Part shown: positions 1 through 64,000 of the stretch, piece by piece
Position numbering within the stretch: position 1 is the first letter of the stretch
How the letters are laid out: every line of letters starts with the position of its first letter
Assembly (NCBI GenBank): GCA_964515925.1
Contig: CAZEYP010000005.1
Location: 276 to 64,275, forward strand
Source of the DNA: an uncultured Nitrospirota bacterium
GTDB taxonomy: Bacteria; Nitrospirota; Thermodesulfovibrionia; Thermodesulfovibrionales; JdFR-85
DNA length: 64,000 nucleotides
Direction of reading: 5' to 3'
Notes under the pieces: model-generated
What the model was told of the DNA's origin: nothing
Database searches by the model: none
What the model saw: the letters and a program-made list of their open reading frames with translations, nothing else
Translations under genes and position numbers: made by a program

Positions 1-678
1 GACCTTATAAACACCTTAAAAAAAATAATCGCCGAGTTCTCACCCGAACACCTCTTGATCGAACCAAGCGGTATTGCATCTGTCTCAGGGATAGTGGATG
101 CGCTGCTTCAGACCGGGATTTCAGGGTTTACAGTAATTACTATTGTGGACTCAGTAGATTTTCTGGACTTCTATGACTCAGGAATGTACGGAGAGTTTTT
201 TGAAGACCAGATAAGGAATGCTGACCTCCTATTAATAAACAAGATAGACCTTGTAACGCCAGACATCATCATGAAAACAAGGAATATAATCTCCAAACTA
301 AATCCAACTGCAATAATTATCCCAACAGTTAAAGCAAAGATTGGCATAGAAATACCATCACATCAGGCAGTTAGAAAACAATTCCACTACAATAATCACC
401 TGCATCTTGAGAGCATTGCAATTGACCTACCCAAAGGCGTAACCAAAGATAAAATTGAAAAACTCTTTAACGAATTCAAAACTGGAAGGTTCGGTAATGT
501 AGTCAGGGCAAAGGCACTGATAAAAGAAAAAAGCGGTTCTTACATAATCGATATTGCCTCTGGAAAATGTTTCACAAACTGTCTTCCAAAGGATACAAAT
601 CGGGATAGAATGGTTGTAATCTTCAGAGAATCAGACACAGAAAACCTCGCATCAGAGATTATGAGCTGGCTATCATAA
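1..678 (+). CDS. CobW/G3E-family P-loop GTPase, C-terminal part (5' end outside window)
   Basis: Frame 1 is open from nt 1 (DLINTLKKIIAEFSPEHLLIEPSG...). It has an NKxD-type motif (LLLINKIDLV) followed by a CobW_C-like tail. Confidence 0.7.
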   Translation, partial: DLINTLKKIIAEFSPEHLLIEPSGIASVSGIVDALLQTGISGFTVITIVDSVDFLDFYDSGMYGEFFEDQIRNADLLLINKIDLVTPDIIMKTRNIISKLNPTAIIIPTVKAKIGIEIPSHQAVRKQFHYNNHLHLESIAIDLPKGVTKDKIEKLFNEFKTGRFGNVVRAKALIKEKSGSYIIDIASGKCFTNCLPKDTNRDRMVVIFRESDTENLASEIMSWLS

Positions 679-680
679 AG

Positions 681-1799
681 TCAGCCTCTTATATTCATAA
701 TCCTTCTTATAACCCTCCCTGCCATAGGCTCTCTAACCTTTAAGGCTGCATGAGGGCAAACCTCAACACAACAGTAGCATCTTATACACCTTTCATAATC
801 AAACTTTATGGAAGAGTCAGTCTTCCATATTGCACTGGCAGGACAATAGCTCCAGCACTGTCCACACTGTTTACAATCTTCCGGAGTTACCACAGGTCTT
901 TCCACAAGATGCCTTCTCATAATCCCATGCAGCCTTTCGGGCCCGAAGATGATTGGTCCCACTGAAGGTAACCTGAAATCCTTGACCTCTATAAGGGCAC
1001 CATCAATCATTATTTCATCCCCTTTAAATCCGTCTCTGAAGGCAGCCGAATTGGTAAAGAGCCTTTCAGGTGGTATCTTAAGCATCCTGCACACTGTAAC
1101 ATCCACTGCCACTGCACTGTCGCCACCAATCATAACCCCTAAATGTCTTGGTGTACCGCTTTTCCCCGGGCCATCACCCTCCATTGCAAGTACACCATCA
1201 ATCAAGGTAACCGAGGGTGCTATCTTCTTTGCTATCAGATAAAGTAGCTCTGCAAATCTTGCCCTGTCCACACCCGCCCTGAGATGCCATCTTGGCTTCT
1301 CCATCCCCACAATACAACCGAAAAGGTTCTTCACACCAAGAGTCAGAAGCATCTGGCTATGAGTTTTTAGTTTCGGAAGATTTATTACATGGTCAGCCTC
1401 CATAACATCCCTTGCTATCTCTATCTCTCCGAAGGGCCTCCCAATGTCAACCCTCATCGACTCTTTTAACTCCTTGAACTCTACGGGCAGTCCTTTAAAG
1501 GCATCCAGGTATCCCCCCTCCTTCAAAACCTTATTAAAAGACCCCATGGCAGGACTGTCGGAGATTATCACACTGCAGCCTTTCTCTATAAAATACTCGG
1601 CCACAGCCTTTACCACTAACGGGTGGGTAAGAATGGCCATGTCTTCTCGGGCAGGAGCAAGAAGGTTTGGTTTTAAAAGAACCCTCTGTTTTTGTAAGAA
1701 GCCACACTCAAGGCCATTAATAATGGTATGAATAGAGCTCTTAAGGCTCTCATATTCATAGGTCTTCTGCTGTGTTACTATAACTCTGTATGCCATCAA
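681..1799 (-). CDS. DUF362-family protein with C-terminal 2x[4Fe-4S] ferredoxin domain
   Basis: 372 aa. N-terminal region is DUF362-like (RVLLKPNLL...). C-terminus carries CKQCGQCWSYCP and CIRCYCCVEVCP cluster motifs. Start overlaps the upstream stop (ATGA). Confidence 0.7.
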   Translation of the reverse strand: MMAYRVIVTQQKTYEYESLKSSIHTIINGLECGFLQKQRVLLKPNLLAPAREDMAILTHPLVVKAVAEYFIEKGCSVIISDSPAMGSFNKVLKEGGYLDAFKGLPVEFKELKESMRVDIGRPFGEIEIARDVMEADHVINLPKLKTHSQMLLTLGVKNLFGCIVGMEKPRWHLRAGVDRARFAELLYLIAKKIAPSVTLIDGVLAMEGDGPGKSGTPRHLGVMIGGDSAVAVDVTVCRMLKIPPERLFTNSAAFRDGFKGDEIMIDGALIEVKDFRLPSVGPIIFGPERLHGIMRRHLVERPVVTPEDCKQCGQCWSYCPASAIWKTDSSIKFDYERCIRCYCCVEVCPHAALKVREPMAGRVIRRIMNIRG

Positions 1800-2701
1800 T
1801 AGTGATGTTGTTCCGGGTGAATTTCCCTGATAATTGACAGATCGAATACCTCCTCGCTACTTAAAACTCTATCTATATAGTTCAGGTCATAAAGTCTTTT
1901 TATCAGCCTCTCCGTGCACTCTATGTATTCATCAGGCAGTGAAGCACAGTAGCGTGGAGAAATATTTATGGCATTTAAAACAAACTCTTTATCAACAATT
2001 CCCATTAATCGGGCAATCCACTCTGCTGCCTCTTCAGGAGTTCTATTTAATATCTCTGTACAATGTTCATGGAGCCTTAAAAACTCCCTCAACTCTTCAG
2101 GTACATCCTCTATCAGTTTTTCATTTACCACTATCCCATAGCTTGGATTATAGGGCCACAGTTTTGAAGGAGGATACAATATATCACCATCAGCATAAAC
2201 CCTCACAGCCTGAGCCAGTGCAGGGGTGCCAATAACCGCATCTGCCTCTCCTCTGACAAATGCCTCAAGGACCTCATCAGCCCATTTCATATTTATAACC
2301 TCTGTATCAGACTCGCATCGGTTTATTGTGTCTTTAAGGATAAGATCATGGATTGAGCCCTTACCTGGCACAGCTACCCTTTTAAGGTTTCGAAATATGC
2401 TGCAGAGTTCGTCTTCAGATAAAGCCTTAAGCTCTTTAGTTGAGGCAAGAACCGTCCCTTCTACATGACCACCTGCAATACATTTTATTTTAAGCCCTCC
2501 GGCAATTCCTATGGTTGCAGGTGGAAGTCCGATATAGGCAATATCTATCAATCCTTCCTGGAAGGCCCTTACAATTGCAGGGCCTGTGCCATAAAGGCTC
2601 CATTGTATCTCAAAGGTGAGACCCTCGGTAAGCGATGGGTTTGCCTGCATTAGTATGGATGTATGGTAAAGGGTGGAAAGATGTCCGATCCTGAGTTTCA
2701 T
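1796..2701 (-). CDS. NMT1/THI5-like (NitT/TauT-type) substrate-binding-fold protein, no signal peptide
   Basis: 301 aa starting MKLRIGHLSTLYHTS, typical of NMT1-like binding proteins. No N-terminal hydrophobic signal. Confidence 0.5.
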   Translation of the reverse strand: MKLRIGHLSTLYHTSILMQANPSLTEGLTFEIQWSLYGTGPAIVRAFQEGLIDIAYIGLPPATIGIAGGLKIKCIAGGHVEGTVLASTKELKALSEDELCSIFRNLKRVAVPGKGSIHDLILKDTINRCESDTEVINMKWADEVLEAFVRGEADAVIGTPALAQAVRVYADGDILYPPSKLWPYNPSYGIVVNEKLIEDVPEELREFLRLHEHCTEILNRTPEEAAEWIARLMGIVDKEFVLNAINISPRYCASLPDEYIECTERLIKRLYDLNYIDRVLSSEEVFDLSIIREIHPEQHHY

Positions 2702-2762
2702 ACTTTTTATTTTAACCTATCTATCCCGGTTCAGTCTCCTGAATTAATACCTCCTGTCGTTA

Positions 2763-2771
2763 TGATAAAAT
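2763..2771 (+). promoter_or_regulatory. Candidate extended -10 (TGaTAAAAT) placed so that +1 falls on the ATG of the kinase gene
   Basis: TG at 2763-2764 and hexamer TAAAAT at 2766-2771. The ATG starts at 2778 and no Shine-Dalgarno lies between. Confidence 0.3.
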
Positions 2772-2777
2772 AAGACT

Positions 2778-5237
2778 ATGGATATAACCACAACCCTGTC
2801 AGATACAGCTCTTTTGTGGCAGACACTTGATGCCCTGGGGCTTTCTGCATTCACTACTGATAAAGAACTCTGCATACAGGACTGTAATCATACCGTTTCA
2901 AAAAAATTCTCTTACAGAAGAGACGAGCTCCTTGGACTGAACATAAACTTTCTTATTACAACCCCTTCTCTTAAACCATCCTTTTTGACAGACCAGATTC
3001 ATGTGTTTGATGGAAGGTGCTTGAAAAAAGACAGAGAGGCATTTCCTGCAAAAATTACAATTATACCAGGGGATGAAGGCTTCACCGTTATTGTGGAAGA
3101 TATTACCAATACCCTTAAGATTGCTCAGCGTGCTACCCAGAGAAGACGAGAAATCAACACCTATAACCAGCTATCCATAATATTGAGTCAGTCTAAGACA
3201 CTTAAAGAACTCACCGAATCAGTCGTAGACGGCCTTGTAAATACACTCAATGTGGATGGAGCCTGGATATATCTACTGGATGATGAGACAGGGGAGTTAA
3301 GGCTTTGTTGTTCAAAGGGTATAAAGGATGGAGCCTTTGACGAAGCTCGTTTTCTTAAGCCCTACGAATGCTTCATAGGAAGAGTACTTAGTGCTGGCAG
3401 GGCACTTCTTGTCAGGGATGCAAGGAAGGACCCCCGTATAACACATATTAAACTTAACGAGCTTGACTTCAGAACAATTGCAGGAGTGCCTCTGAAGGTC
3501 AAGTCCATTGATACCTCCTCATGGAGAATAGTTGGAGTGCTCGGGGTAGGTAAGAAAGAGTCTGCAAGCTTTACATCACTTGATATGCAATTCCTTTCCA
3601 CCATTGGCAACCACCTTGGTGTTGCAATAGAGAATTTAAAGCTTTTAGACAATCTCAAGGAAAAAATGAAACAGATAGAGCTTATAAACGAAATTGCATC
3701 GGTTGTGAATTCAAGCCTTAGCATTGGTCATATATTCAGAATAGTTGCATCAGAGCTAAGGGGAATGATTAATTTCGATAGGGCAAGTATAAATATCATC
3801 GAAGAGCATAAAAATCGCCAGAAGATATTTGCCCTGGATACAAGGCTTGAAACAAATCTTCCAAGGGGAATGTACGCCCCTTTAGAGGGGACAAGTTCGG
3901 GCTGGGCAGCCTTAAACCAGAAACCCTTCATAAACAGGGACTTAAAAAGGGAGATTAGATTCCCCCATGATGAAAAGCTGCTTAATGAAGGTATAAGATC
4001 AACCATCAGCATTCCTCTTTATAAAGACAGGCCCCTTGGCACACTGAATTTTGATAGCCTGGAGCCAGATAGATATTCTGAAAAGGATATTGAAATACTC
4101 ATCCCCATATCTAAACATCTTTCAATAGCACTGGAAAATGCACTGCTTTTTGAAGAGATAACAAAGGAGAAAAGACAGTGGGAAAAGACCTTCGATGCCA
4201 TTACAGACCTTGTATGGATAGAAGACCTGGAAGGCAGGGTATTAAGGGTTAACAGAACCGTTATTGAAAAGTCAGGCAAACCAGAACTCTCACTTATAAA
4301 AAAGGACTCCTCTGAAATAATGAAGCTCCTTAACATTCAACATGATGATAAGGAGTCTAAAGGGACAGGAAAAGAGAGAAAGAGGATTTATAAAGAACTG
4401 ATTGGTATTGACGGAACATCCTATCATTACTGGACCTACCCCCTGATGGATAGCGAGGGCAGGGTCTATGGAACCGTTAATTATATCAGGGATGTTACAG
4501 AGCAAAAAAGGCTTGAACAAAAGCTCATCCGTGCTGACAAACTGGCATCCCTCGGCACATTGATAGCTGGTGTTGCCCATGAGATTAATAATCCACTGGG
4601 CATAATTGCTGGCTACTCAGAGGCACTTCTTGAAAGGTCCTCGGAGAAAGAGCTTCGCAACATTGAAGCATTCAAGGATTTCCCCGAATATCTTGAAACC
4701 ATAAACAGGGAAATCTTCAGATGCAAAAATATCCTGTCAAGTCTGCTTGACTTTGCCCGTCCTACATCAGGAACACGACGATTAATCAATCTCAATGAGC
4801 TTATTAAAGAGGTTATTCTACTTGTAAACCATAGAGCCCGAAAGTTAAGTCACACAATAAAATTAGACCTGAGCGATAGGATTCCAGAAATTATGGCCGA
4901 CCCTAGCGCATTAAGACAGCTCTTTATGAACATAATAATGAACTCCCTCTACTTTATGAAAAAAAAGGGTAAAGTAACTGTAGTTACCAGATTGGAAGGA
5001 AAGGCAAAGAGTAAAAATGTAGTGGTGAAGATCAAAGACAACGGTATAGGCATAAAAAAGGAAGACCTGTATAAGGTTTTTGATCCATTTTTTACTACCA
5101 AACCAGTGGGAGAAGGCACCGGACTTGGGCTTTCAATATGTCACAGGATTGTTACTGAACACAGAGGCACAATAGATGTTGACAGCATACCTGGCAAAGG
5201 AACTACCTTTACTATTTCACTACCGGTAGAAAGTTAG
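2778..5237 (+). CDS. Cytoplasmic multi-domain sensor histidine kinase (PAS-GAF-GAF-PAS-HisKA-HATPase)
   Basis: 819 aa. H-box AHEINNPLGII, G-boxes DNGIGI and GTGLGLSI, no TM segments, long GAF-like repeats. Confidence 0.85.
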   Translation: MDITTTLSDTALLWQTLDALGLSAFTTDKELCIQDCNHTVSKKFSYRRDELLGLNINFLITTPSLKPSFLTDQIHVFDGRCLKKDREAFPAKITIIPGDEGFTVIVEDITNTLKIAQRATQRRREINTYNQLSIILSQSKTLKELTESVVDGLVNTLNVDGAWIYLLDDETGELRLCCSKGIKDGAFDEARFLKPYECFIGRVLSAGRALLVRDARKDPRITHIKLNELDFRTIAGVPLKVKSIDTSSWRIVGVLGVGKKESASFTSLDMQFLSTIGNHLGVAIENLKLLDNLKEKMKQIELINEIASVVNSSLSIGHIFRIVASELRGMINFDRASINIIEEHKNRQKIFALDTRLETNLPRGMYAPLEGTSSGWAALNQKPFINRDLKREIRFPHDEKLLNEGIRSTISIPLYKDRPLGTLNFDSLEPDRYSEKDIEILIPISKHLSIALENALLFEEITKEKRQWEKTFDAITDLVWIEDLEGRVLRVNRTVIEKSGKPELSLIKKDSSEIMKLLNIQHDDKESKGTGKERKRIYKELIGIDGTSYHYWTYPLMDSEGRVYGTVNYIRDVTEQKRLEQKLIRADKLASLGTLIAGVAHEINNPLGIIAGYSEALLERSSEKELRNIEAFKDFPEYLETINREIFRCKNILSSLLDFARPTSGTRRLINLNELIKEVILLVNHRARKLSHTIKLDLSDRIPEIMADPSALRQLFMNIIMNSLYFMKKKGKVTVVTRLEGKAKSKNVVVKIKDNGIGIKKEDLYKVFDPFFTTKPVGEGTGLGLSICHRIVTEHRGTIDVDSIPGKGTTFTISLPVES

Positions 5238-5245
5238 GGATGTTT

Positions 5246-5280
5246 GATTTATGATTTATGATTTCAGATTTTAGATTTAT
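5246..5280. repeat. Heptamer tandem array GATTTNN x5
   Basis: gatttat gatttat gatttca gatttta gatttat, directly after the kinase stop. Confidence 0.9.
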
Positions 5281-5294
5281 TTATAAATTTTACC

Positions 5295-6644
5295 ATGGAA
5301 AACAGAAATATAAATATACTTGTTGTAGATGATGAGGAGCCTGTCAGAAGGCTCCTTAAGAATGAACTCAGCAGAAAAGGCTTTCTTGTTGATACTGCCT
5401 CAAATGGCACAGTGGCACTGAACAAACTGAAGGAACACAACTTCGATATAGTCCTTTTAGATATTGTTATGCCTGAACTTGATGGGATCTCTTTTCTAAA
5501 AAAACTCAAGAAAGACCCATCATCTCCTGCAATCATAGTACTTACCGGCAGGGCAACCGTTGATACTGCTGTAGAGGCAATGAAAAACGGAGCCACCGAT
5601 TATCTATCAAAGCCTTACAAACTGGAAGAGCTTGTTCTGGTCATCAGGAAGGCCTTTGAAGAACGGCGACTCCGCCTCGAAAATATAATGCTTCAGCACG
5701 CTCTTAAGGAACAGTTTGAACCCAGAGAATTTGTAGGTAAAGGCAAATTATATAAGGAGTTAATTGAATATATTAAAAAGGTTGCCCCTACCGACTCAAG
5801 TGTGCTCATAGTTGGTGAAAGTGGAACCGGCAAGGAGCTGGTGGCCCGGCTTGTCTGGAAATATAGCAACAGGGCATCGGGCCCTTTTCTGGCACTTAAC
5901 TGTGCAACCCTTTCAGAGAGTCTTATTGAAAGCGAACTTTTTGGTCATGAAAAAGGCGCTTTCACCAATGCATTTAAGATAAAGTACGGACTTGTCGAGG
6001 CTGCAGACAAGGGCACACTCTTTCTTGACGAAATTGCAGAGATGCCGCAGCAGCTACAGGCCAAACTCCTCAGATTTCTCGACTCTGGTGAGTTCCGCAG
6101 GGTGGGAGGAACCAAGAATCTGCGAGTTGATGTAAGAATAATAGCTGCAACAAATAAACGGCTTGAAGAGCTTATTAAAAAAGGGGACTTCAGAAATGAT
6201 CTATATTACAGATTGAATGTTATCAATATCGAGCTTCCACCCTTAAGGGATCGCATAGAAGATATTGTTCCTCTTGTTAATCACTTTATAAAAAAGTACA
6301 ACCACAAATTTACAAAAAACATAAGAGGAATTGAAAACTCAGCACTGTCGCTGCTCAAGAGATATAAATGGCCAGGGAATGTGAGGGAGCTTGAAAATGT
6401 TATTGAGCGTGCTGTGATCCTTTGTGATGGAGAGAGGATTAAAACAGAACACCTAACTCTACCCTGTTCAAACCTCTCCGATACAGAGCCTGACTCTTTA
6501 AAACTCGCGGATATGGAAAAAAGGCACATTGTCAGGGTATTAGAGAAGACAGGCTGGAATCAGTCGAAGGCAAGCAGGCTGCTTGGTATAGACAGGAAGA
6601 CCCTTTACCTGAAGATAAAAAGATATGGTATTGAAAGGTTTTGA
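5295..6644 (+). CDS. Sigma54-dependent response regulator (NtrC family: REC-AAA+-Fis HTH)
   Basis: 449 aa. Receiver DIVLLDIVMP, Walker A GESGTGKE, GAFTNA loop, WPGNVRELEN, C-terminal HTH (NQSKASRLLGIDRKTLY). Confidence 0.9.
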   Translation: MENRNINILVVDDEEPVRRLLKNELSRKGFLVDTASNGTVALNKLKEHNFDIVLLDIVMPELDGISFLKKLKKDPSSPAIIVLTGRATVDTAVEAMKNGATDYLSKPYKLEELVLVIRKAFEERRLRLENIMLQHALKEQFEPREFVGKGKLYKELIEYIKKVAPTDSSVLIVGESGTGKELVARLVWKYSNRASGPFLALNCATLSESLIESELFGHEKGAFTNAFKIKYGLVEAADKGTLFLDEIAEMPQQLQAKLLRFLDSGEFRRVGGTKNLRVDVRIIAATNKRLEELIKKGDFRNDLYYRLNVINIELPPLRDRIEDIVPLVNHFIKKYNHKFTKNIRGIENSALSLLKRYKWPGNVRELENVIERAVILCDGERIKTEHLTLPCSNLSDTEPDSLKLADMEKRHIVRVLEKTGWNQSKASRLLGIDRKTLYLKIKRYGIERF

Positions 6645-6707
6645 GATTTCAGATTTGGGATTTAAGATTTAAGATTTCAGATTTATGATGTTAGATTTAT
6701 GATTGAG
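6645..6707. repeat. Heptamer tandem array GATTTNN x9
   Basis: Begins at the nucleotide after the regulator stop codon and ends 5 nt before the next ATG, in unbroken 7-nt register. Confidence 0.9.
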
Positions 6708-6712
6708 ATGAA

Positions 6713-7330
6713 ATGAGCAAAGAATCCATAATAATGAAACATGCAGAGGAGTTCTTGAGTGCCCTCTCAAGACACTGCATAAACCATTGTGGACGAAATT
6801 TCTCTGCGGTTGAGATGCCGGTGTTCAAGAAATTTCTTAATTATCGGATAAAAAGAGAACTTGAATTTTATCAACTCTGTCTTGAGCATGCCTCTGTACT
6901 TCGCGAATCAGGCACCAGACTTACCTCTGACGACATAGACGAAATCATAGATGAAAGCATAAGCATTGATAAAAAGCTGCTCAGGGATATTCGATTTCTG
7001 CCTATTCGGATAGAGTTCGACTATAACAAGATACTTCCATTGAGGCGTAAAAGGGCCGAGCTGCAGATTAAACTCTTTTATCGGCTACTTGGTGCAAAAT
7101 CTTCAGACAGTTTTTCCGCAATCGTTAAAGAGGTGTTCAACAAAGAGGAGTATCTGGATATTAATAACGATATTGTCGAACTTTACACAGAGGAGGCCTT
7201 TATAATAAACTCTACAATAAAATCCATTATCAAGATTGATTCAGAAACACTGGCACATAATATGTTTTGTTCCATGCTGGATGTTGGTTTTAAGCTAAAC
7301 CGTGACTTTGCAAAAAGGCTTTTTGAATAA
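6713..7330 (+). CDS. Hypothetical protein
   Basis: 205-aa ORF with no recognisable motif. Its stop abuts the lgt start, and there is no clear SD because the upstream sequence is the repeat array. Confidence 0.5.
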   Translation: MSKESIIMKHAEEFLSALSRHCINHCGRNFSAVEMPVFKKFLNYRIKRELEFYQLCLEHASVLRESGTRLTSDDIDEIIDESISIDKKLLRDIRFLPIRIEFDYNKILPLRRKRAELQIKLFYRLLGAKSSDSFSAIVKEVFNKEEYLDINNDIVELYTEEAFIINSTIKSIIKIDSETLAHNMFCSMLDVGFKLNRDFAKRLFE

Positions 7331-8113
7331 TTGATACCCTATCCTGACATAAAACCCTATATAATCAAGATTGGTCCATTGCAGGTCAGATGGTATGGAC
7401 TGATGTACCTGCTTGGATTTACATCATCCTATCTGCTTGTCTGGTATCAGGTAAAAAAGAAAAGGCTTCCAATAGACAGACAGGTTATAGATGACCTCTA
7501 CTTTTACTTAATTCTCGGCCTTATCATTGGTGCAAGACTGGGTTATGTTGTTTTTTACAATCTACCCGAATACCTGAAAAACCCGCTGGAAGTCTTTGCC
7601 CTCTGGCATGGTGGCATGTCTTTTCACGGTGGGTTGATAGGCACAGTAGTGGCTGGCTACATCTTCTCAAGGAAACGGAATGTGGATTTCTGGCTCTTTG
7701 CTGACATGATAATAGCAACAGCTCCTATAGGGCTCGGTCTGGGAAGGATAGGAAACTTCATAAATGGTGAGCTTTTTGGAAGGCCCTCTACAGTGCCCTG
7801 GGCTATGGTCTTCCCTGAAGGTGGCCCCCTGCCAAGACATCCATCCCAGCTCTATGAGGCATCAGGTGAAGGTCTGCTGCTTTTTATTCTGCTGTGGTTC
7901 TTAAAAGACCGCATCAAGACCCCAGGATTTTTGACATCATACTTTCTAATATTTTACGGGGTTATAAGGTTTTTCCTCGAGTTCTTTCGCCAGCCTGACC
8001 CACAGCTTGGCTTTATAGTGTCTTTCTTAACGATGGGACAGATACTCTGTACGGGCATGATAGTGGCTGGTATCATACTTTATGTTATCAGGAGAAGAGT
8101 TGGCACGGTGTAA
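7331..8113 (+). CDS. lgt: Prolipoprotein diacylglyceryl transferase
   Basis: 260 aa, TTG start. Carries VRWYGLMYLLGF and GRIGNFINGELFGR motifs and multiple TM segments. Confidence 0.85.
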   Translation: MIPYPDIKPYIIKIGPLQVRWYGLMYLLGFTSSYLLVWYQVKKKRLPIDRQVIDDLYFYLILGLIIGARLGYVVFYNLPEYLKNPLEVFALWHGGMSFHGGLIGTVVAGYIFSRKRNVDFWLFADMIIATAPIGLGLGRIGNFINGELFGRPSTVPWAMVFPEGGPLPRHPSQLYEASGEGLLLFILLWFLKDRIKTPGFLTSYFLIFYGVIRFFLEFFRQPDPQLGFIVSFLTMGQILCTGMIVAGIILYVIRRRVGTV

Positions 8114-10493
8114 GCACTGTCTATCAGAGATCAAAGAAGGCTCTGAAGTAGTGGAAGAAATAGATGGAAGAGAACTTCGGTTTTGCTGTCAGAGCTGTGC
8201 AGGGGTTTACAGGATACTTCACAACTCGGGATTAGATGAATTCTATGAAAGAAGAACAGGCTGGAGTCCTGGGCCACCCGATGATATTAAGATTGATCCA
8301 TCTGTGTTCTCTGATTATATAAAAGGCGACCCGGGTGAGAGGGAAATAGACCTTACAATTTCAGGTATCAGATGCGCCTCCTGTATATGGCTAATAGAGC
8401 ATTTCCTGAAAAAGGAGCCCTCAATAATAGATATCCGCATTAACTACGCAACGCACAGGGCAAAGATAAAGTGGAATGACCAACAGTTAAGTCTGGAGGC
8501 CCTTCTTAACCTCATTAAATCAATAGGTTATACTCCAAGACCCGGCATATATTCAGAGTATCAGGAAGGACTCGAAAAAGACAAAAGAGACCTACTGATT
8601 CGCTTTGGGACTTCTGCCTTTTTCTCAATGCAGCTTATGCTTTATTCCGTAGCACTTTATGCAGGATACTTTCAAGGTATAGAGCCTGTTTACAAGAGAG
8701 TATTTCAATTCATCGCCTGGGCACTTGCAACGCCAGTAATGTTTTACGGTGGTGCACCTTTTATAAGAAACACCCTTTATGGGTTAAAACAAAAAAGTAT
8801 TAACATGGATTCACTTATCCTCCTTGGCGCTGGCGCTGCATATCTCTACAGCATTGTTCTGATTTTCAAAGGAGGAGAGGTGTTCTTTGATACATCAGCT
8901 ATGATAATCACCCTGATTCTACTTGGAAGATTCCTTGAGGCATCGGCTCGTAGAAAGGCTGGAGAGACACTCCAGAAACTCATTGAACTTCAACCATCCA
9001 ATGCAAGGTTAATAGACGATGATGGCAGGGCAAGGTTTGTTGCTGCATCATCGGTAGTGGCAGACATGACAGTAGAGGTTCATGCTGGTGAAAAGATTCC
9101 CCTTGATGGTGTTGTGATTGAAGGAGAGGCAGAAGTTGATGAATCAATGCTTACAGGAGAGTCAAAACCGGTAAGTAAAAAACCCCGGGACAATGTCTTT
9201 GCAGGAACCCTTAACATGAATGGCCGATTGATAATAAAAGTTACAAAACCCTTGAAGGAGAGCCTTCTTTCTCAGATCATAGATGCTGTGGAGGAGGCAC
9301 AGTCAAGAAAGGCTCCTGTTCAGGGCATGGCCGACAGGGTTGTGGTATGGTTTGTACCTGCCATATTAAGTATTTCCATAATAACCTTCTTATACTGGTA
9401 CCTGAATAAAGGCTCCATTAATACCTCTTTTATGAATGCCATATCTGTGCTTGTAGTGGCCTGCCCCTGTGCACTTGGACTTGCAACCCCGCTTGCAATC
9501 CTCATCGGCTCTCTTCGTGCCTCAGCAAAGGGCATACTTATAAAAGGCGGCGACATTCTTGAACAGGCAGCAAAGGCAGATATTCTTTTTATAGACAAAA
9601 CAGGCACCCTGACAGAGGGAAAGCCATCGGTTACCGATATAAAGACATTCGTTGATAAGGAACTGTTGCTCAGGCTGAGTTGTGCTGCAGAAAGCGCCTC
9701 AGGCCACAGTATCGGCAATGCTATAATGAACCTATGTAAAAACAGCGATATTAAACCAGAGCAGTTCAGGGCTATTGCAGGGAAGGGAATAAAGGCAGTG
9801 GTTGACGGTAAAGCAGTACTGATTGGTAACAGGGCATTAATGATGGAAAATAACATTAAAATCAGTTCTGAAGTTGATACTTATGAAAATAATCTTTCCT
9901 CGCAAGGAAAAACAGTAGTGTTTGTAGCTATAGACGGAATGCTTTCAGGTGTTTTCGGGATAGTGGACGCTCTTAAACCAGATGCTCCTGAAACAATAAG
10001 GTCGATAAAAGATATGGGTATCAAAACAATTATGCTTACAGGTGATAATTATGATGTGGCCAGATATATAGGCCATGAGGCAGGCATAAGTAATATACAC
10101 GCAGAACTCAACCCGCTTCAGAAGGCAGACAAAATAAAGGAAGCAAAGGCAGAAGGCAAAATTACAATGATGGCAGGCGATGGCATCAATGATGCCCCAT
10201 CTCTTACAGAGGCTGATGTAGGCATTGCGGCTGGAAGGGCAACAGATGTGGCACTTGAAAGTGCTGATATAGTAATAATGAAGAAAGAGTTAGTGGGGCT
10301 TACAGAATTAATCTGGATTTCAAGGGCTACTCTGAAAATTATCAAACAGAATCTGTTCTGGGCATTCTCATACAATCTTGTTGCAATCCCACTTGCTGTA
10401 TCTGGTATGCTTCATCCGATTGTATCTGCAGCCTCAATGGCAATAAGCTCACTGGTGGTTGTAAGTAACTCTCTCAGGCTGTTAAGATACTGA
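8082..10493 (+). CDS. ccoI: Heavy-metal (Cu) P1B-type ATPase, FixI/CcoI-like
   Basis: 803 aa. N-terminal CKHC...FCCQSC metal-binding domain, CPC (VACPCALGLATP), DKTGTLT, GDGINDAP. Followed by ccoS. Confidence 0.8.
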   Translation: MLSGEELARCKHCLSEIKEGSEVVEEIDGRELRFCCQSCAGVYRILHNSGLDEFYERRTGWSPGPPDDIKIDPSVFSDYIKGDPGEREIDLTISGIRCASCIWLIEHFLKKEPSIIDIRINYATHRAKIKWNDQQLSLEALLNLIKSIGYTPRPGIYSEYQEGLEKDKRDLLIRFGTSAFFSMQLMLYSVALYAGYFQGIEPVYKRVFQFIAWALATPVMFYGGAPFIRNTLYGLKQKSINMDSLILLGAGAAYLYSIVLIFKGGEVFFDTSAMIITLILLGRFLEASARRKAGETLQKLIELQPSNARLIDDDGRARFVAASSVVADMTVEVHAGEKIPLDGVVIEGEAEVDESMLTGESKPVSKKPRDNVFAGTLNMNGRLIIKVTKPLKESLLSQIIDAVEEAQSRKAPVQGMADRVVVWFVPAILSISIITFLYWYLNKGSINTSFMNAISVLVVACPCALGLATPLAILIGSLRASAKGILIKGGDILEQAAKADILFIDKTGTLTEGKPSVTDIKTFVDKELLLRLSCAAESASGHSIGNAIMNLCKNSDIKPEQFRAIAGKGIKAVVDGKAVLIGNRALMMENNIKISSEVDTYENNLSSQGKTVVFVAIDGMLSGVFGIVDALKPDAPETIRSIKDMGIKTIMLTGDNYDVARYIGHEAGISNIHAELNPLQKADKIKEAKAEGKITMMAGDGINDAPSLTEADVGIAAGRATDVALESADIVIMKKELVGLTELIWISRATLKIIKQNLFWAFSYNLVAIPLAVSGMLHPIVSAASMAISSLVVVSNSLRLLRY

Positions 10494-10496
10494 TAA

Positions 10497-10572
10497 AATT
10501 TCAGATTTCAGATTTCAGATTTTAGATTTAGGATTTGGGGGATTTGTTTAGGATTTAGAGTTTAGGGGTTGG
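10497..10572. repeat. Heptamer array GATTTNN decaying into GGATTTRG units
   Basis: gatttca gatttca gatttta gatttag gatttgg ..., lying between ccoI and ccoS. Confidence 0.85.
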
Positions 10573-10585
10573 AGTTTTTAAATAT

Positions 10586-10765
10586 ATGTGGAGTGTTTTT
10601 TTTCTGATAATTGTAGCTCTTGTGCTCGGCGTAGCAGCCTGGCTTATATTCGTATGGGCTGTAAAAAGCGGCCAATACGACGACCCGGAAGGGGCCAAGT
10701 ATCGTATGTTAGAGGATGATGACGAAGAAAGGAATGAGTCTAAAGTAGATACTCAGAAAGATTGA
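10586..10765 (+). CDS. ccoS: cbb3-oxidase maturation protein CcoS/FixS (59 aa, below the ORF-track cutoff)
   Basis: Hand translation gives MWSVFFLIIVALVLGVAAWLIFVWAVKSGQYDDPEGAKYRMLEDDDEERNESKVDTQKD. It has a single TM plus the W-x-x-KSGQYDD signature, and sits downstream of the FixI-type ATPase. Confidence 0.75.
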   Translation: MWSVFFLIIVALVLGVAAWLIFVWAVKSGQYDDPEGAKYRMLEDDDEERNESKVDTQKD

Positions 10766-12143
10766 TTCTGTATTTATTTGGATCAAGGGTTTTTACAATA
10801 GTTCTCAGGTATCTTCCGTTTTCGTTCTTCTCAGTCAGGTCAACCACTTTCCCCTCGATCTTTTTACCTGAGCTGTCAACTATTATCATCACGCGAGGTC
10901 TGTCAGCATGAATCGGATTGCATTCATAAACAAGACCCATCTCCTTTGTATCAAGCAAAACCAGTGAGCCTACAGGGTAGACCCCCACCATGTTTACAAA
11001 GAATTTAAAAAGAACAGGGTCAATCTGTGTACCAGCCCTGTCCATCATTATACTCAGTGCCCTGTCGGGCTGTAGTGGCACCCTTGAATAGACCCTTGAT
11101 GATGTCATTGCATCATACTGGTCTGCAATGGATACTATCTTTGTATAGAAATCAAGTGGTATCTGTGTCTTTATTTTAGGATACCCACTGAAATTCATGT
11201 GCATATGGTGTTCAAAGGCAACGATAGCGCTTCGCATTGTAATATTGTCAACTCCCTTAATCTTTAGAATCGTAAGGAACCCCCAGTAAGGATGTCTTTT
11301 TATTATCTTCCACTCCTCGTCAGTGAATGCAGTCGGTTTATTCAGGATCTCCTTTGGAATCTCCATCTTCCCAATATCGTGGAACAGAGCCACTATCCCC
11401 AGTTCAGTTAATGCCCTGCGCTGCAGCCCGATCTTCTGCCCTATTGCAATTGAAAGGATGCTTACATTAACAGAATGGTGGTAGGTGTATTCATCGTAAT
11501 CCTTTATGGCAGTCATTCCAAGAAGCAGTTGTTCCTCCTCAAGAATCATGTTTACCATTGACTCGATTACCCTCTTTGCCTTCTTAATACTTACCTTCTC
11601 ACCAGCACGCAATTTAGTGATTATACCCTTTGTAAATGAAACCGCATTAAAGTATGTCTTCTTAACTATCCTCCTTCTATCAAGTCCTTCTTCTTCGCTG
11701 ATATGCTTAAGGGGGCCTACATCTATTGTATCCACATCTTCAAGCTTTGCTACCATTGCCTCAAAAGGGGTGTTGAGGTATGCCACATCTATATATGCCT
11801 TAACAAAGAATTTCAGATGCTCCTTGTTAATACCTGGAGAGAATGTCACACTTCCGAGACCTCTTCTTCTGAACTCTCTTATCAGATAATCAAAATTGAG
11901 CATTAACTCTACAGGATATCTGACCCTTGTATCGTTAAGATAAAAATACTCCCCAAGAAGCTCAATTTTTACCAGATTATCCTCAGCAAAAACTGGACTT
12001 ATAAGCTCAAGGAGCCTGTCCATTGCACTCTGAACAGCCACATTATCAAGGCTATGAAAATAGGCATTTCTAATTATTATGGCAAGCTGATTTATCAGCT
12101 CCTTTGCCTTTTCCCTGAACCGGGTTTCATCCTTTTCTTGCAT
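10740..12143 (-). CDS. HD-GYP domain protein (putative c-di-GMP phosphodiesterase) with N-terminal uncharacterised domain
   Basis: 467 aa. Contains HHSVNVS, LFHDIGK and HHMHMNFSGYP. Confidence 0.85.
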   Translation of the reverse strand: MQEKDETRFREKAKELINQLAIIIRNAYFHSLDNVAVQSAMDRLLELISPVFAEDNLVKIELLGEYFYLNDTRVRYPVELMLNFDYLIREFRRRGLGSVTFSPGINKEHLKFFVKAYIDVAYLNTPFEAMVAKLEDVDTIDVGPLKHISEEEGLDRRRIVKKTYFNAVSFTKGIITKLRAGEKVSIKKAKRVIESMVNMILEEEQLLLGMTAIKDYDEYTYHHSVNVSILSIAIGQKIGLQRRALTELGIVALFHDIGKMEIPKEILNKPTAFTDEEWKIIKRHPYWGFLTILKIKGVDNITMRSAIVAFEHHMHMNFSGYPKIKTQIPLDFYTKIVSIADQYDAMTSSRVYSRVPLQPDRALSIMMDRAGTQIDPVLFKFFVNMVGVYPVGSLVLLDTKEMGLVYECNPIHADRPRVMIIVDSSGKKIEGKVVDLTEKNENGRYLRTIVKTLDPNKYRINLSEYLL

Positions 12144-13761
12144 CCTCTATCCTCTTGATAGCTTTTATAACACTTTCCTGAATCATTGGATTTTTGTTGT
12201 TTCGATTCTTCTTTAAAAGTTCAAGTGCCCTTTCGGTACCCAACAGACCAAGACAGTAAGCAGCGATAGCATTGAGCTCTGTGTACTTAGATTTTCTGAA
12301 AAAGCTCCTTTTTTTAAAAAACCCGATTATCAGCTCTTCAATAGCAGGTTCTCGCCACTGGCACAGAGCCTCAAGCAATTCCTTTTTCTCATTAAAGTCC
12401 TTATGAAGAAAATCCTTGCTGTTTATCTCATCAAGTATTATCTTCTTTGCAAGTGGACCACCAATACGCGCAATGCTTCTAATTGCAGCCAGCCTGATAG
12501 TCACATCATCTTCCTTCAAACTGTCCTGTAGTGCCCTGAGTACATCCTGTGCTCCAAGGGCACCAAGGGCATTAATGCACTCCTTTCTTACTCTGATATC
12601 AGGGTGTTTTATAAGAGGCCTAAGATACAGGGTGGCCTCTTTCTTTCCTATCTGATGAAGTATGTAAATAACATTTCTTACAACATACCACCTTCCGTCT
12701 CTCAAACCCCGTGCTATTTCTGCCATATACCTGCTGCCCATTGTTATCAAGATATTAATAATCACCTTCCTTGAAGACATGCTCTGAAGTTCACCAAGCA
12801 GTTTCAACAAATGAGGGATGGCTCTGGAATCAAGATAAGAGGAAAATTCATCTATCTCTTCAGGTTCATAAATAGCGCCTCTTTCAAGGGTATCACCAAA
12901 GGTTAGTATTATATCTTCAGAGTTGATATATTCAATCACATCAGAAAAGTACTTTTTTCTGGTTTCTTCGTTATATCCTTTTATCTTTTTCATAGCAAAA
13001 AGCAGCGTTGACAATGTACCATGTTCAACAGCATACCTGATGGTGTCTCTCATGAATCCTGCAATTTCTCGTATCTCTGTCTGGGTTTCTGCATATCTTA
13101 AGGCTTCAAAAAGCAGTATCATGAATTTATGACTCTTATCTGGCTGGTCGTTTTCAATCTCTTCAACAATTGCCTGAAGGTCCTCATTGGTAAGTGGAAC
13201 TATGTTTACTCTCTCAGTGCTGGATGCCCCAAAGGCATCCTCGTAGGCCTTAATAATCTCATCCTCGCTGGCTGTTGCGTCCTTAACCTCTTCGGTTGCA
13301 GTGTATTCGTATCCCTCGTCTATCTCTTCAAATATAAAATTCTCATCCACCACATAGCTGATGTATTGAAAATCCCGCTCCCACATCAGGGTTACCACAT
13401 CGTCGTCCAGGAATTCTCGTTCAAAATCAGCTGCTATTATCTTAAGGAAATCTGTCAGTTCATCCTCGGGGAGCCCTTTCTTAAAACTCAGCTCCCTAAC
13501 TCCGTCTTTAAAGAAGAACAGGGCAAGGCTTTCGTCCTTTTCTCTGTTTTCATAAACAACTTCATCTTCATAAATTATCTCGAAATGTTTTATTCGTAGT
13601 TTAAGTTCTTCCATATAATCAAGCAACTCTGAGAATCGCTGATACACATCTTTGAGGGTGTTTTGATAAACCGGATTGTTTTCAGGATAAATCCTGATAT
13701 TTTTTCTTGCCTTGACAATGGCCTGAATGAGCTCTTTTACTTCATTGATATCATGTGACAT
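12127..13761 (-). CDS. HEAT-repeat protein with N-terminal domain resembling that of the downstream HD-GYP protein
   Basis: 544 aa. C-terminal half has repeated HEAT/PBS-lyase-like units (DIRVRKECINALGALG, DVTIRLAAIRSIARIG). Its stop overlaps the HD-GYP start by 17 nt. Confidence 0.65.
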   Translation of the reverse strand: MSHDINEVKELIQAIVKARKNIRIYPENNPVYQNTLKDVYQRFSELLDYMEELKLRIKHFEIIYEDEVVYENREKDESLALFFFKDGVRELSFKKGLPEDELTDFLKIIAADFEREFLDDDVVTLMWERDFQYISYVVDENFIFEEIDEGYEYTATEEVKDATASEDEIIKAYEDAFGASSTERVNIVPLTNEDLQAIVEEIENDQPDKSHKFMILLFEALRYAETQTEIREIAGFMRDTIRYAVEHGTLSTLLFAMKKIKGYNEETRKKYFSDVIEYINSEDIILTFGDTLERGAIYEPEEIDEFSSYLDSRAIPHLLKLLGELQSMSSRKVIINILITMGSRYMAEIARGLRDGRWYVVRNVIYILHQIGKKEATLYLRPLIKHPDIRVRKECINALGALGAQDVLRALQDSLKEDDVTIRLAAIRSIARIGGPLAKKIILDEINSKDFLHKDFNEKKELLEALCQWREPAIEELIIGFFKKRSFFRKSKYTELNAIAAYCLGLLGTERALELLKKNRNNKNPMIQESVIKAIKRIEDARKG

Positions 13762-13763
13762 GG

Positions 13764-14036
13764 CTAAACAATAATGATTTTTCTCTGTTTAAGATAGTTT
13801 CTGATGATCATCAAGGCAGAGTTCAATCTCTGAAGCCTCATATTTCGGTATCTGATTGCCTGAATGTCATTGTAAGGAAACTTCTCCCCCCTTATCTCAT
13901 TCTGAGCCCGCTGAATCTCTTTATATAACTGTTTTATCACATCTGAGTCAAGTGGTTTAAGGAAAAGGGGATTTACCGTAACATATCCCTCCGCGATGTC
14001 CCAGACAATCGACCTTACACTCTTACCCCGTATCAT
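13764..14036 (-). CDS. Hypothetical 90-aa protein
   Basis: ORF wedged between tatC (14-nt overlap) and the HEAT gene (2-nt gap). No recognisable motif. Confidence 0.45.
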   Translation of the reverse strand: MIRGKSVRSIVWDIAEGYVTVNPLFLKPLDSDVIKQLYKEIQRAQNEIRGEKFPYNDIQAIRYRNMRLQRLNSALMIIRNYLKQRKIIIV

Positions 14037-14814
14037 CCTTTTTCTCGTCTTTCTTCTTGGAAAAAATCTTAGAAATTATTATACCAGCCTCGTATAAGAT
14101 TAAAATAGGCCCTGCCATGAGTGTCTGGTTGAAGGCATCTGGCGTTGGGGTTAATATCGCCGCCAGCACAAAGGCAATCAGTATTGCGTATTTTCTGTTC
14201 TTCGAAAGGGTTTTTGGTGTGACAATACCCATGCGGGTTAAAAATAGAATCACTATTGGCAACTCAAATATTGCACCAAAGGCAAGCAGGAATTTAAGTG
14301 TAAAATCAATATAGCTGCCCACCGATATCATCGGCATCAAAGAGCCAGTCTTATAGGTAAGCAAAAAGCCCATTGCAAAGGGTAGTATCACCATAAAACA
14401 AAAGATATCACCTATTAAAAAGAGTCCAGTGCCTGCAATGATAAAAGGGCCTACATATTTTTTCTCGTGAGGCAGCAGACCAGGTGCAACAAACTGCCAT
14501 ATCTGGTAAAGGATAATCGGTATAGACAACAACACACCTGCTACAATGGAAACCTTGATATGCATCCAGAATGCCTCGGCAGGTGCAAGGAAGACAAGCT
14601 TCTGTACTGGATGTTCTTTTTGAATTAATTCAAGATAGGGTGATGAAAGCTTCAGATGCAGGTCATAACGCAACGGTACAGTTAATAATCTGAAAAGCTT
14701 CTCAGAATAAGCGAAACTGATACCAAAACCAATACCCACAGCTATTAGAGATTTAATCAGCCTCTGCCTGAGTTCCTGAAGATGGGCTGTAAGGGGTAGC
14801 TTTTCTTCACGCAT
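14023..14814 (-). CDS. tatC: Twin-arginine translocase subunit TatC
   Basis: 263 aa starting [17 protein letters not shown], six TM segments, typical TatC layout. Confidence 0.9.
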
Positions 14815-15136
14815 CGGATTTTGGCCCTTCCTCCTCTTTAGAAGGCTGCTCTTTTATACTGCTTTGTTCATCAGTTTTTTCATCTGCCTCCTTAAGGTAT
14901 TCATTATAATCAAACTTCGGAAGGTCCCTTGTTATATCCTTTATCTCTGTAGAGATTGGAGATTTTATCTCCTCCATCTCAGAATCAATCTGCTCCTTAA
15001 CCCCCTGAAGTGCCTTCTTCAGCTCATTGACCCCCTTACCAAGGCTCCTCGCAAGCTCAGGAAGCCTCTGAGGTCCAAACACTAAAAGCGCCACCACAAA
15101 GATGACTATAAGTTCAGGCATTCCAATGTCAAACAT
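14807..15136 (-). CDS. tatA: Twin-arginine translocase TatA/TatB-family subunit
   Basis: 109 aa starting [28 protein letters not shown], then an amphipathic helix and an acidic tail. Confidence 0.85.
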
Positions 15137-15137
15137 G

Positions 15138-16487
15138 CTACCTCACCCTCAAACTTATGTATATATACCCTGAGGCCCTTTTAAGAAGAAGCAGGATAGA
15201 ATCACCTCGTCTTAAATCCTTTACCACTTCGGCCAGCTCTTCAACAGTGGTCACCCTTTTTCTGTTTGCCTCTATAATTATATCTCCCCGGTGTATGTTT
15301 TCCTCTTCAGCCACAGAGCCTTCAAGAACACTAACCACAATTACTGCTCCACCATCTTTGATTCCATACTGTTCTGCAATGGCAGGATGAAGGGTCTTAA
15401 CCCTCAGACCAAGCACTCTGGCAATCATACTTTCAGGTGTTGCAGAGCCAGCAGCAAGTCTCTCAATGGTTACATGAAGGGTCTTAATCTCTCTGTTTCT
15501 GAAAACCTTCATCTCAACAGTTGTACCAACAGGTGTTGCAGCCACCAGTCTTGGTAGCTCATACATTCCCTCTATGGACTTACCGTTGTATTCAATTATT
15601 ATATCACCACGCTGAACACCGGCCTTGTCTGCTGGAGAACCCTTTGTAACATCAGCTACAAGCGCACCTCTTGGCCTGTCAAGTCCAAAACTCTTTGCAA
15701 TCTCTGGTGTCACCTTCTGTACTGTCACTCCGAGCCATCCCCTCTCTACAAAACCCTTCTCCTTTAATGATTTAACAACCTGCTTTACAAGATTTATTGG
15801 AATGGCAAACCCTATCCCTATATTTCCACCTGATGTTGAAAAGATTGCAGTGCTTATCCCTACAACCTCGGCATCAATATTAAAGAGAGGGCCTCCTGAG
15901 TTGCCAGGATTAATTGCAGCGTCGGTCTGTATAAAATCATCGTAGGGGCCTGTACCAAGAACCCTCCCCTTTGCACTTACTATCCCTGCAGTAACTGTAT
16001 GACTGAAACCAAAGGGATTTCCGATTGCTATCACCCAGTCTCCCACTTCCAGTTTATCAGAATCACCAAGCGGAGCTACAGGCAATTCCTTCTCTGGCTC
16101 TATCTTCAGAAGCGCCACATCTGTTTTTTCATCTTTTCCTATCACCCTGGCAGGGTACTCTGTTTCATTCCAGAGCCTAACCCTTATATCCTCTGCCCTA
16201 TCGATCACATGATAATTGGTTACAATATATCCATCGCTGCTTATTATTACCCCGGAGCCCAGGGAATGTCTTCTGAATTTTTTTGGTTCATCCATTGGAG
16301 AGCCAGGCAGAAAGGGAAAGGGAGAGCTCCTCTTTGTTACCACCTTTGTAGTGCTAATGTTAACAACTGTCTTTGCCCTCAGTTTGACTATTTCGGCAAA
16401 AGACTCGGGCACTGGACGGGCAAAGGCAAAACTAAAAGATAACAAACATAATGCAATGGCGATTATTAGACTTTTATAAATCTTCAT
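15138..16487 (-). CDS. Periplasmic serine endoprotease DegP/HtrA family (2 PDZ)
   Basis: 449 aa with a signal peptide. Catalytic motifs TNYHVI, DVALLKI and [17 protein letters not shown] lies inside the upstream gene's end, and the junction is TAATG. Confidence 0.9.
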
Positions 16488-17269
16488 TATTCCTCCTCGT
16501 AAATCTTTTTTATCTCTTTCTTTTCAACCGGGAACTTCATGCTAATAGAGAAAAAGAAACGCCATTCAGGGTCACGATTTTTGAAATCATAGCCAAGGCC
16601 AACCACTGAAAAACTATTTGACGAAAGCCTTACTCTGTAGCCAAATCTTCCCTCAATAAGTCCAACGCTTTCAGAATCGTGTCCCTTTCTGATAAGAAAC
16701 TCACTCAGTATGTTAAAGTTGTGTCCTGCGGCAAGGTCAAAACCAATTCTGGTCTCAAAAAGGTCTTCCTGTGAAGCTGTTGTTGGTTTATAATAAAACA
16801 TATTAAGGTTTCCCTGAAAGGGGCCCAACCTTTTACTCAGTAAAACACCTACCCCCGCATGCCCTTCTGAACTGAAGGCGTCCTTTCCAGGTGCAGAAAA
16901 GGCAAGGACATATGACACATTAGGCCCGTATTTTAATCCACTAACTACCCTTTTCTTGAACCCGAAGCTTATGTCATCAAGTCCTTCTGTATCCTGAAGA
17001 CCTGTAATAAAGGGAATGGTTACTATAACATCTGAGCTATCTGTTATGCCGTATTCAGTAGAAAGAGTGAATCGATAAAAACTCGTATCTATTGAACGCT
17101 CGGCAGACAGAATAATGCCGTAATGATTATCACCAACAGTTTCAGCATTAAAAGTAGAAAAAACACCAAATGGCTGTGGAGGCAGAAGTCCAATGTTGTC
17201 AAAGGCACTGGATGGTCGAGCGACTATAATCAGGGAAAAAACACCTATAATAAATAATATTTTTTTCAT
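16487..17269 (-). CDS. Putative small outer-membrane beta-barrel protein
   Basis: 260 aa with a signal peptide (MKKILFIIGVFSLIIVARPSSA), alternating-residue strands, and aromatic-rich composition with no helices. Confidence 0.5.
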   Translation of the reverse strand: MKKILFIIGVFSLIIVARPSSAFDNIGLLPPQPFGVFSTFNAETVGDNHYGIILSAERSIDTSFYRFTLSTEYGITDSSDVIVTIPFITGLQDTEGLDDISFGFKKRVVSGLKYGPNVSYVLAFSAPGKDAFSSEGHAGVGVLLSKRLGPFQGNLNMFYYKPTTASQEDLFETRIGFDLAAGHNFNILSEFLIRKGHDSESVGLIEGRFGYRVRLSSNSFSVVGLGYDFKNRDPEWRFFFSISMKFPVEKKEIKKIYEEE

Positions 17270-17274
17270 TCCTA

Positions 17275-17304
17275 AAAATAACAGAACATGAAAGATGGTG
17301 TCAA
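17275..17304 (-). promoter_or_regulatory. Candidate sigma70 promoter for the OMP-degP-tat operon (TTGACA-18-TATTTT)
   Basis: On the minus strand the sequence reads gTTGACAccatctttcatgttctgtTATTTTtaggaATG. The -10 ends 5 nt before the ATG. Confidence 0.3.
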
Positions 17305-17395
17305 ACTCTTTTCTTATAAATAATCTATATTATACAATATCAGGGACTGGTCTCATGATATCCATAGATAAACCACTAACACAGGAGGCATACAG

Positions 17396-19909
17396 GTGAA
17401 ATACAATCCTGAAGAAGTTGAGTTAAAATGGCAGAATTTCTGGCAACAGAAAGAACTCTTTAAAACATCAGAGGATAACAGAAAAAAGTTTTACTGTCTT
17501 GAGATGTTTCCCTATCCCTCTGGCAGAATCCACATGGGTCATGTAAGAAACTATGCAATCGGAGATGTAATAGCCCGTTACAAAAGGATGCGTGGTTACA
17601 ATGTTCTTCATCCAATGGGCTGGGATGCCTTTGGTCTGCCTGCTGAAAATGCAGCCATAAACCACGGAGTACATCCTGCAAAATGGACTTACGAAAACAT
17701 AGATTATATGAAAAAACAGCTTAAACGAATGGGTCTCAGTTATGACTGGCAAAGGGAGCTAACAACCTGCGATCCTGAATACTATCGCTGGAATCAGTGG
17801 TTTTTCCTGAAGATGTACGAGATGGGCATTGCCTACCGAAAAAGCTCCACGGTAAACTGGTGTCCTTCATGCTCTACAGTGTTAGCAAATGAACAGGTTG
17901 TAGATGGTGGATGCTGGAGGTGCGATACAGAGGTGGTGCAGAAAGAGCTTGAACAGTGGTTTCTGAAAATAACAGCATACGCAGAAGAGCTACTGGAAGG
18001 ATGCGAGACACTGAAGTGCGGATGGCCCGAGCATGTTATAGCAATGCAAAAGAACTGGATCGGAAAGAGCAGGGGAGCGGAAGTAGACTTTCCTGTGGAA
18101 GGCCGGGACGAAAAGATAAGAATCTTCACCACCCGTCCTGATACCCTCTGGGGGGCAACATTTATGTGTCTCTCACCGCTTCATCCCACGGCTGAGAGGC
18201 TTGTAGAAGACAGGAAAGCCCTTGAGGAGATAAAGTCAAAATATGGTGAGACCGAGGAAAAACATGGTCTGTTCACAGGTCACCATGCAATAAACCCTGT
18301 AAACAACGAGAAAATTCCTATTTACATAGCGAATTTTGTACTTATGGAATACGGCACAGGGGCAATCATGTCAGTGCCTGCTCATGACCAGAGGGACTTT
18401 GAGTTTGCCAGACTCTTTGACCTCCCCATAAGGACGGTCATAGTTCCTGAAGACGGCAGCCTTTCAGGGCCCTTAACAGAAGCATATGAAGGAGAAGGCA
18501 TCCTTGTAAACTCAGCACAATTTACGGGCATGCCATCATTTAGAGCGAAGGAAGCCATAATCGATTTTCTTGAAGACAAAGGTATTGGCAGGGCAAAGAT
18601 AAACTATCGTCTTCGCGACTGGGGAATCTCCAGACAGCGTTACTGGGGCACCCCTATCCCTATCATATACTGCGATAGCTGTGGAATTGTGCCTGTTCCA
18701 GAGAAGGACCTGCCTGTAATACTGCCTCAGGATGTGGAATTTACAGGAACAGGTATATCCCCTTTAATGAACTCGGAAGAGTTTTTATATACAGACTGTC
18801 CAAAATGTGGCAAAAAGGCACGCCGTGAAACCGATACAATGGACACCTTTGTTGATTCATCATGGTATTTCATCAGATACTGTTCAAAAAGAGATCAGGA
18901 TCCTCTTGACAGGGAAAGGATAAGGTACTGGATGCCGGTTGATCAATATATCGGTGGAGTTGAACATGCAGTGCTGCATCTTCTTTACTCAAGATTCTTT
19001 ACCCGTGTGCTAAGGGATATCGGCATTGTTGATTTTGACGAACCCTTCAGTAATCTGCTAACCCAGGGAATGGTGTGTAAGGAGACCTTAAGCTGCCCGG
19101 AACATGGCTGGTTACTGCCTGAGGAGGTAAAGGATGACAGATGTATCAAATGCGGTAGCCAGGTTATAAAAGGCAGAGTGGAGAAGATGTCAAAGTCGAA
19201 GAAGAATGTCATTGATCCCGACTACCTGATAAAGCGTTACGGTGCGGATACTTCAAGGCTCTTTTCCCTCTTTGCCGCACCACCAGAGAAAGACCTTGAG
19301 TGGTCTGACCGTGGCATTGAGGGAACCTACAGGTTTATAAACCGTCTCTGGAACCTTGTACATGAACATGCTGAAACCTTACGGAAAATTAAAGACAGGA
19401 CGCCTGAGGTTACTGGAGATAATGCCGCACTCTTTAGAAAAACCCATCAAAGTATCAAAAAGGTTACAGAGGACATCGAGAGACGATTCCAGTTCAATAC
19501 TGCTATTGCAGCAATGATGGAGCTTTACAATGAAATTTCAGCTTTCAAAGCCTCCTCTGATGAAGATTACACAGTAATGCGTTTTGCCCTGAAAAATCTG
19601 CTCCTTATGTTAAGCCCCTTTGCTCCCCATGTTGCAGAAGAGCTATGGAGTGCCATTGGTGAAGAGCCGAGCATTTTTGAACAACCCTGGCCTGAATGGG
19701 ATGAGGATGCAGCAAAGGAGGAAGAGGTTGAACTGGTCGTTCAGATAAACGGTAAGGTGAGAGCCAAGATAATGATACCAGCCGGGCTTTCAGATGAAGA
19801 AATCAAAGAAAAGGCCCTGGCAGATGAAAGGGTGAGAAAATATACTGAACAGAAGAAGATAAGAAAAATAATTGTAATAAAGGGAAAACTGATTAATATC
19901 GTTCTATGA
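17396..19909 (+). CDS. leuS: Leucine--tRNA ligase
   Basis: 837 aa, GTG start. HIGH-type motif [10 protein letters not shown] and the KMSKS motif. Confidence 0.95.
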
Positions 19910-20370
19910 CAGAAGATCTGCACTTTATGAAACTGGCATTAAAGGAAGCCCAAAAGGCCCTTGAGAAAGATGAAGTGCCAGTAGGGGCGGTGATCGTGAA
20001 AGATGGAGAGGTTCTGGCAAGCTCATACAACCAGCGTGAGGGACTTAATGACCCTACAGCCCATGCCGAGCTACTCGCCATAAGAGAGGCAGCAAAGAAT
20101 CTAAAAAACTGGAGACTTACCGATACCACCCTTTATGTGACCAAGGAGCCCTGCCCCATGTGTGCCGGAGCAATTGTAGGAGCCCGTATCAAAAGACTGG
20201 TTTATGGCTGTAAAGATGAAAGGGGAGGTGCAACAGAAAGCCTATACAGGATTACTACAGACCAGAGGCTAAACCATCAGGTGGAAGTTGTTTCAGAAAT
20301 ACTGGCAGATGAATGCAGAAAACTGCTTCAGGATTTCTTCAGGAGGAAAAGGGAAAAAGATAGGGTGTAG
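19906..20370 (+). CDS. tadA: tRNA adenosine(34) deaminase
   Basis: 154 aa. HAELLAI and PCPMCAGA zinc motifs. Its stop TAG lies inside the heptamer array. Confidence 0.9.
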
Positions 20371-20515
20371 GGGGTAGCGTGTAGGGGGTAAAAAAAGACA
20401 GGGTGTAGGGGGTAGGGTGGTAGCCTTAAACACAATAAACGCAATGAACACAAAGAACTCAAAAAACGCTATCAACGCAATTAACGCTATGAACGCAAAG
20501 AACGCAATAACCCAG
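20362..20515. repeat. Composite array (reverse orientation): GGNGTAG heptamers followed by 10 nonamers; contains the 87-nt core
   Basis: 20390-20476 is the exact reverse complement of 59390-59476. Confidence 0.9.
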
Positions 20516-20520
20516 TCACC

Positions 20521-21639
20521 CTATCCCAAAAACTCCCTTATCCTCCTTACCCCCTCTTTCAGTTCCTCAATATCCCGTGTATAGGCAAACCTGACATACT
20601 GGCTGGTATTATTTCTTCCAAAGTCAACCCCCGGGGTTATGGCAAGGGCCTTCTCTTTAAGCAGTTTCTTGCAAAAGCTCAGGGAATCATCACTGTAGCG
20701 GGAGATGCCGGCCCATATGTAAAAGGCACCCTCTGGCTTCACATCAATATCAAACATATCCTTCAGGGCATTGTAAAGAAAATCTCTCCTCTTACGAAAG
20801 GTCTCTCTAACGTAGTCAAGGTGGTTTCTATCAAATGCCTCACAGGCTGCATACTGGGCAGGGGTGTTTGCAGCAATAAATATGTTCTGCACCACCTCCT
20901 CTGCCTTTCGCACAAGCCTCTCAGGAAGAACCATCCAGCCCACTCTGAAGCCGGGCATACAGAAGTATTTTGAAAAGCTGTTTATTACTACCACATTGTC
21001 TGAAAACTCAAGTGCTGAATGCTCCTTCTGATCATACACAAGGCCATGATAAATCTCGTCTGAGATAAAAAGCCATCCCTTTTTCTGCGAAAGTTCAATC
21101 AGCCTTTCCATTGACCTTCTATGGTACAGGGTTCCTGTGGGATTGGCTGGTGAGGATATAAGTATTCCTCCAGCAGCATCTATACCTTTTAACTGTTCTT
21201 CTGTTATCTCGTAGTCAGTCTCTTTTCCTACAGGTACTGTTACTGGCTCAGCCCCAAGGAAATAACCAAAGTTCTTGTAGCAGGGATAGGAAGGATCAGA
21301 AAGTATCATACCAAGTGAATCAGCACCAAGCATACCGAATATAACAAGAAAGGCCCCGGAGGTGCCGGGCGTAATTATTATCCTTTCTGGTGAGACCTCT
21401 ACCCTGTAATAGTCGTGATAATGTTGTGCTATCCTCTCTCTCAGTAACAACAGTCCCTTTGCCTCTGTATAGTGGAATCTCCTGTCCTTTATAGCCCTTT
21501 CATAGGCATGTATAACCCTTTCCGATGTTAGCAGGTCTGGCTCGCCTACCTCCATATGTACAGCATCTGGCATGGTACGAGCCTCTCTCAGGATGTCCAT
21601 CACTAAAAATGGAGTTATCCTCTGAAGCCTCGAACTCAT
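20521..21639 (-). CDS. Class I/II PLP-dependent aminotransferase
   Basis: 372 aa with an SFSKYFCMPGFRVGW PLP-lysine motif and an aspartate-aminotransferase-family layout. Confidence 0.85.
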   Translation of the reverse strand: MSSRLQRITPFLVMDILREARTMPDAVHMEVGEPDLLTSERVIHAYERAIKDRRFHYTEAKGLLLLRERIAQHYHDYYRVEVSPERIIITPGTSGAFLVIFGMLGADSLGMILSDPSYPCYKNFGYFLGAEPVTVPVGKETDYEITEEQLKGIDAAGGILISSPANPTGTLYHRRSMERLIELSQKKGWLFISDEIYHGLVYDQKEHSALEFSDNVVVINSFSKYFCMPGFRVGWMVLPERLVRKAEEVVQNIFIAANTPAQYAACEAFDRNHLDYVRETFRKRRDFLYNALKDMFDIDVKPEGAFYIWAGISRYSDDSLSFCKKLLKEKALAITPGVDFGRNNTSQYVRFAYTRDIEELKEGVRRIREFLG

Positions 21640-22214
21640 CTCATCTCCTGTAAAGTCTTCAAAATCTCTTTCACCTGCTTTTCTGTCTCCTCCAGACCGC
21701 CGGAATTATCTATAACAAAATCTGCCTTTGCCTTCTTTTCCTCAATGGGAATCTGAACCCTATGCCTCTGCTGTATCTCCTCTTCTGAAAGCCCTTTCCT
21801 CATAAGCCTCTCCCTGACCTGCCCATCCCCTGCTATCACCACCACCACCTTGTCAAACCTCCCCTCTGTGCCGGTTTCATAAAGAAGCGGTATCTCTGCA
21901 ATAGCTATCCTTTCAGAATTCTCCTTACCAAAGGCATCAATCCTCTTAAAAACTTCAGGGTGCAAAAGCCTCTCAAGCCATCTTCTTTTTTCTTCTGATT
22001 TAAAGACCACACGGGCAATTTCCTTTCTGTTGATCTCCCCGTCTTTAAAAACACCTTCTCCGAAATAACCTCTTATCTCTGCCTTGATATTATCTCTGGC
22101 GAGCAGTTCATGAACCACCTCATCAGCACTCAGAACCGGCACTCCATATCGCCTGAAAATTTCAAGCACCGTTGATTTGCCTGTTCCGAAACCTCCTGTA
22201 AGAGCAACTAGCAT
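21636..22214 (-). CDS. coaE: Dephospho-CoA kinase
   Basis: 192 aa starting MLVALTGGFGTGKST (P-loop). Confidence 0.9.
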   Translation of the reverse strand: MLVALTGGFGTGKSTVLEIFRRYGVPVLSADEVVHELLARDNIKAEIRGYFGEGVFKDGEINRKEIARVVFKSEEKRRWLERLLHPEVFKRIDAFGKENSERIAIAEIPLLYETGTEGRFDKVVVVIAGDGQVRERLMRKGLSEEEIQQRHRVQIPIEEKKAKADFVIDNSGGLEETEKQVKEILKTLQEMR

Positions 22215-22216
22215 TG

Positions 22217-24799
22217 TCAGAATACTTTCTCTGCCATCTTCTTAAGCTGTTTCAGTTTTTTGATGGCATCATCAGGTGAGAGTTTTTCAATATCAATAGC
22301 CATCAGCTTCTTAATCACTGGCTCGTAGTTGGGTGCAAAAAGGTCAAGCTGTTGAGCCCTCGGTGCATCCTTTGCACCAAACACCCTTGGAAGCCCCTTG
22401 TTTGAAAACTCGGCCTGCTCAAGATTTCCAAGCACCTCTTTTGCCTTTTCAACCACATCCTCCGGCAGCCCCGCAAGTCTTGCCACCTGAATGCCGTAAC
22501 TCTTATCAGCAGGCCCCTGCTCTATCCTCCTCAGAAAGATTATCTCATCACCCCACTCCTTCACTGTAACATTATAATTTTTTACCCCCTCCAGTGCTAT
22601 TGAAAGCTCGGTAAGCTCATTGTAGTGTGTAGCAAAAAGCGTTCTCGCCCTGATTTTATTAACAATATACTCAGCCACAGCCCAGGCAATGCTGATACCG
22701 TCAAAGGTGCTTGTTCCACGGCCCACCTCATCAAGCACTATAAGGCTTCTGTCTGTGGCATTGTTAAGTATATTGGCTGTCTCTATCATCTCAACCATAA
22801 AGGTGCTCTGTCCCTTTGCAAGATAATCTGAGGCCCCAATACGGGTGAATATCCTGTCCACTATTCCTATTGTTGCCCTTGTAGCCGGGACAAAAGAGCC
22901 CATCTGTGCCATCATCACAATAAGAGCAACCTGTCGCATGTATGTTGATTTTCCTGCCATGTTTGGTCCGGTAATTATAAGAAGTCTGTTGTCCTCTGTA
23001 TCCATGTAAGTGTTATTTGCGATGAATCGCTCCTCAAAAGAGAGCCTCTCCAGAACAGGGTGGCGTCCGTCAATGATTTCGATTACGCCACTTTCCTCTA
23101 TCACAGGTCTTACATAGTTATTCCTTGTGGCAATCGTGGCAAGGGAAAGGAGAAAATCAATTTCACCTATTGCCCTTGCTGCATCAAGAAGATTGTCAGC
23201 GTAATATACTGTTTTCTCTACCACTTCAGAAAACACCTCTTTCTCAAGGGCCTTTAGTTTCTCCTCTGCACCAAGCACCTTGTTTTCATAGTCCTTCAGC
23301 TCTTCTGTAATAAACCTCTCTGAGCCCACAAGGGTCTGTTTTCTTATGTAATGTTCAGGAACCAGATGAAGGTTTGACTTGGTAACCTCAATATAATAGC
23401 CAAATACGCGATTGTAGCCTATCTTCAAAGAGGCAATACCTGTTTTCTGTCTTTCTCTGGCCTCAAGTGAGGCAATATAATCCTTCCCCTTTGTGGCTAT
23501 CTCTCTTAACTCGTCTACATCATAGCGATAGCCTGTTCGTATAATTCCACCTTCTGTTATCGTATGAGGTGGATCATCTACCAGTGCTGTCTCTATCAGT
23601 GACTGCAGTGCCCTGAGCTCATCTATCTTTTCATTAAGTTCTTTAAGGAGCTCTGATGATGCCCTTTTGAGGGTATCTTTAATTTTTGGAAACTCTTTAA
23701 TGGAGTTTTTTACAGTTACCAGTTCCCTTGGTGTAACCTTTCGCTGAAGCACCCTGGTTGCAAGTCTCTCTATGTCGTGGACATCCCTGAGGAAGCGTCT
23801 CAGGTTCTCTCTCATCTCAAAGTCTTCTATAAGATTTTCAATTGCCGCAAGTCTCCTATCAATAAGCTCCTTGACCTTCAAGGGTCTTAATATGGCCTGC
23901 CGTAGAATTCTGCCTCCCATGGGGGTAAGGGTTTCATCAAGCACGCTTATAAGGGTGCCTTCTTCGGAACCATCACGCAGGTTGTGAAGAAGCTCAAGGT
24001 TGCGTTTTGTCACTGAATCAAGGAATATAAATTGTGTCTCATCAAGTCCTGATGGCTGTCTTAAGACAACAGAGCCCTTCTGATTTTCCATTAAATAAGC
24101 AAGCAGGGCACCGGCTGCTGAAATTGCCCCTTTCTGTTCATCTATACCAAAGGCACCAAGAGAATAGACCCTGTAATAATCAAGAAGCCTTTTGTAAGAC
24201 TCTGTGTAGTCGAAAAACCAGTTATCCCAGTAAGTTACATAATAATCCCTGAGCACCTCACTGTAATGGATGTTTTCCATAAGGTTATCAGGACAGAGCA
24301 CTTCCTTTGGTTCAAACCTGTTAAGCTCATCATCTATGTCTCTTTCGGTTTCATAGACAATAAACTCACCTGTTGACAGGTCTGCCACTGCAACACCGTG
24401 CTTTTTTCCATAGGGATAAAAGGCGAGTATAAAATTATTAATTTTTGGATTTTCAGGCTGGTGTGTGCCAGGAGTGACCACCCTAACAACCTCTCGTCTT
24501 ACAATCCCCTTTGCCTCTTTTGGATCCTCTACCTGTTCACAGATTGCCACCTTGTAACCAGCATTTATGAGCTTTGTTATATAGCTTTCAGCTGAAAAAT
24601 GGGGTATACCACACATAGGAACAGGCTCCTGCTTGCCTTTATCCCGTGTAGTAAGGGTTATCTGTAGTATCTTTGATGCAATCCTTGCATCCTCTCCAAA
24701 CATTTCGTAGAAGTCGCCAAGACGAAAAAAGAGGATAGCGTCGGGATAATCCTTTTTAATATCAAAATACTGTCTCATCAAGGGTGTCTGCTCTGCCAT
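22217..24799 (-). CDS. mutS: DNA mismatch repair protein MutS
   Basis: 860 aa. TPLMRQYFDIK...GDFYEMF N-terminus and TGPNMAGKSTYMRQ Walker A. Confidence 0.95.
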   Translation of the reverse strand: MAEQTPLMRQYFDIKKDYPDAILFFRLGDFYEMFGEDARIASKILQITLTTRDKGKQEPVPMCGIPHFSAESYITKLINAGYKVAICEQVEDPKEAKGIVRREVVRVVTPGTHQPENPKINNFILAFYPYGKKHGVAVADLSTGEFIVYETERDIDDELNRFEPKEVLCPDNLMENIHYSEVLRDYYVTYWDNWFFDYTESYKRLLDYYRVYSLGAFGIDEQKGAISAAGALLAYLMENQKGSVVLRQPSGLDETQFIFLDSVTKRNLELLHNLRDGSEEGTLISVLDETLTPMGGRILRQAILRPLKVKELIDRRLAAIENLIEDFEMRENLRRFLRDVHDIERLATRVLQRKVTPRELVTVKNSIKEFPKIKDTLKRASSELLKELNEKIDELRALQSLIETALVDDPPHTITEGGIIRTGYRYDVDELREIATKGKDYIASLEARERQKTGIASLKIGYNRVFGYYIEVTKSNLHLVPEHYIRKQTLVGSERFITEELKDYENKVLGAEEKLKALEKEVFSEVVEKTVYYADNLLDAARAIGEIDFLLSLATIATRNNYVRPVIEESGVIEIIDGRHPVLERLSFEERFIANNTYMDTEDNRLLIITGPNMAGKSTYMRQVALIVMMAQMGSFVPATRATIGIVDRIFTRIGASDYLAKGQSTFMVEMIETANILNNATDRSLIVLDEVGRGTSTFDGISIAWAVAEYIVNKIRARTLFATHYNELTELSIALEGVKNYNVTVKEWGDEIIFLRRIEQGPADKSYGIQVARLAGLPEDVVEKAKEVLGNLEQAEFSNKGLPRVFGAKDAPRAQQLDLFAPNYEPVIKKLMAIDIEKLSPDDAIKKLKQLKKMAEKVF

Positions 24800-24903
24800 G
24801 ATATGACTATTAAAAACAATTCAGAGGGGAAACTTCAACACTCAATTCAGCTCATTCTTTTCGACTTTCTCTTGTAAAACTTGAAAAAAATAAATGATTT
24901 TGG

Positions 24904-24932
24904 TTAACTTATCATGACCAAAGTCACATAAT
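24904..24932 (+). promoter_or_regulatory. Candidate sigma70 promoter for ppdK (TTAACT-17-CATAAT) overlapping a TGACcaaaGTCA palindrome
   Basis: Hexamers at 24904-24909 and 24927-24932; palindrome at 24915-24926. Confidence 0.25.
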
Positions 24933-25001
24933 ACTATATTTTTCTTGTTTTTAAGAGCATTTCATCATATAATTTTTAATGGAAATCGAGGAGGAGGAGT
25001 C

Positions 25002-27656
25002 ATGGCAAAAAAGTATGTTTACTTTTTCGGCGGAGGAAAGGCTGAAGGAAATGGCCAGATGAAGGACCTCTTAGGTGGTAAGGGAGCAGGTCTTGCAGAA
25101 ATGACCAATCTTGGTGTACCTGTGCCACCTGGCTTTACCATAACCACCGAGGCCTGCATTGAATACTTTAAGAATAATGGGAAGTATCCAGAAGGGCTCT
25201 GGGATCAGGTGCTAAAGAACATGAAAAAGGTAGAAAAACTCATGAATTTAAAGTTTGGTGATCCCAAAAGGCCACTTCTTGTTTCAGTCCGTTCGGGTGC
25301 AAAGTTTTCCATGCCCGGCATGATGGACACCGTACTGAACCTTGGTCTTACCGACAAAACCCTTAAAGGTCTTATAGAGATGACCAACAATGAGCGTTTT
25401 GCCTACGATGCTTACAGAAGGTTTATCACCATGTTTGCCTCAATTGTGATGGGTGTAGACAGGATGAAGTTTGAGGACCTGCTTGAGAAGATGAAGGAGA
25501 AGGCAGGGGCAAAATACGACTCAGACCTCTCAGCAGAAGATCTGAAGGAACTTGTCAAACAGTACAAGCAGCTTTACAAAAAGCTTGTCAAGAAACCCTT
25601 TCCAAACGACCCATACGAGCAGTTAAAACTCGCCATAAACGCTGTTTTTAATTCCTGGTTCGGTGAGAGGGCAAAGACTTATAGAAAATTACATGGTATT
25701 TCCGATGACCTTGGCACAGCAGTTAATGTCTGCACCATGGTATTTGGTAATATGGGAGATAACTCAGGCACTGGTGTTGCATTTACCCGTGACCCATCTA
25801 CAGGTGAGCATAAATTCTATGGTGAATGTCTTCTTAATGCCCAGGGTGAAGATGTTGTAGCAGGTATCAGAACCCCATTACCTGTTGAGGCACTTAAGGA
25901 TAAAATGCACGATGCCTACTGGGAATTGATGAAGATTTATAAAAAATTAGAGAACCACTATAGAGATATGCTGGACCTTGAGTTTACCATACAGGAAGGA
26001 AAGCTCTATATGCTTCAGGTTCGTGTGGGTAAAAGGACAGCAAAGGCAGCACTGAAGATTGCCATAGACATGGTTAAAGAAGGTTTGATAGATAAAGAAA
26101 CCGCTATAATGAGGGTTGACCCTGAACAGTTAGACCAGCTTCTACATCCAATGATAGATCCAAAGGCAAAGGTCAAAAAGGTTGCAAAGGGACTTCCTGC
26201 CTCACCTGGTGCTGCAGTAGGAAGGGCAGTGTTTACGGCTCCAGAGGCTGAGAAGTGGGCTGAAAAGGGAGAGAAGGTAATACTTGTAAGGCTTGAGACC
26301 TCGCCAGAGGATATAGGTGGCATGCACGCAGCCCAGGGAATACTGACTGCCCGTGGTGGCATGACATCCCATGCTGCTGTTGTGGCAAGGGGAATGGGTA
26401 AGCCCTGTGTATCAGGCTGTGGTGAGCTTAAGATAAATGAGAAAAAGAGGTTCTTTGAGGTAAACGGTGAGAAGGTAAAAGAGGGTGATTGGATAACCAT
26501 TGACGGCTCCACTGGTGATGTAATTCTTGGCAAGGTAAAACTGGTAGAGCCTCAAATGACAGGTGATTTTGAGATATTTATGAAATGGGTTGATGAGGTC
26601 AGAACCCTTGGTGTCAGGACAAATGCAGACACACCAAAGGATGCAAAGGTTGCCCGTAAATTTGGGGCAGAGGGAATAGGGCTTTGCAGAACAGAGCATA
26701 TGTTCTTTGAGGAAGACCGGATAAAGGCTGTTCGCGAGATGATACTTTCTGATGATGAAGAGGGAAGAAGAAAGGCGCTCAAGAAGATCCTCCCTATGCA
26801 GAAGAAAGACTTCAAGGGTATATTCAAGGCAATGCAGGGGCTGCCAGTTACCATCAGATTACTTGACCCCCCACTTCATGAGTTTCTGCCTCATACTGAC
26901 AAAGAGCTAAAGGAACTGGCAAAGGAAATGGGTGTTTCACCAAAGGTATTAAAAGAGAGAAACGAGGCACTCAAGGAGTTCAACCCCATGCTGGGACACA
27001 GGGGATGTCGCTTGGGAATTACCTATCCTGAAATCTACGAGATGCAGGTGAGGGCAATTATGGAGGCTGCCTGTGAGTTAAAGAAGAAGAATGTAGATGT
27101 GAGACCTGAAATAATGATTCCTCTTGTGGGTCATGTAAGAGAAATAGAGGTTATGGAGGAACTTGTAAGAAAGACTGCTGATGAGGTCATGAAGAAGAAG
27201 AAGGTTAAGGTTGATTATATGGTTGGAACCATGATAGAGCTCCCAAGGGCTGCAATAACAGCAGACCAGATTGCCAAACATGCAGAGTTCTTCTCCTTTG
27301 GCACCAACGACCTTACCCAGACCACTATGGGGCTGAGCCGTGATGATGCTGGAAAGTTCCTGCCCTTCTATGTTGACAAAAAGATATTCCCTGAGGATCC
27401 ATTTGTAAGCCTTGATATTGAAGGTGTAGGAGAGCTTGTAAAGATGGGAATTGAAAAGGGAAGAAACACAAGAAAGAACCTTAAAGTGGGAATCTGTGGA
27501 GAGCATGGTGGCGATCCTAAATCAGTGATCTTCTGCCATAGTGTTGGAATGAACTATGTAAGTTGTTCTCCATACAGGGTACCTATTGCAAGGCTTGCAG
27601 CAGCACAGGCCGCCCTTATGGAGAAGATGGGAGACCTTTCCAAATCAACCGTTTAA
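25002..27656 (+). CDS. ppdK: Pyruvate, phosphate dikinase
   Basis: Starts MAKKYVYFFGGGKAEGN after a GGAGGAGGAG SD. Carries the GGMTSHAAVVARG phosphohistidine motif and a PEP-utilising C-terminal domain. The ORF-track start at 24945 is an upstream in-frame extension. Confidence 0.93.
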   Translation: MAKKYVYFFGGGKAEGNGQMKDLLGGKGAGLAEMTNLGVPVPPGFTITTEACIEYFKNNGKYPEGLWDQVLKNMKKVEKLMNLKFGDPKRPLLVSVRSGAKFSMPGMMDTVLNLGLTDKTLKGLIEMTNNERFAYDAYRRFITMFASIVMGVDRMKFEDLLEKMKEKAGAKYDSDLSAEDLKELVKQYKQLYKKLVKKPFPNDPYEQLKLAINAVFNSWFGERAKTYRKLHGISDDLGTAVNVCTMVFGNMGDNSGTGVAFTRDPSTGEHKFYGECLLNAQGEDVVAGIRTPLPVEALKDKMHDAYWELMKIYKKLENHYRDMLDLEFTIQEGKLYMLQVRVGKRTAKAALKIAIDMVKEGLIDKETAIMRVDPEQLDQLLHPMIDPKAKVKKVAKGLPASPGAAVGRAVFTAPEAEKWAEKGEKVILVRLETSPEDIGGMHAAQGILTARGGMTSHAAVVARGMGKPCVSGCGELKINEKKRFFEVNGEKVKEGDWITIDGSTGDVILGKVKLVEPQMTGDFEIFMKWVDEVRTLGVRTNADTPKDAKVARKFGAEGIGLCRTEHMFFEEDRIKAVREMILSDDEEGRRKALKKILPMQKKDFKGIFKAMQGLPVTIRLLDPPLHEFLPHTDKELKELAKEMGVSPKVLKERNEALKEFNPMLGHRGCRLGITYPEIYEMQVRAIMEAACELKKKNVDVRPEIMIPLVGHVREIEVMEELVRKTADEVMKKKKVKVDYMVGTMIELPRAAITADQIAKHAEFFSFGTNDLTQTTMGLSRDDAGKFLPFYVDKKIFPEDPFVSLDIEGVGELVKMGIEKGRNTRKNLKVGICGEHGGDPKSVIFCHSVGMNYVSCSPYRVPIARLAAAQAALMEKMGDLSKSTV

Positions 27657-27668
27657 AAGGGGGTTATT

Positions 27669-28037
27669 ATGAAGAAGGCTATAGTAGCAGGCGCATTAAT
27701 TCTTGGATTTGCATTTACCACTGGTTGCGCTACCAGGGAGTATGTAGCCAAGCAGATAGAGCCTGTAAAGCAACAGACTGCAAGGGTTGAGCAGAAGGTA
27801 AATAGCCTTGATGCTAAGCTTGCTGACCTGGAGAAAAAGATTGCAGCACTGTCAGCAAAGGTAAACTCCATGGATATCAACTCAGTTAAATCTGAACTCA
27901 ATGCACTTAAACAGCAGGTCTCTGAGGCCAAAGAGCTTGCCATGAGGGCAGATCAGAAGGCTGATGAGGCCCTGAGAAAGGCTGAGTCTGCTATTAGAAG
28001 ATGTGAGGCTTCACTTCAGAAAAGACTTAGAAAGTAG
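27669..28037 (+). CDS. Coiled-coil lipoprotein, Lpp (Braun)-like, ending in Lys
   Basis: 122 aa. Signal peptide with lipobox FTTGC, then heptad-rich Ala/Lys/Gln helix, and a C-terminal ...KRLRK. Confidence 0.6.
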   Translation: MKKAIVAGALILGFAFTTGCATREYVAKQIEPVKQQTARVEQKVNSLDAKLADLEKKIAALSAKVNSMDINSVKSELNALKQQVSEAKELAMRADQKADEALRKAESAIRRCEASLQKRLRK

Positions 28038-28070
28038 TAAAGCACTCTAACAATTTCAGTAGATTTTTCC

Positions 28071-28100
28071 AAGGTTGAGAGGCCCTGTCCTCTCAACCTT
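28071..28100 (+). terminator. 12-bp perfect hairpin after the lipoprotein gene (no U-tract)
   Basis: aaggttgagagg-ccctgt-cctctcaacctt. It is followed immediately by the nonamer array rather than by T residues. Confidence 0.4.
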
Positions 28101-28323
28101 GATGCGTTCATAGCGTTCATAGCGTTGATTGCGTTCATCGCGTTCTTTACGTTAATAGCGTTTATAGCGTTCTTTGCGTTGATAGGCGTTATTTGAATTC
28201 ATCGGGTTCTTTGCGTTTATTGAGTTGATTGCGTTAATTGTGTTGATAGCGTTTTTTGAGTTCTTTGTGTTCATTGCGTTTATTGTGTTTAAGGCTACCA
28301 CCCTACTCCCTACCCCCTGTCTT
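28101..28323. repeat. Nonamer array GCGTTNATN (about 22 units, one with a 1-nt insertion) plus 3 CCCTACN heptamers; contains the 87-nt core
   Basis: Units counted by hand in 9-nt register from 28101 to 28299, then 7-nt register. The core differs from the 59390 copy at 2 positions. Confidence 0.9.
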
Positions 28324-29268
28324 TTACTTAAACTTCAAAAGATGGGGAATGCCGTCATGCCTTTCAAGAATCCTATAGAGCTCTTTAGTATCAATCCGTT
28401 GAAGAGTTCCTGAACTAATTAGCTTCCTGACTGCTCTGCTAAAGTCCGTGCCGCCGGTTTTGTAATCTGCATGTGCCTCAATATAAACTCCGTTACTGCT
28501 AAAGAGAAGCTTTATCGGCTCATATATAATCTTAACCTCTGTTCCAACCCTTACAAGGTCGTACAGGGTCTTTATATCCTCTGGATACATCCTCAAACAG
28601 CCATGGCTCACCCTTCGGCCTATACCAAGTGGTTTGTTTGTACCGTGAATCAAATAAGACGGATTCGACAACCTCAATGCATATCTGCCAAGTGGATTAT
28701 CAGGGCCAGGTGGAACCATTTCAGGCAGTGTTGGCTCCTCAGCTCTTATTGAGGGTGGCACCACCCATACAGGGTCTTTTATCTTCTGTATAATCCTGTA
28801 TTCACCCAACGGTGTGTCCCTGCCTTCACTGCCGATACCTATCGGGAATGTAAGAACTGCAACCCTTCCTGTATTTAGTGTTTTGAAGTAGTACAGTCGT
28901 AGCTCAGCAAGATTTATAACTATGGTGTCTGTTTGCAGGTCCTTTAGCTCCGGCGTGATCCAGATCGTGGGAATTATAACCCCTGTGCCCTTGCCTGGAT
29001 ACCAGGGGTCAACACCAGGGTTTGCATCAGTGATTTCGTTGTATCCAAGGTCGTATTGTATGGCTAAATCTACAAGAGTTTCTCTATCATCCTTTATCGT
29101 ATAACTCTGTAAAACACCAAGAAGTGCTGGAGCTTTATAATCACTTAAAAGGAAGGCACCTCTGAACGAATAGGCCCTCTGGCAGAGAATAAAAAGAAAA
29201 CAGGTAACTATAAAGAGATTTACACTCCATTTCTTCCATGTCTTATCATCAGTATTCCATAAAACCAC
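28324..29268 (-). CDS. L,D-transpeptidase (YkuD domain)
   Basis: 314 aa with an N-terminal TM/signal segment and the catalytic SHGCLRM motif. Confidence 0.85.
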   Translation of the reverse strand: MVLWNTDDKTWKKWSVNLFIVTCFLFILCQRAYSFRGAFLLSDYKAPALLGVLQSYTIKDDRETLVDLAIQYDLGYNEITDANPGVDPWYPGKGTGVIIPTIWITPELKDLQTDTIVINLAELRLYYFKTLNTGRVAVLTFPIGIGSEGRDTPLGEYRIIQKIKDPVWVVPPSIRAEEPTLPEMVPPGPDNPLGRYALRLSNPSYLIHGTNKPLGIGRRVSHGCLRMYPEDIKTLYDLVRVGTEVKIIYEPIKLLFSSNGVYIEAHADYKTGGTDFSRAVRKLISSGTLQRIDTKELYRILERHDGIPHLLKFK

Positions 29269-29791
29269 TTATAAATATGGGAGCCTCTTTGTTTATTCTG
29301 GAAACCTCTTTAATTATATCAGGTGTAGGGTCTTTAAAGCCAATTTGAAAACCCCTTACAACATACTTTCCATAAGCACATACAGGAATCACAAAAAAGG
29401 AGTCATTACCTCCCAGCCTCGCCTTAAATTTGTAATATTCACAGCTGGTCATACTCCAGTACTCATCATCGGCAGACTGGAAAAATAAAGTCAGATATCT
29501 CCCTTCAGGAAAATTATTTACAGATACACATCCATCAGAGGTTCCCACAGTTGAATTTATTTCCTTTACCACCTTTTCCATTCCCCTTCTCTCGGATATG
29601 GCTTCATAGGGTGGTCTTACATCATCAAAAAACTCAACAGTTCTGATAAAATCATTAACCTTGCCTTTAACAATTGCGTTACAGGCAAAGCTGGCAAGCT
29701 GCTCGGGTGTGATTTCAGAAGATGATATTCCAAGGTTCACTACTAATACCGGTAAAACTAAAGCCAGAAACAGGGCTACTTTCCCCCTCAT
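29249..29791 (-). CDS. Hypothetical secreted protein
   Basis: 180 aa with signal peptide MRGKVALFLALVLPVLVVNLG. Overlaps the transpeptidase start by 20 nt. Confidence 0.5.
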   Translation of the reverse strand: MRGKVALFLALVLPVLVVNLGISSSEITPEQLASFACNAIVKGKVNDFIRTVEFFDDVRPPYEAISERRGMEKVVKEINSTVGTSDGCVSVNNFPEGRYLTLFFQSADDEYWSMTSCEYYKFKARLGGNDSFFVIPVCAYGKYVVRGFQIGFKDPTPDIIKEVSRINKEAPIFISGFMEY

Positions 29792-29841
29792 AGCCTTATC
29801 CCTCCTAAACCTTATGTTTTGCTAAATAAAAATACCATAAA

Positions 29842-29879
29842 ATTTTACAAATGTCAACTTTATTATTCATTTGTAAAAT
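29842..29879. promoter_or_regulatory. Perfect 12-bp inverted repeat (attttacaaatg-N14-catttgtaaaat), candidate operator
   Basis: Lies in the divergent intergenic region 29792-29965, just upstream of a TGgTATACT extended -10 at 29899-29907. Confidence 0.35.
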
Positions 29880-29965
29880 CAACTTGTGTCAGATTTTGTG
29901 GTATACTAATTCTATGAATCAATCAATAAATACTATCATTCCCACTGTTTAGGACAAACAAACCG

Positions 29966-31009
29966 ATGCAGATAAACAAAGTACTTCAGGCCCTAAACCC
30001 CAAAATTATTGTTAAATCACCTGACAGCATCCTTGTAGTTAAAGATGGCGAAGTACTGCAGGCAGAGATAACAGAGCTGACAGAAAGAGGCACCTTAATC
30101 CTTAAAACCCCCAGGGGAGATTTTGAAGCCACCTCTACTGTGGAACTTAAAAAGGGAGGGCTTGTAAGATTAAGGGCACAGGTCAGCTCAAAAAGGCTAA
30201 TCCTTAGAGTTATTGATTACTGCTCACCTGAGGAGCTCTTTTTACAGAAAAAGCTCACCCAGATTCTAAGGAGCCTAACCCCACAGGAGGGGGTCGTTAA
30301 AAAGCTGGTTTCTCAGGCATCTGAGGAGCCATTAAGGGCCCTGATTCCTGAATTAAGAGACCTTTCATCAATCATAAATCAAATCGAAAGCCTTGTTGAA
30401 AACCCTAAGACCCTTAAGGAGGCATTAAGGCACTCGGGCATCTTTCTTGAGAGCAATCTAAAGCAATCAGTCTCTGAAAAAAATCTGAAAGACCTTATCA
30501 ATAAGGACCTGAAGGCAAAGCTACTTCGAATAACCAGACATATAGACTCATTAGCCCAGGAAAAGGGCCTTTCACCAGAACTAAGCTCTCTTAAAGAAAA
30601 CACAGAGAAACTACTACACACAATACAGTACTATCAGTTCAAAAACATTATGGATGATACCCTTCAACTTTTTGTACCCTTTGTATGGAAAGACCTCCGC
30701 AGGGGAAGCATTGAGTTTCGGAAGACAAAGGGCTCTCCTAAAAAATTACTCTATCATTGTATAATTAATCTCGAACTGAACTATCATGGAAAACTTATGG
30801 TAGTGGTCACACAGGAAAAAAGCGGCATACACATCGGCATGTTTACAGAAAAAGCCGACTTTGCTGAACTGTTAAGCACTAACAGCAAGATGCTTAAAGA
30901 AAGGCTTCTCAAAGCTGGCCTGAACCTTAGAAATCTTATTATAGAAAAACAAAAAGATATGGAATTCGTCGAAGATACCTTTTCACAGGGGCTAAACATC
31001 AGGGCATGA
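29966..31009 (+). CDS. FliK-like protein (hook-length-control C-terminal-domain-like)
   Basis: 347 aa. The C-terminal segment LQLFVPF...GSIEFRK...LMVVVTQEKSGIHIGMFTEK...LKERLLKAGLNL fits the Flg_hook pattern. Coupled to the FlhB-CTD-like gene by an ATGA overlap. Confidence 0.4.
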   Translation: MQINKVLQALNPKIIVKSPDSILVVKDGEVLQAEITELTERGTLILKTPRGDFEATSTVELKKGGLVRLRAQVSSKRLILRVIDYCSPEELFLQKKLTQILRSLTPQEGVVKKLVSQASEEPLRALIPELRDLSSIINQIESLVENPKTLKEALRHSGIFLESNLKQSVSEKNLKDLINKDLKAKLLRITRHIDSLAQEKGLSPELSSLKENTEKLLHTIQYYQFKNIMDDTLQLFVPFVWKDLRRGSIEFRKTKGSPKKLLYHCIINLELNYHGKLMVVVTQEKSGIHIGMFTEKADFAELLSTNSKMLKERLLKAGLNLRNLIIEKQKDMEFVEDTFSQGLNIRA

Positions 31010-31293
31010 AACATAAACAGACTACAAAGGCTGCTGCTTTGAGATACGAGAGAGACACAGACAGTGCACCTCGTGTCGTGGCATCTGGCAGAGGAGAGAT
31101 TGCCAAGAGGATAATACAGATTGCCAGGGAGCATGGTATACCAATTCACCAGGACCCTGATCTGATTGAGGTACTCTCTGCACTGGAACTCTACGAGGAG
31201 ATTCCACCTGAGCTTTACAGGGCTGTGGCAGAAGTACTGGCATACATATATATGGTAACGAAAAAAGGGAATGATGTTAGATTTCAGGTCTGA
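31006..31293 (+). CDS. FlhB C-terminal-domain-like protein (EscU/YscU/HrcU family, YlqH-type)
   Basis: 95 aa containing AAALRYERDTDSAPRVVASGRGEIAKRIIQIAREHGIPIHQDPDL...ELYRAVAEVLAYI. No TM domain. Confidence 0.75.
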   Translation: MKHKQTTKAAALRYERDTDSAPRVVASGRGEIAKRIIQIAREHGIPIHQDPDLIEVLSALELYEEIPPELYRAVAEVLAYIYMVTKKGNDVRFQV

Positions 31294-31344
31294 AATAATT
31301 ATAGAGGCTATTCAATGAAAAGACTGGTTTAAAGGAGGTATGCA

Positions 31345-32118
31345 ATGGACTTTGGAATGAAAAACAGGCTTAACAAAATCTTCAATCCTGACACAGGCAA
31401 AACCGTTATGCTTGCAGTGGACCATGGTTACTTTCAGGGGCCTACCACAGGACTACGAAACTTCAAACAAACAGTTGACCCCTTGCTTCCTCATGCAGAT
31501 TGCCTCTTTGTCACAAGGGGTATGCTCCGCAACTGCGTTGACCCTAAAACCAGGACATCCATCTGTCTCAGAGTTTCAGGAGGGCCAAGCATCCTTGGTG
31601 AGCTTTCCAATGAAGACATAACTACCAGTATTGAAGAGGCAATAAGGCTTAATGTATCTGGAATTGGTATGTCAATCTTTGTGGGTGCACCAAATGAAGA
31701 CCGCACCATAGCAAATCTCGGCCGTCTGGTAAACGAAGCAGAGCGATACGGTATTCCAGTGCTTGCTATCACTGCAGTGGGTAGAGACATGGCCCGTGAT
31801 GCCCGTTATCTGGGACTTGCCTGCCGTATTGCTGCAGAGATTGGGGCATACTTTGTCAAGACCTACTACTGTGAAGATTTCTACAAGGTAGTTGAAGGAT
31901 GCCCTGTTCCCATTGTTATTGCTGGTGGCAAAAAGATACCCGAGATGGATGCTCTCAAGATGACTGAAAACGCCATCAAAGAGGGAGCACTCGGTGTTGA
32001 TATGGGCAGAAATATCTTTCAGAGCGACAAGCCTGTGGGGATGATCAAGGCTGTAAGGGCTATCGTTCATGAAGGTGCCACCGCCGAAGAGGCATATAAA
32101 ATATATGAAAAGGAATAA
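31345..32118 (+). CDS. LsrF-like class I aldolase/thiolase (DeoC/FbaB superfamily)
   Basis: 257 aa. [43 protein letters not shown] and [10 protein letters not shown] closely recall LsrF-type proteins. Preceded by an AAGGAGG SD. Confidence 0.75.
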
Positions 32119-32132
32119 TAAAGATGAATATA

Positions 32133-32250
32133 ACGATATGCCTTTTCGCTCATTCTCGACATACATCCATGTATGTCTCCGAGGACGCACACTGAAGCAG
32201 CCATCACGGCTCAGACGGGCGTGTGCTGAAACCGCTTAAAGGCATATCGT
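32133..32250 (+). other. 118-nt multi-hairpin element closed by a perfect 13-bp stem (candidate cis-regulatory RNA or miniature inverted-repeat element)
   Basis: acgatatgccttt (32133-32145) pairs with aaaggcatatcgt (32238-32250). Internal hairpins are gacatacat-cc-atgtatgtc and gcacac...gtgtgc. Confidence 0.45.
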
Positions 32251-32283
32251 CATATTATCAACCGTTATTAAGTTACTAACACC

Positions 32284-33294
32284 ATGAAAGTAGCAGTTTA
32301 TTACGGTAAAGACGACATAAGGATTGAAGAGCGTGAAAGGCCCACTGCCAGAGGAGGCGAAATAGTGGTCAGAATGCTTGCCTCTGGCATCTGTGGCACA
32401 GACATAATGCACTGGTACCGCAAACAGAAGGCACCCTATGTGCCGGGGCATGAGATGGCAGGTGAGGTGGTCGAAATCGACCCCGACGTAAAAGGCCTGA
32501 AAGTTGGCGACAGGGTCTTTGTATCTCACCATGTGCCATGTTATAGATGTCATTTCTGTAAAGTCGGCAAGTTTACGGCCTGTGAGGCCCTCCATAAGGG
32601 CAACTACTGGCCTGGGGGATTTTCAGAGTACATACTTATTCCAGAGGAAAATGTACGCCATGGTACCATAGTGCTCGATGACTCTGTAAGCCTTGAAGAG
32701 GCAGTAATGATAGAACCCTTTGCCTGTGTGCTCGAGGCTTACAGGAGGGTAGAGGCAGAAAACCAGAGGAATGTGTTTATAGTAGGCTCAGGGGTTTCGG
32801 GTATTCTTCACATCCTGTATCTAAAACAACAGGGTGCCACAGTGGCAGCAGTTGATGTTTCAAAGGAAAGACTGGAGTATGCCCTTAAAGCCGGAGCTGA
32901 CAGGGTCTTCAGCATAGATGAATTATCCATGGATTCATTGAAGGCTGTCTTTGATGGCAGACTTCCCGATACCGTTGTTGTTTGTGCTGGTGCAAAAGGG
33001 GCTATTGAGACTGCCATACAGACAGTTCAGCGAAGGGGTACTGTGCTCATGTTTGCTGTCTCCAGCGACGACATACGGATTCCATCTGTTCATTTCTGGC
33101 GTAACGAGATAAGTGTGTGTTTCTCTTATGGGGCATCTCCAGAGGCACTTCAGGATGCCTACGATTTAATCAGGCTTAAAAAGGTTGACCTTGGCTGGAT
33201 GGTAACCGATTCCTTTCCCCTTACCGAGATAGCCGAGGCATTTAAAATAGCTTCACTTGGTGGAAGACATCTGAAGGTTATCTGCAGAGCTTAA
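32284..33294 (+). CDS. Zn-dependent medium-chain alcohol/polyol dehydrogenase (threonine/sorbitol DH-like)
   Basis: 336 aa. GHEMAGEVVEI catalytic Zn site, structural Zn cysteines CYRCHFCKVGKFTAC, and a GSGVSG Rossmann motif. Confidence 0.85.
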   Translation: MKVAVYYGKDDIRIEERERPTARGGEIVVRMLASGICGTDIMHWYRKQKAPYVPGHEMAGEVVEIDPDVKGLKVGDRVFVSHHVPCYRCHFCKVGKFTACEALHKGNYWPGGFSEYILIPEENVRHGTIVLDDSVSLEEAVMIEPFACVLEAYRRVEAENQRNVFIVGSGVSGILHILYLKQQGATVAAVDVSKERLEYALKAGADRVFSIDELSMDSLKAVFDGRLPDTVVVCAGAKGAIETAIQTVQRRGTVLMFAVSSDDIRIPSVHFWRNEISVCFSYGASPEALQDAYDLIRLKKVDLGWMVTDSFPLTEIAEAFKIASLGGRHLKVICRA

Positions 33295-33323
33295 GCTTAA
33301 GTAACTCATAAAATAGTTCCAGG

Positions 33324-35093
33324 TCACAATGCAGTAGCTTTACTGGTAGCTTTATCTTTTAAGAGGTGCCCTGAGTCATCAGACGAAAACTTATATAAAT
33401 TTTGTGAGCTTTTTTCTTCCACAACAATCCAATCGACCTGACTTTTAATGTTAGCAGATAGAGCGTTTAAGTTTTTAGAAATTTTGCTGAGTGATTTAGA
33501 ACTGTTCACCATTAATTCTGCTGCTTCTGAGACCTCTTTTATAGACTCTACAAGTCTCTCTGCAGATATCGATTGTCTTTCAGTGGCCTTTGAAATTAGC
33601 TGTATTAATTTTCTGGTCTTTTCAGTTGATTCTGTAATTGATTGCAAAGATTTGCCAATAATATCTATTGCCCTTAAGCCTTTTTTAACCTCCTCTTTGC
33701 TTTGCTTCGACTGCTGTAAAGAAGCATTTGTATCTTTAAGTATGTCATTGATTTTAGAAGTAATCTCCTTGGTAGCGTTAGCCGTTTTTTCAGCAAGTCT
33801 TCTTACCTCATCAGCAACAACAGCAAAACCTTTCCCCTGCTCTCCTGCTCTTGCAGCTTCTATGGCTGCATTAAGTGCAAGGAGATTTGTTTGCTCAGCG
33901 ATTTCGGCAATAAGCGTGGTAATTTTACTTATCTCCTTTGTGCTGGTGCCAAGACGCTCAATAGTTGAAGATGTATTATTTACCATATCAAGAATTTCTT
34001 TAATATTATTGATTGCATCACTGGATACCTCCATGCCATTCATTGCAATTTCAAATGCCTCTTCAGATGCCTGAACTGCCTCTGATGTTTTTAGTGTAAT
34101 CTCTTCTATACTGTTTGAAAGTTCAGATGTAGACGACACCATGTGTTCAACTTTTTGCATCTGTCTATCAGACATACCTGCAAGTTCCTCTGAGGTAAAT
34201 GATAGGGTAGCGGAACTTTCTGAAAGGGTTATAGCTTCTGTTTTTATCTGTTTTACCATGTCCTTAAGTCTGTTTTTCATTTGTTTAAAGGCTATAACCA
34301 TCTTGCCTATCTCGTCTGACCCCTTTACTTTTATCTCGCTTTCTACAAAGTATCCCCTTACCATCTTCTGGAAAGCCGAAGAGACATCTTCAATAGGGAC
34401 TATAATAATTTTTGACAATAGAATTGTTATAACAATAAGGGCAACTATGCCAGATGCACCGGCCACTCCGTAAAATAGCTGCATAAGGGTGGATTCATGC
34501 TCAAGGTCTGTAACCATACGGGGATAAGCATTTCTAAGAATGGTCAATGCAGTAGCGGTCTGTTCCATAATATCAAAGTAACTATTATCAAAATTTTCCA
34601 TCAAAACCCTTATCTTTTCTACTTTTCTGTCTTTTAAAGCTGGCACAATCTCGCTGAACATGATTTCCTTGTATTTATGCCATTTTTCTCTCGATCTGGA
34701 TAAAAAGCCCTTAATCGGCGCAATTGAACTCTTATTGTGACAGGCATAGCAGGTAACACCTTTTGAATTTATTTCTGAAAGGTATGTGTTTACCTTATCG
34801 AATAATGCGTCGGTTTTATTCACAATCCCTTTCAGGTTTTCTGTGATTTCTTCATCATAATTTAGATAACCTGAATATATGAAGGATCGTATCAAATTTA
34901 TGTTCATTCTTATGCGGGCAATATTGTCAATAGTATTCCTTTTTAAGTCTATGCCCGTATAGAGTGTGCCGCCAACTTTTACCTTTTTGAACAAGAGCTG
35001 TCCATAAATTATACCGAAAAAGATTCCAGCTATTATCATACCAAATACCAGAGCAAGTTTCTTCTTGATCGAAAGGTTATAAAACCAGTTCAT
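33324..35093 (-). CDS. Methyl-accepting chemotaxis protein with CXXCH in the periplasmic sensor domain
   Basis: 589 aa. Two TM segments flank a roughly 170-aa domain containing CYACH (residues 115-119), followed by HAMP and the conserved signalling hairpin ([32 protein letters not shown]). Confidence 0.9.
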
Positions 35094-35280
35094 AAGCCAC
35101 AGAACTCCTTTGATGGTTTTTTATCTCTGTAACTTTTTCGGACACTATAAAAAAAACTTTAGACCCAATAGATTATGCCTGAGTGAAGGCGAAGGAAGTC
35201 AGGAGATGTTTCGCTACATATATTTTCCGCAATGCTTTGGTTATGAAGGGATTACGAGTTATTGAACAGCCTCATATTTA

Positions 35281-35309
35281 TAAAAAAGCCCCGCAAATAC
35301 TTGCGGGGC
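35281..35309 (-). terminator. Intrinsic terminator downstream of tRNA-Lys
   Basis: gccccgcaa-atac-ttgcggggc hairpin. On the minus strand it is followed directly by TTTTTTA. Confidence 0.65.
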
Positions 35310-35321
35310 CTGGTTTTTCTA

Positions 35322-35398
<77 letters not shown>

Positions 35399-35431
35399 AC
35401 TTAATAGCAACTATTATGTTGTAGCTTTTAA

Positions 35432-35459
35432 AAATATTATATCTGTTAACAAAATGTCA
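35432..35459 (-). promoter_or_regulatory. Candidate promoter for tRNA-Lys (TTGACA, then TATAAT at 13 nt or ATATTT at 17 nt)
   Basis: The minus strand reads cTTGACAttttgttaacagaTATAATattttt. The spacing is non-optimal for the perfect hexamers. Confidence 0.3.
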
Positions 35460-35749
35460 AGATAATTTTGGTCACAATCATATTATTCTTTGTTTTCAAT
35501 ATGTTATGTCTATTTGTTTTCGCTAAGCTATAAAACCGCTAAAATGTATCTGTGTTACTCAAAGGGTTTCCTTCTTGAAGCTTTCAGACTATACAAAAAT
35601 AAAATGTATACACAATCAACGATATTGTTACATATTACCACTGTATAAATTCTGAGGGAAGAAGGCTAATAAAACATATGTTGCAAATGCTCTGAAAAAG
35701 CATATAAAATATCAAATACAAAAAATTTCAGTAAAAATAAAGGTGTAAT

Positions 35750-37078
35750 ATGGAAAAACAGAAGGTTGACATAATTGTTGAAGGTGATTATGTGCTCCCC
35801 ATGTGCGATGAAGAGGCATTAGAGAATGCCGCAGTTGTCATCAGAGAGGGTAGGATACTTGACATTGGCCACTGTGATGAGCTCAAAAATCGCTATGAAG
35901 CTGAAAGGGTATTTTCTGGTAAATACAGAGCTGTTCTGCCAGGATTTGTAAACACACATACCCATGCTGCAATGGTGTATTTCAGGGGTCTTGCAGATGA
36001 CCTTCCGCTTAAGCAATGGCTTGAAGAGCACATCTGGCCTGCCGAGTCAAGGATGCTCAGCCCTGATTTCTGCCGTGATGCAACAGAGCTTGCCTGTCTT
36101 GAGATGATACGCTCTGGTGTTACACTCTTCAATGACATGTATTTCTACGAAGAGGCCTCGGCTGATGCCATAAAAAAGGCAGGTCTTCGGGCAGTGCTTG
36201 GTGCTGGTGTGCTGGACTTTCCAACATCCATTGCACAGAGCACCGATGAATACCTTGAAAAGGCTGTATCCTTTATCAAAGACTGGATAGATGATGAACT
36301 GATAGTTCCTTCCATTTCACCCCATGCCCCTTATACATGCTCAGCGGAAACATATAAAAAGACCCTTGAGGTTTCGGAAAAATACGGTATCCCCATTCAT
36401 ACTCACCTAAGTGAGACCCGTTGGGAGGTGCAGGAAATAAAAAACCGTTATGGTAAAACCCCTATTGAGCATCTTGAAAGCCATGGGCTTCTTACCGAAC
36501 GAATGATTGCAGCCCATGTGGTCTGGCCAACTGAAAGGGAGATCGAGATACTGGCTGAAAAGAAGGTGTCCCTATCCCACTGTCCGGAAAGCAACCTGAA
36601 GCTCGCCTCTGGCATATCTCCTGTTTCAAAGATGCTGAAGGCCGGAGTAAGGGTGAGCATTGGCACTGATGGCGCAGCAAGCAACAATGACCTTGATGTG
36701 CTTGAAGAGGCTTCCCTTGCATCAGAGCTTCAGAAGGCGTTCTCCGAAGACCCAACAGTGCTTGATGCAAGGACCACCCTTAAGATGGCAACCTGCTGGG
36801 GTGCTGAGGCACTGGGTCTGTCTGATGTGACAGGAACACTTGAGCCAGGCAAGTCAGCAGACCTGATTGTGATAGATTTGAAGAAACCACATCTTATGCC
36901 AATTTATGACATCTTCTCACACATTGTTTACTCTGCCAGGGCATCGGATGTATGCACTGTGATTGTTCGGGGCAGGGTTTTGCTGGATGATTATGAATTC
37001 AGAACCCTTGATAAAGAGCAAATCTACGAAAAGGCAAGAAAATGGAGCAGGAAAATAATGGAAGGCCAGAGGGTGTAA
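35750..37078 (+). CDS. mtaD: 5-methylthioadenosine/S-adenosylhomocysteine deaminase (amidohydrolase)
   Basis: 442 aa. PGFVNTHTHAAM, HLSET and GTDGAASNN motifs. Confidence 0.8.
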   Translation: MEKQKVDIIVEGDYVLPMCDEEALENAAVVIREGRILDIGHCDELKNRYEAERVFSGKYRAVLPGFVNTHTHAAMVYFRGLADDLPLKQWLEEHIWPAESRMLSPDFCRDATELACLEMIRSGVTLFNDMYFYEEASADAIKKAGLRAVLGAGVLDFPTSIAQSTDEYLEKAVSFIKDWIDDELIVPSISPHAPYTCSAETYKKTLEVSEKYGIPIHTHLSETRWEVQEIKNRYGKTPIEHLESHGLLTERMIAAHVVWPTEREIEILAEKKVSLSHCPESNLKLASGISPVSKMLKAGVRVSIGTDGAASNNDLDVLEEASLASELQKAFSEDPTVLDARTTLKMATCWGAEALGLSDVTGTLEPGKSADLIVIDLKKPHLMPIYDIFSHIVYSARASDVCTVIVRGRVLLDDYEFRTLDKEQIYEKARKWSRKIMEGQRV

Positions 37079-37100
37079 TGAATAGGAGTTGTCATTTTTA

Positions 37101-37135
37101 CTACACCCTACACGCTACCCCCTAAACCCTATAAT
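37101..37135. repeat. Heptamer array CTACNCC x5 (decaying)
   Basis: ctacacc ctacacg ctacccc ctaaacc ctataat, between mtaD and dcd. Confidence 0.85.
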
Positions 37136-37147
37136 TATGGAGGTTTT

Positions 37148-37696
37148 ATGGTAAAAAACGACCGATGGATAAAGGAGATGGCAAAAAAGGGCATGATTGA
37201 GCCTTTCAATGATAAGCAGGTCCGTCAGGGTGTTATTTCCTATGGGGTAAGTTCCTATGGCTATGATATGCGCATAAGTGATGAATTCAAGATATTCACC
37301 AATATAAACAACACAATAGTTGACCCAAAGGGCTTTGATCCAAAGAGCTTCGTTGACTTCAAGGGTGATGTCTGCATAATCCCTCCAAACAGTTTCGTGC
37401 TTGGCCGCTCGATAGAATACTTCAGGATTCCCCGTGAGGTAATCGTCATCTGTCTTGGGAAATCCACCTATGCCCGTTGTGGTCTCGTGGTAAATGTAAC
37501 CCCCCTTGAGCCTGAGTGGGAAGGCCATGTAACCATAGAAATCTCGAACACCACCCCTCTTCCTGCAAAGATCTATGCAAATGAAGGCATTGCTCAGATA
37601 CTGTTTCTTGGAGCAGAAGAGGTCTGTGAAACCTCCTATAGAGATAAAACCGGTAAGTATCAGGCACAAAAGGGTATAACACTTCCAAAGATTTAG
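37148..37696 (+). CDS. dcd: dCTP deaminase
   Basis: 182 aa. [41 protein letters not shown] and [15 protein letters not shown]. Preceded by a GGAGG SD. Confidence 0.9.
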
Positions 37697-37704
37697 GAGT
37701 CCCA

Positions 37705-38427
37705 TTGCCAGCAAAGGACAAACTCATACTTGCACTGGATGTTAATGACCCTGGCTATGCCCTTGATATTGTTGACAGGTTTTCCGAATGGGTCAACACC
37801 TTCAAGGTAGGCCTTGAGCTCTTTGTCTCCTCTGGACCAGAGGTGATAAGAAATATCCATGACAGGGGCAAAAAGGTCTTTCTGGACCTAAAGCTACACG
37901 ACATACCCAACACGGTGGCGAAAACTGCTCAGGTAATTGCAGAGATGCAGGTTGATATGTTCAACATCCATGCATCCGGAGGCATGGAGATGATGAAAAG
38001 AACCAGAGAATCTGTGGTAGAGCTGTGTCTGAAGAAAAATCTCAAAAAACCAAAGATAATAGCCGTTACAGTGCTTACAAGCATTTCACCGGTGGAGTTC
38101 AAAAAAGAGATGGGTTTTCAGCACAGTATAAAAACCCATGTTAAACACCTTGCCTCAATGGCATACAAGGCAGGCCTTGATGGTGTGGTTGCCTCAGGCC
38201 AGGAGATAGAAGCAGTGCGAAATGTAACTGATAAAAATTTTATCATTATCACCCCTGGCATCAGGCCTTCATGGGCACCACCTGATGACCAGCGTAGAAC
38301 CATGACGCCGAAAGAGGCTATCCATCGTGGTGCAAGTTATCTGGTAGTAGGAAGGTCTGTGCTCAGACAGTCAGAGCCTGAAAAGGCTATAGAACTAATA
38401 TCCCTTGAGATAATGTCATCGCTATGA
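37705..38427 (+). CDS. pyrF: Orotidine 5'-phosphate decarboxylase
   Basis: 240 aa, TTG start. LILALDV and DLKLHDIPNT motifs. Confidence 0.9.
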   Translation: MPAKDKLILALDVNDPGYALDIVDRFSEWVNTFKVGLELFVSSGPEVIRNIHDRGKKVFLDLKLHDIPNTVAKTAQVIAEMQVDMFNIHASGGMEMMKRTRESVVELCLKKNLKKPKIIAVTVLTSISPVEFKKEMGFQHSIKTHVKHLASMAYKAGLDGVVASGQEIEAVRNVTDKNFIIITPGIRPSWAPPDDQRRTMTPKEAIHRGASYLVVGRSVLRQSEPEKAIELISLEIMSSL

Positions 38428-39956
38428 TTGCTGAAAGCATAAATATCAAACCTGACAAAAGGGATTTCATAGACCTGATAAAATCAAAAGAACCGGTGGC
38501 AATACCACCTCTTTATGTAGAACTTCCCTACATGTCACCCTATCGTGTCTTCGAGGCCCTCAGGGGCCCTGGGGCCATCCTGTTTGAGAGTGTAAAGGGC
38601 TCAGAGAAAATAGCACGATACTCTTTCGTTACCTTTTCCCCTATTCTTGAATTCACTGTAAAAGACGGATTGATAGAGATTATCAGGGATGGAAAAAAAT
38701 CTGTATCAAACAGAAGACCCCTCACAAGGCTAAGGGAGTTGCTTCGAGCCTATCCTCAAAGTTCCCTGAAAGGGCTTCCCCCCTTTCAGGGAGGACTTGC
38801 AGGCTTTTTCAGTTATGATTTTGTTCATTACCTTGAAAGACTACCCTGTACTGCAAAGGATGATCTGGGGATACCTGATGCCCATTTCTACCTGTTCGAT
38901 AGGCTCTTTGCCTTTGACCATAAAGAGAAAAAATCTTACGCCATAGTCTGTCCTGGAGCAGCTATGATAAGTTTCGGATTTAATCTACCTTTTGAAACGC
39001 TCTGTCTTTCAGAAAGCGACTATTTAGAGATTTACGACAATGCCCTGCAGAGCCTGGAATATATGCTTAAAAGGACAAATGAAATCAGCTCTTCTGAGCC
39101 TCCCATAGAGATCCCGCATAAAAAACAAAATGTGGAGATTGTTCACGAGATGCAGATGAGGGAATATATGGATATGGTGGTAAGGGCAAAGGAGTACATC
39201 CGTGCAGGAGACATCTTTCAGGCAAATCTGTCGCAGAGGCTTCATGCAGAGATAGAGCCTGAAAAGCTGTGGTCGCTGTACACAATCCTTAGAAGCATAA
39301 ATCCTTCACCCTTTGCCTGCTATGCAGACTTTGGCAGTTATCAGATAGTGGGCTCATCGCCTGAACGACTTATACGGCTTCAGGGTAAAAAAGCCGAAAC
39401 CCGTCCCATAGCAGGAACAAGACCAAGAAGAGGCATAAAGCATCATGATGAAATAATGAGAGCAGAACTGCTTCTTAATGAAAAGGAAAGGGCAGAACAT
39501 ATCATGTTAATAGACCTGGAAAGAAATGACCTTGGCAAAGTCTGCACCTATGGCTCGGTAAAGGCAGATGAATTGATGATCACAGAAGACTACTCCCATG
39601 TAATTCATATTGTATCAAATGTGAAAGGAGAGTTAGCTGATGGAAGGGATTGCTTCAGTCTTGTGCGGGCTACCTTTCCAGGTGGCACCATAACAGGAGT
39701 TCCAAAGGTCAGATGTATGGAGATAATAGATGAACTCGAACCAACAGCAAGAGGTCCCTATACTGGCTCTCTTGGATATATCGGGTTTAATGGCAACATG
39801 GATTTAAACATTATTATTCGTACCTTTGTAATCAAGGACTCTATTGCCTATGTTCAGGCAGGTGCAGGAATCGTAGCAGATTCAGACCCTGAAAGAGAGT
39901 ATTTCGAGACACTGAGGAAGGCAGAAGCACTGCTTAGCACACTGGAAAGGCTCTAA
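38424..39956 (+). CDS. Anthranilate/aminodeoxychorismate synthase component I (TrpE/PabB family)
   Basis: 510 aa. Chorismate-binding domain with SPERL, IAGTRPR, PGGTITGVPK and GAGIVADSDPE. Confidence 0.85.
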   Translation: MIAESINIKPDKRDFIDLIKSKEPVAIPPLYVELPYMSPYRVFEALRGPGAILFESVKGSEKIARYSFVTFSPILEFTVKDGLIEIIRDGKKSVSNRRPLTRLRELLRAYPQSSLKGLPPFQGGLAGFFSYDFVHYLERLPCTAKDDLGIPDAHFYLFDRLFAFDHKEKKSYAIVCPGAAMISFGFNLPFETLCLSESDYLEIYDNALQSLEYMLKRTNEISSSEPPIEIPHKKQNVEIVHEMQMREYMDMVVRAKEYIRAGDIFQANLSQRLHAEIEPEKLWSLYTILRSINPSPFACYADFGSYQIVGSSPERLIRLQGKKAETRPIAGTRPRRGIKHHDEIMRAELLLNEKERAEHIMLIDLERNDLGKVCTYGSVKADELMITEDYSHVIHIVSNVKGELADGRDCFSLVRATFPGGTITGVPKVRCMEIIDELEPTARGPYTGSLGYIGFNGNMDLNIIIRTFVIKDSIAYVQAGAGIVADSDPEREYFETLRKAEALLSTLERL

Positions 39957-40861
39957 CCAAAAAGGAACCACTTCTTTTTGGTCTTTGCATTGTCAATGGA
40001 GCTCTTTATAGCCTCAAGAAGGCCGAGTATCTCGTCAGACTTCAAGGATTCCTTTTCCATGATATCCGAAAGACGGTCTATTGAGCTCCTGAGTCCGGCT
40101 ATGGCATCCAGTATCTCTCGAAGGCCATCAGAGCTCTCCCTGACAGACTCCTCTCTGGTAACGGGGGTTCTTTTGACTGGTTGAGTTTTAACCTCCGTTT
40201 TCTGTTTAGTTGCTGTTTTTTCCTCAGATTCTGTAATGCCACTGACAGAGCCCTCCTCAGCGCTTACATCTATCTTGTGTTTCCTGGAGACATGTTTAAG
40301 AAGAAGCTTTACTATTGCCTCAAAGGTCCCCCTTACACCCCTTCCCTCTATGGCTACAGATTCAAAAAAGGGCACACCCATCTTGTTTAGCTGGGCATTA
40401 AGCTCTGTAAGAGACATAATATTGTCAAGGTCTCGCTTATTATACTGCATCACAAGAGGGATGTCATCAGGATTGAGATTGTTAGCAATAAGGTTTTCCC
40501 GCATATTCTCAAGGCTTTCAAGGTTTTCTTCAAGCTTATCCCTCTGCGAGTCAGCTACGAACACAACCGCATCTGCTCCTTTAAGCACAAGCCTTCTTGT
40601 TGCATTATAACGCACCTGTCCAGGTACTGTATAAAGCTGAAACCTTATGGAAAAATCCTGTATCTTGCCAAGCTCAACAGGTAGGAAGTCGAAAAACAAT
40701 GTCCTGTCTGCCTCAGTGGAAAGAGAAAGAAGCTTACCCCTTCTCTTTGGGTCAAGCACAGAATGAAGGTATTGTAGGTTTGTGGTCTTACCACTCAGTC
40801 CTGGCCCATAATAAACAATCTTTAGTGTTATCTCCTTGGTAGCGTAATTAAAAAGTGCCAT
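39953..40861 (-). CDS. MglA-like Ras-superfamily GTPase with about 110-aa C-terminal extension
   Basis: 302 aa. The first roughly 190 aa carry KIVYYGPGLSGKTTNLQYLH, DRTLFFDFLP, LYTVPGQV and QYNKRDL. Then comes a low-complexity linker and a helical tail ending KKKWFLFG. Confidence 0.8.
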   Translation of the reverse strand: MALFNYATKEITLKIVYYGPGLSGKTTNLQYLHSVLDPKRRGKLLSLSTEADRTLFFDFLPVELGKIQDFSIRFQLYTVPGQVRYNATRRLVLKGADAVVFVADSQRDKLEENLESLENMRENLIANNLNPDDIPLVMQYNKRDLDNIMSLTELNAQLNKMGVPFFESVAIEGRGVRGTFEAIVKLLLKHVSRKHKIDVSAEEGSVSGITESEEKTATKQKTEVKTQPVKRTPVTREESVRESSDGLREILDAIAGLRSSIDRLSDIMEKESLKSDEILGLLEAIKSSIDNAKTKKKWFLFG

Positions 40862-40874
40862 GGCTACTCCTTTT

Positions 40875-42260
40875 TCAGATTATAACATATACACCGTTAC
40901 GGTTTTTATACTTTACCTTATACATGGCCTCATCTGCAAGATTAAGCAACTCCTCTTTAGATTTAGCTGTATCTGGATAAGAAGCCACCCCAAAGCTGGC
41001 TGTAACCCTGAGGTTGTAACCTTCACTTCTCAGGAATACTGCCTCCTCCACTGCCTTTCTGAGCCTTTCGGCAATCATGGCTGCATACTTTGAAGAGGTT
41101 TGAGGAAGCACTATCACAAACTCATCACCACCATATCGGGCAACGATATCAACAGAGCGTAGCTTGCTAAGCAGTAGCTGAGCAAGTTCTGTAAGAAGTT
41201 TACTCCCCACAAGATGACCGTGGGTATCGTTTACATCTTTGAAACGATCTATGTCCATAAAGATGAGCGAAACATGGGTATTGTATCGGTTTGCCCTCTC
41301 AAGTTCAATATCAAGGGTTCTGTTCAGATATCGTAGATTAAAAAGCTTGGTAAGATCATCCGTTATAACCAGCTCTTCTAACCTTAGCTGCAGCATCACC
41401 TTTTCCACTGCCACCGAGATGTGTCCTGATATATTATTTAGCAGCAAAAGGTCATCCTTGTTGAATTTCCCTTTTTTCTTGTTAATCAGTTCTATTACAG
41501 CCACTACAGAGTCCTTACTCATAACAGGAAACACAAGCATTGAGCTGGTCTTCATAACTCTGTGTAGCTTTATTTCTGCTTTCGCCCTTATATCATCATT
41601 TACATCCTCAACTATAAGAGGCCTTCTCTTTGAAGAAACCCAGCCAACTATACCATCACATGATGGAATTCTTATATCTCTTATTTCCCGTCTCCTTAGA
41701 GATGCCCCAAGCAGCACAAATTCTTTTGTCTCTAAATCTTTTATAAAAACAGCCCAGTTTTTGATATTAAAAACATCCTTAAGTCTCCTCATCAAGTCGT
41801 AAAACAGGGCTCCAATATCCTCATGCTTCATCATTAGATTGATGATCTTTCGCTGAAGGCCTATCAGGGTATGCAATTCACGATTTTCCTCTTTAACCCT
41901 GTTATACTCGTTTAGCACATCTCTTAAAATAATTATCTGGGAAATAACGGATCTTAATTCTTCAGTAGAAGCACTGTATATTATCTCTACATTTTCCCTC
42001 TCTCGCAAATAGGCAGGAACTTTCTCCTTCTGGTTTAACAATACAACTAAAATGGGCACTTTTTTGAAAATAGATTGTATCTTATTAAAAATCCCTTTAT
42101 TGATATCTCTTCTTTTGACTATTATCAGTTTAGGTAGGAGCTTTGAGCCTTCTATTTCCTTGAAGGTCAGGGCATTGAATCTTCCAGTCTTTAATTTCGA
42201 CAGGGCGTCTAAAAGTAGATCTTCCTCTTTTTTCCCGGTTATGTATAGAATCTCAGGCAT
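40875..42260 (-). CDS. Diguanylate cyclase (REC-like N-domain, coiled coil, GAF, GGDEF)
   Basis: 461 aa. RYGGDEF active site with an RSVD I-site five residues upstream. Its start overlaps the secA stop by 8 nt. Confidence 0.85.
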
Positions 42261-44934
42261 TCATTCCACAGCATTTCTTATATTTTTTTCCACTTCCACA
42301 AGGGCAGGGCTCGTTTCTTCCAATTTTCTTGCTCTTTTTAACTGGCTTCTTAACCCCATCGTCACCATTTCCTCTATTAAAAATGAGTTTCTGCTCCTGT
42401 TTTTTAGATATCCTTTCAGCCTCGTCTTCAGTACGCACCTGTATCCTGAATATTCGGGTCAGCACCTCTTCTTTTATCCTTTCTGACATCTCAGTGAACA
42501 TCTCGTAGGCCTCTTTTTTGTATTCTACAAGTGGATCCTTCTGGCCATAGCCCCTTAAACCAATTCCCTCTTTAAGGTGGTCCATGGCAAGCAGGTGGTC
42601 TTTCCATTGATTATCCACCACCTGAAGCATTATGATCCTCTCTAAATACCTCATCAGGTCATTGCCAATTTCTTTTTCCCTCTCATCATAAAACTCAATG
42701 AGCTTCTTGATAATCTCTTCCTTCAGGGCCTCCTGTCCTTTAAACTCCCGAGACCCCTCTATCTTCACACCAAAGATCCCGAATATAGTCTTTGAAAGCT
42801 CCTCTGTCTCCCACTCCTCAGGGTATCTGTCTTCAGGGCAATACTCGTAAACCAGGGAATCAACCACATCCTCAATCATCTCTATTACCCTGTCTTTTAA
42901 CGACTCCTCAGACAGTATCTCTTTTCTGAATCTGTATATCTCGATTCGCTGTTTATTCATCACATCATCATATTCAAGCAGATGCTTTCTTATTTCAAAG
43001 TTATGAGCCTCAACCCTTTTCTGAGCATTTTCAATTGCCTTTGTAACCATACGGTTTTCGATTGGCACATCCTCATCCATTCCAAGCTTACCCATCAGAC
43101 CTGATATCTTATCAGAGCCGAATATCCTCATCAGGTCATCTTCGAGCGAAAGATAAAACCTCGTTGACCCAGGATCGCCCTGTCGGCCTGAACGACCACG
43201 GAGCTGATTGTCAATTCGCCTTGCCTCGTGTCTCTCGGTTCCAATTATATGAAGCCCGCCAGATTCTACCACCTTTTTCCTGTCTCTTTCACATATCTCC
43301 TTTGCTTTCCTCAGAGCCTCAGCCTTTTCCTCCTCGGTGGGGTCTTTCTTGTCCTTCAGGAACTCCTTGGCAAGGCCCTCTGGATTTCCACCAAGTACAA
43401 TATCAGTTCCTCTACCTGCCATGTTTGTTGCTATCGTAACAGCACCAGGACGACCAGCCTGTGCAATGATTTCTGCCTCCTTTTCATGATACTTTGCATT
43501 TAGAACAGAATGTTTTATTCCCTTCTTTTTAAGCATCCTGCTCAGGAGTTCAGACTTCTCTATGGATATGGTACCTACCAGAACAGGCTGTCCTCTCCTG
43601 TGGCATTCCTCTATCTCCCTTATAACTGCCCTGAACTTTGCCTTTTCGGTCTTGAAGATCATATCTGGATGGTCAACCCTGATCATGGGCTTATTAGTGG
43701 GGATTACCACCACATCAAGGTTGTAAATCTTGGCGAACTCCTCTGCCTCTGTGTCAGCAGTTCCCGTCATACCGGCAAGTTTGTTATACATCCTGAAATA
43801 GTTCTGAAATGTAATGGTTGCAAGGGTTTGGTTTTCACTCTCTATCTTTACACCTTCCTTTGCCTCTATTGCCTGATGAAGCCCATCAGACCACCTTCTG
43901 CCCGGCATCAATCTCCCGGTAAATTCATCAACTATTACAATCTTTCCGTCCTTTATCACATAATCAACATCCCTCTTAAAAAGATGATGTGCCTTCAGTC
44001 CCTGCAGGATATGATGAACAAGGTCAATGTGGACAGGATCGAAAAGATTCTCTACCCCAAGGAGCTTTTCTGCCTTTTCTGCTCCCTCTTCAGTAAGAAT
44101 TACGGTCTTTGCCTTCTCGTCAATGGTAAAGTCCACATCCTTCTGTAGTTTCGGAATGATCTTGTCAATCTTATAGTATTTACCTACCGACTCTTCTGAT
44201 GGTCCTGATATGATAAGAGGGGTTCTTGCCTCGTCTATCAGGATGCTGTCCACCTCATCTACTATTGCGTAATTAAGCTCACGCTGGCAGTAATCGTTTA
44301 TATCATACTTCATATTGTCTCTCAGGTAATCAAAACCAAACTCGTTGTTTGTTCCATAGGTAATATCAGCATCGTAGGCTTCCTTCCTGCTACAGGGTCT
44401 CAAATGGTTATAACGAGGGTCGTCTGCTTTATACTCGGGGTCGAAGAGGAACGACTCCTCATGCTGGATTACACCAACAGAAAGACCAAGAAAATGGTAA
44501 ATTGGTCCCATCCACTGGGCATCCCTTTTTGCAAGATAATCATTCACCGTGACTACATGAACACCTTTACCCTCAAGTGCATTAAGATAAACAGGCAGCG
44601 TTGCAACAAGTGTTTTACCCTCACCCGTCTTCATCTCTGCTATCTTTCCTTCATGAAGCACAATTCCACCGATAAGCTGAACATCAAAATGCCTCATATT
44701 CAGGACCCTCTTTGCCGTCTCCCTCACAACAGCAAAGGCTTCAACTAAAATATCGTCAAGACTTTCACCTTCCTGAAGTCTCTTTTTAAACTCCTCTGTT
44801 TTCCTTGCAAGCTCTGAATCGGTAAGCCTTGATACTTCTGGCTCAAGGTCGTTAATTTTATGCACAATTGGCCAGAGCCTTTTCAGTTCACGCTCGTTTT
44901 TTGTTCCAAAAACCTTTTTTATAATGGAAATCAT
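42253..44934 (-). CDS. secA: Preprotein translocase ATPase SecA
   Basis: 893 aa. [13 protein letters not shown] Walker [20 protein letters not shown], and C-terminal zinc finger [14 protein letters not shown]. Confidence 0.95.
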
Positions 44935-45016
44935 CTCTAAGTCCTTTCTTCTTGATTTTTAATAGTAATCTCATTTAATCATAAATAAACCGATGGTGTT
45001 TATGCAAGGATTCAGC

Positions 45017-46630
45017 TCACAAAATAGCCTTAAATTGCCTCCATAAATACTCCTTGTTTACACCTGTATCTATGAAATCCCAGGGCAGTATTTCATCTTT
45101 TGCCCTCTCTCTGAAGACATAGAATTCTGGCGCAATCTTCTGCTCTTTCATAACCCTGAACCATGCCGATGCATTTCTACACTCTATTAAAAACTGCGAA
45201 AGTCGTCTGTCACCTCGTGCAAGTACACCCTGAAGGTATGCATACTTAACCACATCATGTAAGACCGTAACGCCCCTTTCCGCCCTAAGCCCATCTTTAA
45301 TCATTTTGAGCCTATTTTTTATTGTTTTTTCCTCAGTCATTGCAGTCCATTGAAAGGGAGTAAAGGGTTTGGGGACAAAGGTGCTGACACTAACTGTAAT
45401 CCGCCCTCTCGAAGAAACTGAGCGAATCTTTTTAACAAGATAGACGATATCCATTACATCCTCATCAGTTTCTGTGGGAAGACCAATCATAAAGTATAGC
45501 CTAAGAGTCCTGATATCCTCAGAAAATATCTTTTCAGCAACGCTCAATATATCCTGTTCTTTGATATTTTTATTAACTATATTCCTTAACCGTTGATTGC
45601 CTGCCTCTGGTGCCAGAGAAATGCTCCCCCTGCCTCTGAAGTAACACAATAGCTCTTCGGTCTTCCTGTTCGCCCTTAATGATGTGATAGAAAAGCTCAC
45701 ATCCTTTAATGAAAGAGTCTCTTTTATGTATTTATAATCTGACAGAGATGGCCCTATGAGCCCAACCCTGGCTCCCCTGTTTCTTGCATCCTCTATCTCT
45801 CCGATAAGAGCCTCAAAATCCCTGTTCCTTGGAGGATTGTATATATGTCCGGCAAGACAGAACCTGCAGCTATGCACACACCCCCTCATTGCCTCAACCA
45901 GCACCATGTCAGAAAACTCTGTTTCAGGGGTAACAATAATGTGTCTTACAGCGTGCTCAAGCGACCGGAGGGTAACCTTCCTTATAATCTCTGGTGGTAT
46001 CCTTTGCTTTATGGTGCCATCTTCATTATAAATCACCCTGTGGCGGGACGGAACATAAAAACCATCAAAACCTGATATATCTTCAAGGAATTCCCTTCTG
46101 CTATCTGCTTTTTTATAAACCTCAATCATTGAAAGTAATGATGGCTCTGCCTCTCCAATATATACAAGGTCAAATATATCGGCCAGGGGTTCAGGGTTTT
46201 CTGTGGCAGCTACTCCACCAAGCAGTAATAAGGGATGTCTATCATCTCTTTCTGTTGAAAAAAAAGGTATTCCTGCAAGCTGTAAGATTACAGGTATGGA
46301 AAGATAATCGTTTTCAAAGGATACCGAGAAGGCAACAATATCAAACCTGCTCAGGGGTCTTCTGGATTCGAGAGAAAACAATTGTGAGCCTGTTCTTTTA
46401 AACTCCGCCATAGCCTCACTATCAGGAAGAAAGGCCCTCTCGCATACCACATCGTCTCTGGAGTTTAAGAAACCATAGACTCCCTGAAATCCAAGGTTTG
46501 ACATCCCCACATAGTAGGTATTTGGATAAACAAGGCATATATTCACCCTGCCACCAGGGTCTTTGTAAATGGTTCCCCTTTCCTTTTTAAGTAGTTCGTC
46601 AGCCTTCTGTATCAACCGCCTGCTTATCAT
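45017..46630 (-). CDS. Radical SAM protein with N-terminal B12-binding-like domain
   Basis: 537 aa with a CVHSCRFC cluster motif. The layout resembles the large uncharacterised radical SAM family usually followed by a DUF2344-type region. Confidence 0.75.
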   Translation of the reverse strand: MISRRLIQKADELLKKERGTIYKDPGGRVNICLVYPNTYYVGMSNLGFQGVYGFLNSRDDVVCERAFLPDSEAMAEFKRTGSQLFSLESRRPLSRFDIVAFSVSFENDYLSIPVILQLAGIPFFSTERDDRHPLLLLGGVAATENPEPLADIFDLVYIGEAEPSLLSMIEVYKKADSRREFLEDISGFDGFYVPSRHRVIYNEDGTIKQRIPPEIIRKVTLRSLEHAVRHIIVTPETEFSDMVLVEAMRGCVHSCRFCLAGHIYNPPRNRDFEALIGEIEDARNRGARVGLIGPSLSDYKYIKETLSLKDVSFSITSLRANRKTEELLCYFRGRGSISLAPEAGNQRLRNIVNKNIKEQDILSVAEKIFSEDIRTLRLYFMIGLPTETDEDVMDIVYLVKKIRSVSSRGRITVSVSTFVPKPFTPFQWTAMTEEKTIKNRLKMIKDGLRAERGVTVLHDVVKYAYLQGVLARGDRRLSQFLIECRNASAWFRVMKEQKIAPEFYVFRERAKDEILPWDFIDTGVNKEYLWRQFKAIL

Positions 46631-46652
46631 GGTTTATTATAACAGGCAAGTA

Positions 46653-46975
46653 GAGTTAATTGCGTTTTTTGCGTTAATAGCGTTAATAGCGTTCATAGCG
46701 TTCATTGAGTTGATTGCGTTAATTGCGTTCATAGCGTTCATATAGTTTATTGAGTTAAATGGGTTTGTTGGGGTGGGATGTAGTTAGTGTTGAGAGATGA
46801 ATGTTTAGTGTTGAGTTAGGCTTTTTTACTAAACACTAAAAACTATGCACTCAAAACTAAAACTACTCCCTACACGCTATACGCTACACCCTGTAATGTT
46901 TAGAATTTAGAAATTAGGATTTAGAATTTTTTCTCCTACCCCCTACACGCTACTCCCTACACCCTGTCTTTATTT
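46653..46975. repeat. Compound array: 14 nonamers (GCGTTNATN) then 28 heptamers of four flavours in one unbroken register
   Basis: Nonamers span 46653-46778. Heptamers span 46779-46974: AGTGTTG-type, ACTAAAA-type, CTACACC-type, ATTTAGA-type, then CTAC-type again. Confidence 0.9.
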
Positions 46976-47010
46976 TAATTCCCCCCTTAAATTGTGATAT
47001 ATTAAATAAC

Positions 47011-47961
47011 ATGAAAAAACCAGGACCTGTATCCCTGAAAAACCTGAAACGCTACAGCCTCAAGGAGCGCAAAAGCAAGGTACGCTCTGAATACCTTGGC
47101 AGGCCGGTTTCTCCTGAGGCAAGCCTCTTGGATTTTATTCATTCCATGCCAGATGTCCTTGCAGCAAGGGATATAAAAGATGTCTCAAGGGCAATAATAG
47201 AAGCAAGAAAAAACAAAAACCCTGTAATACTTGCCATGGGAGCCCATCCTATAAAAGTGGGACTCTCACCAATAATAATAGACCTTATTGAGCAGGGGAT
47301 AATTACCGCTCTGGCCACAAATGGGGCAGCCATAGTTCATGACTTTGAACTTGCTTTTGCAGGGCATACATCTGAAGATGTGGCACAAACCCTCGTAGAT
47401 GGCACTTTTGGTATGGCAAAAGAGACTGCAACCATGCTTAACAGGGCCATAAAGAAGGCAGCCAGAGAGGGAAAAGGGCTTGGTGAGGCTGTTGGTGAAA
47501 TGATATACCGTGGAAGAGGCTTTCCCAATCGTCATCTAAGCCTTTTTGGAAATGCATACAGACTTGGCATACCTGCCACAGTGCATGTTGCAATTGGCAC
47601 TGATATTATCCACATGCATCCAGAGTGTGACGGCGGAGCTGTGGGTAAGGCTACCTATACAGACTTCAAGATATTTACCAGCATGGTCTCAGAGCTTGAA
47701 GGCGGGGTTTTTATCAACCTTGGTTCAGCAGTTTTGATTCCCGAGGTCTTTTTGAAGGCATTAACTATAGCAAGAAACCTTGGCAACAGGGTGCAAAATT
47801 TTACCACCCTTACTATGGACTTTATGAGACATTATAGAGCCACTGTTAATGTTGTCCAGAGACCCACCATGTCAGGCGGCAAGGGATATTATCTAATTGG
47901 TCATCATGAGATAATGTTTCCATTGCTTGCAGCAATGGTGAAGGCAGGGAGTAGAGAGTAG
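47011..47961 (+). CDS. Hypothetical protein, possibly deoxyhypusine-synthase-like fold
   Basis: 316-aa ORF. The segment ILAMGAHPIKVGLSPIIIDLIEQGIITALATNGAAIVHDFE loosely recalls DHS-like proteins. Its stop TAG lies in the heptamer array. Confidence 0.4.
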   Translation: MKKPGPVSLKNLKRYSLKERKSKVRSEYLGRPVSPEASLLDFIHSMPDVLAARDIKDVSRAIIEARKNKNPVILAMGAHPIKVGLSPIIIDLIEQGIITALATNGAAIVHDFELAFAGHTSEDVAQTLVDGTFGMAKETATMLNRAIKKAAREGKGLGEAVGEMIYRGRGFPNRHLSLFGNAYRLGIPATVHVAIGTDIIHMHPECDGGAVGKATYTDFKIFTSMVSELEGGVFINLGSAVLIPEVFLKALTIARNLGNRVQNFTTLTMDFMRHYRATVNVVQRPTMSGGKGYYLIGHHEIMFPLLAAMVKAGSRE

Positions 47962-48030
47962 GGCATAGGGTGTAGGGGGTAGTAAAAAAACTACACCCTA
48001 CCCGCTACACCCTACACCCTGTTGTTTAGA
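47948..48030. repeat. Inverted heptamer arrays (NNNGTAG x5, A-rich loop, CTACNCC x4) plus TTTAGAA units
   Basis: gggtgtagggggtag (47968-47982) can pair with ctacaccctacccgc (47991-48005) at 12 of 15 positions. Confidence 0.85.
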
Positions 48031-48053
48031 ATTTAACGCAAATTGGAGGTTAG

Positions 48054-49247
48054 ATGAAACGGATACTTGAAGATTCAGACAGATTCATAATGAACACCTA
48101 TAACAGATTCCCTGTGCTCTTTATTAAAGGAAGAGGCACTACATTGTATACAGATGACGGAAGAGAGTTTCTTGACTTTGTGGCAGGTATAGCAGTTAAT
48201 GTGCTTGGACACTGTCATCCCAGGGTTGTTGTTGCTATACAAAAACAGGCTCAACGCCTTATTCACATCTCTAACCTTTATCATATCGAGCCTCAGATAA
48301 GGCTTGCAAGGCTTCTCATCCAGAACTCCTTTGCAGACAGGGTATTTTTTTGTAATTCAGGTGCTGAGGCCATAGAGGCCGCAATTAAACTTGCAAGGAA
48401 GTATGCCCGGGACCATTACGGAGAAAATCGTTACGAAATCATCACAGCCATAAACTCATTTCATGGTAGAACACTCGGAGCTGTAACTGCTACAGGACAG
48501 GACAAGTTCCACAAGGGCTTTGAGCCTCTTGTACCAGGCTTCAAATATGTGCCATTTAATGACATCTCTGCCTTAAAACAGGCAATAAGTGACAAGACCT
48601 GTGCCATCCTTCTTGAACCAATTCAGGGTGAAGGAGGGATAAGGATTCCCTCTGACGACTACTTCAAAGAGGTAAGGAAACTTTGCGACAACCAGGGTAT
48701 TTTATTGATACTTGATGAGGTACAGACCGGCATTGGAAGAACCGGCCGACTCTTTGCTTATGAACACTTTGGCATAAAGCCAGATATAATGACACTTGCA
48801 AAGGCACTGGGTGGTGGTGTGCCAATTGGTGCCATGCTTGCCACAGAAAAGATAGCCCGTTCCTTTACCCCTGGCACTCACGCATCAACCTTTGGAGGCA
48901 ATCCACTTGTTACAAGAGCAGCTCTGGCAACACTTGAAACGGTACTCGAAGATGGTATCCTGATTAAAGAATGTGAAAGGCTTGGTGCATACTTTATGGA
49001 AAGACTATTTGAGCTTAAACAACAATACCCTGAACTGGTTGTCGATGTTAGGGGTAAAGGACTGATGATAGGTATGGAGCTTTCAAAATCCTGTGCGCAG
49101 ATCGTCAAAGAGTGTTTTGATGCTGGCATCCTGATAAACTGTACTGCTGAAAGGGTTTTAAGATTTACACCACCACTGGTCGTTACTGAGAAAGAGATAG
49201 ATAGAGTGGTAAACACCCTTGATGAAATCTTTGGGAGGCTATCATGA
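48054..49247 (+). CDS. argD: Acetylornithine aminotransferase
   Basis: 397 aa, class III aminotransferase. LILDEVQTGIGRTG and TLAKALGGG (PLP lysine). Lies upstream of argF. Confidence 0.85.
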   Translation: MKRILEDSDRFIMNTYNRFPVLFIKGRGTTLYTDDGREFLDFVAGIAVNVLGHCHPRVVVAIQKQAQRLIHISNLYHIEPQIRLARLLIQNSFADRVFFCNSGAEAIEAAIKLARKYARDHYGENRYEIITAINSFHGRTLGAVTATGQDKFHKGFEPLVPGFKYVPFNDISALKQAISDKTCAILLEPIQGEGGIRIPSDDYFKEVRKLCDNQGILLILDEVQTGIGRTGRLFAYEHFGIKPDIMTLAKALGGGVPIGAMLATEKIARSFTPGTHASTFGGNPLVTRAALATLETVLEDGILIKECERLGAYFMERLFELKQQYPELVVDVRGKGLMIGMELSKSCAQIVKECFDAGILINCTAERVLRFTPPLVVTEKEIDRVVNTLDEIFGRLS

Positions 49248-50146
49248 AAAGGGATTTTCTTAGACTCTGGGACCTTTCAGAGGATGAAATCCTCTCCCTT
49301 ATAAAAAGGGCAATTGACCTGAAAAGAGGTGTTGATGCAGGGAGATGTCCACTTATCGGAAAGAGCATCGGCCTTATATTTGAAAAACCATCCACCCGAA
49401 CAAGGGTCTCCTTTGAAGTTGGTATTTACCAGTTGGGTGCACAACCTGTTTACATGAGACCTGAAGAGATACAGCTTGGCAGAGGCGAAACAATATCTGA
49501 CACTGCAAAGGTTCTATCAAGATACCTTGATGGGATTATGATCAGAACCTTTGGTCATGAGAGGCTTGAGGAATTTGCCAGCGCATCCACTGTGCCGGTT
49601 ATCAACGGATTAAGCGACCTCCACCACCCCTGCCAGGCACTGGCTGATGTAATGACGATTTATGAGAAAAAGGGCAAACTAAAGGGTATCAAAGTTGCCT
49701 ATATCGGAGATGGAAACAATGTGGCAAACTCCCTTGTGGAGGCTGCTGGAAGGCTCGGATTTACCCTTACCCTGGCAACCCCTGAAGGTTATGAACCAGA
49801 TGCCGAGGTGCTTGAAACTGCTCGCACAGGAAAGGGAGATATAATTTTACTTAGCGACCCTAAGGAAGCAGCCGGCATGTCAGATGTTATGTATACTGAT
49901 GTCTGGGTTAGCATGGGAGAGGAATCAGAAGCTGAAAAGAAGAAAGGTAGATTCAAAAACTATCAGATAAACTCCTCACTGCTTTCCTGTGCTAAGCCTG
50001 ATGTGATAGTTATGCACTGTCTTCCTGCACACAGGGGAGAAGAGATTACCGATGAGGTAATCGACGGCCCAAACAGCGTGGTCTTCGACCAGGCTGAAAA
50101 CCGTCTCCATGCCCAGAAGGCACTAATGGAGATGCTCATTGCATAG
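49244..50146 (+). CDS. argF: Ornithine carbamoyltransferase
   Basis: 300 aa. STRTRVSFE, HPCQALAD and HCLPAHRGEE. Confidence 0.9.
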   Translation: MKRDFLRLWDLSEDEILSLIKRAIDLKRGVDAGRCPLIGKSIGLIFEKPSTRTRVSFEVGIYQLGAQPVYMRPEEIQLGRGETISDTAKVLSRYLDGIMIRTFGHERLEEFASASTVPVINGLSDLHHPCQALADVMTIYEKKGKLKGIKVAYIGDGNNVANSLVEAAGRLGFTLTLATPEGYEPDAEVLETARTGKGDIILLSDPKEAAGMSDVMYTDVWVSMGEESEAEKKKGRFKNYQINSSLLSCAKPDVIVMHCLPAHRGEEITDEVIDGPNSVVFDQAENRLHAQKALMEMLIA

Positions 50147-51785
50147 CCTTAACATTATTCCCCTTGGTGGGGTTGAAGAAATAGGGCTGAACTGTACAGT
50201 ATTTGATTGCAACCAAGACATCCTGGTGGTCGATGCAGGGTTAATGTTTCCCGAAGAAGACATGCCAGGGGTAGATATTGTTATTCCTGACTTTACCTAT
50301 CTTATTGAAAACCGTGACCGTATCAGGGCACTTATACTGACACATGGGCATGAAGATCATACTGGTGCAGTACCCTTTTTGCTGAAGGAACTTGGAAGGG
50401 AGATACCAGTATATGGAACTGCGCTTACCCTTGGTCTGCTACATGAAAAACTTATCGAACACCGGGTAAAGGCCAACCTTATAACAGTAAAGCCAAGAGA
50501 CAAAATCAGTATAGGTTGTTTTGAGGTAGAATTCATCAGGGTGACCCACAGCATTGTAGATGGTGTTGGACTTGCAATCGGTACACCTTACGGATATGTG
50601 GTGCATACAGGCGACTTCAAGTTAGACCCCACTCCTGTTGATGGAGAGCTCCTTGATTTCAACAGATTCTCCTATTACGGTGATATTGGAACGCTGGTGC
50701 TTCTTTCTGACAGCACAAACGCTGAGAAAGGCGGCTTTACCTTTTCTGAAAAAGAGGTTCGCAGGGCACTTGAAAATATATTTAGCAGGGCAACAGGAAG
50801 GATAATCATTGCTACCTTTGCCTCAAATATTCATCGAATCCAGCAGATTGTAGATGTAAGCATACAACATGGCAGAAAGCTCTCACTCTGCGGAAAAAGC
50901 ATCCTATCTAACGCAAAGATCGCCCTGGAACTCGGGTACCTGAAGATGCCTGAAGGCACATGGTTGAGGCTTCAGGATATAATGATGCTGCCTGATGAAC
51001 AGATTGTACTTATCACCACAGGCAGTCAGGGTGAACCAATGAGCGTTCTCTCAAGAATTGCCATGGATGAACACAAAGACATAAAGATAAAACCCAATGA
51101 TACGGTGGTACTTTCAGCCAAAATGATACCCGGTAATGAACGGGCAATCGGTAGGATTATTAATCATCTCTTCAGGAGAGGGGCAAATGTCTTATATGAA
51201 AAGGTTTCGGAAGTACATGTATCCGGACATGCTTCAAAGGAAGAACTGAAGTTAATGTTGAATCTGATAGGGCCTAAATACTTTGTGCCTGTTCATGGTG
51301 AATACCGACATCTTTCCTATCATGCCATGCTTGCAACCAAGCAGGGCATCCCGGAAGAAAATATCTTCATTCTCCAGAACGGAGATGTGCTGAGTATAAA
51401 CGACCAGGAAGCCTCAATCTCTGGTCATGTACATGCTGGTAGGGTGTTTATCGACGGCAAGGGTGGAATCGAGGATCTGGTCCTTCGCGACAGACGAAGG
51501 CTTGCACATGATGGCATAGTGGTTATCATTATTGGCATGGAGAAGCCGGGAAAGGTTATCATCGGACCTGACATAGTATCGAAGGGCTTTGTTATGGAAG
51601 AAAGTTCTCCAGATATTATCAACGAAATAAAAGAGGCCATATTGGAACAATTAAAAGTGCTGGACGAAGAGATACTTGAAGATAGTTCTGTATTGAAAGC
51701 TCGTCTCAGAAGCAGCGTAAAGAAATTTATACAGAAAAAGATGAACCGACGCCCCATGGTAGTGCCTATTATATTTGAAATTTAG
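50139..51785 (+). CDS. rnj: Ribonuclease J
   Basis: 548 aa. Metallo-beta-lactamase HGHEDH motif, beta-CASP layout, and an 8-nt overlap with argF. Confidence 0.9.
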   Translation: MHSLNIIPLGGVEEIGLNCTVFDCNQDILVVDAGLMFPEEDMPGVDIVIPDFTYLIENRDRIRALILTHGHEDHTGAVPFLLKELGREIPVYGTALTLGLLHEKLIEHRVKANLITVKPRDKISIGCFEVEFIRVTHSIVDGVGLAIGTPYGYVVHTGDFKLDPTPVDGELLDFNRFSYYGDIGTLVLLSDSTNAEKGGFTFSEKEVRRALENIFSRATGRIIIATFASNIHRIQQIVDVSIQHGRKLSLCGKSILSNAKIALELGYLKMPEGTWLRLQDIMMLPDEQIVLITTGSQGEPMSVLSRIAMDEHKDIKIKPNDTVVLSAKMIPGNERAIGRIINHLFRRGANVLYEKVSEVHVSGHASKEELKLMLNLIGPKYFVPVHGEYRHLSYHAMLATKQGIPEENIFILQNGDVLSINDQEASISGHVHAGRVFIDGKGGIEDLVLRDRRRLAHDGIVVIIIGMEKPGKVIIGPDIVSKGFVMEESSPDIINEIKEAILEQLKVLDEEILEDSSVLKARLRSSVKKFIQKKMNRRPMVVPIIFEI

Positions 51786-51816
51786 GCTCTATTATTTTAA
51801 AATTAATGTTATCTCT

Positions 51817-52836
51817 ATGATAAGCAACTCAAGAAAATATATATTATTGTTTGTTGCAATCTCGGCGACACTGTCCATACTCTCATGCGTTGAGATCAAA
51901 AAATCCCATCCTGTCTTAAAGATCAAAGAATACGAGCGACTCATTGCAGGCAGGCTTGATGCTGATTATGTTGGCACCCGGGCATGTCTTTCAGCCTGCC
52001 ATGCCCATGACAACATAAAGAGGGCCTTTGATGCAAGCACAATGGGGGCTCAGATGAAGGGTAACACCGGTATGCCCATGGTGGACTGTGAATCCTGCCA
52101 CGGCCCCGGAAGTCTTGCCATCAAGGGAATCACAAAGAAACTGGTTGAAGAAAACAGAAAAAGGGGGATAAAAACCACCTGTAATTACAAGACATTGATA
52201 GATATAAAAAATCTTCCAGCGCCGGCAAAGAGCCTTATCTGTCTAAAATGCCACACCGCCAATGCAACCTTCAACCTTCATGAATGGAACACTGGCATAC
52301 ACGCAATAAACGATGTCTCCTGCCCCGACTGTCATAAGATCCACAGTGGCCCTGACCTGAAGGTAAAACCGATAGATACTGCTGAGATGTGCTTTAAGTG
52401 TCATCAGGATATTCGTGCTTACTACAGCATGCCCAACCATCATCCCGTAGTTGAGAAAAAGATGTTCTGTACAGACTGTCACAACCCTCATGGCACCACA
52501 ACTGAACATCTACTGAAAAGAGAAACCGTGAGAAAGACCTGTACCCAGTGTCATGGAGAAAAACAGGGTCCCTATCTTTACGAACATGGTGACCTTACCG
52601 AGGAGTGCACAACCTGTCACCTACCCCACGGCTCACCAAATAATAATCTTCTTAAAGTCAGAGAGCCATTCCTGTGTCTTGAGTGTCATGAAACTCATAC
52701 TATAAACACCACTACAGGACAGGTCATATCAACCACAACCAAGCAGTACTTCTTCACACGTTGCACTGACTGCCACAGTTCAATACATGGCACAGACACT
52801 CCTTCTCCATCCGGAAACGGGAGGTTCATACAGTGA
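51817..52836 (+). CDS. Decahaem c-type cytochrome, MtrA/DmsE-like, with lipoprotein-type signal peptide
   Basis: Nine CXXCH motifs plus one CX3CH (CLSACH). C-terminal CTDCHSSIHG. Signal MISNSRKYILLFVAISATLSILSC. The ORF-track start at 51775 is a TTG inside the rnj end. Confidence 0.85.
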   Translation: MISNSRKYILLFVAISATLSILSCVEIKKSHPVLKIKEYERLIAGRLDADYVGTRACLSACHAHDNIKRAFDASTMGAQMKGNTGMPMVDCESCHGPGSLAIKGITKKLVEENRKRGIKTTCNYKTLIDIKNLPAPAKSLICLKCHTANATFNLHEWNTGIHAINDVSCPDCHKIHSGPDLKVKPIDTAEMCFKCHQDIRAYYSMPNHHPVVEKKMFCTDCHNPHGTTTEHLLKRETVRKTCTQCHGEKQGPYLYEHGDLTEECTTCHLPHGSPNNNLLKVREPFLCLECHETHTINTTTGQVISTTTKQYFFTRCTDCHSSIHGTDTPSPSGNGRFIQ

Positions 52837-54770
52837 AAAAGACAGTTAGGGTAATAGGCACACTGCTGGTCTTCCTTTCCTTTGGATTTACTGCAACTGC
52901 AGAGGAACTTAAGCTCCCTACCTATCCCCCTACTTATCGTCTAAGTGTTGGAACCAGTCTAAAACACCTTGCTGGAAACCCAAGGGTATCAGAGTATGAG
53001 GATACCACTGATAATATTTACCTCTTTACAGACATAAGGTCATACCCACTCCCTCACAGGTTTCATCTTTTTGGTTATTTCTCTGGTGAGCATGACTATT
53101 TTGTTGACACTGGATACGCCTACAGAGACATCCTTCTGTATAGACTTGTATCAGTCGGGTTTGTACATCATACTGACCACTATCCATACGATTTAAAAGC
53201 CCCCTCACCAGTGCAACAGTACGAAGACAGAGATCCCGATGACGATTATATGCAGGATATTAGAAAAACAAAACTGAAATTAAGACTGAAATGGCCCAAT
53301 TACCCGCTTCATTTATTCTTCCGATACTCCGATTACCACCATAAGGGCAACCTTCAGCAGCGTTTTCTGATAGGATACTTTGGTAATATGAATAAAGTTT
53401 CCCAGTCAAGGAGTCTGACTAAAGATACCAGTGAGTTCAAGATTGGCACAAATGGTCATCTTGGCCCTGTAGAGCTTGAATACTTCCATATTGAAAGACA
53501 TTTTGATTCATCAAGAGATACCATTTTACAGGATGATTATCCAGAAATAAATAGTCCTCCAATTATTTATAGACCTGCAGACATTTATCCACATAATATA
53601 TACCCTGACATTAAGGGCCATGGCGATTCGTTGAAGATTCACACCTCCTATACAGGACAGATTGTTGCATCCTACTCTGTAATGGGAGATGTCTTAAGAA
53701 ACCTCTACAGTGGAGTAAAAAGAAAGACACTTCGCTCCTCAGCAACCCTTCAGTACATGCCATCTCATATCATTGCAATGTTCTTAAGGATGAATTATCT
53801 CAACATAGAAGAATCAAACACCTCATATACAGTGCTGAGGGGGCTTCAGAATCAACTCACCTACGATGTAAGAAAATCCATAGACATTGAAAAAAAGACG
53901 GTTCATCTCATAAGCCGTATCAGACCGATAAAAGACCTCACCCTTATACCATCCTATAGTATAGAAATCAAAAAGAGAACCGATACAGAGGGATGGACAC
54001 TTTCAGAAGGAGATACAACCACCCAGAGCTACAAACTGAAGGTGCTCTCAAAACCTGTCAGGAATTTAAGCATTAGAGCTGCTTACAGTCATAGCCATAC
54101 CAAAAACCCACTCTACAACTTTATACCTGAAGACAGGGACCGAATCAAACTCTATTTTTCCTATTTACCCTTGCCTCCTGTACAATTAATCGCATCCTAT
54201 ACATTTTCACATTCCAGAAGAGGTAATGTTAGTTATTATGATGACCTTACAGGGTCCTTTTATGAAGGAAAGGACAAAAAGGGCACCCATCACTTCCTTG
54301 TTATTACTGCATCCACAACTCCTGTTTATAATCTAAGCATCACCGCTTCTGTGGGTTACTACCGTGTAAAGGAGACCTCCTGTCTTGCTTTTAAACAACT
54401 GAAGGGAGATGGCACCTTTACCTTTGTACAGCCCTTTATGGAGCATTCTGTCCCCTATAAAGACAGGGCAATTACATATATGTTAAACATAACGAGACGG
54501 TTCAGCAATAGATGGAATGTTTCAGTAGATATCTCAGCAACCTATTCTAAAGGAAGTTTCCATACATCCACCGATACCCTTTCGGGTATTGATGGGTTTT
54601 CAAAGATCAACAATCGCGACAGCACTATTAAACTCAGTTCCAGTTATAAACTACTTAAAGATACCTCTATTGGTCTTGAGTTACTTTACGAGTCTTACAG
54701 TGACAGGGTAAACCCTGATCTTAATGGAAGGTTATACAGAGGGCTGATACGGTTAACCAAAAACCTTTAA
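52833..54770 (+). CDS. Large outer-membrane beta-barrel protein, MtrB/PioB-like by context
   Basis: 645 aa. Signal peptide MKKTVRVIGTLLVFLSFGFTATA, no TM helices, Tyr/Ser/Thr-rich alternating strands. A GTGA overlap links it to the cytochrome stop. Confidence 0.6.
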   Translation: MKKTVRVIGTLLVFLSFGFTATAEELKLPTYPPTYRLSVGTSLKHLAGNPRVSEYEDTTDNIYLFTDIRSYPLPHRFHLFGYFSGEHDYFVDTGYAYRDILLYRLVSVGFVHHTDHYPYDLKAPSPVQQYEDRDPDDDYMQDIRKTKLKLRLKWPNYPLHLFFRYSDYHHKGNLQQRFLIGYFGNMNKVSQSRSLTKDTSEFKIGTNGHLGPVELEYFHIERHFDSSRDTILQDDYPEINSPPIIYRPADIYPHNIYPDIKGHGDSLKIHTSYTGQIVASYSVMGDVLRNLYSGVKRKTLRSSATLQYMPSHIIAMFLRMNYLNIEESNTSYTVLRGLQNQLTYDVRKSIDIEKKTVHLISRIRPIKDLTLIPSYSIEIKKRTDTEGWTLSEGDTTTQSYKLKVLSKPVRNLSIRAAYSHSHTKNPLYNFIPEDRDRIKLYFSYLPLPPVQLIASYTFSHSRRGNVSYYDDLTGSFYEGKDKKGTHHFLVITASTTPVYNLSITASVGYYRVKETSCLAFKQLKGDGTFTFVQPFMEHSVPYKDRAITYMLNITRRFSNRWNVSVDISATYSKGSFHTSTDTLSGIDGFSKINNRDSTIKLSSSYKLLKDTSIGLELLYESYSDRVNPDLNGRLYRGLIRLTKNL

Positions 54771-54784
54771 GGGGGCAAAAATCT

Positions 54785-55720
54785 TTGAAGACAATAAAAG
54801 CCACATTGGTATTGTTTGTTTTTCTGGGATTTATACTTTGGGCTCCTTTAAAAAATTACGCTCAGAAAACCATACAGGTAGGAGTTGTCTTCTCAACCGA
54901 TATACCTTATTATAAGGAGCTACATAAAAGATTCATAAAAATCTTAAATAATCAATTTCCTGATATTCATGTCAATGTAATCGTTCAAACTCCAAACCCG
55001 AATCCCCTTGCATGGAGCAATGCCATAAGAAAGCTACTGGTTTATGATTCCCAGATCCTGATTGTTTATGGCTCTGGAGCACTGAAGGCTGCTATTCATG
55101 AGGATGTTGATGTACCAATAATCTTTGCAGGTGCTTTCAAAACGAAACTTAATAACATTAGAGGCAAAAAACTTAGCGGTGTATTCTACAAGATACATCT
55201 AAGCAGTGTTATCAGATACATAAAAAAGATAAGGCAAACCCGACACCTTGATATTCTTTTTTCCGAAATAGAGCCATCCTCTATACAGGAGGCTAATATG
55301 TTAAAGTCACTCTGTAAGGACTTTAAAATAAACTGTTCCCTTCATGGTGTTAGTGATTACGATGAACTGTCTGATTATGTAGATAATGTCAGGGCTGATA
55401 TGGTCTTTGTGGCTGAAAGTGCACTTATTGCAAGGTTTCTTCCAGAATTTCACGAAGAGTTTAATAAAAAACTCATTCCCCTTGTAACGACTACCCCAGG
55501 TCTTGAACGAATAACTGTCTTTTCCCTTAAACCCGACATTCGATACGAAGCCAAAAGTCTTGCAGAAATCTTTGTCAATGTTATAAAGAAAAGAAAAGGT
55601 TCAAATAAAATACAAACTATAAGCAAAACCACTTTAACCTTCAATATGGGACTTGCCAAAATACTGGAGACAATGATTCCAGCAGAGCTTACATCCTACG
55701 CAGATGAGGTAATAAAATGA
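54785..55720 (+). CDS. Periplasmic binding protein (uncharacterised ABC-type substrate-binding fold), no partner permease
   Basis: 311 aa, TTG start after an AAGGGGG SD, with a signal peptide. KTIQVGVVFS... resembles the COG2984-type family. Confidence 0.5.
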   Translation: MKTIKATLVLFVFLGFILWAPLKNYAQKTIQVGVVFSTDIPYYKELHKRFIKILNNQFPDIHVNVIVQTPNPNPLAWSNAIRKLLVYDSQILIVYGSGALKAAIHEDVDVPIIFAGAFKTKLNNIRGKKLSGVFYKIHLSSVIRYIKKIRQTRHLDILFSEIEPSSIQEANMLKSLCKDFKINCSLHGVSDYDELSDYVDNVRADMVFVAESALIARFLPEFHEEFNKKLIPLVTTTPGLERITVFSLKPDIRYEAKSLAEIFVNVIKKRKGSNKIQTISKTTLTFNMGLAKILETMIPAELTSYADEVIK

Positions 55721-56610
55721 AAAAGCTGATGATGACAGTAGTGATTTCAGCAATGCTTATACAGGCAGTCTATGCTGAGACGAAGCAGCCTCTTCTAATC
55801 GGTTTAATTCCAGAGCAAAACATATTCAAACAATTTGAACGATATCTTCCTCTTGCAAGTTATCTGGATAAAAAAACAGGGATAAAGGTTAAATTTACAA
55901 TCCTGAGCAAATACGGTGATATAATTGATAGATTTACACAGAGGGGACTTGCAGGGGCATTTTTTGGTGATCTTACAGGTGCAATCGCAATCAAGAAGCT
56001 TGCAGTGGAGCCTGCTGTCACCCCGATAAATGTTTACGGTTCAAGCACATCCTATGGATTTATTATTGTCAGGAAAGACTCTGGAATATCCGGAGTAGAG
56101 GATATGCGGGGGAAAATAATGGCCTTTGTAGATAAGGCAAGCGTTGCCGGTTATTTATTCCCTATTGTTTATTTAAAGAAGCAGGGCGTTAAGGATTATA
56201 AAACCTTTTTTAGTGAATACTACTTTACTGGCGGATTTGATGCCTCGCTTTATGATGTTGTAGATGGAAGGGCAGATATAGGTTGTGTAAAAAATACCGT
56301 GCTTAACGAGATAATCCGTAAAGATCCATCGGTGATTAAAGAGATTAAGATAATCGCCCAGTCTCCTTCCATGCCAACTAATGTGCTGTGTCTGAGCAAA
56401 ACTCTTTCGCCTGAAATCAAGTCAAAGATTATCAATGCCCTGCTCGATATGGAAAACGACCCCTTTGGGGAGAATATCTTGAAAAAGATGAAGTTTAAGA
56501 GGTTTATCAGAGCCTATGAAGACAACTTTTTACCTGTTTATCGTCTTCTTTATGAAATTCACGAAAAACCAGAAACCTATGACTATAAAATCAATGATAA
56601 ACTTCAATGA
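55717..56610 (+). CDS. PhnD-like (phosphonate-type) periplasmic binding protein, no partner permease
   Basis: 297 aa with a signal peptide. Contains PLLIGLIPEQNIFKQFERYLPLASYL... and ADIGCVKN. An ATGA overlap links it to the previous gene. Confidence 0.6.
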   Translation: MKKLMMTVVISAMLIQAVYAETKQPLLIGLIPEQNIFKQFERYLPLASYLDKKTGIKVKFTILSKYGDIIDRFTQRGLAGAFFGDLTGAIAIKKLAVEPAVTPINVYGSSTSYGFIIVRKDSGISGVEDMRGKIMAFVDKASVAGYLFPIVYLKKQGVKDYKTFFSEYYFTGGFDASLYDVVDGRADIGCVKNTVLNEIIRKDPSVIKEIKIIAQSPSMPTNVLCLSKTLSPEIKSKIINALLDMENDPFGENILKKMKFKRFIRAYEDNFLPVYRLLYEIHEKPETYDYKINDKLQ

Positions 56611-56643
56611 ACTTTGCATATATTGTAACCTTAACTTAGTAAA

Positions 56644-58623
56644 ATGCTAAAAAGAATCGTAAAATATCTATTTATCCTGTTTCTCCTTTTCAGTATAGGA
56701 GGGGGAGTCGCTATATACTCTCTTTCAAGGGTAACCAGACAGCTGGAAACCCTGATAAAGCTCCATCGTGTTGAGATAATCAGACAGAATCTAATTATTA
56801 ACCTCAAGACCGTACAGAGCAATCTCTTCACCCTTGGCACAACATTTGGTCCTGAGCTTGATGTTATTGTAAGGAATGTTATATCTCTTAATGCTGCAAT
56901 AAACAGGTGTTCAGGCTGTCACCATTCCGAAGAGATTGCCTCCAAGTTGCGCAACCTGAAAAATCTCATAGAAGACTATAAAGGGGCAATCAGTGTTTTC
57001 ATTACCACCACTGCCAACCCGGCAAGAGTGAAACGATTGAAACAGGTTGCAGTTGATATTGGAGACATATTGCTTTCTAAGGCCGAAGAAATGACCTATA
57101 TAGCTCACAAAAGACTTCAACAGAGGACACAGAAGGCACTTAAAGAGGTAGGAATAATCAGGTATATACTCTTTTTTAGTCTTCTTGGCACTATGCTTAT
57201 GGGCTTTGTCGTTGCAAAGGGGCTTACCAGTGAGATAGTTACCCCGGTGAAGAAGCTTTCTGAAGCTGCAAGGAAACTAAAGTCAGGTGTGCTTGGTTAT
57301 ACAGTAAAAATAGACGACCGGACAGAACTTGGCGAGCTTGCCAATGCCTTCAACGACATGAGTCTTTCCATAAAAAAGGGACACGAGCAGACACTGAACT
57401 ATATGCAAAAACTGAAAGGCCTCCATAACCTTGCCCTGTCACTTCACATGGTATCAAAGGAAACAGATATTTATAATGAATTGATACAGGGACTGTCGGA
57501 AATAATAACAGCTAATGAATATGTGCTATACCTGAAGTCAGACAGGAAGTATGAAGTGGTGGCTTCTCTTGAGAACACCGACAATGTGCTTACCTTTACT
57601 GGCAGTTTTTCAGAAGAGATAATTCGTGAACTGTTTGAAGAAAGCGGAAAAAAGGCAATTGTTTCATACAGATCTGACCCTGAGTCACAAACCCTGCTTC
57701 CTGATGAGCTAAAACATTACGAAAACCTCTGTATAATGTGGATAACGGAAAGAAATCAGCTCATCGGTTTCTTACTCATAGCTGACATCCAGAAGGAAGA
57801 AATAACCGAGGATGATATCAGACTGCTTAGCATTATAGTGAATAACTTTTCTGTTGCCATGGAAAACATCCGTCTTTATAAAAACCTTATGGTTCAGATG
57901 CAAAAATTAAAAGAAGCCCAGGAACAGCTTGTTCAGGCAGCTAAACTTGCGGCCATTGGTGAGCTTGCTGCCAACATCGCCCATGAAATAAACAATCCTC
58001 TTACCACAATACTTGGCTATACAGAGCTGTTGAAAGAAGAGGATGATATGGAGGGGATTAAAAATGACCTTAAAATAATCGAAAGTGAATCTCTGAGAGC
58101 GAGAGAGATTGTCCAGCAGCTTCTTGAATTCTCAAGGCGTCGTCCTCTTAAGATCGAACCGGTTAACATTGATGAATTGCTGGACGACATAAAAAAACTT
58201 GTACTTCCTAATATGAGAGAAAAGCAGATAAAGCTTATTGAAGAAAAATCACACATCCCTGTTATTGAAGGCGACAGGAATCAATTAAAACAGGTCTTCC
58301 TTAATCTGATTAACAATGCGCTGCAGGCAATGCAAAAAGAAGGCACCTTAAAAATAGTAACAGGAGAAAAAGAGGGTTTTGTATTTGTAGAGATAACCGA
58401 CAATGGTACAGGAATACCTGACGAAATACTACCAAGGATATTTGAACCTTTCTTTACCACCAAGAAAGACAGGGGAACCGGATTAGGACTACCAATTAGT
58501 TACAGGATTGTAGAAAACCATGGTGGCAGAATCGAGGTTAAAAGCAAGGTAAATACAGGAACAACCTTCAGGGTATATCTACCAACAAGGGTTCCAAGTG
58601 AGAAAAAAACAGTAGGAGTCTAA
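56644..58623 (+). CDS. Membrane sensor histidine kinase (periplasmic CXXCH domain-HAMP-GAF-HisKA-HATPase)
   Basis: 659 aa. TM1 YLFILFLLFSIGGGVAIYSL, CSGCH at residues 89-93, TM2 YILFFSLLGTMLMGFVVA, H-box AHEINNPLTTI, G-boxes DNGTGI and GTGLGL. Confidence 0.85.
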   Translation: MLKRIVKYLFILFLLFSIGGGVAIYSLSRVTRQLETLIKLHRVEIIRQNLIINLKTVQSNLFTLGTTFGPELDVIVRNVISLNAAINRCSGCHHSEEIASKLRNLKNLIEDYKGAISVFITTTANPARVKRLKQVAVDIGDILLSKAEEMTYIAHKRLQQRTQKALKEVGIIRYILFFSLLGTMLMGFVVAKGLTSEIVTPVKKLSEAARKLKSGVLGYTVKIDDRTELGELANAFNDMSLSIKKGHEQTLNYMQKLKGLHNLALSLHMVSKETDIYNELIQGLSEIITANEYVLYLKSDRKYEVVASLENTDNVLTFTGSFSEEIIRELFEESGKKAIVSYRSDPESQTLLPDELKHYENLCIMWITERNQLIGFLLIADIQKEEITEDDIRLLSIIVNNFSVAMENIRLYKNLMVQMQKLKEAQEQLVQAAKLAAIGELAANIAHEINNPLTTILGYTELLKEEDDMEGIKNDLKIIESESLRAREIVQQLLEFSRRRPLKIEPVNIDELLDDIKKLVLPNMREKQIKLIEEKSHIPVIEGDRNQLKQVFLNLINNALQAMQKEGTLKIVTGEKEGFVFVEITDNGTGIPDEILPRIFEPFFTTKKDRGTGLGLPISYRIVENHGGRIEVKSKVNTGTTFRVYLPTRVPSEKKTVGV

Positions 58624-59279
58624 ACCTTCTTTACAAATATCTCCTTTGCAATCTCAGGGTCAAGGGCAACGGTAGTTTCCTCAACCTGTACAACCACAGA
58701 AGGCCATTTCTGAAGTAGCTTTACAACAGAGCCAGCATTTATTCCAATTGAATTCAACCTGTTAAGCCTTGAAGGGTCTGAAGGAACTATGTATACAATT
58801 CTACCCTCCTGTCCTACCTCAAAATCATTCAAACGCATCACAAGAGGTTTTATCTCAACACTGTATTTTTTACAGCATTCTCCCCTTGGAATAGGTTTTC
58901 CATGAGGACAGGTTGGAGGATGTCCAAGAAAGGTACATACACTGTCTGTTAACTCTTCACTTAAAATATGCTCCATCTTGCAGGCATCTTCGTGTATGAA
59001 CTCCTCCTTCATCTCAAAAACATCGGCGAAAAGCCTCTCAGCAAGTCTATGTCTTCTGACAATGCCCCTTGCAATCTCCTCCCCCTCTGCAGTAAGCCTT
59101 ATATCATCACCTTCAACCTTCACAAGTCCTCTTTTTCTGAGCCTTGCGACAACAGCCTCTATCTCTTCATCGTCAGAGTAACCATAAAGACGTTTTAAGC
59201 CGCTTTTGCCTTCTTCCTCTAAAAGCCAGATAAGCTCCAGCGCTTCCTCAAGTCTCTCCTCATCAAAGTTTTTGTGCAT
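58620..59279 (-). CDS. DtxR/MntR-family metal-dependent regulator with C-terminal FeoA-like domain
   Basis: 219 aa. wHTH N-terminus, RRHRLAERLF dimerisation helix, Cys/His-rich metal site (CTFLGHPPTCPHG), and an SH3-like tail. Confidence 0.8.
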   Translation of the reverse strand: MHKNFDEERLEEALELIWLLEEEGKSGLKRLYGYSDDEEIEAVVARLRKRGLVKVEGDDIRLTAEGEEIARGIVRRHRLAERLFADVFEMKEEFIHEDACKMEHILSEELTDSVCTFLGHPPTCPHGKPIPRGECCKKYSVEIKPLVMRLNDFEVGQEGRIVYIVPSDPSRLNRLNSIGINAGSVVKLLQKWPSVVVQVEETTVALDPEIAKEIFVKKV

Positions 59280-59321
59280 TGTTTAGTTTAAAAATTCTCC
59301 CCTGATGAAATCAAATGTGGT

Positions 59322-59520
59322 TTATTGGTTATTGCGTTATGTGCGTTAATAGCGTTAATTGGGTTAATTGAGTTAATTGCGTTTATTGCGTTGATAGCGT
59401 TTTTTGAGTTCTTTGTGTTCATTGCGTTTATTGTGTTTAAGGCTACCACCCTACCCCCTACACCCTGTCTTTTTTTACCCCCTACCCGCAACACCCTACA
59501 CCCTACTCCCTGTCTTTTTT
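59322..59520. repeat. Composite array: 14 nonamers then CCCTACN heptamers; contains the 87-nt core
   Basis: Nonamer register spans 59322-59447 and heptamers span 59448-59520. The recJ stop and its last codons lie inside the array. Confidence 0.9.
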
Positions 59521-61200
59521 AGCAGGTCTCAGGGTCTTTAGTCTTAGCTGAAGGAATCTTCCTCCATCCCATTCGTTTATCTGCGGGAAGAACACTGCAT
59601 CAACCCTGCCACTTTCTGCAATATGCTGAAACCTATCAGCCATATCGAACCCAATAACATCAAGAACTATGTTCTGATCCCTCAAAGACATCTTGAGATG
59701 ATTGTTGCCCACCACCCGTGCATTAAGCACCTCAAGTCCCTTTGCACCAAAAAGAGGCTCTGGATTTCCTGCACCAAAGGGTTCAAGCCTTTGTATTTCC
59801 TTTACCAACTCATAACTTACATCCCTGAACCTCACCTGGGCATCTATCGTCAGGGTTGGAATCAGGTCATCGTCGGTTAACATACCTGCTATTGTTTCGT
59901 TTATCCTTTCCTCGAACTCAGATAACCTATCTGCCTTTAATCTAAGTCCGGCAGCCTGTTTGTGTCCACCAAAGCCATCGAGCAGATCAGAGCACTTACT
60001 GATGGCATCATATAGATTCAAAGGAGGAATGCTTCGAGCAGAACCTTTTGCATGGCCATCGTTAAGATTAAACACAAAGGCAGGTCTGTAGAACTGCTCG
60101 GCAAGTCTTGCTGCCACAATTCCCACCACCCCTTCGTGCCATCCCTCCTGAGCACAGACAATAGCAAAGTCAAAACCCCTATACTCAACCTCCTGGCGTG
60201 CTGCACCAAGCACCTCTTCCTCTATCTGCTGTCTTCTCTGATTCAACTCGTTAAGTCTGGCAGCAATTTCCATTGCTTCTTCATAATCGTTGGTGGTAAG
60301 CATCCTTATAACATCTCTTGCATGGTCAATCCTTCCCGATGCATTGATCCTGGGAATAAGGGTAAACCCAAGGAGCCCTGCTGTCACATTGCCTGGTTTT
60401 ATGCCCGAAACCTCTGTGAGAGCACGAATACCAGGTCTAACCGCAGAGTTAATAAGTCCCAACCCTTCTTTCACAATAACTCTTGCTTCATCTACAAGAG
60501 GAATTACATCTGCCACAGTGCCAAGCGTTACAAGATCAAGCATTGAACGAACATTATCCCTACCGAGCAGTGCCTCTGCAAGTTTATAGGCAACCATCAC
60601 CCCTGACATGGCAGGCATATCCGTCTGAAGTCGAGGGTTTATCACCACATCTGCCCCCGGCAGAACAGGCTTGCCTTCGGAGGTTCTTTTAGGTTCATGA
60701 TGATCAGTAACTATTACCCCGATACCTTCAGAGCGTGCCTGTTTTATGGTATCAAAGGAGGTTATTCCACAATCCACGGTTACTATCAAAGAGGCTGAAA
60801 TCTCTTTTGCAAAGGCAAGTCCTCCCTGGCCAAAACCGTATCCATCGGCAAATCTATCAGGAATGTAATAATAGACATCGGCACCAAGCTCTTTGAGGGT
60901 GCTTATCATCACCGATGTAGCAGTAACGCCATCGGTGTCGTAATCACCGTGGATCAGGATTGGTCTGTTACTGGCTATGGTGGAAAGGATTATCTCCTTT
61001 GCTTCCTTGACCCCAGCAAGCTCGAAAGGTGCGCCCATGATGTTAATATCAGGGCAGAGAAATCGCTTTACAGCCTCTGGTGTCTTTATACCACGATTTA
61101 TAAGTATCTGGGCCAGAGGGGTGGTAATCCCGGTAGTGGCAGAAAGGTACTTAATATATTCGGGGTTTGTTCTCTGAACAAACCATCTACGCTCTGGCAT
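59503..61200 (-). CDS. recJ: Single-stranded-DNA-specific exonuclease RecJ
   Basis: 565 aa. DHH motifs (HGDYDTDG, VTDHH) and a DHHA1 domain (GGHKQAAG). Confidence 0.9.
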   Translation of the reverse strand: MPERRWFVQRTNPEYIKYLSATTGITTPLAQILINRGIKTPEAVKRFLCPDINIMGAPFELAGVKEAKEIILSTIASNRPILIHGDYDTDGVTATSVMISTLKELGADVYYYIPDRFADGYGFGQGGLAFAKEISASLIVTVDCGITSFDTIKQARSEGIGVIVTDHHEPKRTSEGKPVLPGADVVINPRLQTDMPAMSGVMVAYKLAEALLGRDNVRSMLDLVTLGTVADVIPLVDEARVIVKEGLGLINSAVRPGIRALTEVSGIKPGNVTAGLLGFTLIPRINASGRIDHARDVIRMLTTNDYEEAMEIAARLNELNQRRQQIEEEVLGAARQEVEYRGFDFAIVCAQEGWHEGVVGIVAARLAEQFYRPAFVFNLNDGHAKGSARSIPPLNLYDAISKCSDLLDGFGGHKQAAGLRLKADRLSEFEERINETIAGMLTDDDLIPTLTIDAQVRFRDVSYELVKEIQRLEPFGAGNPEPLFGAKGLEVLNARVVGNNHLKMSLRDQNIVLDVIGFDMADRFQHIAESGRVDAVFFPQINEWDGGRFLQLRLKTLRPAKKDRE

Positions 61201-61204
61201 AGGA

Positions 61205-62119
61205 TTACTTCTTTTTAATTAAAGGCCCCTTACCCTTCCATAACAGGACAATTGGACTTGCCACAAACACGGAAGAATAGGTTCCAACTATTATGCCCAG
61301 TATCATGGCAAGGGCAAAATCGTGGATTACTGCACCACCAAACAAAAACAGTGCTAAAGCTGCAAGAAGCGTGGTTAATGAGGTAATCAATGTTCTTGAA
61401 AGAACCTCATTTATACTACGATTAAATACAGCTTCAATGGACTCCTTTGATATAAATCTCAGGTTTTCCCTGACACGGTCAAACACAACCACTGTGTCAG
61501 TAAGTGAATAACCAGCTATAGTTAAAAGTGCGCTAACAAGCACAAGGTTTATCTCTCTTCCCATTATATTAAAAATACCAAGCACTGCAAGCACATCATG
61601 GAATGTTGCTACAGTAGCACCCACACTGAAACGGAACTGAAATCGCCAGGCTATGTAAATAAGAATACCAATAGTAGCAGCAATAACTGCCCACATTGCG
61701 TCTTTCCTGAGTTTTGAGCCTACCTTTGGGCCTATCTCCATTGTGGAATCTACTGTAATTTTATTGTTTTTAAAGCCTTCCTTCAGGGAGTTGATAATCC
61801 TGTCTGAAATGGCTCCAAGTTTTTCTTCTTTCTGCTTCATCTTTACAAGCACCTTGTTTACTGTCGGGAAGTCCTGCAACTCGAAATCCTTTAGTCCACC
61901 TTTTTCAAGCACATCTCTTACCTGCTGAAGGGTTACGGTTTTTTCAAACTTCAGCATCACTGCAGTTCCACCGGCAAAGTCTATTCCAAGATTTGCTGTA
62001 CCATTTGCAACCTGTATAATACCTATAATTCCAAGCACTATAAGTATGCCTGATATAAAGAAGGCAATCTTTCTGAACCCCATGAAATCAATATTGGTCT
62101 TTTTTACTATCTCAATCAT
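61205..62119 (-). CDS. secF: Protein translocase subunit SecF
   Basis: 304 aa with a six-TM SecF layout. Overlaps the secD stop by 4 nt. Confidence 0.9.
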
Positions 62120-63735
62120 ATGCTCAGCTTCTTAACCTCCCTTCTTTGGTTGATGATGTCAAAGACCGTCTTGGTACCCACAAGTGCAGTAAAAAGGTTT
62201 ATGGCAACACCAAGACTGAGGGTCACGGCAAAGCCCTTTATAGGGCCTGTTCCAAACTGAAAAAGCACTGCAGCAGTAATAAGTGTTGTAACATGAGAGT
62301 CAACAATGGTGATAAATGCCTTATCGTATCCAGAGTCCACGGCAGCCCTCGGTGTTTTACCAGCCCGGAGCTCCTCTCTCATCCTCTCAAACATAAGCAC
62401 ATTGGAATCAACCGCCATTCCTACAGCAAGTACGATACCTGCAATGCCTGGCATGGTGAGGGTTGCATTAAGAAATGCCATGGCTCCAAGAAGAAGTATC
62501 ACATTCAAGACCATTGCAAAGTCGGCAATAAGTCCGGAGAGTTTATAGTAAAATGCCATAAATAATGTAACAAGCAGTATGGCAATGATGCCTGCCTTCT
62601 TTCCTGCCTCTATCGAGTCTCGTCCAAGAGAAGGTCCTACCGTTATGTTCTGCAGTAGCTTAACAGGGGCAGGCAGGGCACCAGCTCTAAGCACTATGGC
62701 AAGGTCTCTTGCCTCCTCCATACTGAAGGAACCGGTTATCTGGGCGCTACCGCCAGAGATTCGCTCACGAATTACAGGAGCAGAATAAACATTGTTATCC
62801 AGTATTATGGCGAGCCTTTTCTGAACATATTTCCCTGTAACTTCTTCAAATATCTTTGCACCTGTTTTATTAAAGGTAAGGGATACATAGGGCTCATTGA
62901 ATCTCTGGTCTATGGCAACCCTTGCCTCGGAAAGTAGGTCACCGGTAAGGAGTATCTCTTTCTTTAGTAGATAGGGTTTCTTCCTGACCTCTCCGGTCTG
63001 TCTGTTTACTACCCTCTGAAAAAGTATTATATCATCCTTGGGAATCTTGTCTTTAAATTTCTCAATAAGTTCCTGTTCTTCACCAGGAAGCACATAGGCA
63101 GGCAGTTCTGCTGCCACAGGTGACTCGTCATCAACAAGTCTGAACTCAAGCTGTGCAGTCTTTCCTATCAGTTCCACTGCCCTCTTAGGGTCTTTATAAC
63201 CTGGAAGCTGCACCACAATCTCATTCGTTCCCTGTCTGTGAATAACAGGCTCTGCCACTCCAAACTGGTCAACCCTGTTACGAATGGTCTCCAGGGCCTG
63301 CTCTGTGGCATTGTCCTTTATTCTCTTCACCTCTTTTTTGTTTAGTTTAAAAATCAGATTACCCTCTGATGGAACCATGTCAAGATTTGGATAAGCATCA
63401 AGTATGGCCTGCCTTACCTCTGGCTGGGTAGAATTTACCACAATCCTGTTATTTTCAACCTTTATTTCAGCATCCAATTTTCTTTTCTTCAATATGTCCT
63501 TTAATCTGTCAGCTATCCTCTCAAGGGTTATTGCAACTGCCCTGTCACCTTCGACCTCAAAGACAAGATGTACACCTCCCTGAAGGTCAAGGCCAAGAGC
63601 TATTCCCCTGTTTGGCATGTTATCCTTCCACCACTGAGGCATGTACTTAAAAATTGGTGTGTTGGGAAGGAAAAATATAAAAGCCAGTAAAACCGTTCCC
63701 ACAATAAGTGCAACCTTCCATTTTACTTTCTTCAT
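62116..63735 (-). CDS. secD: Protein translocase subunit SecD
   Basis: 539 aa. Large periplasmic loop, then the conserved TM bundle ([11 protein letters not shown]..., [14 protein letters not shown]). Preceded by an AGGAGG SD. Confidence 0.9.
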
Positions 63736-63743
63736 CCTACCTC

Positions 63744-64000
63744 CTACGCCATCCTTGTATTATTTATAAATAGATTAAACTCTGCTTTAAGCACCTTTGC
63801 TGCCTTACGGCAGGCCATCATCCTGGAAAGAAATATCTCGAAATACTCTATCACCGGTGACATCCTTGTATCAATCACAAGCGAAAGGACAATCTTTCTC
63901 TCTTCAGGTTCAACTATTAGTTCAGACTTGGTTGCAGCATAATTTACCCTGTCGTGAATATCTTCAGAGACCATTGAAGGATTTCTAACTCTGCTTCTGT
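63744..64000 (-). CDS. Hypothetical protein, C-terminal part (5' end may lie outside window)
   Basis: The frame stays open upstream of the Met at 63974 to the window edge. No recognisable motif, and it is not YajC-like. Confidence 0.3.

What the first reader, a model, noticed from the sequence alone, without database searches (positions are those of the whole stretch)
46631..47010. A 380-bp divergent intergenic region built almost entirely from tandem repeats kept in one register, with a central imperfect palindrome
Between the radical SAM gene (minus) and ORF 47011 (plus) there are 14 nonamers, then 28 consecutive heptamers from 46779 to 46974 with no phase break. The unit sequence nevertheless changes flavour: AGTGTTG-type, its approximate complement ACTAAAA/ACTCAAA-type, CTACACC-type, ATTTAGA-type, then CTAC-type again. 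The AGTGTTG and ACTAAAA halves face each other around cttttttact (about 46821-46830). They can form a long imperfect hairpin, for example tttagtgtt at 46804-46812 with aacactaaa at 46832-46840. Both divergent promoters would have to lie within repeats. Phase preservation across different unit sequences argues for a 7-nt-step generating mechanism (slippage or templated addition) rather than independent insertions.
Basis: seen in the sequence. Interest (0 to 1): 0.6.

Follow-up and report, generated by a model that had tools for sequence, protein, structure and literature searches.

The report
Copied modular repeat cassette between promoters
The repeat-filled gap between two back-to-back genes of an uncultured Nitrospirota bacterium is a recent copy of a modular, dispersed non-coding element (9-base repeats, a hairpin with a conserved 33-base arm, 7-base repeats). 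It lies between two older, conserved promoters, so it is one more example of a habit of this genome, not a unique switch.

Summary
The periodicity is real: lag 9 z=11.5, lag 7 z=9.6. So is the palindrome: 33-nt arms, 76% complementary. Two claims fail. The register breaks, because the two CTAC arrays are 3 nt out of phase. The promoters are not inside repeats. Both edges are unique DNA carrying extended -10 boxes 5-7 nt before each ATG, and same-genus genomes conserve these boxes.

The same-genus genomes have orthologous spacers of about 100, 130 and 560 bp and lack the arrays. The block 46734-46903 is 100% identical to another divergent spacer on contig C24, and the homology fades inside the flanking arrays.

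The palindrome's right arm (46828-46860) is a 33-nt core found 10 times here, 41 times in one sister species and in none of 29 other relatives. At five orthologous sites the core is 94.5% identical, against 59.5% at third codon positions of flanking genes.

Adjacent units are no more alike than chance, so single-unit slippage did not build the arrays.

Best reading: a BOX/STRR-like modular interspersed repeat copied as a block.

This scan had already reported the genome-wide repeat family several times on other DNA of this genome.

The parts
46628..46646 (-). Start codon of the radical SAM gene (ATG, complement of 46630-46628) and its extended -10 box TGTTATAAT (complement of 46644-46636), 5 nt from the ATG. 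This is leaderless-type geometry. The top strand reads TATTAT at 46635-46640, so -7T and -11A of the two strands coincide, a possible bidirectional promoter.
   Evidence: Sequence. CTGTTATAAT is conserved 6-7 nt before the start in same-genus loci L002 and L008. TATAAT peaks genome-wide 5-8 nt before start codons. The geometry rule is taken from PMC10268837.
46653..46769 (+). Nonamer array of 13 units (G[C/A]GTTNNTN) in one register, with a 45-nt higher-order period. GCGTT is on the strand of the right-hand gene.
   Evidence: Genome-wide the array sits on the sense strand in 27 of 34 same-direction (tandem) contexts.
46768..46816 (+). G/T-rich left arm of the hairpin module (GGGGTGG GATGTAG TTAGTGT TGAGAGA TGAATGT TTAGTGT TGAGTTA). 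It is the variable arm of the family.
   Evidence: Alignment of 14 genomic copies, folds, and one-heptamer deletions in two copies.
46817..46827 (+). Loop of the hairpin (GGCTTTTTT-type T run).
46828..46860 (+). Conserved 33-nt A/C-rich core ACTAAACACTAAAAACTATGCACTCAAAACTAA, the right arm of the palindrome.
   Evidence: Allowing up to 3 mismatches: 10 copies in this genome, 41 in sister species G003, and none in 29 other relatives. At five orthologous sites 156 of 165 bases are identical, against 59.5% identity at third codon positions of flanking genes.
46863..46897 (+). First CTACNCC array (CTACTCC CTACACG CTATACG CTACACC) plus the junction CTGTAATG.
   Evidence: The same CTAC-to-TTTAGRA junction recurs at 6 of 23 TTTAGRA arrays.
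46898..46932 (+). TTTAGRA heptamer array. It contains a sigma-70-like pair, TTTAGA-N17-TAGAAT, at 46899-46927.
   Evidence: Promoter scan. Arrays of this type are sense-oriented in all 23 cases. In 12 of 22 cases they end within 33 nt of a start codon. The pattern is similar in G003 (23 of 37).
46933..46965 (+). Second CTACNCC array (CTAC at 46936/43/50/57), 3 nt out of phase with the first. One unit of it is already present in the sister species.
   Evidence: L001 reads ...cactacacccctgctccctctctttattttaattcccccc... at the same place.
46966..47010 (+). Non-repeat proximal region: CTGTCTTTATTTTAATTCCCCCCTTAAA, then the conserved TTGTGATAT motif (46992-47000), which holds an extended -10 box (TG at 46995-46996, TATATT at 46998-47003) 7 nt before the ATG at 47011.
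   Evidence: TTGTGATAT is conserved in all four genomes of the genus. In another genus (L004, L005) TATAAT sits 7 nt before the ATG. No other locus of the genome matches 46975-47010.
46734..46903 (.). 170-nt block 100% identical to contig C24:11520-11689, in another divergent spacer. Identity decays inside the nonamer array on the left and the TTTAGRA array on the right.

Best explanation
The spacer is a recent copy of a modular, dispersed, non-coding composite element. Its module order is nonamer array, G/T-rich heptamer arm, T-run loop, conserved 33-nt A/C-rich arm, CTACNCC array, TTTAGRA array. The copy lies between two older back-to-back core promoters and next to an older CTACNCC array on the right. 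SHOWN: (1) both core promoters (extended -10 boxes placed for leaderless mRNAs) sit in unique, conserved DNA at the two edges; (2) the orthologous spacer in relatives is short and free of arrays; (3) the central 170 nt are identical to a second locus; (4) the palindrome is a member of a dispersed hairpin family shared with one sister species; (5) unit order follows a grammar and neighbouring units are not alike. INFERRED: the cassette spreads by copying whole blocks. The most likely route is recombination or gene conversion anchored in the arrays, because homology fades inside the arrays and there are no defined ends or target duplications. Array lengths then change by whole units. All polar modules point at the right-hand GSU2086-argD-argF operon. 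Any effect should therefore fall on rightward transcription. One route is a roughly 360-nt structured leader, if the symmetric -10 at the left edge also fires rightward (start near 46647). Another is the promoter-like pair built into the TTTAGRA array (start near 46934). In kind it is a BOX/STRR-like small interspersed modular repeat, largely selfish but with a sequence-constrained core. It is not a locus-specific switch.
For: Genome-wide family: TRF lists 545 period-7 rows and 340 period-9 rows in 2.3 Mb, and the same units occur at about 10 other places in the window. Lineage restriction: CTACNCC x3 gives 55 hits here, 24 in G003, 16 in G002, and none in G001 or in 27 other relatives. TTTAGRA arrays show the same pattern. 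Orthologous spacers are about 130 bp (L002) and 100 bp (L008) without arrays, and 560 bp with a hicAB cassette in L001. Conserved edges: CTGTTATAAT and TTGTGATAT. Leaderless class: TATAAT counts of 11/14/17/17 at 5-8 nt before starts, against a mean of 3.9 at 10-39 nt. Block identity with C24. Dispersed hairpin family: at least 9 full copies at 81-100% identity, all folding into 26-44-pair hairpins with z from -2.3 to -7.8. Core counts of 10, 41 and 0. Polarity: 8 of 8 copies between same-direction genes here are sense-oriented. In G003 the split is 17 sense to 7 antisense, with 12 copies in divergent and 0 in convergent spacers. Core conservation of 94.5% against 59.5% at third codon positions. 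Unit grammar. Where G-rich and C-rich arrays share a spacer, the order is G then C in 29 cases and never the reverse.
Against: There is no transcript data, so whether the cassette is transcribed at this locus is unknown. The hairpin copy here is the weakest of the family (RNA z=-2.3). It lies upstream of both conserved promoters, so it may be inert. No transposition hallmarks (terminal inverted repeats, target duplications) and no associated enzyme were found, so the copying mechanism is inferred only. The genome is a short-read metagenome bin. A 170-nt exact repeat could in principle mislead assembly, although the radical-SAM/GSU2086 adjacency is conserved in three relatives. Gene calls used for context statistics were crude longest-ORF calls.
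Confidence: 0.72

Rival explanations
1. Functional cis-regulatory cassette. The arrays are transcribed toward the GSU2086-argD-argF operon. The hairpin acts as a 5'-leader structure, either an RNase III target or a shield against 5'-end-dependent RNase J decay. The TTTAGRA array acts as a promoter that tolerates slippage, or as an A/U-rich site that loads ribosomes by binding S1 or CsrA. This overlaps with the best explanation and differs only in claiming function at this locus.
For: All polar modules point at the right-hand gene. The left-edge -10 has the symmetric geometry of bidirectional promoters (PMC10268837). TTTAGA-N17-TAGAAT lies at 46899-46927. TTTAGRA arrays end 9-33 nt before start codons in 12 of 22 cases here and 23 of 37 in G003, and several of those starts lack a Shine-Dalgarno sequence. 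The 33-nt core is conserved well beyond neutral expectation. In copies C17 and C24 a TATAAT box lies just upstream of the G-rich arm, and the C17 box is conserved in G003. Precedent: the H. influenzae hmw heptamer repeat forms a 5'-UTR hairpin cut by RNase III (PMC12721329). An rnj gene is in the window and csrA is in the genome.
Against: The conserved proximal promoter lies downstream of the whole cassette, so the gene does not need it. Relatives express the same gene pair without any cassette. This copy has the weakest hairpin of the family. CsrA is present in genomes with and without arrays. There is no RNA evidence.
Confidence: 0.3
2. One reading: the arrays were generated in place by a 7-nt-step process (replication slippage or templated addition), which keeps one register across changing unit types.
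For: Strong 7- and 9-nt periodicity. Gaps of exactly 7 and 21 nt separate orthologous arrays of two species. Single-heptamer deletions occur in two paralogous copies.
Against: The 170-nt block is identical to C24. The two CTAC arrays are 3 nt out of phase. Adjacent units are not more similar than permuted ones, and nonamers repeat in 45-nt steps. There is a fixed unit grammar: CTACACG is almost never last (3 of 169) and CTACACC is last in 93 of 169 arrays.
Confidence: 0.08
3. DNA-level structural element. The imperfect palindrome extrudes as a cruciform under the negative supercoiling between divergent promoters and insulates or couples them.
For: A palindrome lies centrally between two divergent promoters. 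In G003 the hairpin family is common in divergent spacers (12 of 40) and not seen in convergent ones.
Against: The arms are only 76% complementary with an 11-nt spacer, which is poor for extrusion. The same module mostly sits between same-direction genes, in a fixed orientation. One arm is conserved while the other varies, which fits a sequence-specific role better than a purely structural one.
Confidence: 0.05
4. Assembly artefact: a chimeric join or collapsed arrays in a short-read metagenome bin.
For: The genome has 72 contigs. An exact 170-nt repeat exceeds common k-mer sizes. The only other record of the locus is an identical JGI contig, probably the same assembly.
Against: The radical-SAM/GSU2086/argD synteny across the spacer is conserved in three same-genus genomes. 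Both unique edges match relatives. The same module grammar is found independently in G003.
Confidence: 0.03

Closest known systems
BOX elements of Streptococcus pneumoniae (boxA-boxBn-boxC; Croucher et al. 2011, PMC3049150)
   Same: A composite small interspersed repeat with fixed module order and a variable number of internal tandem modules. It has stem-loop potential. It is abundant in one species, present in the sister species and almost absent elsewhere. It lies in intergenic DNA next to housekeeping genes and is thought to affect co-transcribed genes.
   Different: The modules here are themselves arrays of 7- and 9-nt units rather than roughly 45-60-nt boxes. No terminal inverted repeats or target duplications were seen, since homology fades inside the arrays. 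Sequence similarity to BOX was not tested and none is expected. The host is a Nitrospirota bacterium.
Cyanobacterial STRR heptamers and long simple sequence repeats in general (Mrazek et al. 2007, as summarised in PMC4679880)
   Same: Heptamer tandem arrays, many loci, intergenic, lineage-restricted, function unknown.
   Different: The unit sequences differ: STRR units recalled from memory (CCCCAGT, TTGGTCA, CAACAGT) have no tandem copies here. Several unit families are combined in a fixed order with a conserved non-repeat core and nonamer arrays. Neighbouring units are heterogeneous.
TAACTGA direct repeats of marine Beggiatoaceae (MacGregor 2015, PMC4679880)
   Same: Sense-strand heptamer repeats ending a few nucleotides before start codons, often where no canonical ribosome-binding site is present. 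S1, Csp and CsrA were proposed as binders. The TTTAGRA arrays behave the same way.
   Different: TAACTGA itself is absent. At this locus the TTTAGRA array is 85 nt from the ATG, with a promoter in between.
hmw1A (ATCTTTC)n heptamer repeat of Haemophilus influenzae (Rapun-Araiz et al. 2025, PMC12721329)
   Same: A heptamer array upstream of a gene pairs with a G-rich partner into a long hairpin, in an RNA leader that RNase III processes. It is a mechanistic model for the hairpin module.
   Different: hmw repeats are perfect and phase-variable at one or two loci. The units here are imperfect (17% identical neighbours) and dispersed over hundreds of loci. Transcription here is unproven.
Bidirectional promoters from -10 symmetry (Warman et al. 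2021, as described in PMC10268837)
   Same: At the left edge, TATTAT on the top strand and TATAAT on the bottom strand overlap, so that -7T and -11A reciprocally coincide. This is the 18-bp class.
   Different: This is a sequence match only. No start sites have been mapped.

Membership tests
Long simple sequence repeats (units of 1-11 nt, longer than expected by chance) | Tandem units of 1-11 nt with periodicity above chance | tested here: met
   Lag-9 z=11.5 and lag-7 z=9.6 against dinucleotide shuffles. TRF arrays.
Cyanobacterial STRR | Dispersed intergenic heptamer tandem arrays | tested here: met
   545 period-7 TRF rows. 14,070 of 17,875 array bases are intergenic by crude gene calls.
Cyanobacterial STRR | The STRR unit sequences (CCCCAGT, TTGGTCA, CAACAGT; recalled from memory) | tested here: not met
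   No tandem copies (x2 or x3) of any of them in the genome.
TAACTGA repeats (Beggiatoaceae type) | The unit TAACTGA in direct repeats | tested here: not met
   No tandem copies.
TAACTGA repeats (Beggiatoaceae type) | Sense-strand arrays ending a few nucleotides before start codons | tested here: inconclusive
   True of TTTAGRA arrays genome-wide: 23 of 23 are sense and 12 of 22 lie within 33 nt of a start. At this locus the array is 85 nt upstream.
G-quadruplex heptamer repeats (GGGNATC / GGGGAYT; PMC4692102) | The unit sequence, and four G-tracts able to form a quadruplex | tested here: not met
   No such tandem units in the genome, and no G3+N1-7 quadruplex motif on either strand of the spacer.
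Phase-variable contingency repeat | Perfect homogeneous repeat tract | tested here: not met
   Adjacent units are identical in only 17% (CTAC), 18% (TTTAG) and 0.9% (nonamers) of pairs, not above permutation.
Phase-variable contingency repeat | Tract lies inside an ORF or between the -35 and -10 boxes, so that unit number changes expression | tested here: not met
   The arrays lie outside both conserved -10 boxes and outside both ORFs.
Phase-variable contingency repeat | Length heterogeneity within a population | not testable with these tools
No closer strains were found.
BOX-type modular interspersed repeat / MITE | Composite element with fixed module order and variable-number tandem modules, in many dispersed copies | tested here: met
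BOX-type modular interspersed repeat / MITE | Stem-loop potential | tested here: met
   All 14 copies fold into hairpins of 26-44 pairs across the loop, with z from -2.3 to -7.8.
BOX-type modular interspersed repeat / MITE | Terminal inverted repeats and target-site duplication | tested here: inconclusive
   No defined ends were seen. Identity with the C24 copy decays gradually inside the flanking arrays.
REP elements mobilised by a RAYT transposase | A RAYT (Y1 transposase) gene flanked by the repeats and co-occurring with them | tested here: not met
   The single Y1_Tnp gene (C17) is flanked by a different hairpin, TTGCACTTCGGAAGTGCAA. It has no homologue in G002 or G003, which carry the arrays.
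Intrinsic terminator | G+C-rich hairpin followed by a T run | tested here: not met
   No terminator-like site inside 46631-47010.
Any Rfam RNA family | Covariance-model match | tested here: not met
   Only sub-threshold chance miRNA hits, and those lie on the neighbouring 47944-48022 hairpin.
Bidirectional promoter (18-bp class) | -7T and -11A of opposite-strand -10 elements coincide | tested here: met
   Top strand TATTAT at 46635-46640, bottom strand TATAAT at 46641-46636. Rule from PMC10268837.
Bidirectional promoter (18-bp class) | Divergent transcription start sites mapped about 18 bp apart | not testable with these tools

The most novel reading that the evidence does not exclude
The repeat modules are a portable, polar kit of cis-regulatory parts used by one Nitrospirota genus. 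TTTAGRA arrays would be promoters that survive slippage, because any four to five units recreate TTTAGA-N17-TAGAAT. The G/T-arm and A/C-arm hairpin would be a transferable 5'-leader structure. Its 33-nt arm, conserved more strongly than first and second codon positions of flanking genes, would be the docking site of an unknown trans-acting protein or RNA. The kit would be moved between gene starts by gene conversion anchored in the arrays. At this locus it would add a second, regulated route of expression to the arginine-pathway operon.
Probability: 0.2. Interest if true: 0.7.

Novelty: new variant of a known kind. Interest (0 to 1): 0.4.

Why it matters
Heptamer-type repeats (STRR, TAACTGA, G-rich heptamers) have been known for decades in a few bacterial phyla without an accepted function or spreading mechanism. 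This lineage offers an unusually dense and orderly case. It has fixed module grammar, a 33-nt core conserved across species far above neutral expectation, exact block copies between loci, and sister genomes with and without each insertion.

This locus is useful as a natural experiment. Relatives run the same two conserved promoters about 50-90 bp apart without the cassette, while here they are 360 bp apart with it.

If the TTTAGRA arrays prove to be promoters and the hairpin a leader element, that would show that simple repeats can act as exchangeable regulatory parts. If not, the family is a clean example of selfish modular repeats in an uncultured phylum.

Tried and rejected

(2) Closer strains: the look-up of encoding contigs returned only an identical JGI contig. 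The metagenome-contig scan returned nothing closer than 68% protein identity.

(3) REP/RAYT link: rejected. The only Y1 transposase has its own different hairpins and is absent from the sister genomes that carry the arrays.

(4) Candidate binders by presence or absence: CsrA is present across the whole family regardless of arrays and TRAP is absent. Neither result is informative.

(5) Rfam: no family.

(6) Viral origin of the core: no exact hits in viral contigs.

(7) RNAalifold on the 14-copy alignment found no consensus helix, because the arms align in shifted heptamer registers. Single-sequence folds were used instead.

(8) A heuristic to find the left end of the G/T arm and score upstream -10 boxes failed and is not used.

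(9) G-quadruplex reading: no motif in the spacer.

(10) The 38-aa ORF called across the nonamers in the JGI record (MVYYNRQVELIAFFALIALIAFIAFIELIALIAFIAFI) is treated as a by-product of a 9-nt repeat being in frame.

(11) Strict sense orientation of the hairpin module: 8 of 8 here, but only 17 of 24 in G003. It is therefore a bias, not a rule.

Full report
WHERE AND WHAT. The window comes from a 2.32-Mb, 72-contig, 43% G+C genome. Its nearest public relatives are metagenome bins labelled Nitrospirae/Nitrospirota and Thermodesulfovibrio sp.. The spacer 46631-47010 separates a TIGR03960-type B12-binding radical SAM gene (45017-46630, minus) from a GSU2086-family gene (47011-47961, plus). That gene heads a run of argD-like aminotransferase, ornithine carbamoyltransferase and RNase J genes.

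CHECK OF THE OBSERVATION. Periodicity is far above chance: lag-9 identity is 0.73 (z=11.5) in 46646-46778 and lag-7 identity is 0.57 (z=9.6) in 46779-46974. Thirteen nonamers share one register over 46653-46769, with a 45-nt super-period. The palindrome is real: arms 46784-46816 and 46828-46860, 33 nt, 76% complementary. The DNA fold has z=-3.6. Folded over 146 nt as RNA it gives -38.2 kcal/mol, z=-2.6.

Two statements do not hold. First, 'no phase break' cannot be tested across different unit types, and it fails where the same unit recurs. The two CTAC arrays are offset by 73 nt, which is 3 modulo 7, and TTTAG occurs in two phases. Second, the spacer is not all repeat. Its two edges are unique DNA.

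THE PROMOTERS ARE AT THE EDGES. On the minus strand the radical SAM gene is preceded by TGTTATAAT-aaacc-ATG. CTGTTATAAT is conserved 6-7 nt before the start codon in two same-genus genomes (L002, L008). On the plus strand the GSU2086 gene is preceded by TTGTGATATATT-aaataac-ATG, where TG-a-TATATT is an extended -10 box 7 nt from the ATG. The motif TTGTGATAT is present in all four genomes of the genus. In another genus the same gene has TATAAT 7 nt before its ATG (L004, L005).

This genome has a clear class of such genes. Perfect TATAAT occurs 11, 14, 17 and 17 times at 5, 6, 7 and 8 nt before called starts, against a mean of 3.9 at 10-39 nt. Only 6 of 220 divergent spacers have this geometry on both sides, and this is one of them. 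Both genes therefore most likely have short, -35-independent promoters giving leaderless mRNAs. This is an inference from sequence and conservation. The repeats lie upstream of both promoters.

One caveat follows. The left -10 is symmetric: TATTAT on the top strand at 46635-46640 and TATAAT on the bottom strand at 46641-46636. Its -7T and -11A positions coincide, which is the geometry of bidirectional promoters (PMC10268837). A rightward start near 46647 is therefore possible, and it would turn the whole cassette into a leader of about 360 nt.

RELATIVES. The divergent radical-SAM/GSU2086 pair is conserved in the three other genomes of the genus. Their spacers are about 130 bp (G002) and 100 bp (G001) with no tandem arrays. 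In G003 the spacer is about 560 bp and holds a hicA/hicB-like pair. G003 shares only the promoter-proximal ...CTACACC CCTGCTC CCTCTCT TTATTTTAATTCCCCCCTTAAATTGTGATATA. So one CTAC unit and the tail are older than the G000/G003 split, and the rest is specific to this genome.

A COPIED BLOCK. BLAST of the spacer against its own genome covers everything except the two edges. Positions 46698-46926 match contig C24:11484-11712, in another divergent spacer, at 96%. Within that, 46734-46903 (170 nt) is 100% identical. Mismatches accumulate only inside the nonamer array on the left and the TTTAGRA array on the right, and homology ends there. This is what recombination or gene conversion anchored in the arrays would leave. 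No defined termini or target duplications are visible. Neither the C5 nor the C24 copy was seen at the orthologous G003 site, so both look recent.

THE PALINDROME IS A DISPERSED ELEMENT. The module 46763-46895 has at least 9 full-length copies at 81-100% identity. Their alignment shows the order G-rich heptamers, TTGAGTG-type heptamers, T-run, a nearly invariant A/C-rich arm, then a CTACNCC array. All copies fold into hairpins of 26-44 pairs (z from -2.3 to -7.8). The copy at this locus is the weakest.

The 33-nt arm ACTAAACACTAAAAACTATGCACTCAAAACTAA (window 46828-46860) occurs 10 times here and 41 times in G003, allowing up to 3 mismatches. It was not found in G001, G002 or 27 further relatives, nor in viral contigs. 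Five copies sit at orthologous spacers in the two species. There the core is 156/165 identical. Flanking orthologous genes are 86.5% identical in protein, 91.8% at first and second codon positions, and 59.5% at third positions. The core is therefore held by selection or by continuing homogenisation. At those same sites the arrays differ by gaps of exactly 7 and 21 nt, and one arm has lost 29-37 nt.

Orientation is biased toward the downstream gene. All 8 copies between same-direction genes here are sense-oriented. In G003 there are 17 sense and 7 antisense copies, with 12 in divergent and 0 in convergent spacers.

GRAMMAR OF THE ARRAYS. The family is genome-wide: TRF lists 545 period-7 and 340 period-9 rows. 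By crude gene calls the arrays are mostly intergenic and occur at similar density in divergent, same-direction and convergent spacers. CTACNCC and TTTAGRA arrays occur in G000, G002 and G003 and essentially not in 28 other relatives.

Neighbouring units are not more alike than permuted units. For nonamers, neighbours are less alike than permuted units, while identity rises at lag 5 (45 nt, z=5.4). CTACACG almost never ends an array (3 of 169) and CTACACC ends 93 of 169. Where G-rich and C-rich versions share a spacer, the order is always G then C: 29 cases against 0. This speaks against growth by single-unit slippage and for propagation of multi-unit blocks.

TTTAGRA ARRAYS. All 23 are on the sense strand, and 12 of 22 end within 33 nt of a start codon. 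In G003 the figure is 23 of 37, by a naive ORF rule, and several of those starts lack a Shine-Dalgarno sequence. A perfect (TTTAGAA)n array contains TTTAGA-N17-TAGAAT by construction. The scan tool flags exactly this pair at 46899-46927. Two readings remain open: an array-borne promoter, or an A/U-rich ribosome-loading site of the kind proposed for TAACTGA repeats (PMC4679880). At this locus the array is 85 nt from the ATG.

WHAT IT IS MOST LIKELY. It is a BOX/STRR-like modular interspersed repeat (PMC3049150) copied as a block between two pre-existing core promoters. It is tolerated because those promoters need no upstream DNA. Function at this locus is unproven. If the cassette is transcribed, it would act on the arginine-pathway operon, in the manner of the hmw heptamer hairpin (PMC12721329).

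Links to a RAYT transposase, CsrA, TRAP, Rfam families, terminators and G-quadruplexes were tested. They were rejected or found uninformative.

Earlier agents of this scan had already described the genome-wide family on other pieces of this genome. New here are the conserved edge promoters, the C5/C24 block, the cross-species 33-nt core with its conservation test, the unit-neighbour statistics, the fixed G-then-C order and the promoter geometry of TTTAGRA arrays.

Noticed in passing
window 47946-48020: The next spacer (GSU2086 gene to argD) is a hairpin of G-rich heptamers, TAAAAAAA, then CTACNCC heptamers (RNA fold -43.8 kcal/mol, z=-4.4). It starts on the stop codon. The same spacer is 5 nt in G003, about 21 nt in G001, and 218 nt with different (TTTAGRA-type) arrays in G002. 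TAGAAT lies 20-21 nt before the argD ATG in both G000 and G002.
   Followed up: partly
genome contig C17:43032-43740 (locus L024): A 211-aa IS200-like Y1 transposase (RAYT-like) gene is flanked on both sides by the hairpin AATCCTTGCACTTCGGA(A/T)GTGCAA. A few degenerate copies of that hairpin lie elsewhere. It is unrelated to the heptamer arrays and absent from the three same-genus genomes.
   Followed up: partly
L001:3504-3880 (G003, orthologous spacer): In the sister species the same divergent spacer holds a hicA toxin gene (58 aa, PF07927) and a hicB/UPF0150-like gene (67 aa). This spacer therefore appears to be a recurrent insertion site.
   Followed up: partly
whole genome: There is a class of apparently leaderless genes. 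TATAAT and TGnTAnnnT peak 5-8 nt before start codons (about 60 genes with perfect TATAAT), alongside a normal GGAGG Shine-Dalgarno peak at 4-9 nt.
   Followed up: partly
window 46629-46745 (+): The JGI record calls a 38-aa ORF through the nonamer array (MVYYNRQVELIAFFALIALIAFIAFIELIALIAFIAFI). It is probably an artefact of a 9-nt repeat staying in frame. About half of the period-9 array bases genome-wide fall inside such crude ORF calls.
   Followed up: no
window 47011-47961: The GSU2086-family protein (NF052581; faint deoxyhypusine-synthase-like Rossmann similarity) precedes argD in all 23 loci examined across the order. This suggests an uncharacterised role linked to arginine or ornithine metabolism.
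   Followed up: no
genome-wide; window 46651-46756 and 59319-59437: Nonamer arrays have a 45-nt (five-unit) higher-order period, and identical neighbouring units are depleted. TTTAG arrays show an excess of identity at lag 3 (21 nt). No explanation for either.
   Followed up: partly
genome-wide (29 spacers): When G-rich (GGNGTAG) and C-rich (CTACNCC) arrays share a spacer, the order is always G-rich 5' of C-rich, never the reverse. Both orders would form hairpins. This is unexplained beyond common descent of the module.
   Followed up: partly

Follow-up and report, generated by a model that had tools for sequence, protein, structure and literature searches.

A probable MtrAB-type porin–cytochrome conduit heading a gene string with putative periplasmic co-sensors and a predicted haem-c sensor kinase in a Nitrospirota bacterium

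The locus analysed here lies in a 64-kb window (the whole stretch of DNA that was analysed) and comprises five tightly packed genes on the forward strand, met by a sixth on the reverse strand. The string begins with the gene of a decahaem c-type cytochrome of the MtrA/DmsE family (51817..52836, 339 aa from ATG), assigned from its haem motifs, its lipobox and the TIGR03508 model, and continues with that of an MtrB-like outer-membrane β-barrel (52833..54770, 645 aa from GTG), recognized by Pfam MtrB_PioB and by Foldseek. The following genes encode a divergent PF04392-type periplasmic solute-binding-like protein with a signal peptide (54785..55720, 311 aa; Pfam ABC_sub_bind), a PhnD-like periplasmic binding protein (55717..56610, 297 aa; Pfam Phosphonate-bd and TIGR01098) and a sensor histidine kinase with a haem-c motif (56644..58623, 659 aa; Pfam domains and TM segments). 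The reverse-strand gene (58620..59279) specifies a DtxR/MntR-family metal-dependent regulator with a FeoA-like C-terminal domain (Pfam Fe_dep_repr_C and FeoA); it is convergent with the kinase gene, and the stops of the two overlap by 4 nt. Within the string, the cytochrome stop and the barrel start share 4 nt (GTGA), reading ...ACAGTGAAAAAG, the barrel and PF04392-type genes are separated by 14 nt, the two binding-protein genes overlap by 4 nt and the kinase gene follows 33 nt after the PhnD-like gene. The flanks are housekeeping genes, namely argD, argF and rnj upstream and recJ, secF and secD downstream; rnj (50139-51785) reaches 613.6 bits with TIGR00649 (cut-off 400) and ends 31 nt before the cytochrome start. 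A genomic island was considered and ruled out, the G+C content of the pair (0.428 at 52–54 kb) falling in the range of the remaining window (0.40–0.46) with no composition anomaly. The original prediction for this DNA had described a pair starting 31 nt after rnj, joined by a GTGA overlap and devoid of an island signature, and the coordinates and composition bear out each of these points. An exact-sequence cluster look-up returned no source that names these proteins.

The cytochrome contains ten haem-binding motifs, CLSACH (CX3CH) at residue 57 and then nine CXXCH at residues 91, 142, 169, 192, 218, 242, 264, 287 and 316, the last of them reading CTDCHSSIHG. No other ORF of 60 aa or more, in any of the six frames of the 64-kb window, has more than one CXXCH, and the haem motifs of the cytochrome are therefore not due to chance. 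Of its 23 His residues, 13 are left beyond the ten of the motifs, a number that would suffice for bis-His ligation of every haem. The N-terminus (MISNSRKYILLFVAISATLSILSC) matches the PROSITE lipobox pattern (LSILSC), with the Cys as residue 24, and the cytochrome is a predicted lipoprotein; lgt is present within the window. The ten motifs, the CHSSIHG end and the lipobox had all been noticed beforehand and were found in the sequence as described. A lipobox Cys after the signal sequence occurs in essentially all of 76 full-length relatives (66/76 with the strict pattern), and at least 72 of the 76 have CX3CH as their first haem motif. With TIGR03508 (DmsE-family decahaem), a model that does not tell DmsE apart from MtrA, MtoA or PioA, the cytochrome scores 246.6 bits (cut-off 192.2) over profile positions 1–257 of 258, while the NrfB/NrfH models give only 35–38 bits, far under their cut-offs. 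Residues 53–330 align with MtrA of the 6R2Q structure (6r2q_A; E 1.6e-40, 36% identity) with all ten haem motifs in register. On the strength of these sequence comparisons, the protein is assigned to the MtrA/DmsE family.

The barrel protein has a signal-peptide-like N-terminus, a single Cys (residue 517) and no haem motif. Its AlphaFold (AF2) model (mean pLDDT 88.2) consists of 69% strand and 5% helix, with 26 strands of at least 9 residues; this agrees with the large outer-membrane barrel foreseen in the original prediction. In a Foldseek search, the top match of the model is MtrB (6r2q_B; E 2.3e-17, TM 0.72/0.71), and the next matches, like TonB-dependent receptors, stay at TM ≤0.45. The modelled fold is clearly MtrB-like. 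By sequence, the protein appears as a marginal MtrB/PioB member whose N-terminal two thirds look GSU2204-like. Pfam MtrB_PioB (PF11854) gives 40.7 bits (cut-off 23) on residues 491–625 only, corresponding to profile positions 474–597 of 635; TIGR03509 fails, with 21.4 bits against a cut-off of 240.05; and the GSU2204-family model NF041027 gives 79.4 bits over residues 11–466, below its cut-off of 350. The position of the GSU2204 CXXCH aligns to barrel residues 182–190 (YFGNMNKVS), where CXXCH is absent. A barrel profile built from 38 relatives did not find MtrB among PDB sequences. Of the profile checks proposed with the original prediction, that of the cytochrome succeeded outright, and that of the barrel did so with PF11854, in the C-terminal part, and not with TIGR03509; the strand check gave the 26 strands and the MtrB match reported above.

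The pair can be set against several known systems. With the MtrAB core of Shewanella MtrCAB (6R2Q), it shares a ten-haem cytochrome of the same family, a 26-strand barrel of the same fold and the gene order, cytochrome first and barrel second. It differs in that no MtrC/OmcA-type surface decahaem gene was found with it in the 64 kb, that its cytochrome is predicted to be lipidated and begins its haem series with CX3CH, that its barrel is barely recognizable by sequence (21 bits with TIGR03509 against 240) and that it is linked to sensor genes. Gammaproteobacterial MtrB proteins have an N-terminal CXXC, which the window barrel lacks since it has a single Cys only. MtoAB of Sideroxydans and PioAB of Rhodopseudomonas resemble the pair in composition, with a decahaem cytochrome and a barrel of the same curated families (DmsE/MtrA and MtrB/PioB) and no surface cytochrome; the direction of electron flow is not assignable from sequence. 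The differences are the lineage, the lipoprotein nature predicted for the window cytochrome, the attached sensor genes and the partners, since CymA/MtoC, MtoD or PioC-type (HiPIP) genes do not adjoin the window pair. Among six-frame ORFs of at least 60 aa, the 64-kb window contains no MtrC-like or CymA/NapC-like multihaem ORF, in agreement with the original prediction, and genes for a quinol dehydrogenase, a periplasmic shuttle cytochrome or a surface cytochrome are not found within the 64 kb. The two-component MtoAB/PioAB layout proposed there holds as far as the decahaem cytochrome, the barrel and the missing surface cytochrome are concerned, but the pair is not confined to two components: genes for binding proteins and a putative haem-c kinase follow it in a conserved string.

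A third point of comparison is the Geobacter pair GSU2203 (OmcK)/GSU2204. GSU2204 is the closest curated relative of the N-terminal two thirds of the barrel (79 bits), and the cytochrome scores nearly as high on the GSU2203 model NF041028 as on the DmsE model (233.1 against 247 bits), although both window scores are under the NCBI cut-offs (350 for the barrel, 325 for the cytochrome). Profile matches of the window barrel family reach GSU2204-type barrels, which have a CXXCH near residue 200 where the window family has YFG..K.S instead, with a single Cys. The window barrel is a haem-less sister of these CXXCH barrels, some of which contain selenocysteine (PMC13188914). The MtrAB-like lineage of Desulfuromonadia covered by NF041028/NF041027 (PMC12133095, PMC11492766) is also similar in having operons with an ABC-type binding protein.

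Downstream of the pair, the PF04392-type protein matches Pfam ABC_sub_bind at 28.3 bits (threshold 25.9), its orthologues in related loci at 89–104 bits; the PhnD-like protein matches Phosphonate-bd at 180.9 bits and TIGR01098 at 160 bits. The closest solved relatives of the latter are PtxB, PhnD, ArrX (E 7e-19) and AioX (E 1e-15), in other words oxyanion binders, and neither binding protein has redox motifs. The kinase is built in the order TM, helical periplasmic domain of ~140 aa, TM, HAMP, GAF, HisKA and HATPase, with CSGCHH at residues 89–94 between TM segments at about 5–28 and 171–190. This CXXCHH, at kinase residue 89, is invariant in all 30 related kinase-type loci, and invariant H41 and M150 occur with it in the sensor domain. 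The protein is accordingly described as a putative haem-c sensor kinase, haem attachment being predicted. The sensor domain has no Pfam family match; its model, based on three sequences and of low confidence (pLDDT 56.9), has four helices and puts the motif between the second and the third. Searched as a 221-aa query against an index of 5.8 billion proteins, the domain gave two matches only, and an alignment of sensor domains was used for the metagenome scan. Homology with the sensor of a haem-motif MCP in the same window is not supported (E 3.7). The regulator gives 101 bits with NCBIfam DtxR and 89 bits with MntR, both under cut-off, and adjoins the kinase gene in Nitrospirota loci both with and without a conduit.

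ArrX and AioX are PhnD-type sensor partners of kinases that control respiratory enzymes. The ArrX/ArrS and AioX/AioS systems resemble the window string in placing a PhnD-like protein gene beside a membrane kinase and a respiratory-type redox system, with transporter genes absent; they differ from it in that the string has a second, PF04392-type binding protein and no adjoining response regulator gene, and that its kinase has a haem-c motif of its own. Geobacter chemoreceptors provide an established case of periplasmic sensing through haem-c domains (PMC3460858, PMC8396549). Two of them, GSU0582 and GSU0935, resemble the window kinase: they are transmembrane signal transducers whose periplasmic sensor domain has a single CXXCH, and they belong to organisms rich in extracellular electron transfer genes. 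Their sensor domains, however, are PAS/Cache-like, whereas that of the window kinase, without a Pfam match, is predicted with low confidence to be all-helical.

Comparison of related loci shows that the arrangement is conserved. The cytochrome gene lies directly 5′ of the barrel gene in all 80 genome loci where the contig extends that far; L068, whose contig begins within the barrel, is the single exception. Among the 70 informative loci, i.e. those with enough downstream sequence, the PF04392 gene directly follows the barrel in 66, of which 30 go on to PhnD-like and kinase genes and 27 to an MCP, so that a signalling cassette follows the conduit in 57/70. Even where barrel identity has fallen to 40%, the string is retained between different flanking genes. 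Cytochrome and barrel are thus strictly paired and their link to signalling genes is conserved. They form a distinct branch, found in metagenome-assembled genomes of Nitrospirota (Thermodesulfovibrionia-type) and Desulfobulbales and marked by a predicted lipoprotein cytochrome with a CX3CH first motif and a haem-less barrel. The linkage also has exceptions. The sensor cassette occurs without a conduit in at least ten metagenome loci. Between genomes that are 92% identical, one 4.85-kb deletion removes the cytochrome, the barrel and both binding-protein genes, which here behave as a block. Since this natural deletion leaves the kinase intact, the sensors are not dedicated to the conduit alone.

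These data are probably best explained by an MtrAB-type porin–cytochrome conduit that heads a string with binding-protein co-sensors and a haem-c kinase. The decahaem cytochrome would be anchored to the outer membrane on its periplasmic side by a lipid at the N-terminus and sit in the 26-strand MtrB-like barrel, with which we infer that it forms a complex, and the chain of ten haems would move electrons across the outer membrane. Because no MtrC-type surface cytochrome is encoded nearby, the outermost haem would itself touch the external substrate, a mode of contact that has been proposed for MtoAB and PioAB; candidate substrates are an Fe(III)/Mn(IV) mineral, Fe(II), sulfur species, an electrode or a partner cell. 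By analogy with ArrX/ArrS and AioX/AioS, the two transporter-less binding proteins are most likely periplasmic co-sensors of the kinase. The sensors would then have a regulatory role, the conduit being made or used upon a periplasmic chemical or redox cue. In the MCP-type loci, this reading as transcriptional control does not apply.

It is conceivable, though unlikely, that the pair is the input arm of a signalling system and not mainly respiratory. The lipid-anchored MtrA-like wire might in that doubtful case report the extracellular redox state (of minerals, electrodes or partner cells) to the periplasmic pool, and the binding-protein-assisted haem-c kinase, or the chemoreceptor of sister lineages, might, with the same small likelihood, turn this state into gene regulation or taxis. 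The asymmetry of the linkage is consistent with such a role: behind the conduit, the cassette is found in 57/70 loci and the PF04392 protein in 66/70, and the cassette can occur without the conduit, as would be expected were the conduit an accessory of the sensor. Furthermore, two outputs, kinase and MCP, are found on the same conduit and binding protein, and an MCP cannot regulate transcription; the kinase sensor has its invariant CXXCHH, H41 and M150; and haem-c periplasmic sensors have precedents in the Geobacter chemoreceptors (PMC3460858, PMC8396549). However, the string encodes no soluble redox carrier to bridge the outer-membrane cytochrome and the inner-membrane sensor domain, the binding proteins are without redox motifs, CXXCH is missing from the MCPs that the MCP-type loci encode, and ordinary substrate-responsive regulation of the ArrXSR and AioXSR kind explains the adjacency of the sensors equally well. 

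Other readings are still less probable. Reductive metal acquisition, in which the conduit would reduce extracellular Fe(III)/Mn(IV) and the binding proteins capture the metal or a chelate under DtxR/MntR-type control, is improbable. PF04392 and PhnD-type proteins are not known as metal-cation binders, and for the PhnD-like protein, the solved structures nearest to it are those of oxyanion binders. No ABC permease, ATPase or FeoB gene lies within 5 kb on either side of the string. The regulator with its FeoA-like domain does adjoin the string, but its distribution follows that of the kinase and not of the conduit: loci in which the conduit is missing or deleted still have it, and in Desulfobulbales loci it went undetected. 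The parallel in favour of uptake comes from Geobacterales, where DmsE/MtoA/MtrA-type and MtrB/PioB genes occur in MtrAB-like operons with genes for ABC substrate-binding and ATP-binding proteins and metal uptake has been proposed (PMC11492766). Slightly more improbable again is a module in which the pair feeds an extracellular molybdoenzyme or another terminal reductase encoded elsewhere, as Shewanella DmsEF does with DmsAB. The best curated family of the cytochrome is named for DmsE, and a PhnD-like partner of the sensor points to a soluble cue of oxyanion type; yet TIGR03508 does not separate DmsE from MtrA, MtoA and PioA, and DmsAB-like genes are found neither in the 64-kb window nor in the gene tables inspected for related loci. 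Finally, it is very improbable that the two genes are unrelated neighbours, an NrfB-like periplasmic carrier and an ordinary transport barrel (TonB-dependent receptor, LptD or general porin) that form no complex. Weak matches of this kind exist, to NrfB/NrfH (36–38 bits) and to Pfam Porin_4 (15.7 bits for the barrel), and the only PDB sequence match of the 38-relative barrel profile is a siderophore receptor (E 0.023), regarded as uninformative in view of the fold match. Against them, the NrfB/NrfH scores are far below cut-off whereas TIGR03508 is passed, and the two genes, which overlap here, occur as a pair at every related locus. A TonB receptor or LptD was rejected for want of any Pfam family or plug-domain match and with TonB receptors at TM ≤0.45 against 0.72 for MtrB, and the general porin and NrfB readings were rejected on family-model scores and the barrel fold match. 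The outcomes named in advance as contrary to the original prediction, a TonB-receptor or LptD barrel and an NrfB-type cytochrome, were thus not encountered.

Of the routes by which electrons cross the Gram-negative outer membrane, MtrAB-type conduits are understood best, and their genes serve as markers for iron/manganese cycling and electroactivity in metagenomes. Regulation and sensing of extracellular electron transfer are poorly understood outside Shewanella and Geobacter. The branch described here lies near the detection limit of standard barrel models, with a lipid-anchored cytochrome, as predicted, and no surface cytochrome, and surveys that require mtrCAB or strict MtrB scores would therefore miss it. 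The original prediction spoke of a lineage where such a system had not been described, which is only partly true: surveys have already recorded, for Thermodesulfovibrio and Desulfobulbales-type genomes, systems that are pcc-like or comprise mtrAB without mtrC (PMC6137239, PMC8042283). A literature search, covering few subscription journals, turned up general surveys and the Desulfuromonadia lineage and no description of this conduit subfamily or its sensor linkage. The conduit type is already known, and what sets the branch apart is its near-constant coupling to periplasmic binding proteins and a haem kinase or chemoreceptor. This pairing with orphan binding proteins and a sensor offers a way to ask when cells deploy conduits and where they swim, and the natural deletion variants that miss only the four-gene block provide a ready comparison in environmental data. 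Were the sensory reading true, the locus would encode a dedicated device for sensing minerals, electrodes or partner cells, and not a respiratory outlet.

As regards expression signals, an Rfam scan of the whole window gave a single tRNA, and regulatory RNAs were not found in the vicinity of the pair. Between 49.0 and 59.6 kb, scans yielded 7 terminator-like sites (8.0 expected) and 28 promoter-like sites (23.6 expected). TTGAAA-17-TAAAAT at 51775-51803, just 5′ of the cytochrome start, is a possible promoter site.

The gene pair at 51817-54770 is best read as an MtrAB-type conduit, as the original prediction held, and the features from which this was deduced are borne out. The cytochrome (339 aa, 51817-52836, + strand) carries the ten haem motifs claimed for it, namely CLSACH at residue 57 followed by CXXCH at 91, 142, 169, 192, 218, 242, 264, 287 and 316, and its C-terminal end reads ...CTDCHSSIHG.... 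Its N-terminus, MISNSRKYILLFVAISATLSILSC, matches the lipobox pattern with Cys at residue 24, and the protein is probably tethered at the periplasmic rim through this predicted N-terminal lipid. The window also encodes lgt (prolipoprotein diacylglyceryl transferase; 7331-8113, + strand), which is consistent with lipoprotein maturation in the organism. As claimed, the GTG start of the 645-aa barrel gene (52833-54770, + strand) overlaps the TGA of the cytochrome gene in the sequence GTGA, and rnj (50139-51785; TIGR00649, 613.6 bits) stops 31 nt upstream of the pair. No further ORF in the 64 kb has more than one CXXCH; the haem motifs of the cytochrome are therefore not a composition effect, and the absence of a nearby MtrC- or CymA-type gene extends to the whole window. 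Likewise, no island signature is seen, since the G+C content over the pair (0.428) is typical for the window, and the surroundings are indeed housekeeping genes (argD, argF, rnj, recJ, secDF, secA, leuS, mutS, ppdK, lgt and tatC).

The cytochrome scores 246.6 bits with TIGR03508, the NCBI model for DmsE-family decahaem proteins, against a cut-off of 192.2 and over the whole profile length. The GSU2203 (OmcK) model gives 233 bits, under its cut-off of 325, and the NrfB/NrfH models give just 35-38 bits. Among PDB sequences the sole strong match is chain A of 6R2Q (E 1.6e-40, residues 53-330), which is the MtrCAB structure despite a wrong depositor molecule name in the file (PMC7198977). The two sequences are 36% identical over 258 aligned positions, each of the ten haem motifs pairs with its counterpart, and the CX3CH corresponds to the first haem motif plus one inserted residue. 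Since the TIGR03508 cut-off is passed and all ten motifs align with 6R2Q chain A, the protein is, on sequence grounds, a genuine MtrA/DmsE-family decahaem.

Sequence support for the barrel as an MtrB/PioB protein is thin. Pfam MtrB_PioB passes its threshold of 23 with 40.7 bits over residues 491-625 only, TIGR03509 misses its cut-off of 240 with 21 bits, and a resemblance to the ‘GSU2204 family CXXCH-containing (seleno)protein’ model (79 bits versus a cut-off of 350) spans residues 11-466; MtrB is absent from the PDB-sequence matches to a profile of 38 barrel relatives. The predicted structure settles the identity as MtrB-like. The AlphaFold model, built on the 38-relative alignment (mean pLDDT 88.2, 69% strand), contains exactly 26 strands that are 9 residues or longer, and its best structural match in the PDB is MtrB (6r2q_B; E 2.3e-17, TM 0.72/0.71). 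All remaining structural matches are TonB-dependent receptors with TM ≤0.45, and a TonB receptor or LptD, the alternatives considered in the original prediction, can be set aside for this protein. The two products would form a complex in which the decahaem, inside the barrel, would pass electrons across the outer membrane without MtrC; this complex we infer, and the same applies to how regulation works, to the substrate and to which way electrons flow.

A search of an index of 5.8 billion proteins returned only 44 relatives, and when a profile was run against 1.84 billion cluster representatives, 858 matched at E ≤1e-3 and 254 of these at ≤1e-30. A scan across GTDB, with each species represented by a single genome, gave 124 loci; the 80 retained all lie in uncultured or metagenome-derived genomes. 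Nitrospirota (Thermodesulfovibrio, Candidatus Sulfobium and further lineages) and Desulfobulbales (including Desulfurivibrio) make up most of the carriers, many of which were sampled at hydrothermal, subseafloor or groundwater sites. At every one of the 80 loci where the contig permits, the cytochrome gene lies upstream of the barrel gene. The view of the two as unrelated neighbours is for practical purposes excluded.

The branch has traits of its own. Among 76 full-length cytochromes, a Cys follows the signal segment in essentially all (strict lipobox in 66), a conserved linker (LK.S.PI.P.KEYE.MI.GR.DA.YVGT) follows that Cys, and at least 72 begin their series of haem motifs with CX3CH. More distant matches to the barrel profile (P0154-P0183) are GSU2204-type barrels with one CXXCH around residue 200, in a loop or strand; it aligns to residues 182-190 of the window barrel, YFGNMNKVS (family pattern YFG..K.S). 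H112, H160 and H254 are shared without exception by the two groups, and R76, R151 and N207-E214 are further invariant residues of the barrel. Given this replacement and the common histidines, the alignment identifies the window family as a haem-less sister to the OmcK/GSU2204-type pair of Geobacter, in which GSU2203 is OmcK (PMC4070692), and some MtrB-like barrels, those of GSU2204 type, as themselves carrying a predicted haem-binding motif. GSU2204-type proteins figure in selenoprotein listings (PMC13188914), and the description of an MtrAB-like lineage in Desulfuromonadia is recent (PMC12133095, PMC11492766). In some family members the barrel is preceded by a long N-terminal extension, as in P0088 (996 aa; about 370 residues with two repeats of about 90 residues) and P0082 (784 aa).

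Of the two-gene layout originally proposed, the pairing stands, but the pair is not stand-alone. On the same strand follow, after 14 nt, a PF04392 binding-protein-type gene whose product has a signal peptide (54785-55720), a PhnD-like binding-protein gene that overlaps it by 4 nt (55717-56610) and, 33 nt further, the gene of a 659-aa histidine kinase (56644-58623). A DtxR/MntR-family regulator with a FeoA-like domain (58620-59279, - strand) converges on the kinase gene, the stops overlapping by 4 nt (58620-58623); it scores 101 bits with the DtxR model and 89 with the MntR model, both under cut-off. No ABC permease or ATPase genes lie near the string, and no response regulator adjoins the kinase or DtxR-type gene. 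The string is retained at 78%, 49% and 40% barrel identity despite changed flanks; one such locus, L007, lacks rnj upstream and has ftsW/PBP genes downstream in place of recJ. Where barrel identity has dropped to about 30%, an sCache_3_2-HAMP chemoreceptor comes after the pair and the PF04392 protein instead. Counting was limited to the 70 of 80 genome loci with at least 1.1 kb past the barrel: a PF04392 protein comes next in 66 and is missing in four, and it is followed by a PhnD-like protein plus kinase in 30 (eight also with the DtxR-type gene) and by a methyl-accepting chemotaxis protein (MCP) in 27. The kinase and the convergent regulator stay linked across Nitrospirota loci (L003, L005, L007 and L012-L019), and no gene of the neighbourhood is better conserved than the regulator (73-93% identity).

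The linkage was also sampled from the sensor side, in a scan of metagenome contigs that used the sensor-domain alignment as query. Many loci repeat the order cytochrome, barrel, PF04392, PhnD-like, kinase. At least 10 loci with 4-7 kb of upstream sequence carry the PF04392, PhnD-like and kinase genes, with or without the DtxR-type gene, and have no multihaem ORF or barrel in those 4-7 kb (for example L093, L105, L106, L108, L110, L115 and L154, at about 5200-9600 in each). Such cassettes sit in differing housekeeping contexts, often with a convergent DtxR-type gene. Two metagenome-derived genomes, L107 and L018, are 92% identical in DNA on both sides of a 4.85-kb stretch between rnj and the kinase gene that is missing in L107 (L107:6843-6873 versus L018:6804-11654). 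At the L107 junction the PhnD-like gene is still represented by its final ~100 nt, which marks this state as a deletion; it takes the cytochrome, the barrel, the PF04392 gene and most of the PhnD-like gene and leaves kinase and regulator intact. The relation is asymmetric: the conduit subfamily almost never occurs without a signalling cassette, whereas the cassette can lack the conduit.

The kinase has a periplasmic stretch of about 140 residues (approximately 29-170) between two TM segments, with CSGCHH at residues 89-94. In all 30 PhnD-kinase-type loci the CXXCH lies at exactly residue 89, with varying inner residues (CSGCH, CTGCH, CGSCH, CTDCH and others), and H41, H94, Y112 and M150 are invariant near it. 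On the cytoplasmic side the kinases differ (GAF-kinase, plain kinase or PAS-kinase-receiver), which makes the sensor module the conserved unit; no Pfam family matches this module. A shallow AlphaFold run, used for secondary structure alone because of its pLDDT of 57, gives a four-helix prediction that puts the motif at the turn joining helices 2 and 3. The kinase is a putative haem-c sensor; chemoreceptors of Geobacter provide established cases of haem-c sensor domains (PMC3460858, PMC8396549). Among solved structures, those nearest to the PhnD-like protein are PtxB, PhnD, ArrX and AioX. ArrX and AioX are binding proteins that partner sensor kinases in the control of respiratory arsenic enzymes, a direct precedent for orphan binding proteins beside a kinase and a redox system. 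On the best-supported reading, the two binding proteins and the haem-c kinase would form a periplasmic sensing unit to which production or use of the conduit is coupled.

The main alternative reverses this dependence, the conduit serving the sensors in redox sensing or taxis. The asymmetric linkage and the alternation of kinase and MCP after the pair are in its favour, but the string encodes no redox carrier to span the periplasm, the MCPs of MCP-type loci are without haem motifs, and we consider it improbable. A role of the conduit and binding proteins in metal uptake, as proposed for Geobacterales operons (PMC11492766), is opposed by the lack of transporter genes at the window locus, and a DmsEF-type role, in which the conduit would serve a reductase, by the absence of a reductase from the window.

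As a conduit, the MtrAB-type pair is unsurprising and of a known kind. It had been suggested that the lineage was one in which such systems were undescribed; this does not hold for pcc-like or mtrAB-only systems, already surveyed in Thermodesulfovibrio and Desulfobulbales-type genomes (PMC6137239, PMC8042283), and homologues already carry automatic MtrB/PioB-family annotation. It does hold for the subfamily traits: in the searchable literature, neither the lipoprotein MtrA with CX3CH and a haem-less GSU2204-like barrel nor the near-obligate adjacency to a binding-protein and haem-kinase cassette or an MCP is described. The finding offers a lead on the sensing and regulation of extracellular electron transfer.

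Other genes of the window also concern signalling. A 589-aa MCP with HAMP and MCPsignal domains (33324-35093, - strand) is a second putative haem-c sensor, with CYACH at residue 115 in a periplasmic loop between two TM segments; its similarity to the kinase sensor domain is not significant (E 3.7). A second signalling cluster (1796-6644) comprises an NMT1-like binding protein (- strand), a PAS-GAF histidine kinase and a sigma-54-dependent response regulator (both + strand). Beside secA, a GAF-GGDEF diguanylate cyclase gene has the gene of a Ras/Arf-like small GTPase immediately downstream (39953-42260, - strand). That the organism is motile is indicated by a FliK-like hook-length protein (29966-31009, + strand) and the MCP.

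Follow-up and report, generated by a model that had tools for sequence, protein, structure and literature searches.

Five co-directional genes lie close together on the forward strand of the 64-kb window (i.e., the whole stretch of DNA analysed), in the order cytochrome, barrel protein, SBP1, SBP2 and sensor histidine kinase (HK) (Table 1). According to the ORF calls, the cytochrome and barrel genes overlap by 4 nt, a 14-nt gap separates barrel and SBP1, SBP1 and SBP2 overlap by 4 nt and 33 nt lie between SBP2 and HK. The initial annotation had described three close-packed genes downstream of the barrel gene, two of them encoding binding proteins (one COG2984-like, one PhnD-like) and the third a HAMP-GAF histidine kinase with CSGCH (nt 56908-56922) in a periplasmic segment of about 140 residues. 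All of these elements were recovered, the motif at exactly that position, and the ORF coordinates confirm the 4-nt overlap between the kinase stop and that of the convergent DtxR gene.

Table 1. Features of the five-gene locus and its convergent neighbour (positions in the window).
Feature	Coordinates	Strand	Evidence
MtrA/DmsE-family decahaem c-type cytochrome	51775..52836	+	TIGR03508, 246.4 bits (cut-off 192.2)
Outer-membrane barrel-type protein, distant relative of MtrB/PioB and the GSU2204 family	52833..54770	+	PF11854, 40.7 bits (cut-off 23)
SBP1, secreted PF04392/COG2984-type periplasmic binding protein without transporter	54785..55720	+	PF04392, 28.3 bits (cut-off 25.9)
SBP2, secreted PhnD-family binding protein, sensor type like AioX/ArrX	55717..56610	+	PF12974, 180.9 bits
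Sensor histidine kinase: TM1, putative haem-type four-helix-bundle sensor, TM2, HAMP, GAF, HisKA, HATPase_c	56644..58623	+	
Periplasmic four-helix-bundle sensor domain (predicted), aa 31-167	56734..57144	+	AF2 model, undescribed CxxCHH family
His41 codon, candidate distal haem ligand, helix alpha-1	56764..56766	+	His in 130/139 members
CSGCHH, aa 89-94, putative covalent haem-c attachment site and invariant second His	56908..56925	+	Family alignment
Met150 codon, alternative candidate distal ligand, helix alpha-4	57091..57093	+	Met in 110/139 members
HAMP, aa 195-244	57226..57375	+	PF00672, 44.1 bits
GAF (GAF_3), aa 275-408	57466..57867	+	PF13492, 28.2 bits
HisKA and HATPase_c kinase core, aa 439-648, AtoS/ZraS-like	57958..58587	+	PF00512, 63.7 bits; PF02518, 101.5 bits
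Convergent DtxR/MntR-type regulator with FeoA-like domain	58620..59279	-	PF02742 and PF04023

The true start of the cytochrome is likely the ATG at 51817, which gives a protein of 339 aa, the length of the JGI gene call, with a possible lipobox (ILSC). The translation contains nine CXXCH motifs and one CLSACH (CX3CH), and ten haem motifs are found in 106 of 113 orthologues. The barrel protein starts with a hydrophobic segment that, read by eye, fits a signal peptide; it scores under the cut-offs of NF041027 (79 bits) and TIGR03509 (21 bits). In related loci, the barrel gene is always accompanied by a decahaem cytochrome gene, and neither an extracellular cytochrome of the MtrC type nor an inner-membrane partner cytochrome is conserved in the neighbourhood of the conduit.

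The AF2 model of SBP1 (pLDDT 84.4) is matched by Foldseek to 3LFT, 3LKV and 6HNI (E about 1e-16, TM 0.76-0.85). SBP2 has PtxB, PhnD, ArrX and AioX as its PDB relatives; it stays below the cut-off for the PhnD equivalog (154.6 against 261.1) and reads SVAG where the phosph(on)ate motif STSS is expected. The kinase core comprises HisKA (aa 439-499) and HATPase_c (aa 543-648), with AtoS and ZraS as best NCBIfam similarities. As had been observed, no response regulator adjoins the kinase: the sole receiver-domain protein of the window (5295-6644) lies at a distance of about 50 kb, beside an AtoS-like kinase of its own.

The segment of some 140 residues lies between two hydrophobic segments of the kinase (about aa 4-30 and 168-194) and ahead of HAMP, hence its periplasmic assignment, on which TM positions, HAMP position and AF2 model agree. 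It has no sequence match in Pfam, NCBIfam or PDB and belongs to a domain family that has not been described before (264 clusters/representatives), in which HAMP follows the sensor in 70 of 70 members. The model, a four-helix bundle predicted with confidence (pLDDT 91.2; helices 2-63, 72-90, 96-121 and 126-197), resembles the four-helix-bundle sensors Adeh_2942, Vc1313, NarQ and LytS-N, with Foldseek TM scores of 0.77-0.80 to 4K0D, 8BSA and 5XSD. One of the best matches is LytS-N (5XSD; TMt 0.80, rmsd 2.2 A), whose structure was solved as part of the XylFII-LytS complex of binding protein and kinase.

CSGCH (aa 89-93) is the only CXXCH of the kinase. Exactly one CXXCH occurs in each of the 151 family members retrieved, at residue 89 in 134 of them. 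All 139 of the 139 domains aligned have C89, C92, H93 and H94, with the two inner residues varying freely. The motif is thus conserved throughout the sensor family, as CxxCHH, and this alignment tells us that it is not there by chance. H41 and M150 occur together in 102 of 139 members, and H41 is inferred from the AF2 helices, counting residues from the tip of the bundle, to stand at the same helical height as H93; ligation by H41 or M150 is a candidate assignment resting on helix register only. We conclude that the sensor is probably a haem-c four-helix bundle, where haem binding is inferred from motif and fold, in the absence of attachment or redox data.

The arrangement of these genes is retained in related genomes. 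The complete cytochrome-barrel-SBP1-SBP2-sensor cassette is present in 36 of 65 loci from Nitrospirota and Desulfobacterota, including 15 of 16 in the latter phylum, in agreement with the proposal of a single unit for conduit and sensing. Gene overlaps in the cassette are mostly of 4 nt; SBP1 and SBP2, like cytochrome and barrel, overlap by 1-4 nt in most cases, and at the other two junctions the median distances are -1 and +1 nt. In one locus (L001) the cassette is intact and the flanks are rearranged, and besides the cassette genes there is no conserved neighbour in the related loci. The convergent DtxR gene occurs in 13 of 45 Nitrospirota loci and in none of 20 in Desulfobacterota, which makes the originally suggested link to metal sensing lineage-specific; the gene is not a conserved member of the unit. 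RNase J (rnj), a neighbour in some Nitrospirota only, does not belong to the unit either.

Within the cassette, two modules can be told apart. In 78 of 84 loci the gene immediately upstream of the sensor gene is SBP2, whether the output is HK, hybrid-HK or GGDEF-EAL, and SBP2 is almost never apart from the sensor gene; by this synteny, SBP2 and the CxxCHH sensor are partners. In 64 of 80 loci, SBP1 precedes SBP2 and the sensor, and the genes mostly overlap by 1-4 nt. In the barrel-seeded search, a PF04392-type SBP1 directly follows the barrel gene in 66 of 68 loci, and SBP1 is almost never found apart from the cytochrome-barrel pair. As this bond is at least as tight as that to the kinase, gene order suggests that SBP1 is better seen as a hinge between conduit and receptor than as a second co-sensor. 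The original idea of two co-sensing binding proteins is corrected to this extent.

Barrel and SBP1 are followed by a signalling receptor in 48 of 49 barrel-seeded loci: 29 CxxCHH sensors and 19 haem-less, MCP-type chemoreceptors with sCache or unassigned periplasmic domains. No CXXCH was found in any of 29 MCP-type receptors of cytochrome-barrel-SBP1 loci, implying that a receptor can be coupled to the conduit without haem of its own; the case for direct electron transfer to the sensor is weakened by this. In 21 of 36 Nitrospirota loci and in the distant family members L006-L008, the SBP2-sensor pair occurs without a linked conduit, so that the sensor is evidently workable without one nearby.

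On balance, we favour the view of a conserved operon of five genes that works as one conduit-coupled periplasmic sensing unit and of which this region is the receptor half. One c-type haem would be bound covalently to CxxCH at the membrane-proximal end of the bundle, with H93 as proximal ligand and H41, H94 or M150 as the sixth. The state of the haem would be set by exchange of electrons with periplasmic carriers or with the decahaem conduit at its periplasmic end, and the change in redox state or ligation would be passed via TM2 and HAMP to the GAF-HisKA-HATPase core. SBP2, whose pocket presumably differs from the pocket of phosph(on)ate transporter proteins, would bind to the bundle and act as co-sensor in a ligand-dependent manner, just as AioX, ArrX, TorT, LuxP and XylFII do with their kinases, while SBP1 would couple the conduit to whichever inner-membrane receptor comes next. 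The phosphoryl group would go to an unlinked response regulator, probably of the NtrC type. All functional steps are inferred from motif conservation, fold prediction and synteny; there are no data on haem attachment, redox behaviour or protein contacts. Three outcomes would have refuted the initial annotation of co-sensing binding proteins and a conduit-sensing unit (a CXXCH not conserved in orthologues, a cytoplasmic location, or binding proteins co-occurring with ABC transporter genes instead of the kinase), and none was encountered; the gene order recurs in two phyla.

The conduit could instead be a metabolic one, respiratory or Fe(II)-oxidising, with the SBP-kinase pair or the MCP sensing a soluble substrate such as an oxyanion; the receptor would then control conduit expression or taxis towards the conduit's substrate, as AioXSR does for arsenite oxidase, and the role left to the haem would be that of a secondary cofactor for tuning. 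The cytochrome, above the DmsE-family threshold with its ten haem motifs, is compatible with this, PhnD-family sensor SBPs do control respiratory arsenic enzymes (PMC5908839, PMC8050422), the Agrobacterium arsenic gene island contains an MCP gene (PMC5335332), and SBP2-sensor pairs do exist without conduits. However, no locus class has a linked response regulator, which excludes a local autoregulatory circuit, an MtrC-type or inner-membrane partner cytochrome is not conserved nearby, the near-universal succession of conduit and receptor in this barrel subfamily is unusually strict for a merely regulated respiratory module, and SBP1, inseparable from the conduit, is left without a role. We therefore regard this explanation as rather unlikely, albeit the most serious of those considered here.

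Less probable still is that CxxCHH does not bind haem and instead holds a metal (Cu, Zn or Fe) in a Cys2His2-type site on the periplasmic side, or acts as a thiol-disulfide redox switch of the CxxC kind within the bundle. The four invariant residues are clustered and of metal-ligand type, canonical haem attachment does not need the second invariant His, and some Nitrospirota have a convergent gene for a DtxR-type metal regulator. Against this, the canonical signature for haem c is just this, C-x-x-C-H with an invariant His right behind the second Cys; members of the family come from lineages in which multihaem cytochromes abound and often share an operon with a decahaem protein; the near-invariant H41 and the frequent M150 at the same helix height suit axial ligands; and the DtxR linkage is absent from Desulfobacterota. 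That SBP1 and SBP2 are genuine transport components for an ABC transporter encoded elsewhere, their adjacency to the kinase being incidental, we hold to be very improbable. Both belong to families named for ABC substrate-binding proteins, and ORFs with ABC-ATPase motifs lie near a few of the related loci, but these are rare, mostly on the opposite strand and never within the contiguous cassette, whose abutting or overlapping genes leave no space for permease genes. In the window itself no ORF has an ABC-ATPase motif, in line with the original remark that ABC genes are missing nearby. Receptor adjacency is maintained in two phyla and with several output types, SBP2 lacks the STS phosph(on)ate motif besides missing the PhnD equivalog cut-off, and the NCBIfam score of SBP1 is far under the TrpX cut-off.

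The evidence suggests that the sensing unit we favour may be a means, not described before, by which redox conditions at the cell surface or beyond it are sensed. A decahaem periplasmic cytochrome gene followed by a large outer-membrane barrel-type gene is likewise typical of MtrAB, PioAB, MtoAB and Geobacter GSU2203-GSU2204, whereas the barrel here is only a distant relative, below the TIGR03509 and NF041027 cut-offs, the conduit lacks an MtrC-type outer cytochrome, and the pair is followed by a PF04392 SBP and a signalling receptor. A phylogenomic survey of Mtr systems (PMC8805035) makes no mention of Nitrospir*, Desulfob*, histidine kinase, chemotaxis, substrate-binding or sensor.

The domains of GSU0582 and GSU0935 and sCache_heme (DUF3365/Tll0287), the latter defined by the same logic of motif conservation (2026 preprint, PMC12889525), are also extracytoplasmic, lie between two TM helices, carry a strictly conserved CXXCH and are fused to HAMP plus HK, MCP or GGDEF outputs (PMC12889525, PMC3831638). 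Their fold is of the PAS/Cache alpha-beta type and an inserted helix bears the CXXCH, whereas the sensor here is predicted to be all-alpha, a four-helix bundle whose CxxCHH sits in the turn between alpha2 and alpha3, and it has no sequence match to them. In XylFII-LytS, TorT-TorS and LuxP-LuxQ, a transporter-independent binding protein is the co-sensor of a membrane kinase, as proposed for SBP2 and HK, but their binding proteins are from other families, their kinases have no haem motif, and there is no link to an outer-membrane cytochrome conduit.

The nearest parallels to SBP2 are AioX-AioS-AioR and ArrX-ArrS-ArrR: SBP2 shares Pfam family PF12974 with AioX and ArrX, which are among its nearest solved relatives, and its gene too adjoins a kinase, not ABC genes, and is linked with a redox system of respiratory type (PMC5908839, PMC8050422). 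The ligand pockets are not alike (SVAG in SBP2, SFSG in ArrX), and neither are the partner kinases, AioS being listed as sCache-like (PMC8050422) and the kinase here having the predicted CxxCHH bundle; the operon here has no adjacent response regulator and adds a second, PF04392-type SBP and a porin-cytochrome pair. For Shewanella congregation and energy taxis around insoluble acceptors, both mtrBC/omcA and the MCP-Cache SO_2240 are needed for the response to extracellular acceptors (PMC5789149), which is reminiscent of the MCP-type loci pairing the conduit with sCache MCPs. The Shewanella genes are not linked to each other, and coupling is proposed to be indirect, via proton motive force, whereas here conduit, SBP and receptor are encoded in one packed operon.

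Our ORF calls recovered the three genes that the initial annotation had placed behind a putative electron conduit as its sensory module, and every detail observed there was confirmed. SBP1, a binding protein of the PF04392/COG2984 type, SBP2, a PhnD-like (PF12974) binding protein, and a histidine kinase follow a decahaem cytochrome and a barrel protein (together, the conduit). We refer to the complete order, cytochrome-barrel-SBP1-SBP2-sensor kinase, as the cassette; its features are listed in the table below.

Features of the cassette and of its convergent neighbour
Feature	Position (nt)	Strand	Details
Cytochrome gene	51775-52836	+	4-nt overlap with barrel gene
Barrel gene	52833-54770	+	14-nt gap to SBP1 gene
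SBP1 gene	54785-55720	+	Pfam PF04392, 28.3 bits (cut-off 25.9)
SBP2 gene	55717-56610	+	4-nt overlap with SBP1 gene; Pfam PF12974, 180.9 bits (cut-off 27)
Kinase gene	56644-58623	+	33-nt gap after SBP2 gene
Kinase domains (Pfam)			HAMP aa 195-244, GAF_3 aa 275-408, HisKA aa 439-499, HATPase_c aa 543-648
CSGCH, sole CXXCH of the kinase	56908-56922		aa 89-93
DtxR/FeoA-domain gene	58620-59279	convergent	4-nt overlap with kinase stop

Hydropathy and Pfam place the CSGCH motif of the kinase between two transmembrane segments (TMs; ~aa 4-30 and 168-194) and upstream of the cytoplasmic HAMP domain; hence, it is periplasmic, as had been claimed, and lies on the side of the membrane at which cytochrome c maturation takes place. 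The N-terminus of the kinase is basic, HAMP begins at aa 195 and the helices of the AlphaFold2 model (see below) run on into the TMs. The reported absence of ABC partner genes was borne out, ABC-ATPase motifs occurring in none of the ORFs of the 64-kb window, and no response regulator adjoins the kinase: the single receiver protein in the window is ~50 kb away and has its own kinase. This pair, an AtoS-like PAS histidine kinase (2778-5237) and an AtoC/NtrC-like sigma-54 response regulator (5295-6644), is self-contained; no link has been shown between this NtrC/AtoC-type regulator and the cassette kinase, the core of which is most similar to AtoS and ZraS. A scan of 49800-59600 for promoters and terminators was uninformative (27 against a shuffle expectation of 22±4.4, and 7 against 8.5±2.8, respectively). 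The public record also includes a 68-aa ORF without a Pfam match between the DtxR gene and recJ (59288-59494, equal to L002:12645-12851).

The periplasmic domain of the kinase (aa 31-167; hereafter, the sensor) was not matched in Pfam even at E<=10, in NCBIfam at E<=0.01 or amongst PDB sequences. While a word-indexed search with kinase residues 1-200 returned only two relatives, both carrying CxGCHHS, searching 1.84 billion cluster representatives exhaustively with HMMER identified 264 sensor-domain proteins (E<=1e-3), of which 200 reach E<=1e-10. Among the matches listed, 151 out of 151 contain a single CXXCH, located at residue 89 in 134 cases. The initial annotation had staked its haem proposal on the conservation of this motif in orthologues, and C89, C92 and H93 are indeed invariant in 139 of 139 aligned N-terminal domains, as is H94, whereas at least 30 different combinations of the two residues between the cysteines occur. 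Invariant cysteines and histidines around freely varying inner residues indicate selection on the haem-attachment residues themselves. Other near-invariant positions are H41 (130/139), E44, R47, Q58, Y112, S117, T121 and M150 (110/139). One apparent member without the motif (L052) was an artefact of an ORF start called too far upstream; its motif reads CLQCHH. The sensor thus represents a genuine family, not described before, in which CxxCHH is invariant; our literature search, of incomplete coverage, did not find the string "CXXCHH". Covalent haem at the CxxCH is inferred, haem binding not having been shown.

HAMP follows the sensor in all 70 full-length family members. Behind it, we found HisKA and HATPase_c in 53 of these proteins, additionally a receiver in 25, PAS in ~33, GGDEF in 11, EAL in seven and a sigma-54 activator domain in one; given such varied outputs, the CxxCHH domain is a portable input module.

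The AlphaFold2 model of the sensor, built on a 46-sequence alignment (pLDDT 91.2, pTM 0.75), comprises four helices (2-63, 72-90, 96-121 and 126-197), of which alpha-1 continues from TM1 and alpha-4 runs into TM2. An antiparallel four-helix bundle (4HB) between two TMs and followed by HAMP is the architecture that defines 4HB sensors of the Tar/NarX/4HB_MCP type; the model has it, and Foldseek concurs. By sequence, no curated 4HB family model was matched in the Pfam and NCBIfam searches given above. The best domain-sized matches, all 4HB periplasmic sensors, include the Adeh_2942 kinase (TMt 0.77) and the LBD of Vc1313 (0.77), along with LytS-N of the XylFII-LytS complex (TMt 0.80, rmsd 2.2 Å); TMt ranges between 0.77 and 0.80 for entries 4K0D, 8BSA and 5XSD. 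NarQ and PcaY were also matched, with lower TM-scores (0.34-0.58). The Foldseek E-values were weak, as is usual for helical bundles. In the model, the CxxCHH is located at the alpha2-alpha3 turn and, by residue counting, H93/H94, H41 (alpha-1) and M150 (alpha-4) are all ~21-24 residues below the tip of the bundle, which places them beneath the short hairpin of alpha2-alpha3 and immediately above the membrane. Haem may therefore fill a membrane-proximal pocket with H93 as the proximal ligand and H41, H94 or M150 as the distal one, an inference from helix register only, without measured distances.

The known covalent-haem extracytoplasmic sensors, GSU0582, GSU0935 and the sCache_heme family, have PAS/Cache folds in which the CXXCH resides on an inserted helix of an alpha-beta fold. 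The sensor described here, in contrast, is modelled as all-alpha with four helices, and neither a Cache/PAS alpha-beta fold nor a match to PF11845 (sCache_heme) was found. If the inferred haem is present, the CxxCHH bundle would, next to PAS/Cache, be a structurally distinct second class among covalent-haem extracytoplasmic sensors. We found no description of a four-helix-bundle haem-c sensor in the literature, although our coverage was incomplete and absence is not proof.

To assess gene order around the sensor, we sampled contigs bearing family members over 26-55% identity and added 80 further loci by scanning a single genome for each GTDB species, mostly metagenome-assembled genomes (MAGs) of Nitrospirota/Thermodesulfovibrionia and of Desulfobulbales and other Desulfobacterota. 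The scan used a 9-sequence subgroup alignment, the 46-sequence one being too diverse, so that counts are biased to relatives of at least 39% identity. ORFs were classified with profile HMMs grown from the proteins in the window, and only loci with enough upstream sequence were counted. The nearest relative occurs in a Nitrospirae MAG (94% identity). The SBP2 gene is directly upstream of the sensor in 78 of 84 loci, and SBP1-SBP2-sensor occurs in 64 of 80. The full cassette order, the conservation of which the initial annotation had proposed as a check, is kept in 36 of 65 loci and in two phyla (Desulfobacterota 15/16; Nitrospirota 15/36). Its junctions are operon-like: SBP1 and SBP2 genes overlap by 1-4 nt in 59 of 66 cases, and median gaps are -1 nt for SBP2/sensor, +1 nt for barrel/SBP1 and -4 nt for cytochrome/barrel. 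Even next to distant sensors (32-37% identity) with hybrid-kinase or PAS-GGDEF-EAL outputs, a PhnD-like gene is extant 10-16 nt upstream; it is absent beside two family members at 26-28% identity.

In two loci, the sensor occurs twice: L028 has a tandem second SBP2 and CxxCHH sensor behind a full cassette, and L078 a second CxxCHH sensor downstream, beside a 6-haem cytochrome on the opposite strand; thus, the sensing module duplicates locally. A distant CxxCHH hybrid kinase (L010:378-1184; 28% identity) has no SBP gene, and its neighbours on the opposite strand are multihaem cytochrome genes (5-6 CXXCH, cytochrome c7/c3-type Pfam matches). Two cassette contigs, L087 and L072, come from MAGs classified as Chlorobiaceae and Nitrospinaceae, respectively, which could reflect mis-binning or horizontal transfer of the cassette beyond Nitrospirota and Desulfobacterota.

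Neighbours outside the cassette are not conserved with it. In L001 (54% identity), the cassette is kept but its flanks are rearranged, with HisG upstream, RNase J downstream on the other strand and no DtxR gene. The barrel gene of this locus (L001:3038-5052) is split into two ORFs (243+336 aa) and the kinase gene (L001:6863-8843) likewise (221+449 aa), for which frameshifts, pseudogenisation or assembly errors could account. RNase J was rejected as part of the transcription unit, its linkage being confined to some Nitrospirota and its gene in L001 following the kinase on the other strand. The convergent DtxR gene occurs in 17 of 78 loci (Nitrospirota 13/45; Desulfobacterota 0/20) and was rejected as a cassette member, being absent in Desulfobacterota and in a minority in Nitrospirota. 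Unbiased clustering of all flanking ORFs revealed no further conserved partner, no response regulator and no extra cytochrome, recovering only DtxR and housekeeping genes in one Nitrospirota sub-lineage. The proposal of one unit of conduit plus periplasmic redox and metal sensing is supported for the conduit and the sensing genes, the order of which is conserved, but its metal-sensing part is without general support.

Reciprocally, we scanned metagenomes with 13 aligned barrel orthologues and obtained 80 loci (27-40% identity). SBP1 comes next after the barrel in 66 of the 68 loci with at least 1 kb of downstream sequence. Beyond SBP1, in the 49 loci with at least 1.5 kb further sequence, 29 have a PhnD-like SBP gene and then a CxxCHH sensor, 19 directly a methyl-accepting chemotaxis protein (MCP) gene, typically with a 4-nt overlap, and one a PhnD-like gene only. 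In the MCPs, the periplasmic domain is sCache_3_2 or unassigned and is accompanied by HAMP and MCPsignal; a CXXCH is absent from all 29. Behind this cytochrome-barrel subfamily there is thus nearly always a PF04392-type SBP, then a signalling receptor of one of two unrelated classes. The grouping of both binding proteins with the kinase is upheld for SBP2; SBP1 is tied to the conduit no less than to the kinase. Downstream of cytochrome-barrel-SBP1-MCP in two independent contigs, single ORFs of ~935 aa (L147:5971-8766; L148:12036-14867) combine HAMP, MCPsignal and a C-terminal Phosphonate-bd (PhnD-like) domain, an odd position as this domain would be cytoplasmic unless a further TM segment exists. 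In other MCP-type loci (L140:5785-8354, also L141), the MCP gene is followed on the same strand by genes for a cytoplasmic PAS histidine kinase and a sigma-54 response regulator, possibly the downstream signalling pair for the MCP variant.

The cytochrome is of the MtrA/DmsE decahaem type (TIGR03508, 246.4 against a cut-off of 192.2; nine CXXCH and one CX3CH), and in 106 of 113 orthologues the count of haem motifs is exactly ten. Its longest ORF begins at TTG 51775, overlapping the RNase J stop by 11 nt, while the public gene call begins at ATG 51817 (339 aa) and has a signal peptide that closes with ILSC, a possible lipobox; the protein may be a lipoprotein, unlike soluble MtrA. Compared with models of MtrB/PioB-like outer-membrane barrels, the barrel-type protein matches PF11854 over aa 491-625 only (40.7 against 23) and is below the cut-offs of TIGR03509 (21.4 against 240) and NF041027 (79.4 against 350). 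For GSU2203/2204, we found expression data only in the literature. By eye, the N-termini of cytochrome, barrel, SBP1 and SBP2 all read as signal-peptide-like.

The nearest solved relatives of SBP2 are PtxB (9e-23), a PhnD-like protein, ArrX (7e-19), AioX (1e-15) and PhnD; ArrX and AioX are periplasmic sensor proteins that act with kinases, not transporters (PMC5908839, PMC8050422). In HMMER alignments, the STSS of PtxB (phosph(on)ate-binding region) corresponds to SVAG in SBP2 and SFSG in ArrX, and SBP2 scores 154.6 with the PhnD equivalog TIGR03431, below the cut-off of 261.1. Since it lacks the STS motif and a sufficient equivalog score, and with no PhnC/PhnE or other ABC genes adjacent, SBP2 is, judged by its sequence, no transporter protein for phosphonate, and no ligand can be assigned to it; for arsenic-oxyanion residues, the comparison was limited to the SxxG segment. 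With its gene beside that of a kinase (78/84), SBP2 conforms to the AioX/ArrX type of sensor SBP, an interaction not having been shown. Some 60 positions are at least 85% conserved amongst 83 orthologues (median identity 43%). Weak phmmer matches of aa 103-162 to ovotransferrin and serum transferrin in PDB (E ~2e-4) probably reflect the common type II binding-protein fold, not iron binding.

SBP1 evolves faster than SBP2 (median identity 26%), its core still being conserved, and has no match amongst PDB sequences. Its AlphaFold model (8-sequence alignment, pLDDT 84.4) fits the PF04392-family structures 3LFT (L-Trp complex), 3LKV and CD0873 (6HNI) with Foldseek E-values of about 1e-16 (1.4e-16) and TM 0.76-0.85; Pfam match and type I PBP fold together make it a member of PF04392. 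It is not the TrpX equivalog (NF041285, 33 bits against a cut-off of 390), and there are no ABC genes in the window.

Gene order, domain content, topology, motif invariance and conserved coupling are matters of observation; all functional statements about the cassette are predictions. The haem state of the sensor would be passed via TM2 and HAMP to the kinase, with SBP2 putatively docking on the sensor domain as a co-sensor, by analogy to AioX, ArrX, TorT, LuxP and XylFII, while SBP1 would link conduit and receptor. The output is inferred to be an unlinked, probably NtrC-type regulator, as suggested by the AtoS- and ZraS-like kinase core. Haem and SBP2 look like a self-contained sensor that also occurs where no conduit is linked. 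The absence of haem from the MCP variants favours SBP1 as the general coupling element over direct electron transfer to a haem in the receptor.

What the conduit itself does can be read in two ways. It could be metabolic, the receptors merely regulating it or steering taxis to its substrate. This main alternative is not excluded, but it leaves SBP1 unexplained, the receptor linkage is near-obligate (48/49), and MtrC-type or inner-membrane partners are lacking. We tentatively propose, as a possibility rather than the likelier outcome, that cytochrome, barrel and SBP1 form a dedicated sensory antenna instead of a respiratory conduit: an electron wire across the outer membrane that would report on insoluble donors or acceptors outside the cell, by their redox potential or availability, with SBP1 relaying to interchangeable receptors. 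These would be either the haem-c 4HB kinase or diguanylate cyclase, via its own haem and SBP2, or sCache chemoreceptors. If true, the antenna would be hard-wired "electroreception" for gene regulation and taxis. This cytochrome-barrel subfamily should not be scored automatically as respiratory capacity for extracellular electron transfer in metagenome surveys, and the set of SBP-dependent receptors gains PhnD-type and PF04392-type partners.

The initial interpretation was essentially right, and the cassette is more general than could be seen from one locus, being conserved in two phyla with a new sensor family. We found no description of it in the literature (coverage incomplete; absence is not proof), and a phylogenomic survey of Mtr clusters (PMC8805035) is silent on Nitrospir*, Desulfob*, kinases, chemotaxis and binding proteins. 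By what means bacteria sense redox partners that are insoluble or extracellular (minerals, electrodes or syntrophic partners, for instance) is an open question, for which the cassette offers a compact, testable system of conduit-to-receptor signalling. In Shewanella and Geobacter, sensing genes are unlinked from conduits and coupling is thought to be indirect (PMC5789149; 10.1101/084228): Shewanella congregation requires mtrBC/omcA and a Cache MCP, encoded at unlinked loci, and in Geobacter the esn and ext genes, too, are separate. Here, by contrast, porin-cytochrome pair, binding proteins and receptor are united in one operon, in two phyla of sediment and subsurface anaerobes.

Follow-up and report, generated by a model that had tools for sequence, protein, structure and literature searches.

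The composite repeat element that occurs in three near-identical copies in the window (the whole stretch of 64,000 nucleotides that was analysed, from an uncultured Nitrospirae bacterium) is, on balance, best explained as a non-coding, dispersed short-tandem-repeat element similar to the STRR sequences of cyanobacteria, which would have been copied recently between intergenic spacers by recombination. To judge from its sequence, the element belongs to a lineage-wide and hitherto undescribed repeat family of this uncultured Nitrospirae group. The 87-nt core shared by the copies is the junction of degenerate nonamers with the first heptamers and no independent functional module, and any cellular role probably resides in the arrays as a class rather than in these 87 nt.

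Architecture and genomic setting of the repeat element

The window is an ordinary chromosomal stretch that is 95% coding and contains housekeeping genes, including those for LeuRS, MutS, PPDK, SecA, SecDF, RecJ, RNase J and TatAC; its genes are also found on contigs of three JGI metagenomes and two SRA runs, and among representative genomes, MAG: Nitrospirae bacterium isolate S009_28 is the closest, with a RecJ that is 83% identical. Repeat arrays make up ~1.2 kb of the ~3.4 kb of intergenic DNA in the window (about a third), with CCCTACN heptamer arrays at eight places and additional GATTTNN and ACTAAAN families, nearly all in spacers. In total, 74 kb of this genome were examined, and the statistics on copy number and position are accordingly weak; the 10 kb past the right edge of the window hold no further array.

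The order of parts is the same in every copy: GCGTTNATN nonamers come first, and CCCTACN heptamers, closed by CCCTGTC and a T-run, continue on the same strand. Since GCGTTNATNGCGTT occurs 35 times when up to one mismatch is allowed (0.11 expected) and CCCTACNCCCTAC occurs 16 times (0.10 expected), chance can be excluded as the source of either unit pattern. The copies, designated A, B and C, consist of the following parts:

59320-59441, plus strand: copy A nonamer array, GCGTTNATN, ~13.6 units (TRF)
59390-59476, plus strand: copy A 87-nt core, identical to the reverse complement of 20390-20476
59443-59520, plus strand: copy A heptamers, two CCCTACN blocks, each closed by CCCTGTC and a T-run
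20427-20512, minus strand: copy B nonamer array, ~9.3 units (TRF)
20390-20476, minus strand: copy B 87-nt core, 87 of 87 positions shared with copy A
20356-20423, minus strand: copy B heptamers and T-runs, the second block also ended by CCCTGTC and a T-run
28071-28100, strand not applicable: perfect 12-bp hairpin with a 6-nt loop, directly before the copy C nonamers
28103-28293, plus strand: copy C nonamer array, ~20.7 units (TRF), with a 1-nt phase slip near 28185-28203
28242-28325, plus strand: copy C core, 2 mismatches in 84 positions

Direct sequence comparison reproduces both observations from which the first-pass annotation started, namely that 59390-59476 (plus strand) matches the reverse complement of 20390-20476 at 87 of 87 positions and that 28242-28325 differs from it at 2 of 84. 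A repeat search shows that homology is longer than the core, and extends over 148 nt at 93% identity between A and B (59358-59505 and 20361-20508) and over 115 nt at 93% identity between B and C (20393-20507 and 28211-28325). To the left of the core, the identity of the copies drops to ~78%, which is the level of any two in-register nonamer arrays, and to the right, A and B remain alike up to the end of the T-run, apart from three mismatches and the insertion or deletion of one 7-nt unit. The flanks of A, B and C have nothing in common, and the left boundary of the element fades into the nonamer array. The nonamer counts given earlier (~14, 10 and 22 units in A, B and C, and 14 in a fourth array) vary between loci as reported, and TRF returns 13.6, 9.3 and 20.7 units for the copies and 9.3-11.8 for the fourth array at 46651; the earlier values include the six degenerate nonamers of the core.

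Each element occupies approximately a whole spacer. Copy B corresponds to the 150-nt gap between an aminotransferase gene (20521-21639, minus strand), 8 nt past the stop of which its nonamer array begins, and tadA, while copy C together with its private hairpin (-22.5 kcal/mol, z -5.6, found in this copy only) fills 286 nt of spacer. In copy A, 40 nt separate the nonamer array from the start codon of an ideR-like gene (59279, minus strand). The tandem, convergent and divergent gene contexts noted at first pass are confirmed: A lies between the co-oriented recJ and ideR-like genes (both on the minus strand), B and C are each flanked by convergent genes and the array at 46.6 kb is flanked by divergent ones.

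The core is an array junction

The core resolves fully into six degenerate nonamers, three to four heptamers, CCCTGTC and a T-run. In copy A, the nonamer part reads GTTGATAGC GTTTTTTGA GTTCTTTGT GTTCATTGC GTTTATTGT GTTTAAGGC, and the remainder is TACCACC CTACCCC CTACACC CTGTC followed by T7. The suggestion that an added conserved module might serve as a small RNA or a binding platform is not borne out, as the core consists only of the array end, heptamers and the T-run. Neither of its strands folds better than shuffled sequences (z -0.7 and -1.2), and Rfam has no match over the element at gathering or permissive thresholds, with the best sub-threshold E-value being at least 1.4; across the whole window, a single tRNA, located away from the element, passes the gathering threshold. 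A structured RNA was rejected on these grounds, and a promoter or an intrinsic terminator was rejected as well, since consensus sites for either are absent from all three spacers.

Gene callers predict ORFs of 55-68 aa through copies A and B, and the reverse-strand frame AAC GCN ATN can never hold a stop codon, which might be taken to indicate that the core and the nonamers encode a structured small RNA or a small (Asn-Ala-Ile)n protein. However, such ORFs are open by construction, have no Pfam match, differ at both ends between the copies, run antisense into the neighbouring genes and are broken by frame-shifting indels within the arrays, and in the databases they matched only further ORFs that read through nonamer arrays. 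Together with the lack of a fold and of an Rfam match, this makes either product extremely improbable, and a coding repeat was rejected.

The initial judgement that the layout is not that of a CRISPR, REP or MITE element holds. The 9- and 7-nt units are arranged head to tail without spacers, as opposed to the 23-50-nt repeats and unique spacers of CRISPR arrays. A REP or BIME assignment was rejected because the junction of copies A to C (module A) contains no palindrome of 20-40 nt; in the window, only a second junction type (module B) and an element at 47.9 kb are palindromic. No terminal inverted repeats were found at the ends of the element, no target-site duplication was detected, and neither a transposase nor an integrase or reverse transcriptase is encoded among the 50 genes of the window.

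Heptamers at gene ends and an alternative junction

In all three copies, a stop codon is overlapped or touched by the heptamer end, with the G-rich strand being the sense strand. The recJ stop codon (59503-59505, minus strand) falls inside the copy A heptamers, and the final 5-6 codons of RecJ (KKDRE*) are element sequence, the protein ending in ...PAKKDRE* in the window as compared to ...LRPAG* in the relative L003. Similarly, the stop codon of the tadA-like gene (20368-20370, plus strand) lies inside the copy B heptamers, the C-terminus of TadA is ...EKDRV*, and tadA and recJ are read into the element in one common phase (AAA GAY AGG GNG TAG). The heptamer block of copy C (28295-28323) is flush with the TAA stop codon of a ykuD-family gene (28324-28326, minus strand). 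This placement could reflect either a function or a targeted insertion mechanism.

The fourth nonamer array had been described as lacking the core. Instead of module A it carries another junction, the ~100-nt hairpin of module B, which is again followed by CCCTACN heptamers. This locus and the further heptamer features of the window are listed below:

46651-46760, plus strand: fourth nonamer array, ~9-12 units (TRF)
46772-46868, strand not applicable: module B, alternative junction, long imperfect hairpin
46866-46973, plus strand: heptamers after module B, CCCTACN at 46866-46890, TTTAGAA at 46899-46929 and CCCTACN at 46935-46973
47946-48028, strand not applicable: inverted heptamer hairpin of G-rich heptamers, an A-run and C-rich heptamers, -40 kcal/mol
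37095-37138, plus strand: short CCCTACN array between an amidohydrolase stop codon (37078) and a dCTP-deaminase start codon (37148)

The fourth array begins 21 nt from the start codon of a radical-SAM gene (46630, minus strand). The arms of module B are inverted heptamer runs (GTAGTTA GTGTTGA ... and ACTAAAC ACTAAAA ...) separated by a T-run loop, and the z-score of its fold is -3.8 for the minus and -1.9 for the plus strand. The last CCCTACN run (46935-46973) ends in CCCTGTCTTT, 38 nt upstream of the start codon at 47011. The hairpin at 47946-48028 overlaps the stop codon of the gene at 47011-47961, and the next start codon (48054) follows after 26 nt. In addition, the three GATTTNN arrays (at 5245, 6640 and 10494) all lie in sense orientation after a stop codon and before the next start codon. 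The array at 10494 precedes an unannotated fixS gene.

Distribution of the junction and of the nonamer family

Conservation of the core beyond the three copies was found neither in GTDB representative genomes nor in JGI metagenomes, ~1 Mb of related loci or the protein database. The exact junction 22-mer GTGTTTAAGGCTACCACCCTAC is absent from the GTDB representatives, including the MAG with 83% RecJ identity, and an exact 20-mer is absent from the JGI metagenome collection. As L001 carries the 20-mer, this collection evidently does not include the source samples, and the junction scans therefore test other taxa rather than this population. A 61-nt junction profile has no end-to-end match in ~1 Mb of related loci besides the three copies, protein database queries with the ORFs through the core returned no additional copy, and BLAST against plasmids and phages yielded chance 9-nt repeats only. 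Because no end-to-end copy is present in GTDB, JGI or the related loci, the module A junction looks young and population-specific. Furthermore, contigs assembled from short reads of the source samples end within the core, as would be expected if the repeat has several copies. Contigs of JGI samples 3300023503 and 3300009408 agree with the window at every position of the B spacer, and a contig of sample 3300023507 does so for the A spacer; the samples probably represent one population and offer little power to detect VNTR behaviour.

Whereas this junction variant appears to be recent, sequence comparisons indicate that the family of nonamers is old and has a wide distribution. Nonamer arrays occur in the closest MAG (RecJ 83% identical), three of them are present in 21.7 kb of the relative L003, and at least 120 metagenomic loci show the nonamer pattern, among them a consistent group of contigs that each carry several arrays; among the matches listed, some array contigs encode proteins that are 59-73% identical to proteins of the window. 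The unit profile consists of GCGTT, a free position 6, mostly A at position 7, T at position 8 and A or T at position 9, and this one profile (GCGTT n A/t T w) is common to the window, L003 and at least five other sequence groups, with T8 not being part of the pattern that was used to find the arrays. Neighbouring nonamer units are rarely identical, and both array types finish in fixed last units. The heptamers that accompany the nonamers are lineage-specific, and include GCGCAAAG, GTTCGAG, CGTGAAA and CTYCCGA among the matches listed; period-7 sequence lies downstream of the GCGTT strand at 14 of 56 loci and upstream of it at 5 of 56.

Orthologous sites reveal how these elements change. At the recJ-ideR spacer, the window has module A, whereas L003 has module B, and the module B of the window aligns to L003 11680-11875 with nearly all module columns identical, and the spacer upstream of yajC harbours eight nonamers in L003 and none in this genome. 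The gene order across the copy A spacer is fully conserved with the closest relative. The module swap and the yajC difference thus indicate that arrays and junction modules turn over at orthologous sites while gene order remains intact. With regard to the earlier proposal of a recombination hotspot, no rearrangement is seen around copy A, although the module within that spacer has been exchanged.

In a distant clade (L018, L085, L092, L100, L112, L124 and L128), nonamers lie beside elements with 26-28-nt terminal inverted repeats, and in L092 an array lies inside such an inverted-repeat element. This association, the presence of three near-identical copies in unrelated spacers and the replacement of the last codons of recJ and tadA by the heptamer end would be expected of a non-autonomous, MITE-like transposable element that inserts next to gene ends. 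Nevertheless, such an origin is very unlikely for the copies of the window, which have no terminal inverted repeats, target-site duplication or common flanks, and the left boundary of which is undefined, with identity fading into the array. Moreover, the window contains none of the inverted-repeat sequences seen in the distant clade, and no transposase is encoded in 74 kb of this genome; a MITE assignment was rejected accordingly.

A model of recent copying between spacers

The pattern of similarity between the copies, with 100% identity over 87 nt, a nonamer side on which identity fades and a one-unit heptamer indel, counts in favour of the explanation given at the outset. According to this model, the module A variant would recently have been copied from one intergenic spacer to another at the DNA level, most likely by homologous recombination or gene conversion anchored in the nonamer and heptamer arrays that the spacers already contained. 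After copying, the length of the arrays would change by slippage or unequal exchange. The junction would stay fixed, as its neighbouring units all differ and slippage is impossible there, and it would thus be conserved because it is recent and unable to slip, not because it is selected. Fluid arrays beside a non-slipping junction would account for a fixed junction that is preceded by 9 to 21 units. The copying event itself has not been caught, as neither an empty site, a donor/recipient pair nor a conversion-tract polymorphism was found.

Several features call for more than this history. The retention of GCGTT and T8 while positions 6 and 9 vary in every lineage is unexplained by neutral slippage, and so is the finding that neighbouring units are rarely identical and that the arrays finish in fixed last units. 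In addition, the strand polarity of the arrays, described below, is not predicted for purely selfish or neutral DNA.

Evidence on a possible role at the RNA level

Among the arrays that lie between co-oriented genes, 16 of 18 have their A/C-rich nonamer strand as sense (14 of 16 when counted by spacer), and this strand polarity hints at a role at the RNA level. Half of these cases come from a single contig, L141, and when counted by contig the ratio is 6 to 1, which is not significant. L141 derives from the same sample as the window, has a GC content of 35% (42.5% in the window) and shows a tetranucleotide correlation of 0.83-0.91; its arrays stop 1-40 nt short of ribosome-binding sites or of TGnTATAAT-like (extended -10-like) boxes.

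In C/G skew, the heptamer blocks of copies A and B (49% C, 4% G) surpass all other 78-nt stretches of the window. The most skewed of all, 59443-59520, has a rut-like composition in being C-rich, G-poor and devoid of predicted structure over the ~70-80 nt typical of such sites, a resemblance that concerns composition only. The complementary strand reads GGGNGTA and presents a G3 tract every 7 nt. Canonical four-tract G-quadruplex (G4) motifs are found at 59485-59510 (copy A, minus strand) and at 47996-48019; the motif of copy B requires a 9-nt loop and copy C has three G-tracts. The G-quadruplex was therefore rejected as a unifying property, since copy C does not fit. G-rich heptamers lie at the stop codons of recJ, tadA, ykuD and the gene at 47011-47961, and also upstream of the start codons at 37148, 47011 and 48054.

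These observations raise the possibility that the elements are RNA-level cis elements of 3' UTRs and intercistronic spacers, the arrays of which are selected as RNA. Three activities can be envisaged: the G-rich heptamer strand after a stop codon may protect or define 3' ends by forming quadruplexes or hairpins, the C-rich, G-poor strand may serve as a Rho loading site, and the A/C-rich nonamer strand (NAUNAACGC) may act as an unstructured leader, a standby site or a platform for a single-strand RNA-binding protein upstream of the next gene. The positioning of the G-rich strand as sense for a gene that stops within or flush with the heptamers in all three copies is consistent with this proposal, and so are the -40 kcal/mol hairpin that inverted-order heptamers form over a stop codon, the skew of the A and B heptamer blocks and the nonamer polarity. 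Further support comes from the proximity of the L141 arrays to ribosome-binding sites and -10-like boxes, from the sense orientation of all three GATTTNN arrays and from the absence of any other terminator or promoter consensus in these spacers. On the other hand, of the three copies only A carries the canonical four-tract motif, the polarity is dominated by one contig and loses significance by contig, and B and C are uninformative because each of their strands is sense for one of the two convergent genes. Moreover, none of this evidence requires the conservation of the 87-nt junction. Selection of the arrays as RNA is therefore unlikely, albeit far from negligible, as their main explanation; since it concerns function, it is compatible with the copying history proposed above. 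Candidates for a cellular role of the arrays are intercistronic RNA spacers that are unstructured and either A/C-rich or C-rich and G-poor, as well as G-rich runs located behind stop codons.

Proteins that might recognise the arrays

The uniform unit profile could also be understood if the arrays were a protein-binding platform at the DNA level, in which a nucleoid-associated or regulatory protein recognises GCGTT at 9-bp phasing and coats the spacers, and a second protein possibly recognises the heptamers. The occurrence of an identical position-specific profile, T8 included, in the window, L003 and at least five other groups agrees with such a platform, and differing neighbour units would be expected from motif selection and not from recent slippage. 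However, no candidate protein was found, the units show no palindromy, consecutive sites at a 9-bp phase face different sides of the helix, simple duplex binding would not lead one to expect a strand bias linked to transcription, and orthologous sites of close relatives have gained and lost arrays. Taken together, these considerations render a duplex-binding platform decidedly improbable.

A broader and more speculative idea, which we consider quite doubtful, is that the nonamer arrays are read or written by a conserved trans-acting factor. It is prompted by the maintenance of GCGTT..T. at 9-nt phase across diverged lineages with positions 6 and 9 free, and by the fixed last units and the same-strand, lineage-specific heptamer partners, with the strand polarity keeping it open. 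In one version, a single-strand nucleic-acid-binding protein may use the A/C-rich transcript as an intercistronic code. In a more radical version, a templated repeat-adding activity may build the arrays with a defined terminal unit.

Relation to known repeat families and significance

The STRR heptamers of heterocystous cyanobacteria, which Mazel et al. are said to have described in 1990, are reportedly dispersed, intergenic, tandem 7-nt units present at many loci, with CCCCAGT, TTGGTCA and CAACAGT as the canonical units in a cyanobacterial host. To our knowledge, neither a function nor a mechanism of spread has been established for the STRR, TAACTGA and GGGNATC dispersed heptamers in the decades since they were first noticed. 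The elements described here resemble STRR sequences in being dispersed intergenic tandem heptamers at many loci, with several unit families per genome and no established function in either case. They differ in their Nitrospirae host, in their units (CCCTACN, GATTTNN and ACTAAAN), which are not homogeneous but combine invariant with free positions, and in the coupling of the heptamers, through a fixed junction, to a GCGTTNATN array on the same strand. Because the units differ and the closest genome is a Nitrospirae MAG, the element is best regarded as an analogue of STRR sequences and not as a member. The proposal of a lineage-specific analogue of STRR-type intergenic tandem repeats has thus stood up, and two more heptamer families in the window agree with it.

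The GGGNATC and GGGGAYT heptamers of Xanthomonas and Nostoc offer a second parallel (Rehm et al. 2015, PMC4692102). Placement of GGGNATC heptamers at stop codons, as in the window copies, has been reported in these organisms (PMC4692102), and the unit form GGGNNNN (GGGNGTA on the complementary strand here) and over-representation in non-coding DNA are likewise common to both (PMC4692102). In contrast, the run of at least four consecutive G-tracts by which that family is defined, with a preference for four units, occurs inconsistently in the elements of the window, where G-quadruplexes are predicted from the sequence motif, and the arrays end in a fixed unit and a T-run and are fused to nonamers. 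TAACTGA direct repeats are found in intergenic regions of marine Beggiatoaceae, cyanobacteria and Bacteroidetes (MacGregor 2015, PMC4679880), and have been proposed to be the site of a single-strand RNA-binding protein (PMC4679880). They too are short spacer direct repeats that are oriented towards the downstream start codon and have a patchy distribution among lineages (PMC4679880), whereas the unit described here is 9 nt long with free positions, forms arrays of up to ~21 units and is accompanied by much weaker polarity evidence.

Similarly to MITE, REP and BIME sequences, the elements are small, non-coding, multi-copy and confined to intergenic DNA, and module B and the 47.9-kb element form hairpins; unlike them, module A has no inverted termini, palindrome or target duplication and is bounded by tandem arrays. 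Satellites and minisatellites of the eukaryotic style have an interior of variable length and degenerate, stable edge units that do not slip. The arrays of the window share the variable interior and the degenerate, non-slipping edge, but their units are very short, the arrays are shorter than 200 nt, each copy occupies a whole spacer and the genome is 95% coding. A survey of prokaryotes describes dispersed families of transposed non-coding satellites as rare (PMC6749651). Our literature search returned nothing relevant on repeats of Nitrospirae or Thermodesulfovibrionia or on nonamer repeats.

To conclude, the element represents an independent and unusually structured case of dispersed heptamers, with two periodicities in fixed order, invariant and free positions within units and fixed terminal units. 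The nonamer is common to diverged genomes while its partner heptamer changes, and in at least one orthologous spacer the middle module has been swapped. This provides comparative leverage that should help to separate motif selection from slippage, and RNA-level from DNA-level roles. In practical terms, such elements break short-read assemblies and create spurious small-ORF calls in metagenome annotation. If the nonamers were indeed read or written by a trans-acting factor, the composite elements would be the visible trace of a so far undescribed system in an uncultured Nitrospirae clade, and the single-strand-binding version of this idea would amount to a post-transcriptional network like the one that has been proposed, but never shown, for the TAACTGA repeats.

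Read-through reading frames and assembly breaks

Metagenome gene callers predict two open reading frames (ORFs) that read through nonamer arrays:
Window 59288-59494, - strand, 68-aa read-through ORF
Window 20417-20584, + strand, 55-aa read-through ORF

Both translate the nonamers as (Asn-Ala-Ile)n, and similar ORFs reading through other arrays are found in the protein database (P0003-P0007). These (Asn-Ala-Ile)n "proteins" are probably annotation artefacts. The composite element also breaks up assemblies of the window organism, with Logan short-read contigs from SRR5189948 and SRR5189949 (L002, L132, L133, L136 and L137) terminating within the core or the first heptamers at all three copies.

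Heptamer arrays and hairpins

GATTTNN is the third heptamer family in the window, with units such as GATTTCA, GATTTTA and GATTTAG. The following features bear on the heptamers and hairpins:
Window 5245-5280, 6640-6704 and 10494-10577, GATTTNN arrays, sense-oriented
Window 10586-10765, + strand, 59-aa ORF encoding a maturation protein for a cbb3-type oxidase (FixS in Pfam, E 1e-19)
Window 47946-48028, inverted CCCTACN-type heptamers, G-rich then C-rich, flanking an A-run
Window 28071-28100, hairpin of 12 perfectly paired bp and a 6-nt loop (fold z -5.6)

In 3/3 cases in the window, a GATTTNN array fills the gap between the stop of one gene and the start of the next co-oriented gene. The FixS ORF, which is unlisted in the annotation and located after a P-type ATPase gene, rules out the gap at 10494-10739 as a convergent spacer and makes it a stop-array-start arrangement.

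The inverted heptamers at 47946-48028 fold as a -40 kcal/mol hairpin overlapping the stop of the gene at 47011-47961, so the CCCTACN-type heptamer can also form a terminator-like stem when its units are inverted. The 28071-28100 stem lies directly upstream of the copy C nonamers and is followed by a T-run on neither strand.

Nonamer arrays on other contigs

In a more distant related clade, nonamer arrays are interspersed with multi-copy elements bearing inverted termini:
L124 2961-4243 and 6229-6811
L085 4290-5110
L100 4938-5870
L018 14120-14446
L112 2576-2918
L092 2830-2965

The first element is ~150 nt long with a 28-nt terminus (GGCAATAACTCAATTTNTGAAACAAAAT). The second, with terminus TATAGTGCAGATATTGCTCGAAGATT, contains a nonamer array in L092 and unrelated sequence in L124 and L085. 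These loci also hold short hairpins in tandem, each ending in TGGAAKT.

Two features were found on a JGI metagenome contig, L141 (3300023503, Ga0256915_100060):
L141 1-15799, toxin-antitoxin-rich island (PIN, HicB-like, HepT/MNT)
L141 13536-13721, 96-nt sequence duplicated perfectly in tandem (1.9 copies at 100% identity) within a 297-aa ORF

The island carries nine nonamer arrays, identically oriented in 9/9, and most stop 1-40 nt upstream of either a ribosome-binding site or a box resembling TGnTATAAT. The GC content of L141 is 35% vs 42.5% in the window, and the contig may or may not derive from the window's genome.

In L003, the contig of the closest relative, an 8-unit nonamer array lies upstream of yajC (6320-6392), and the orthologous site of the window genome (L138 8547-8989) holds no nonamer array, only unrelated sequence. 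L003 also keeps the following gene pair:
Window 51775-54770, multihaem cytochrome (paired CXXCH) adjoining an MtrB/PioB-like outer-membrane barrel

These are extracellular-electron-transfer-type genes in a Nitrospirae genome.
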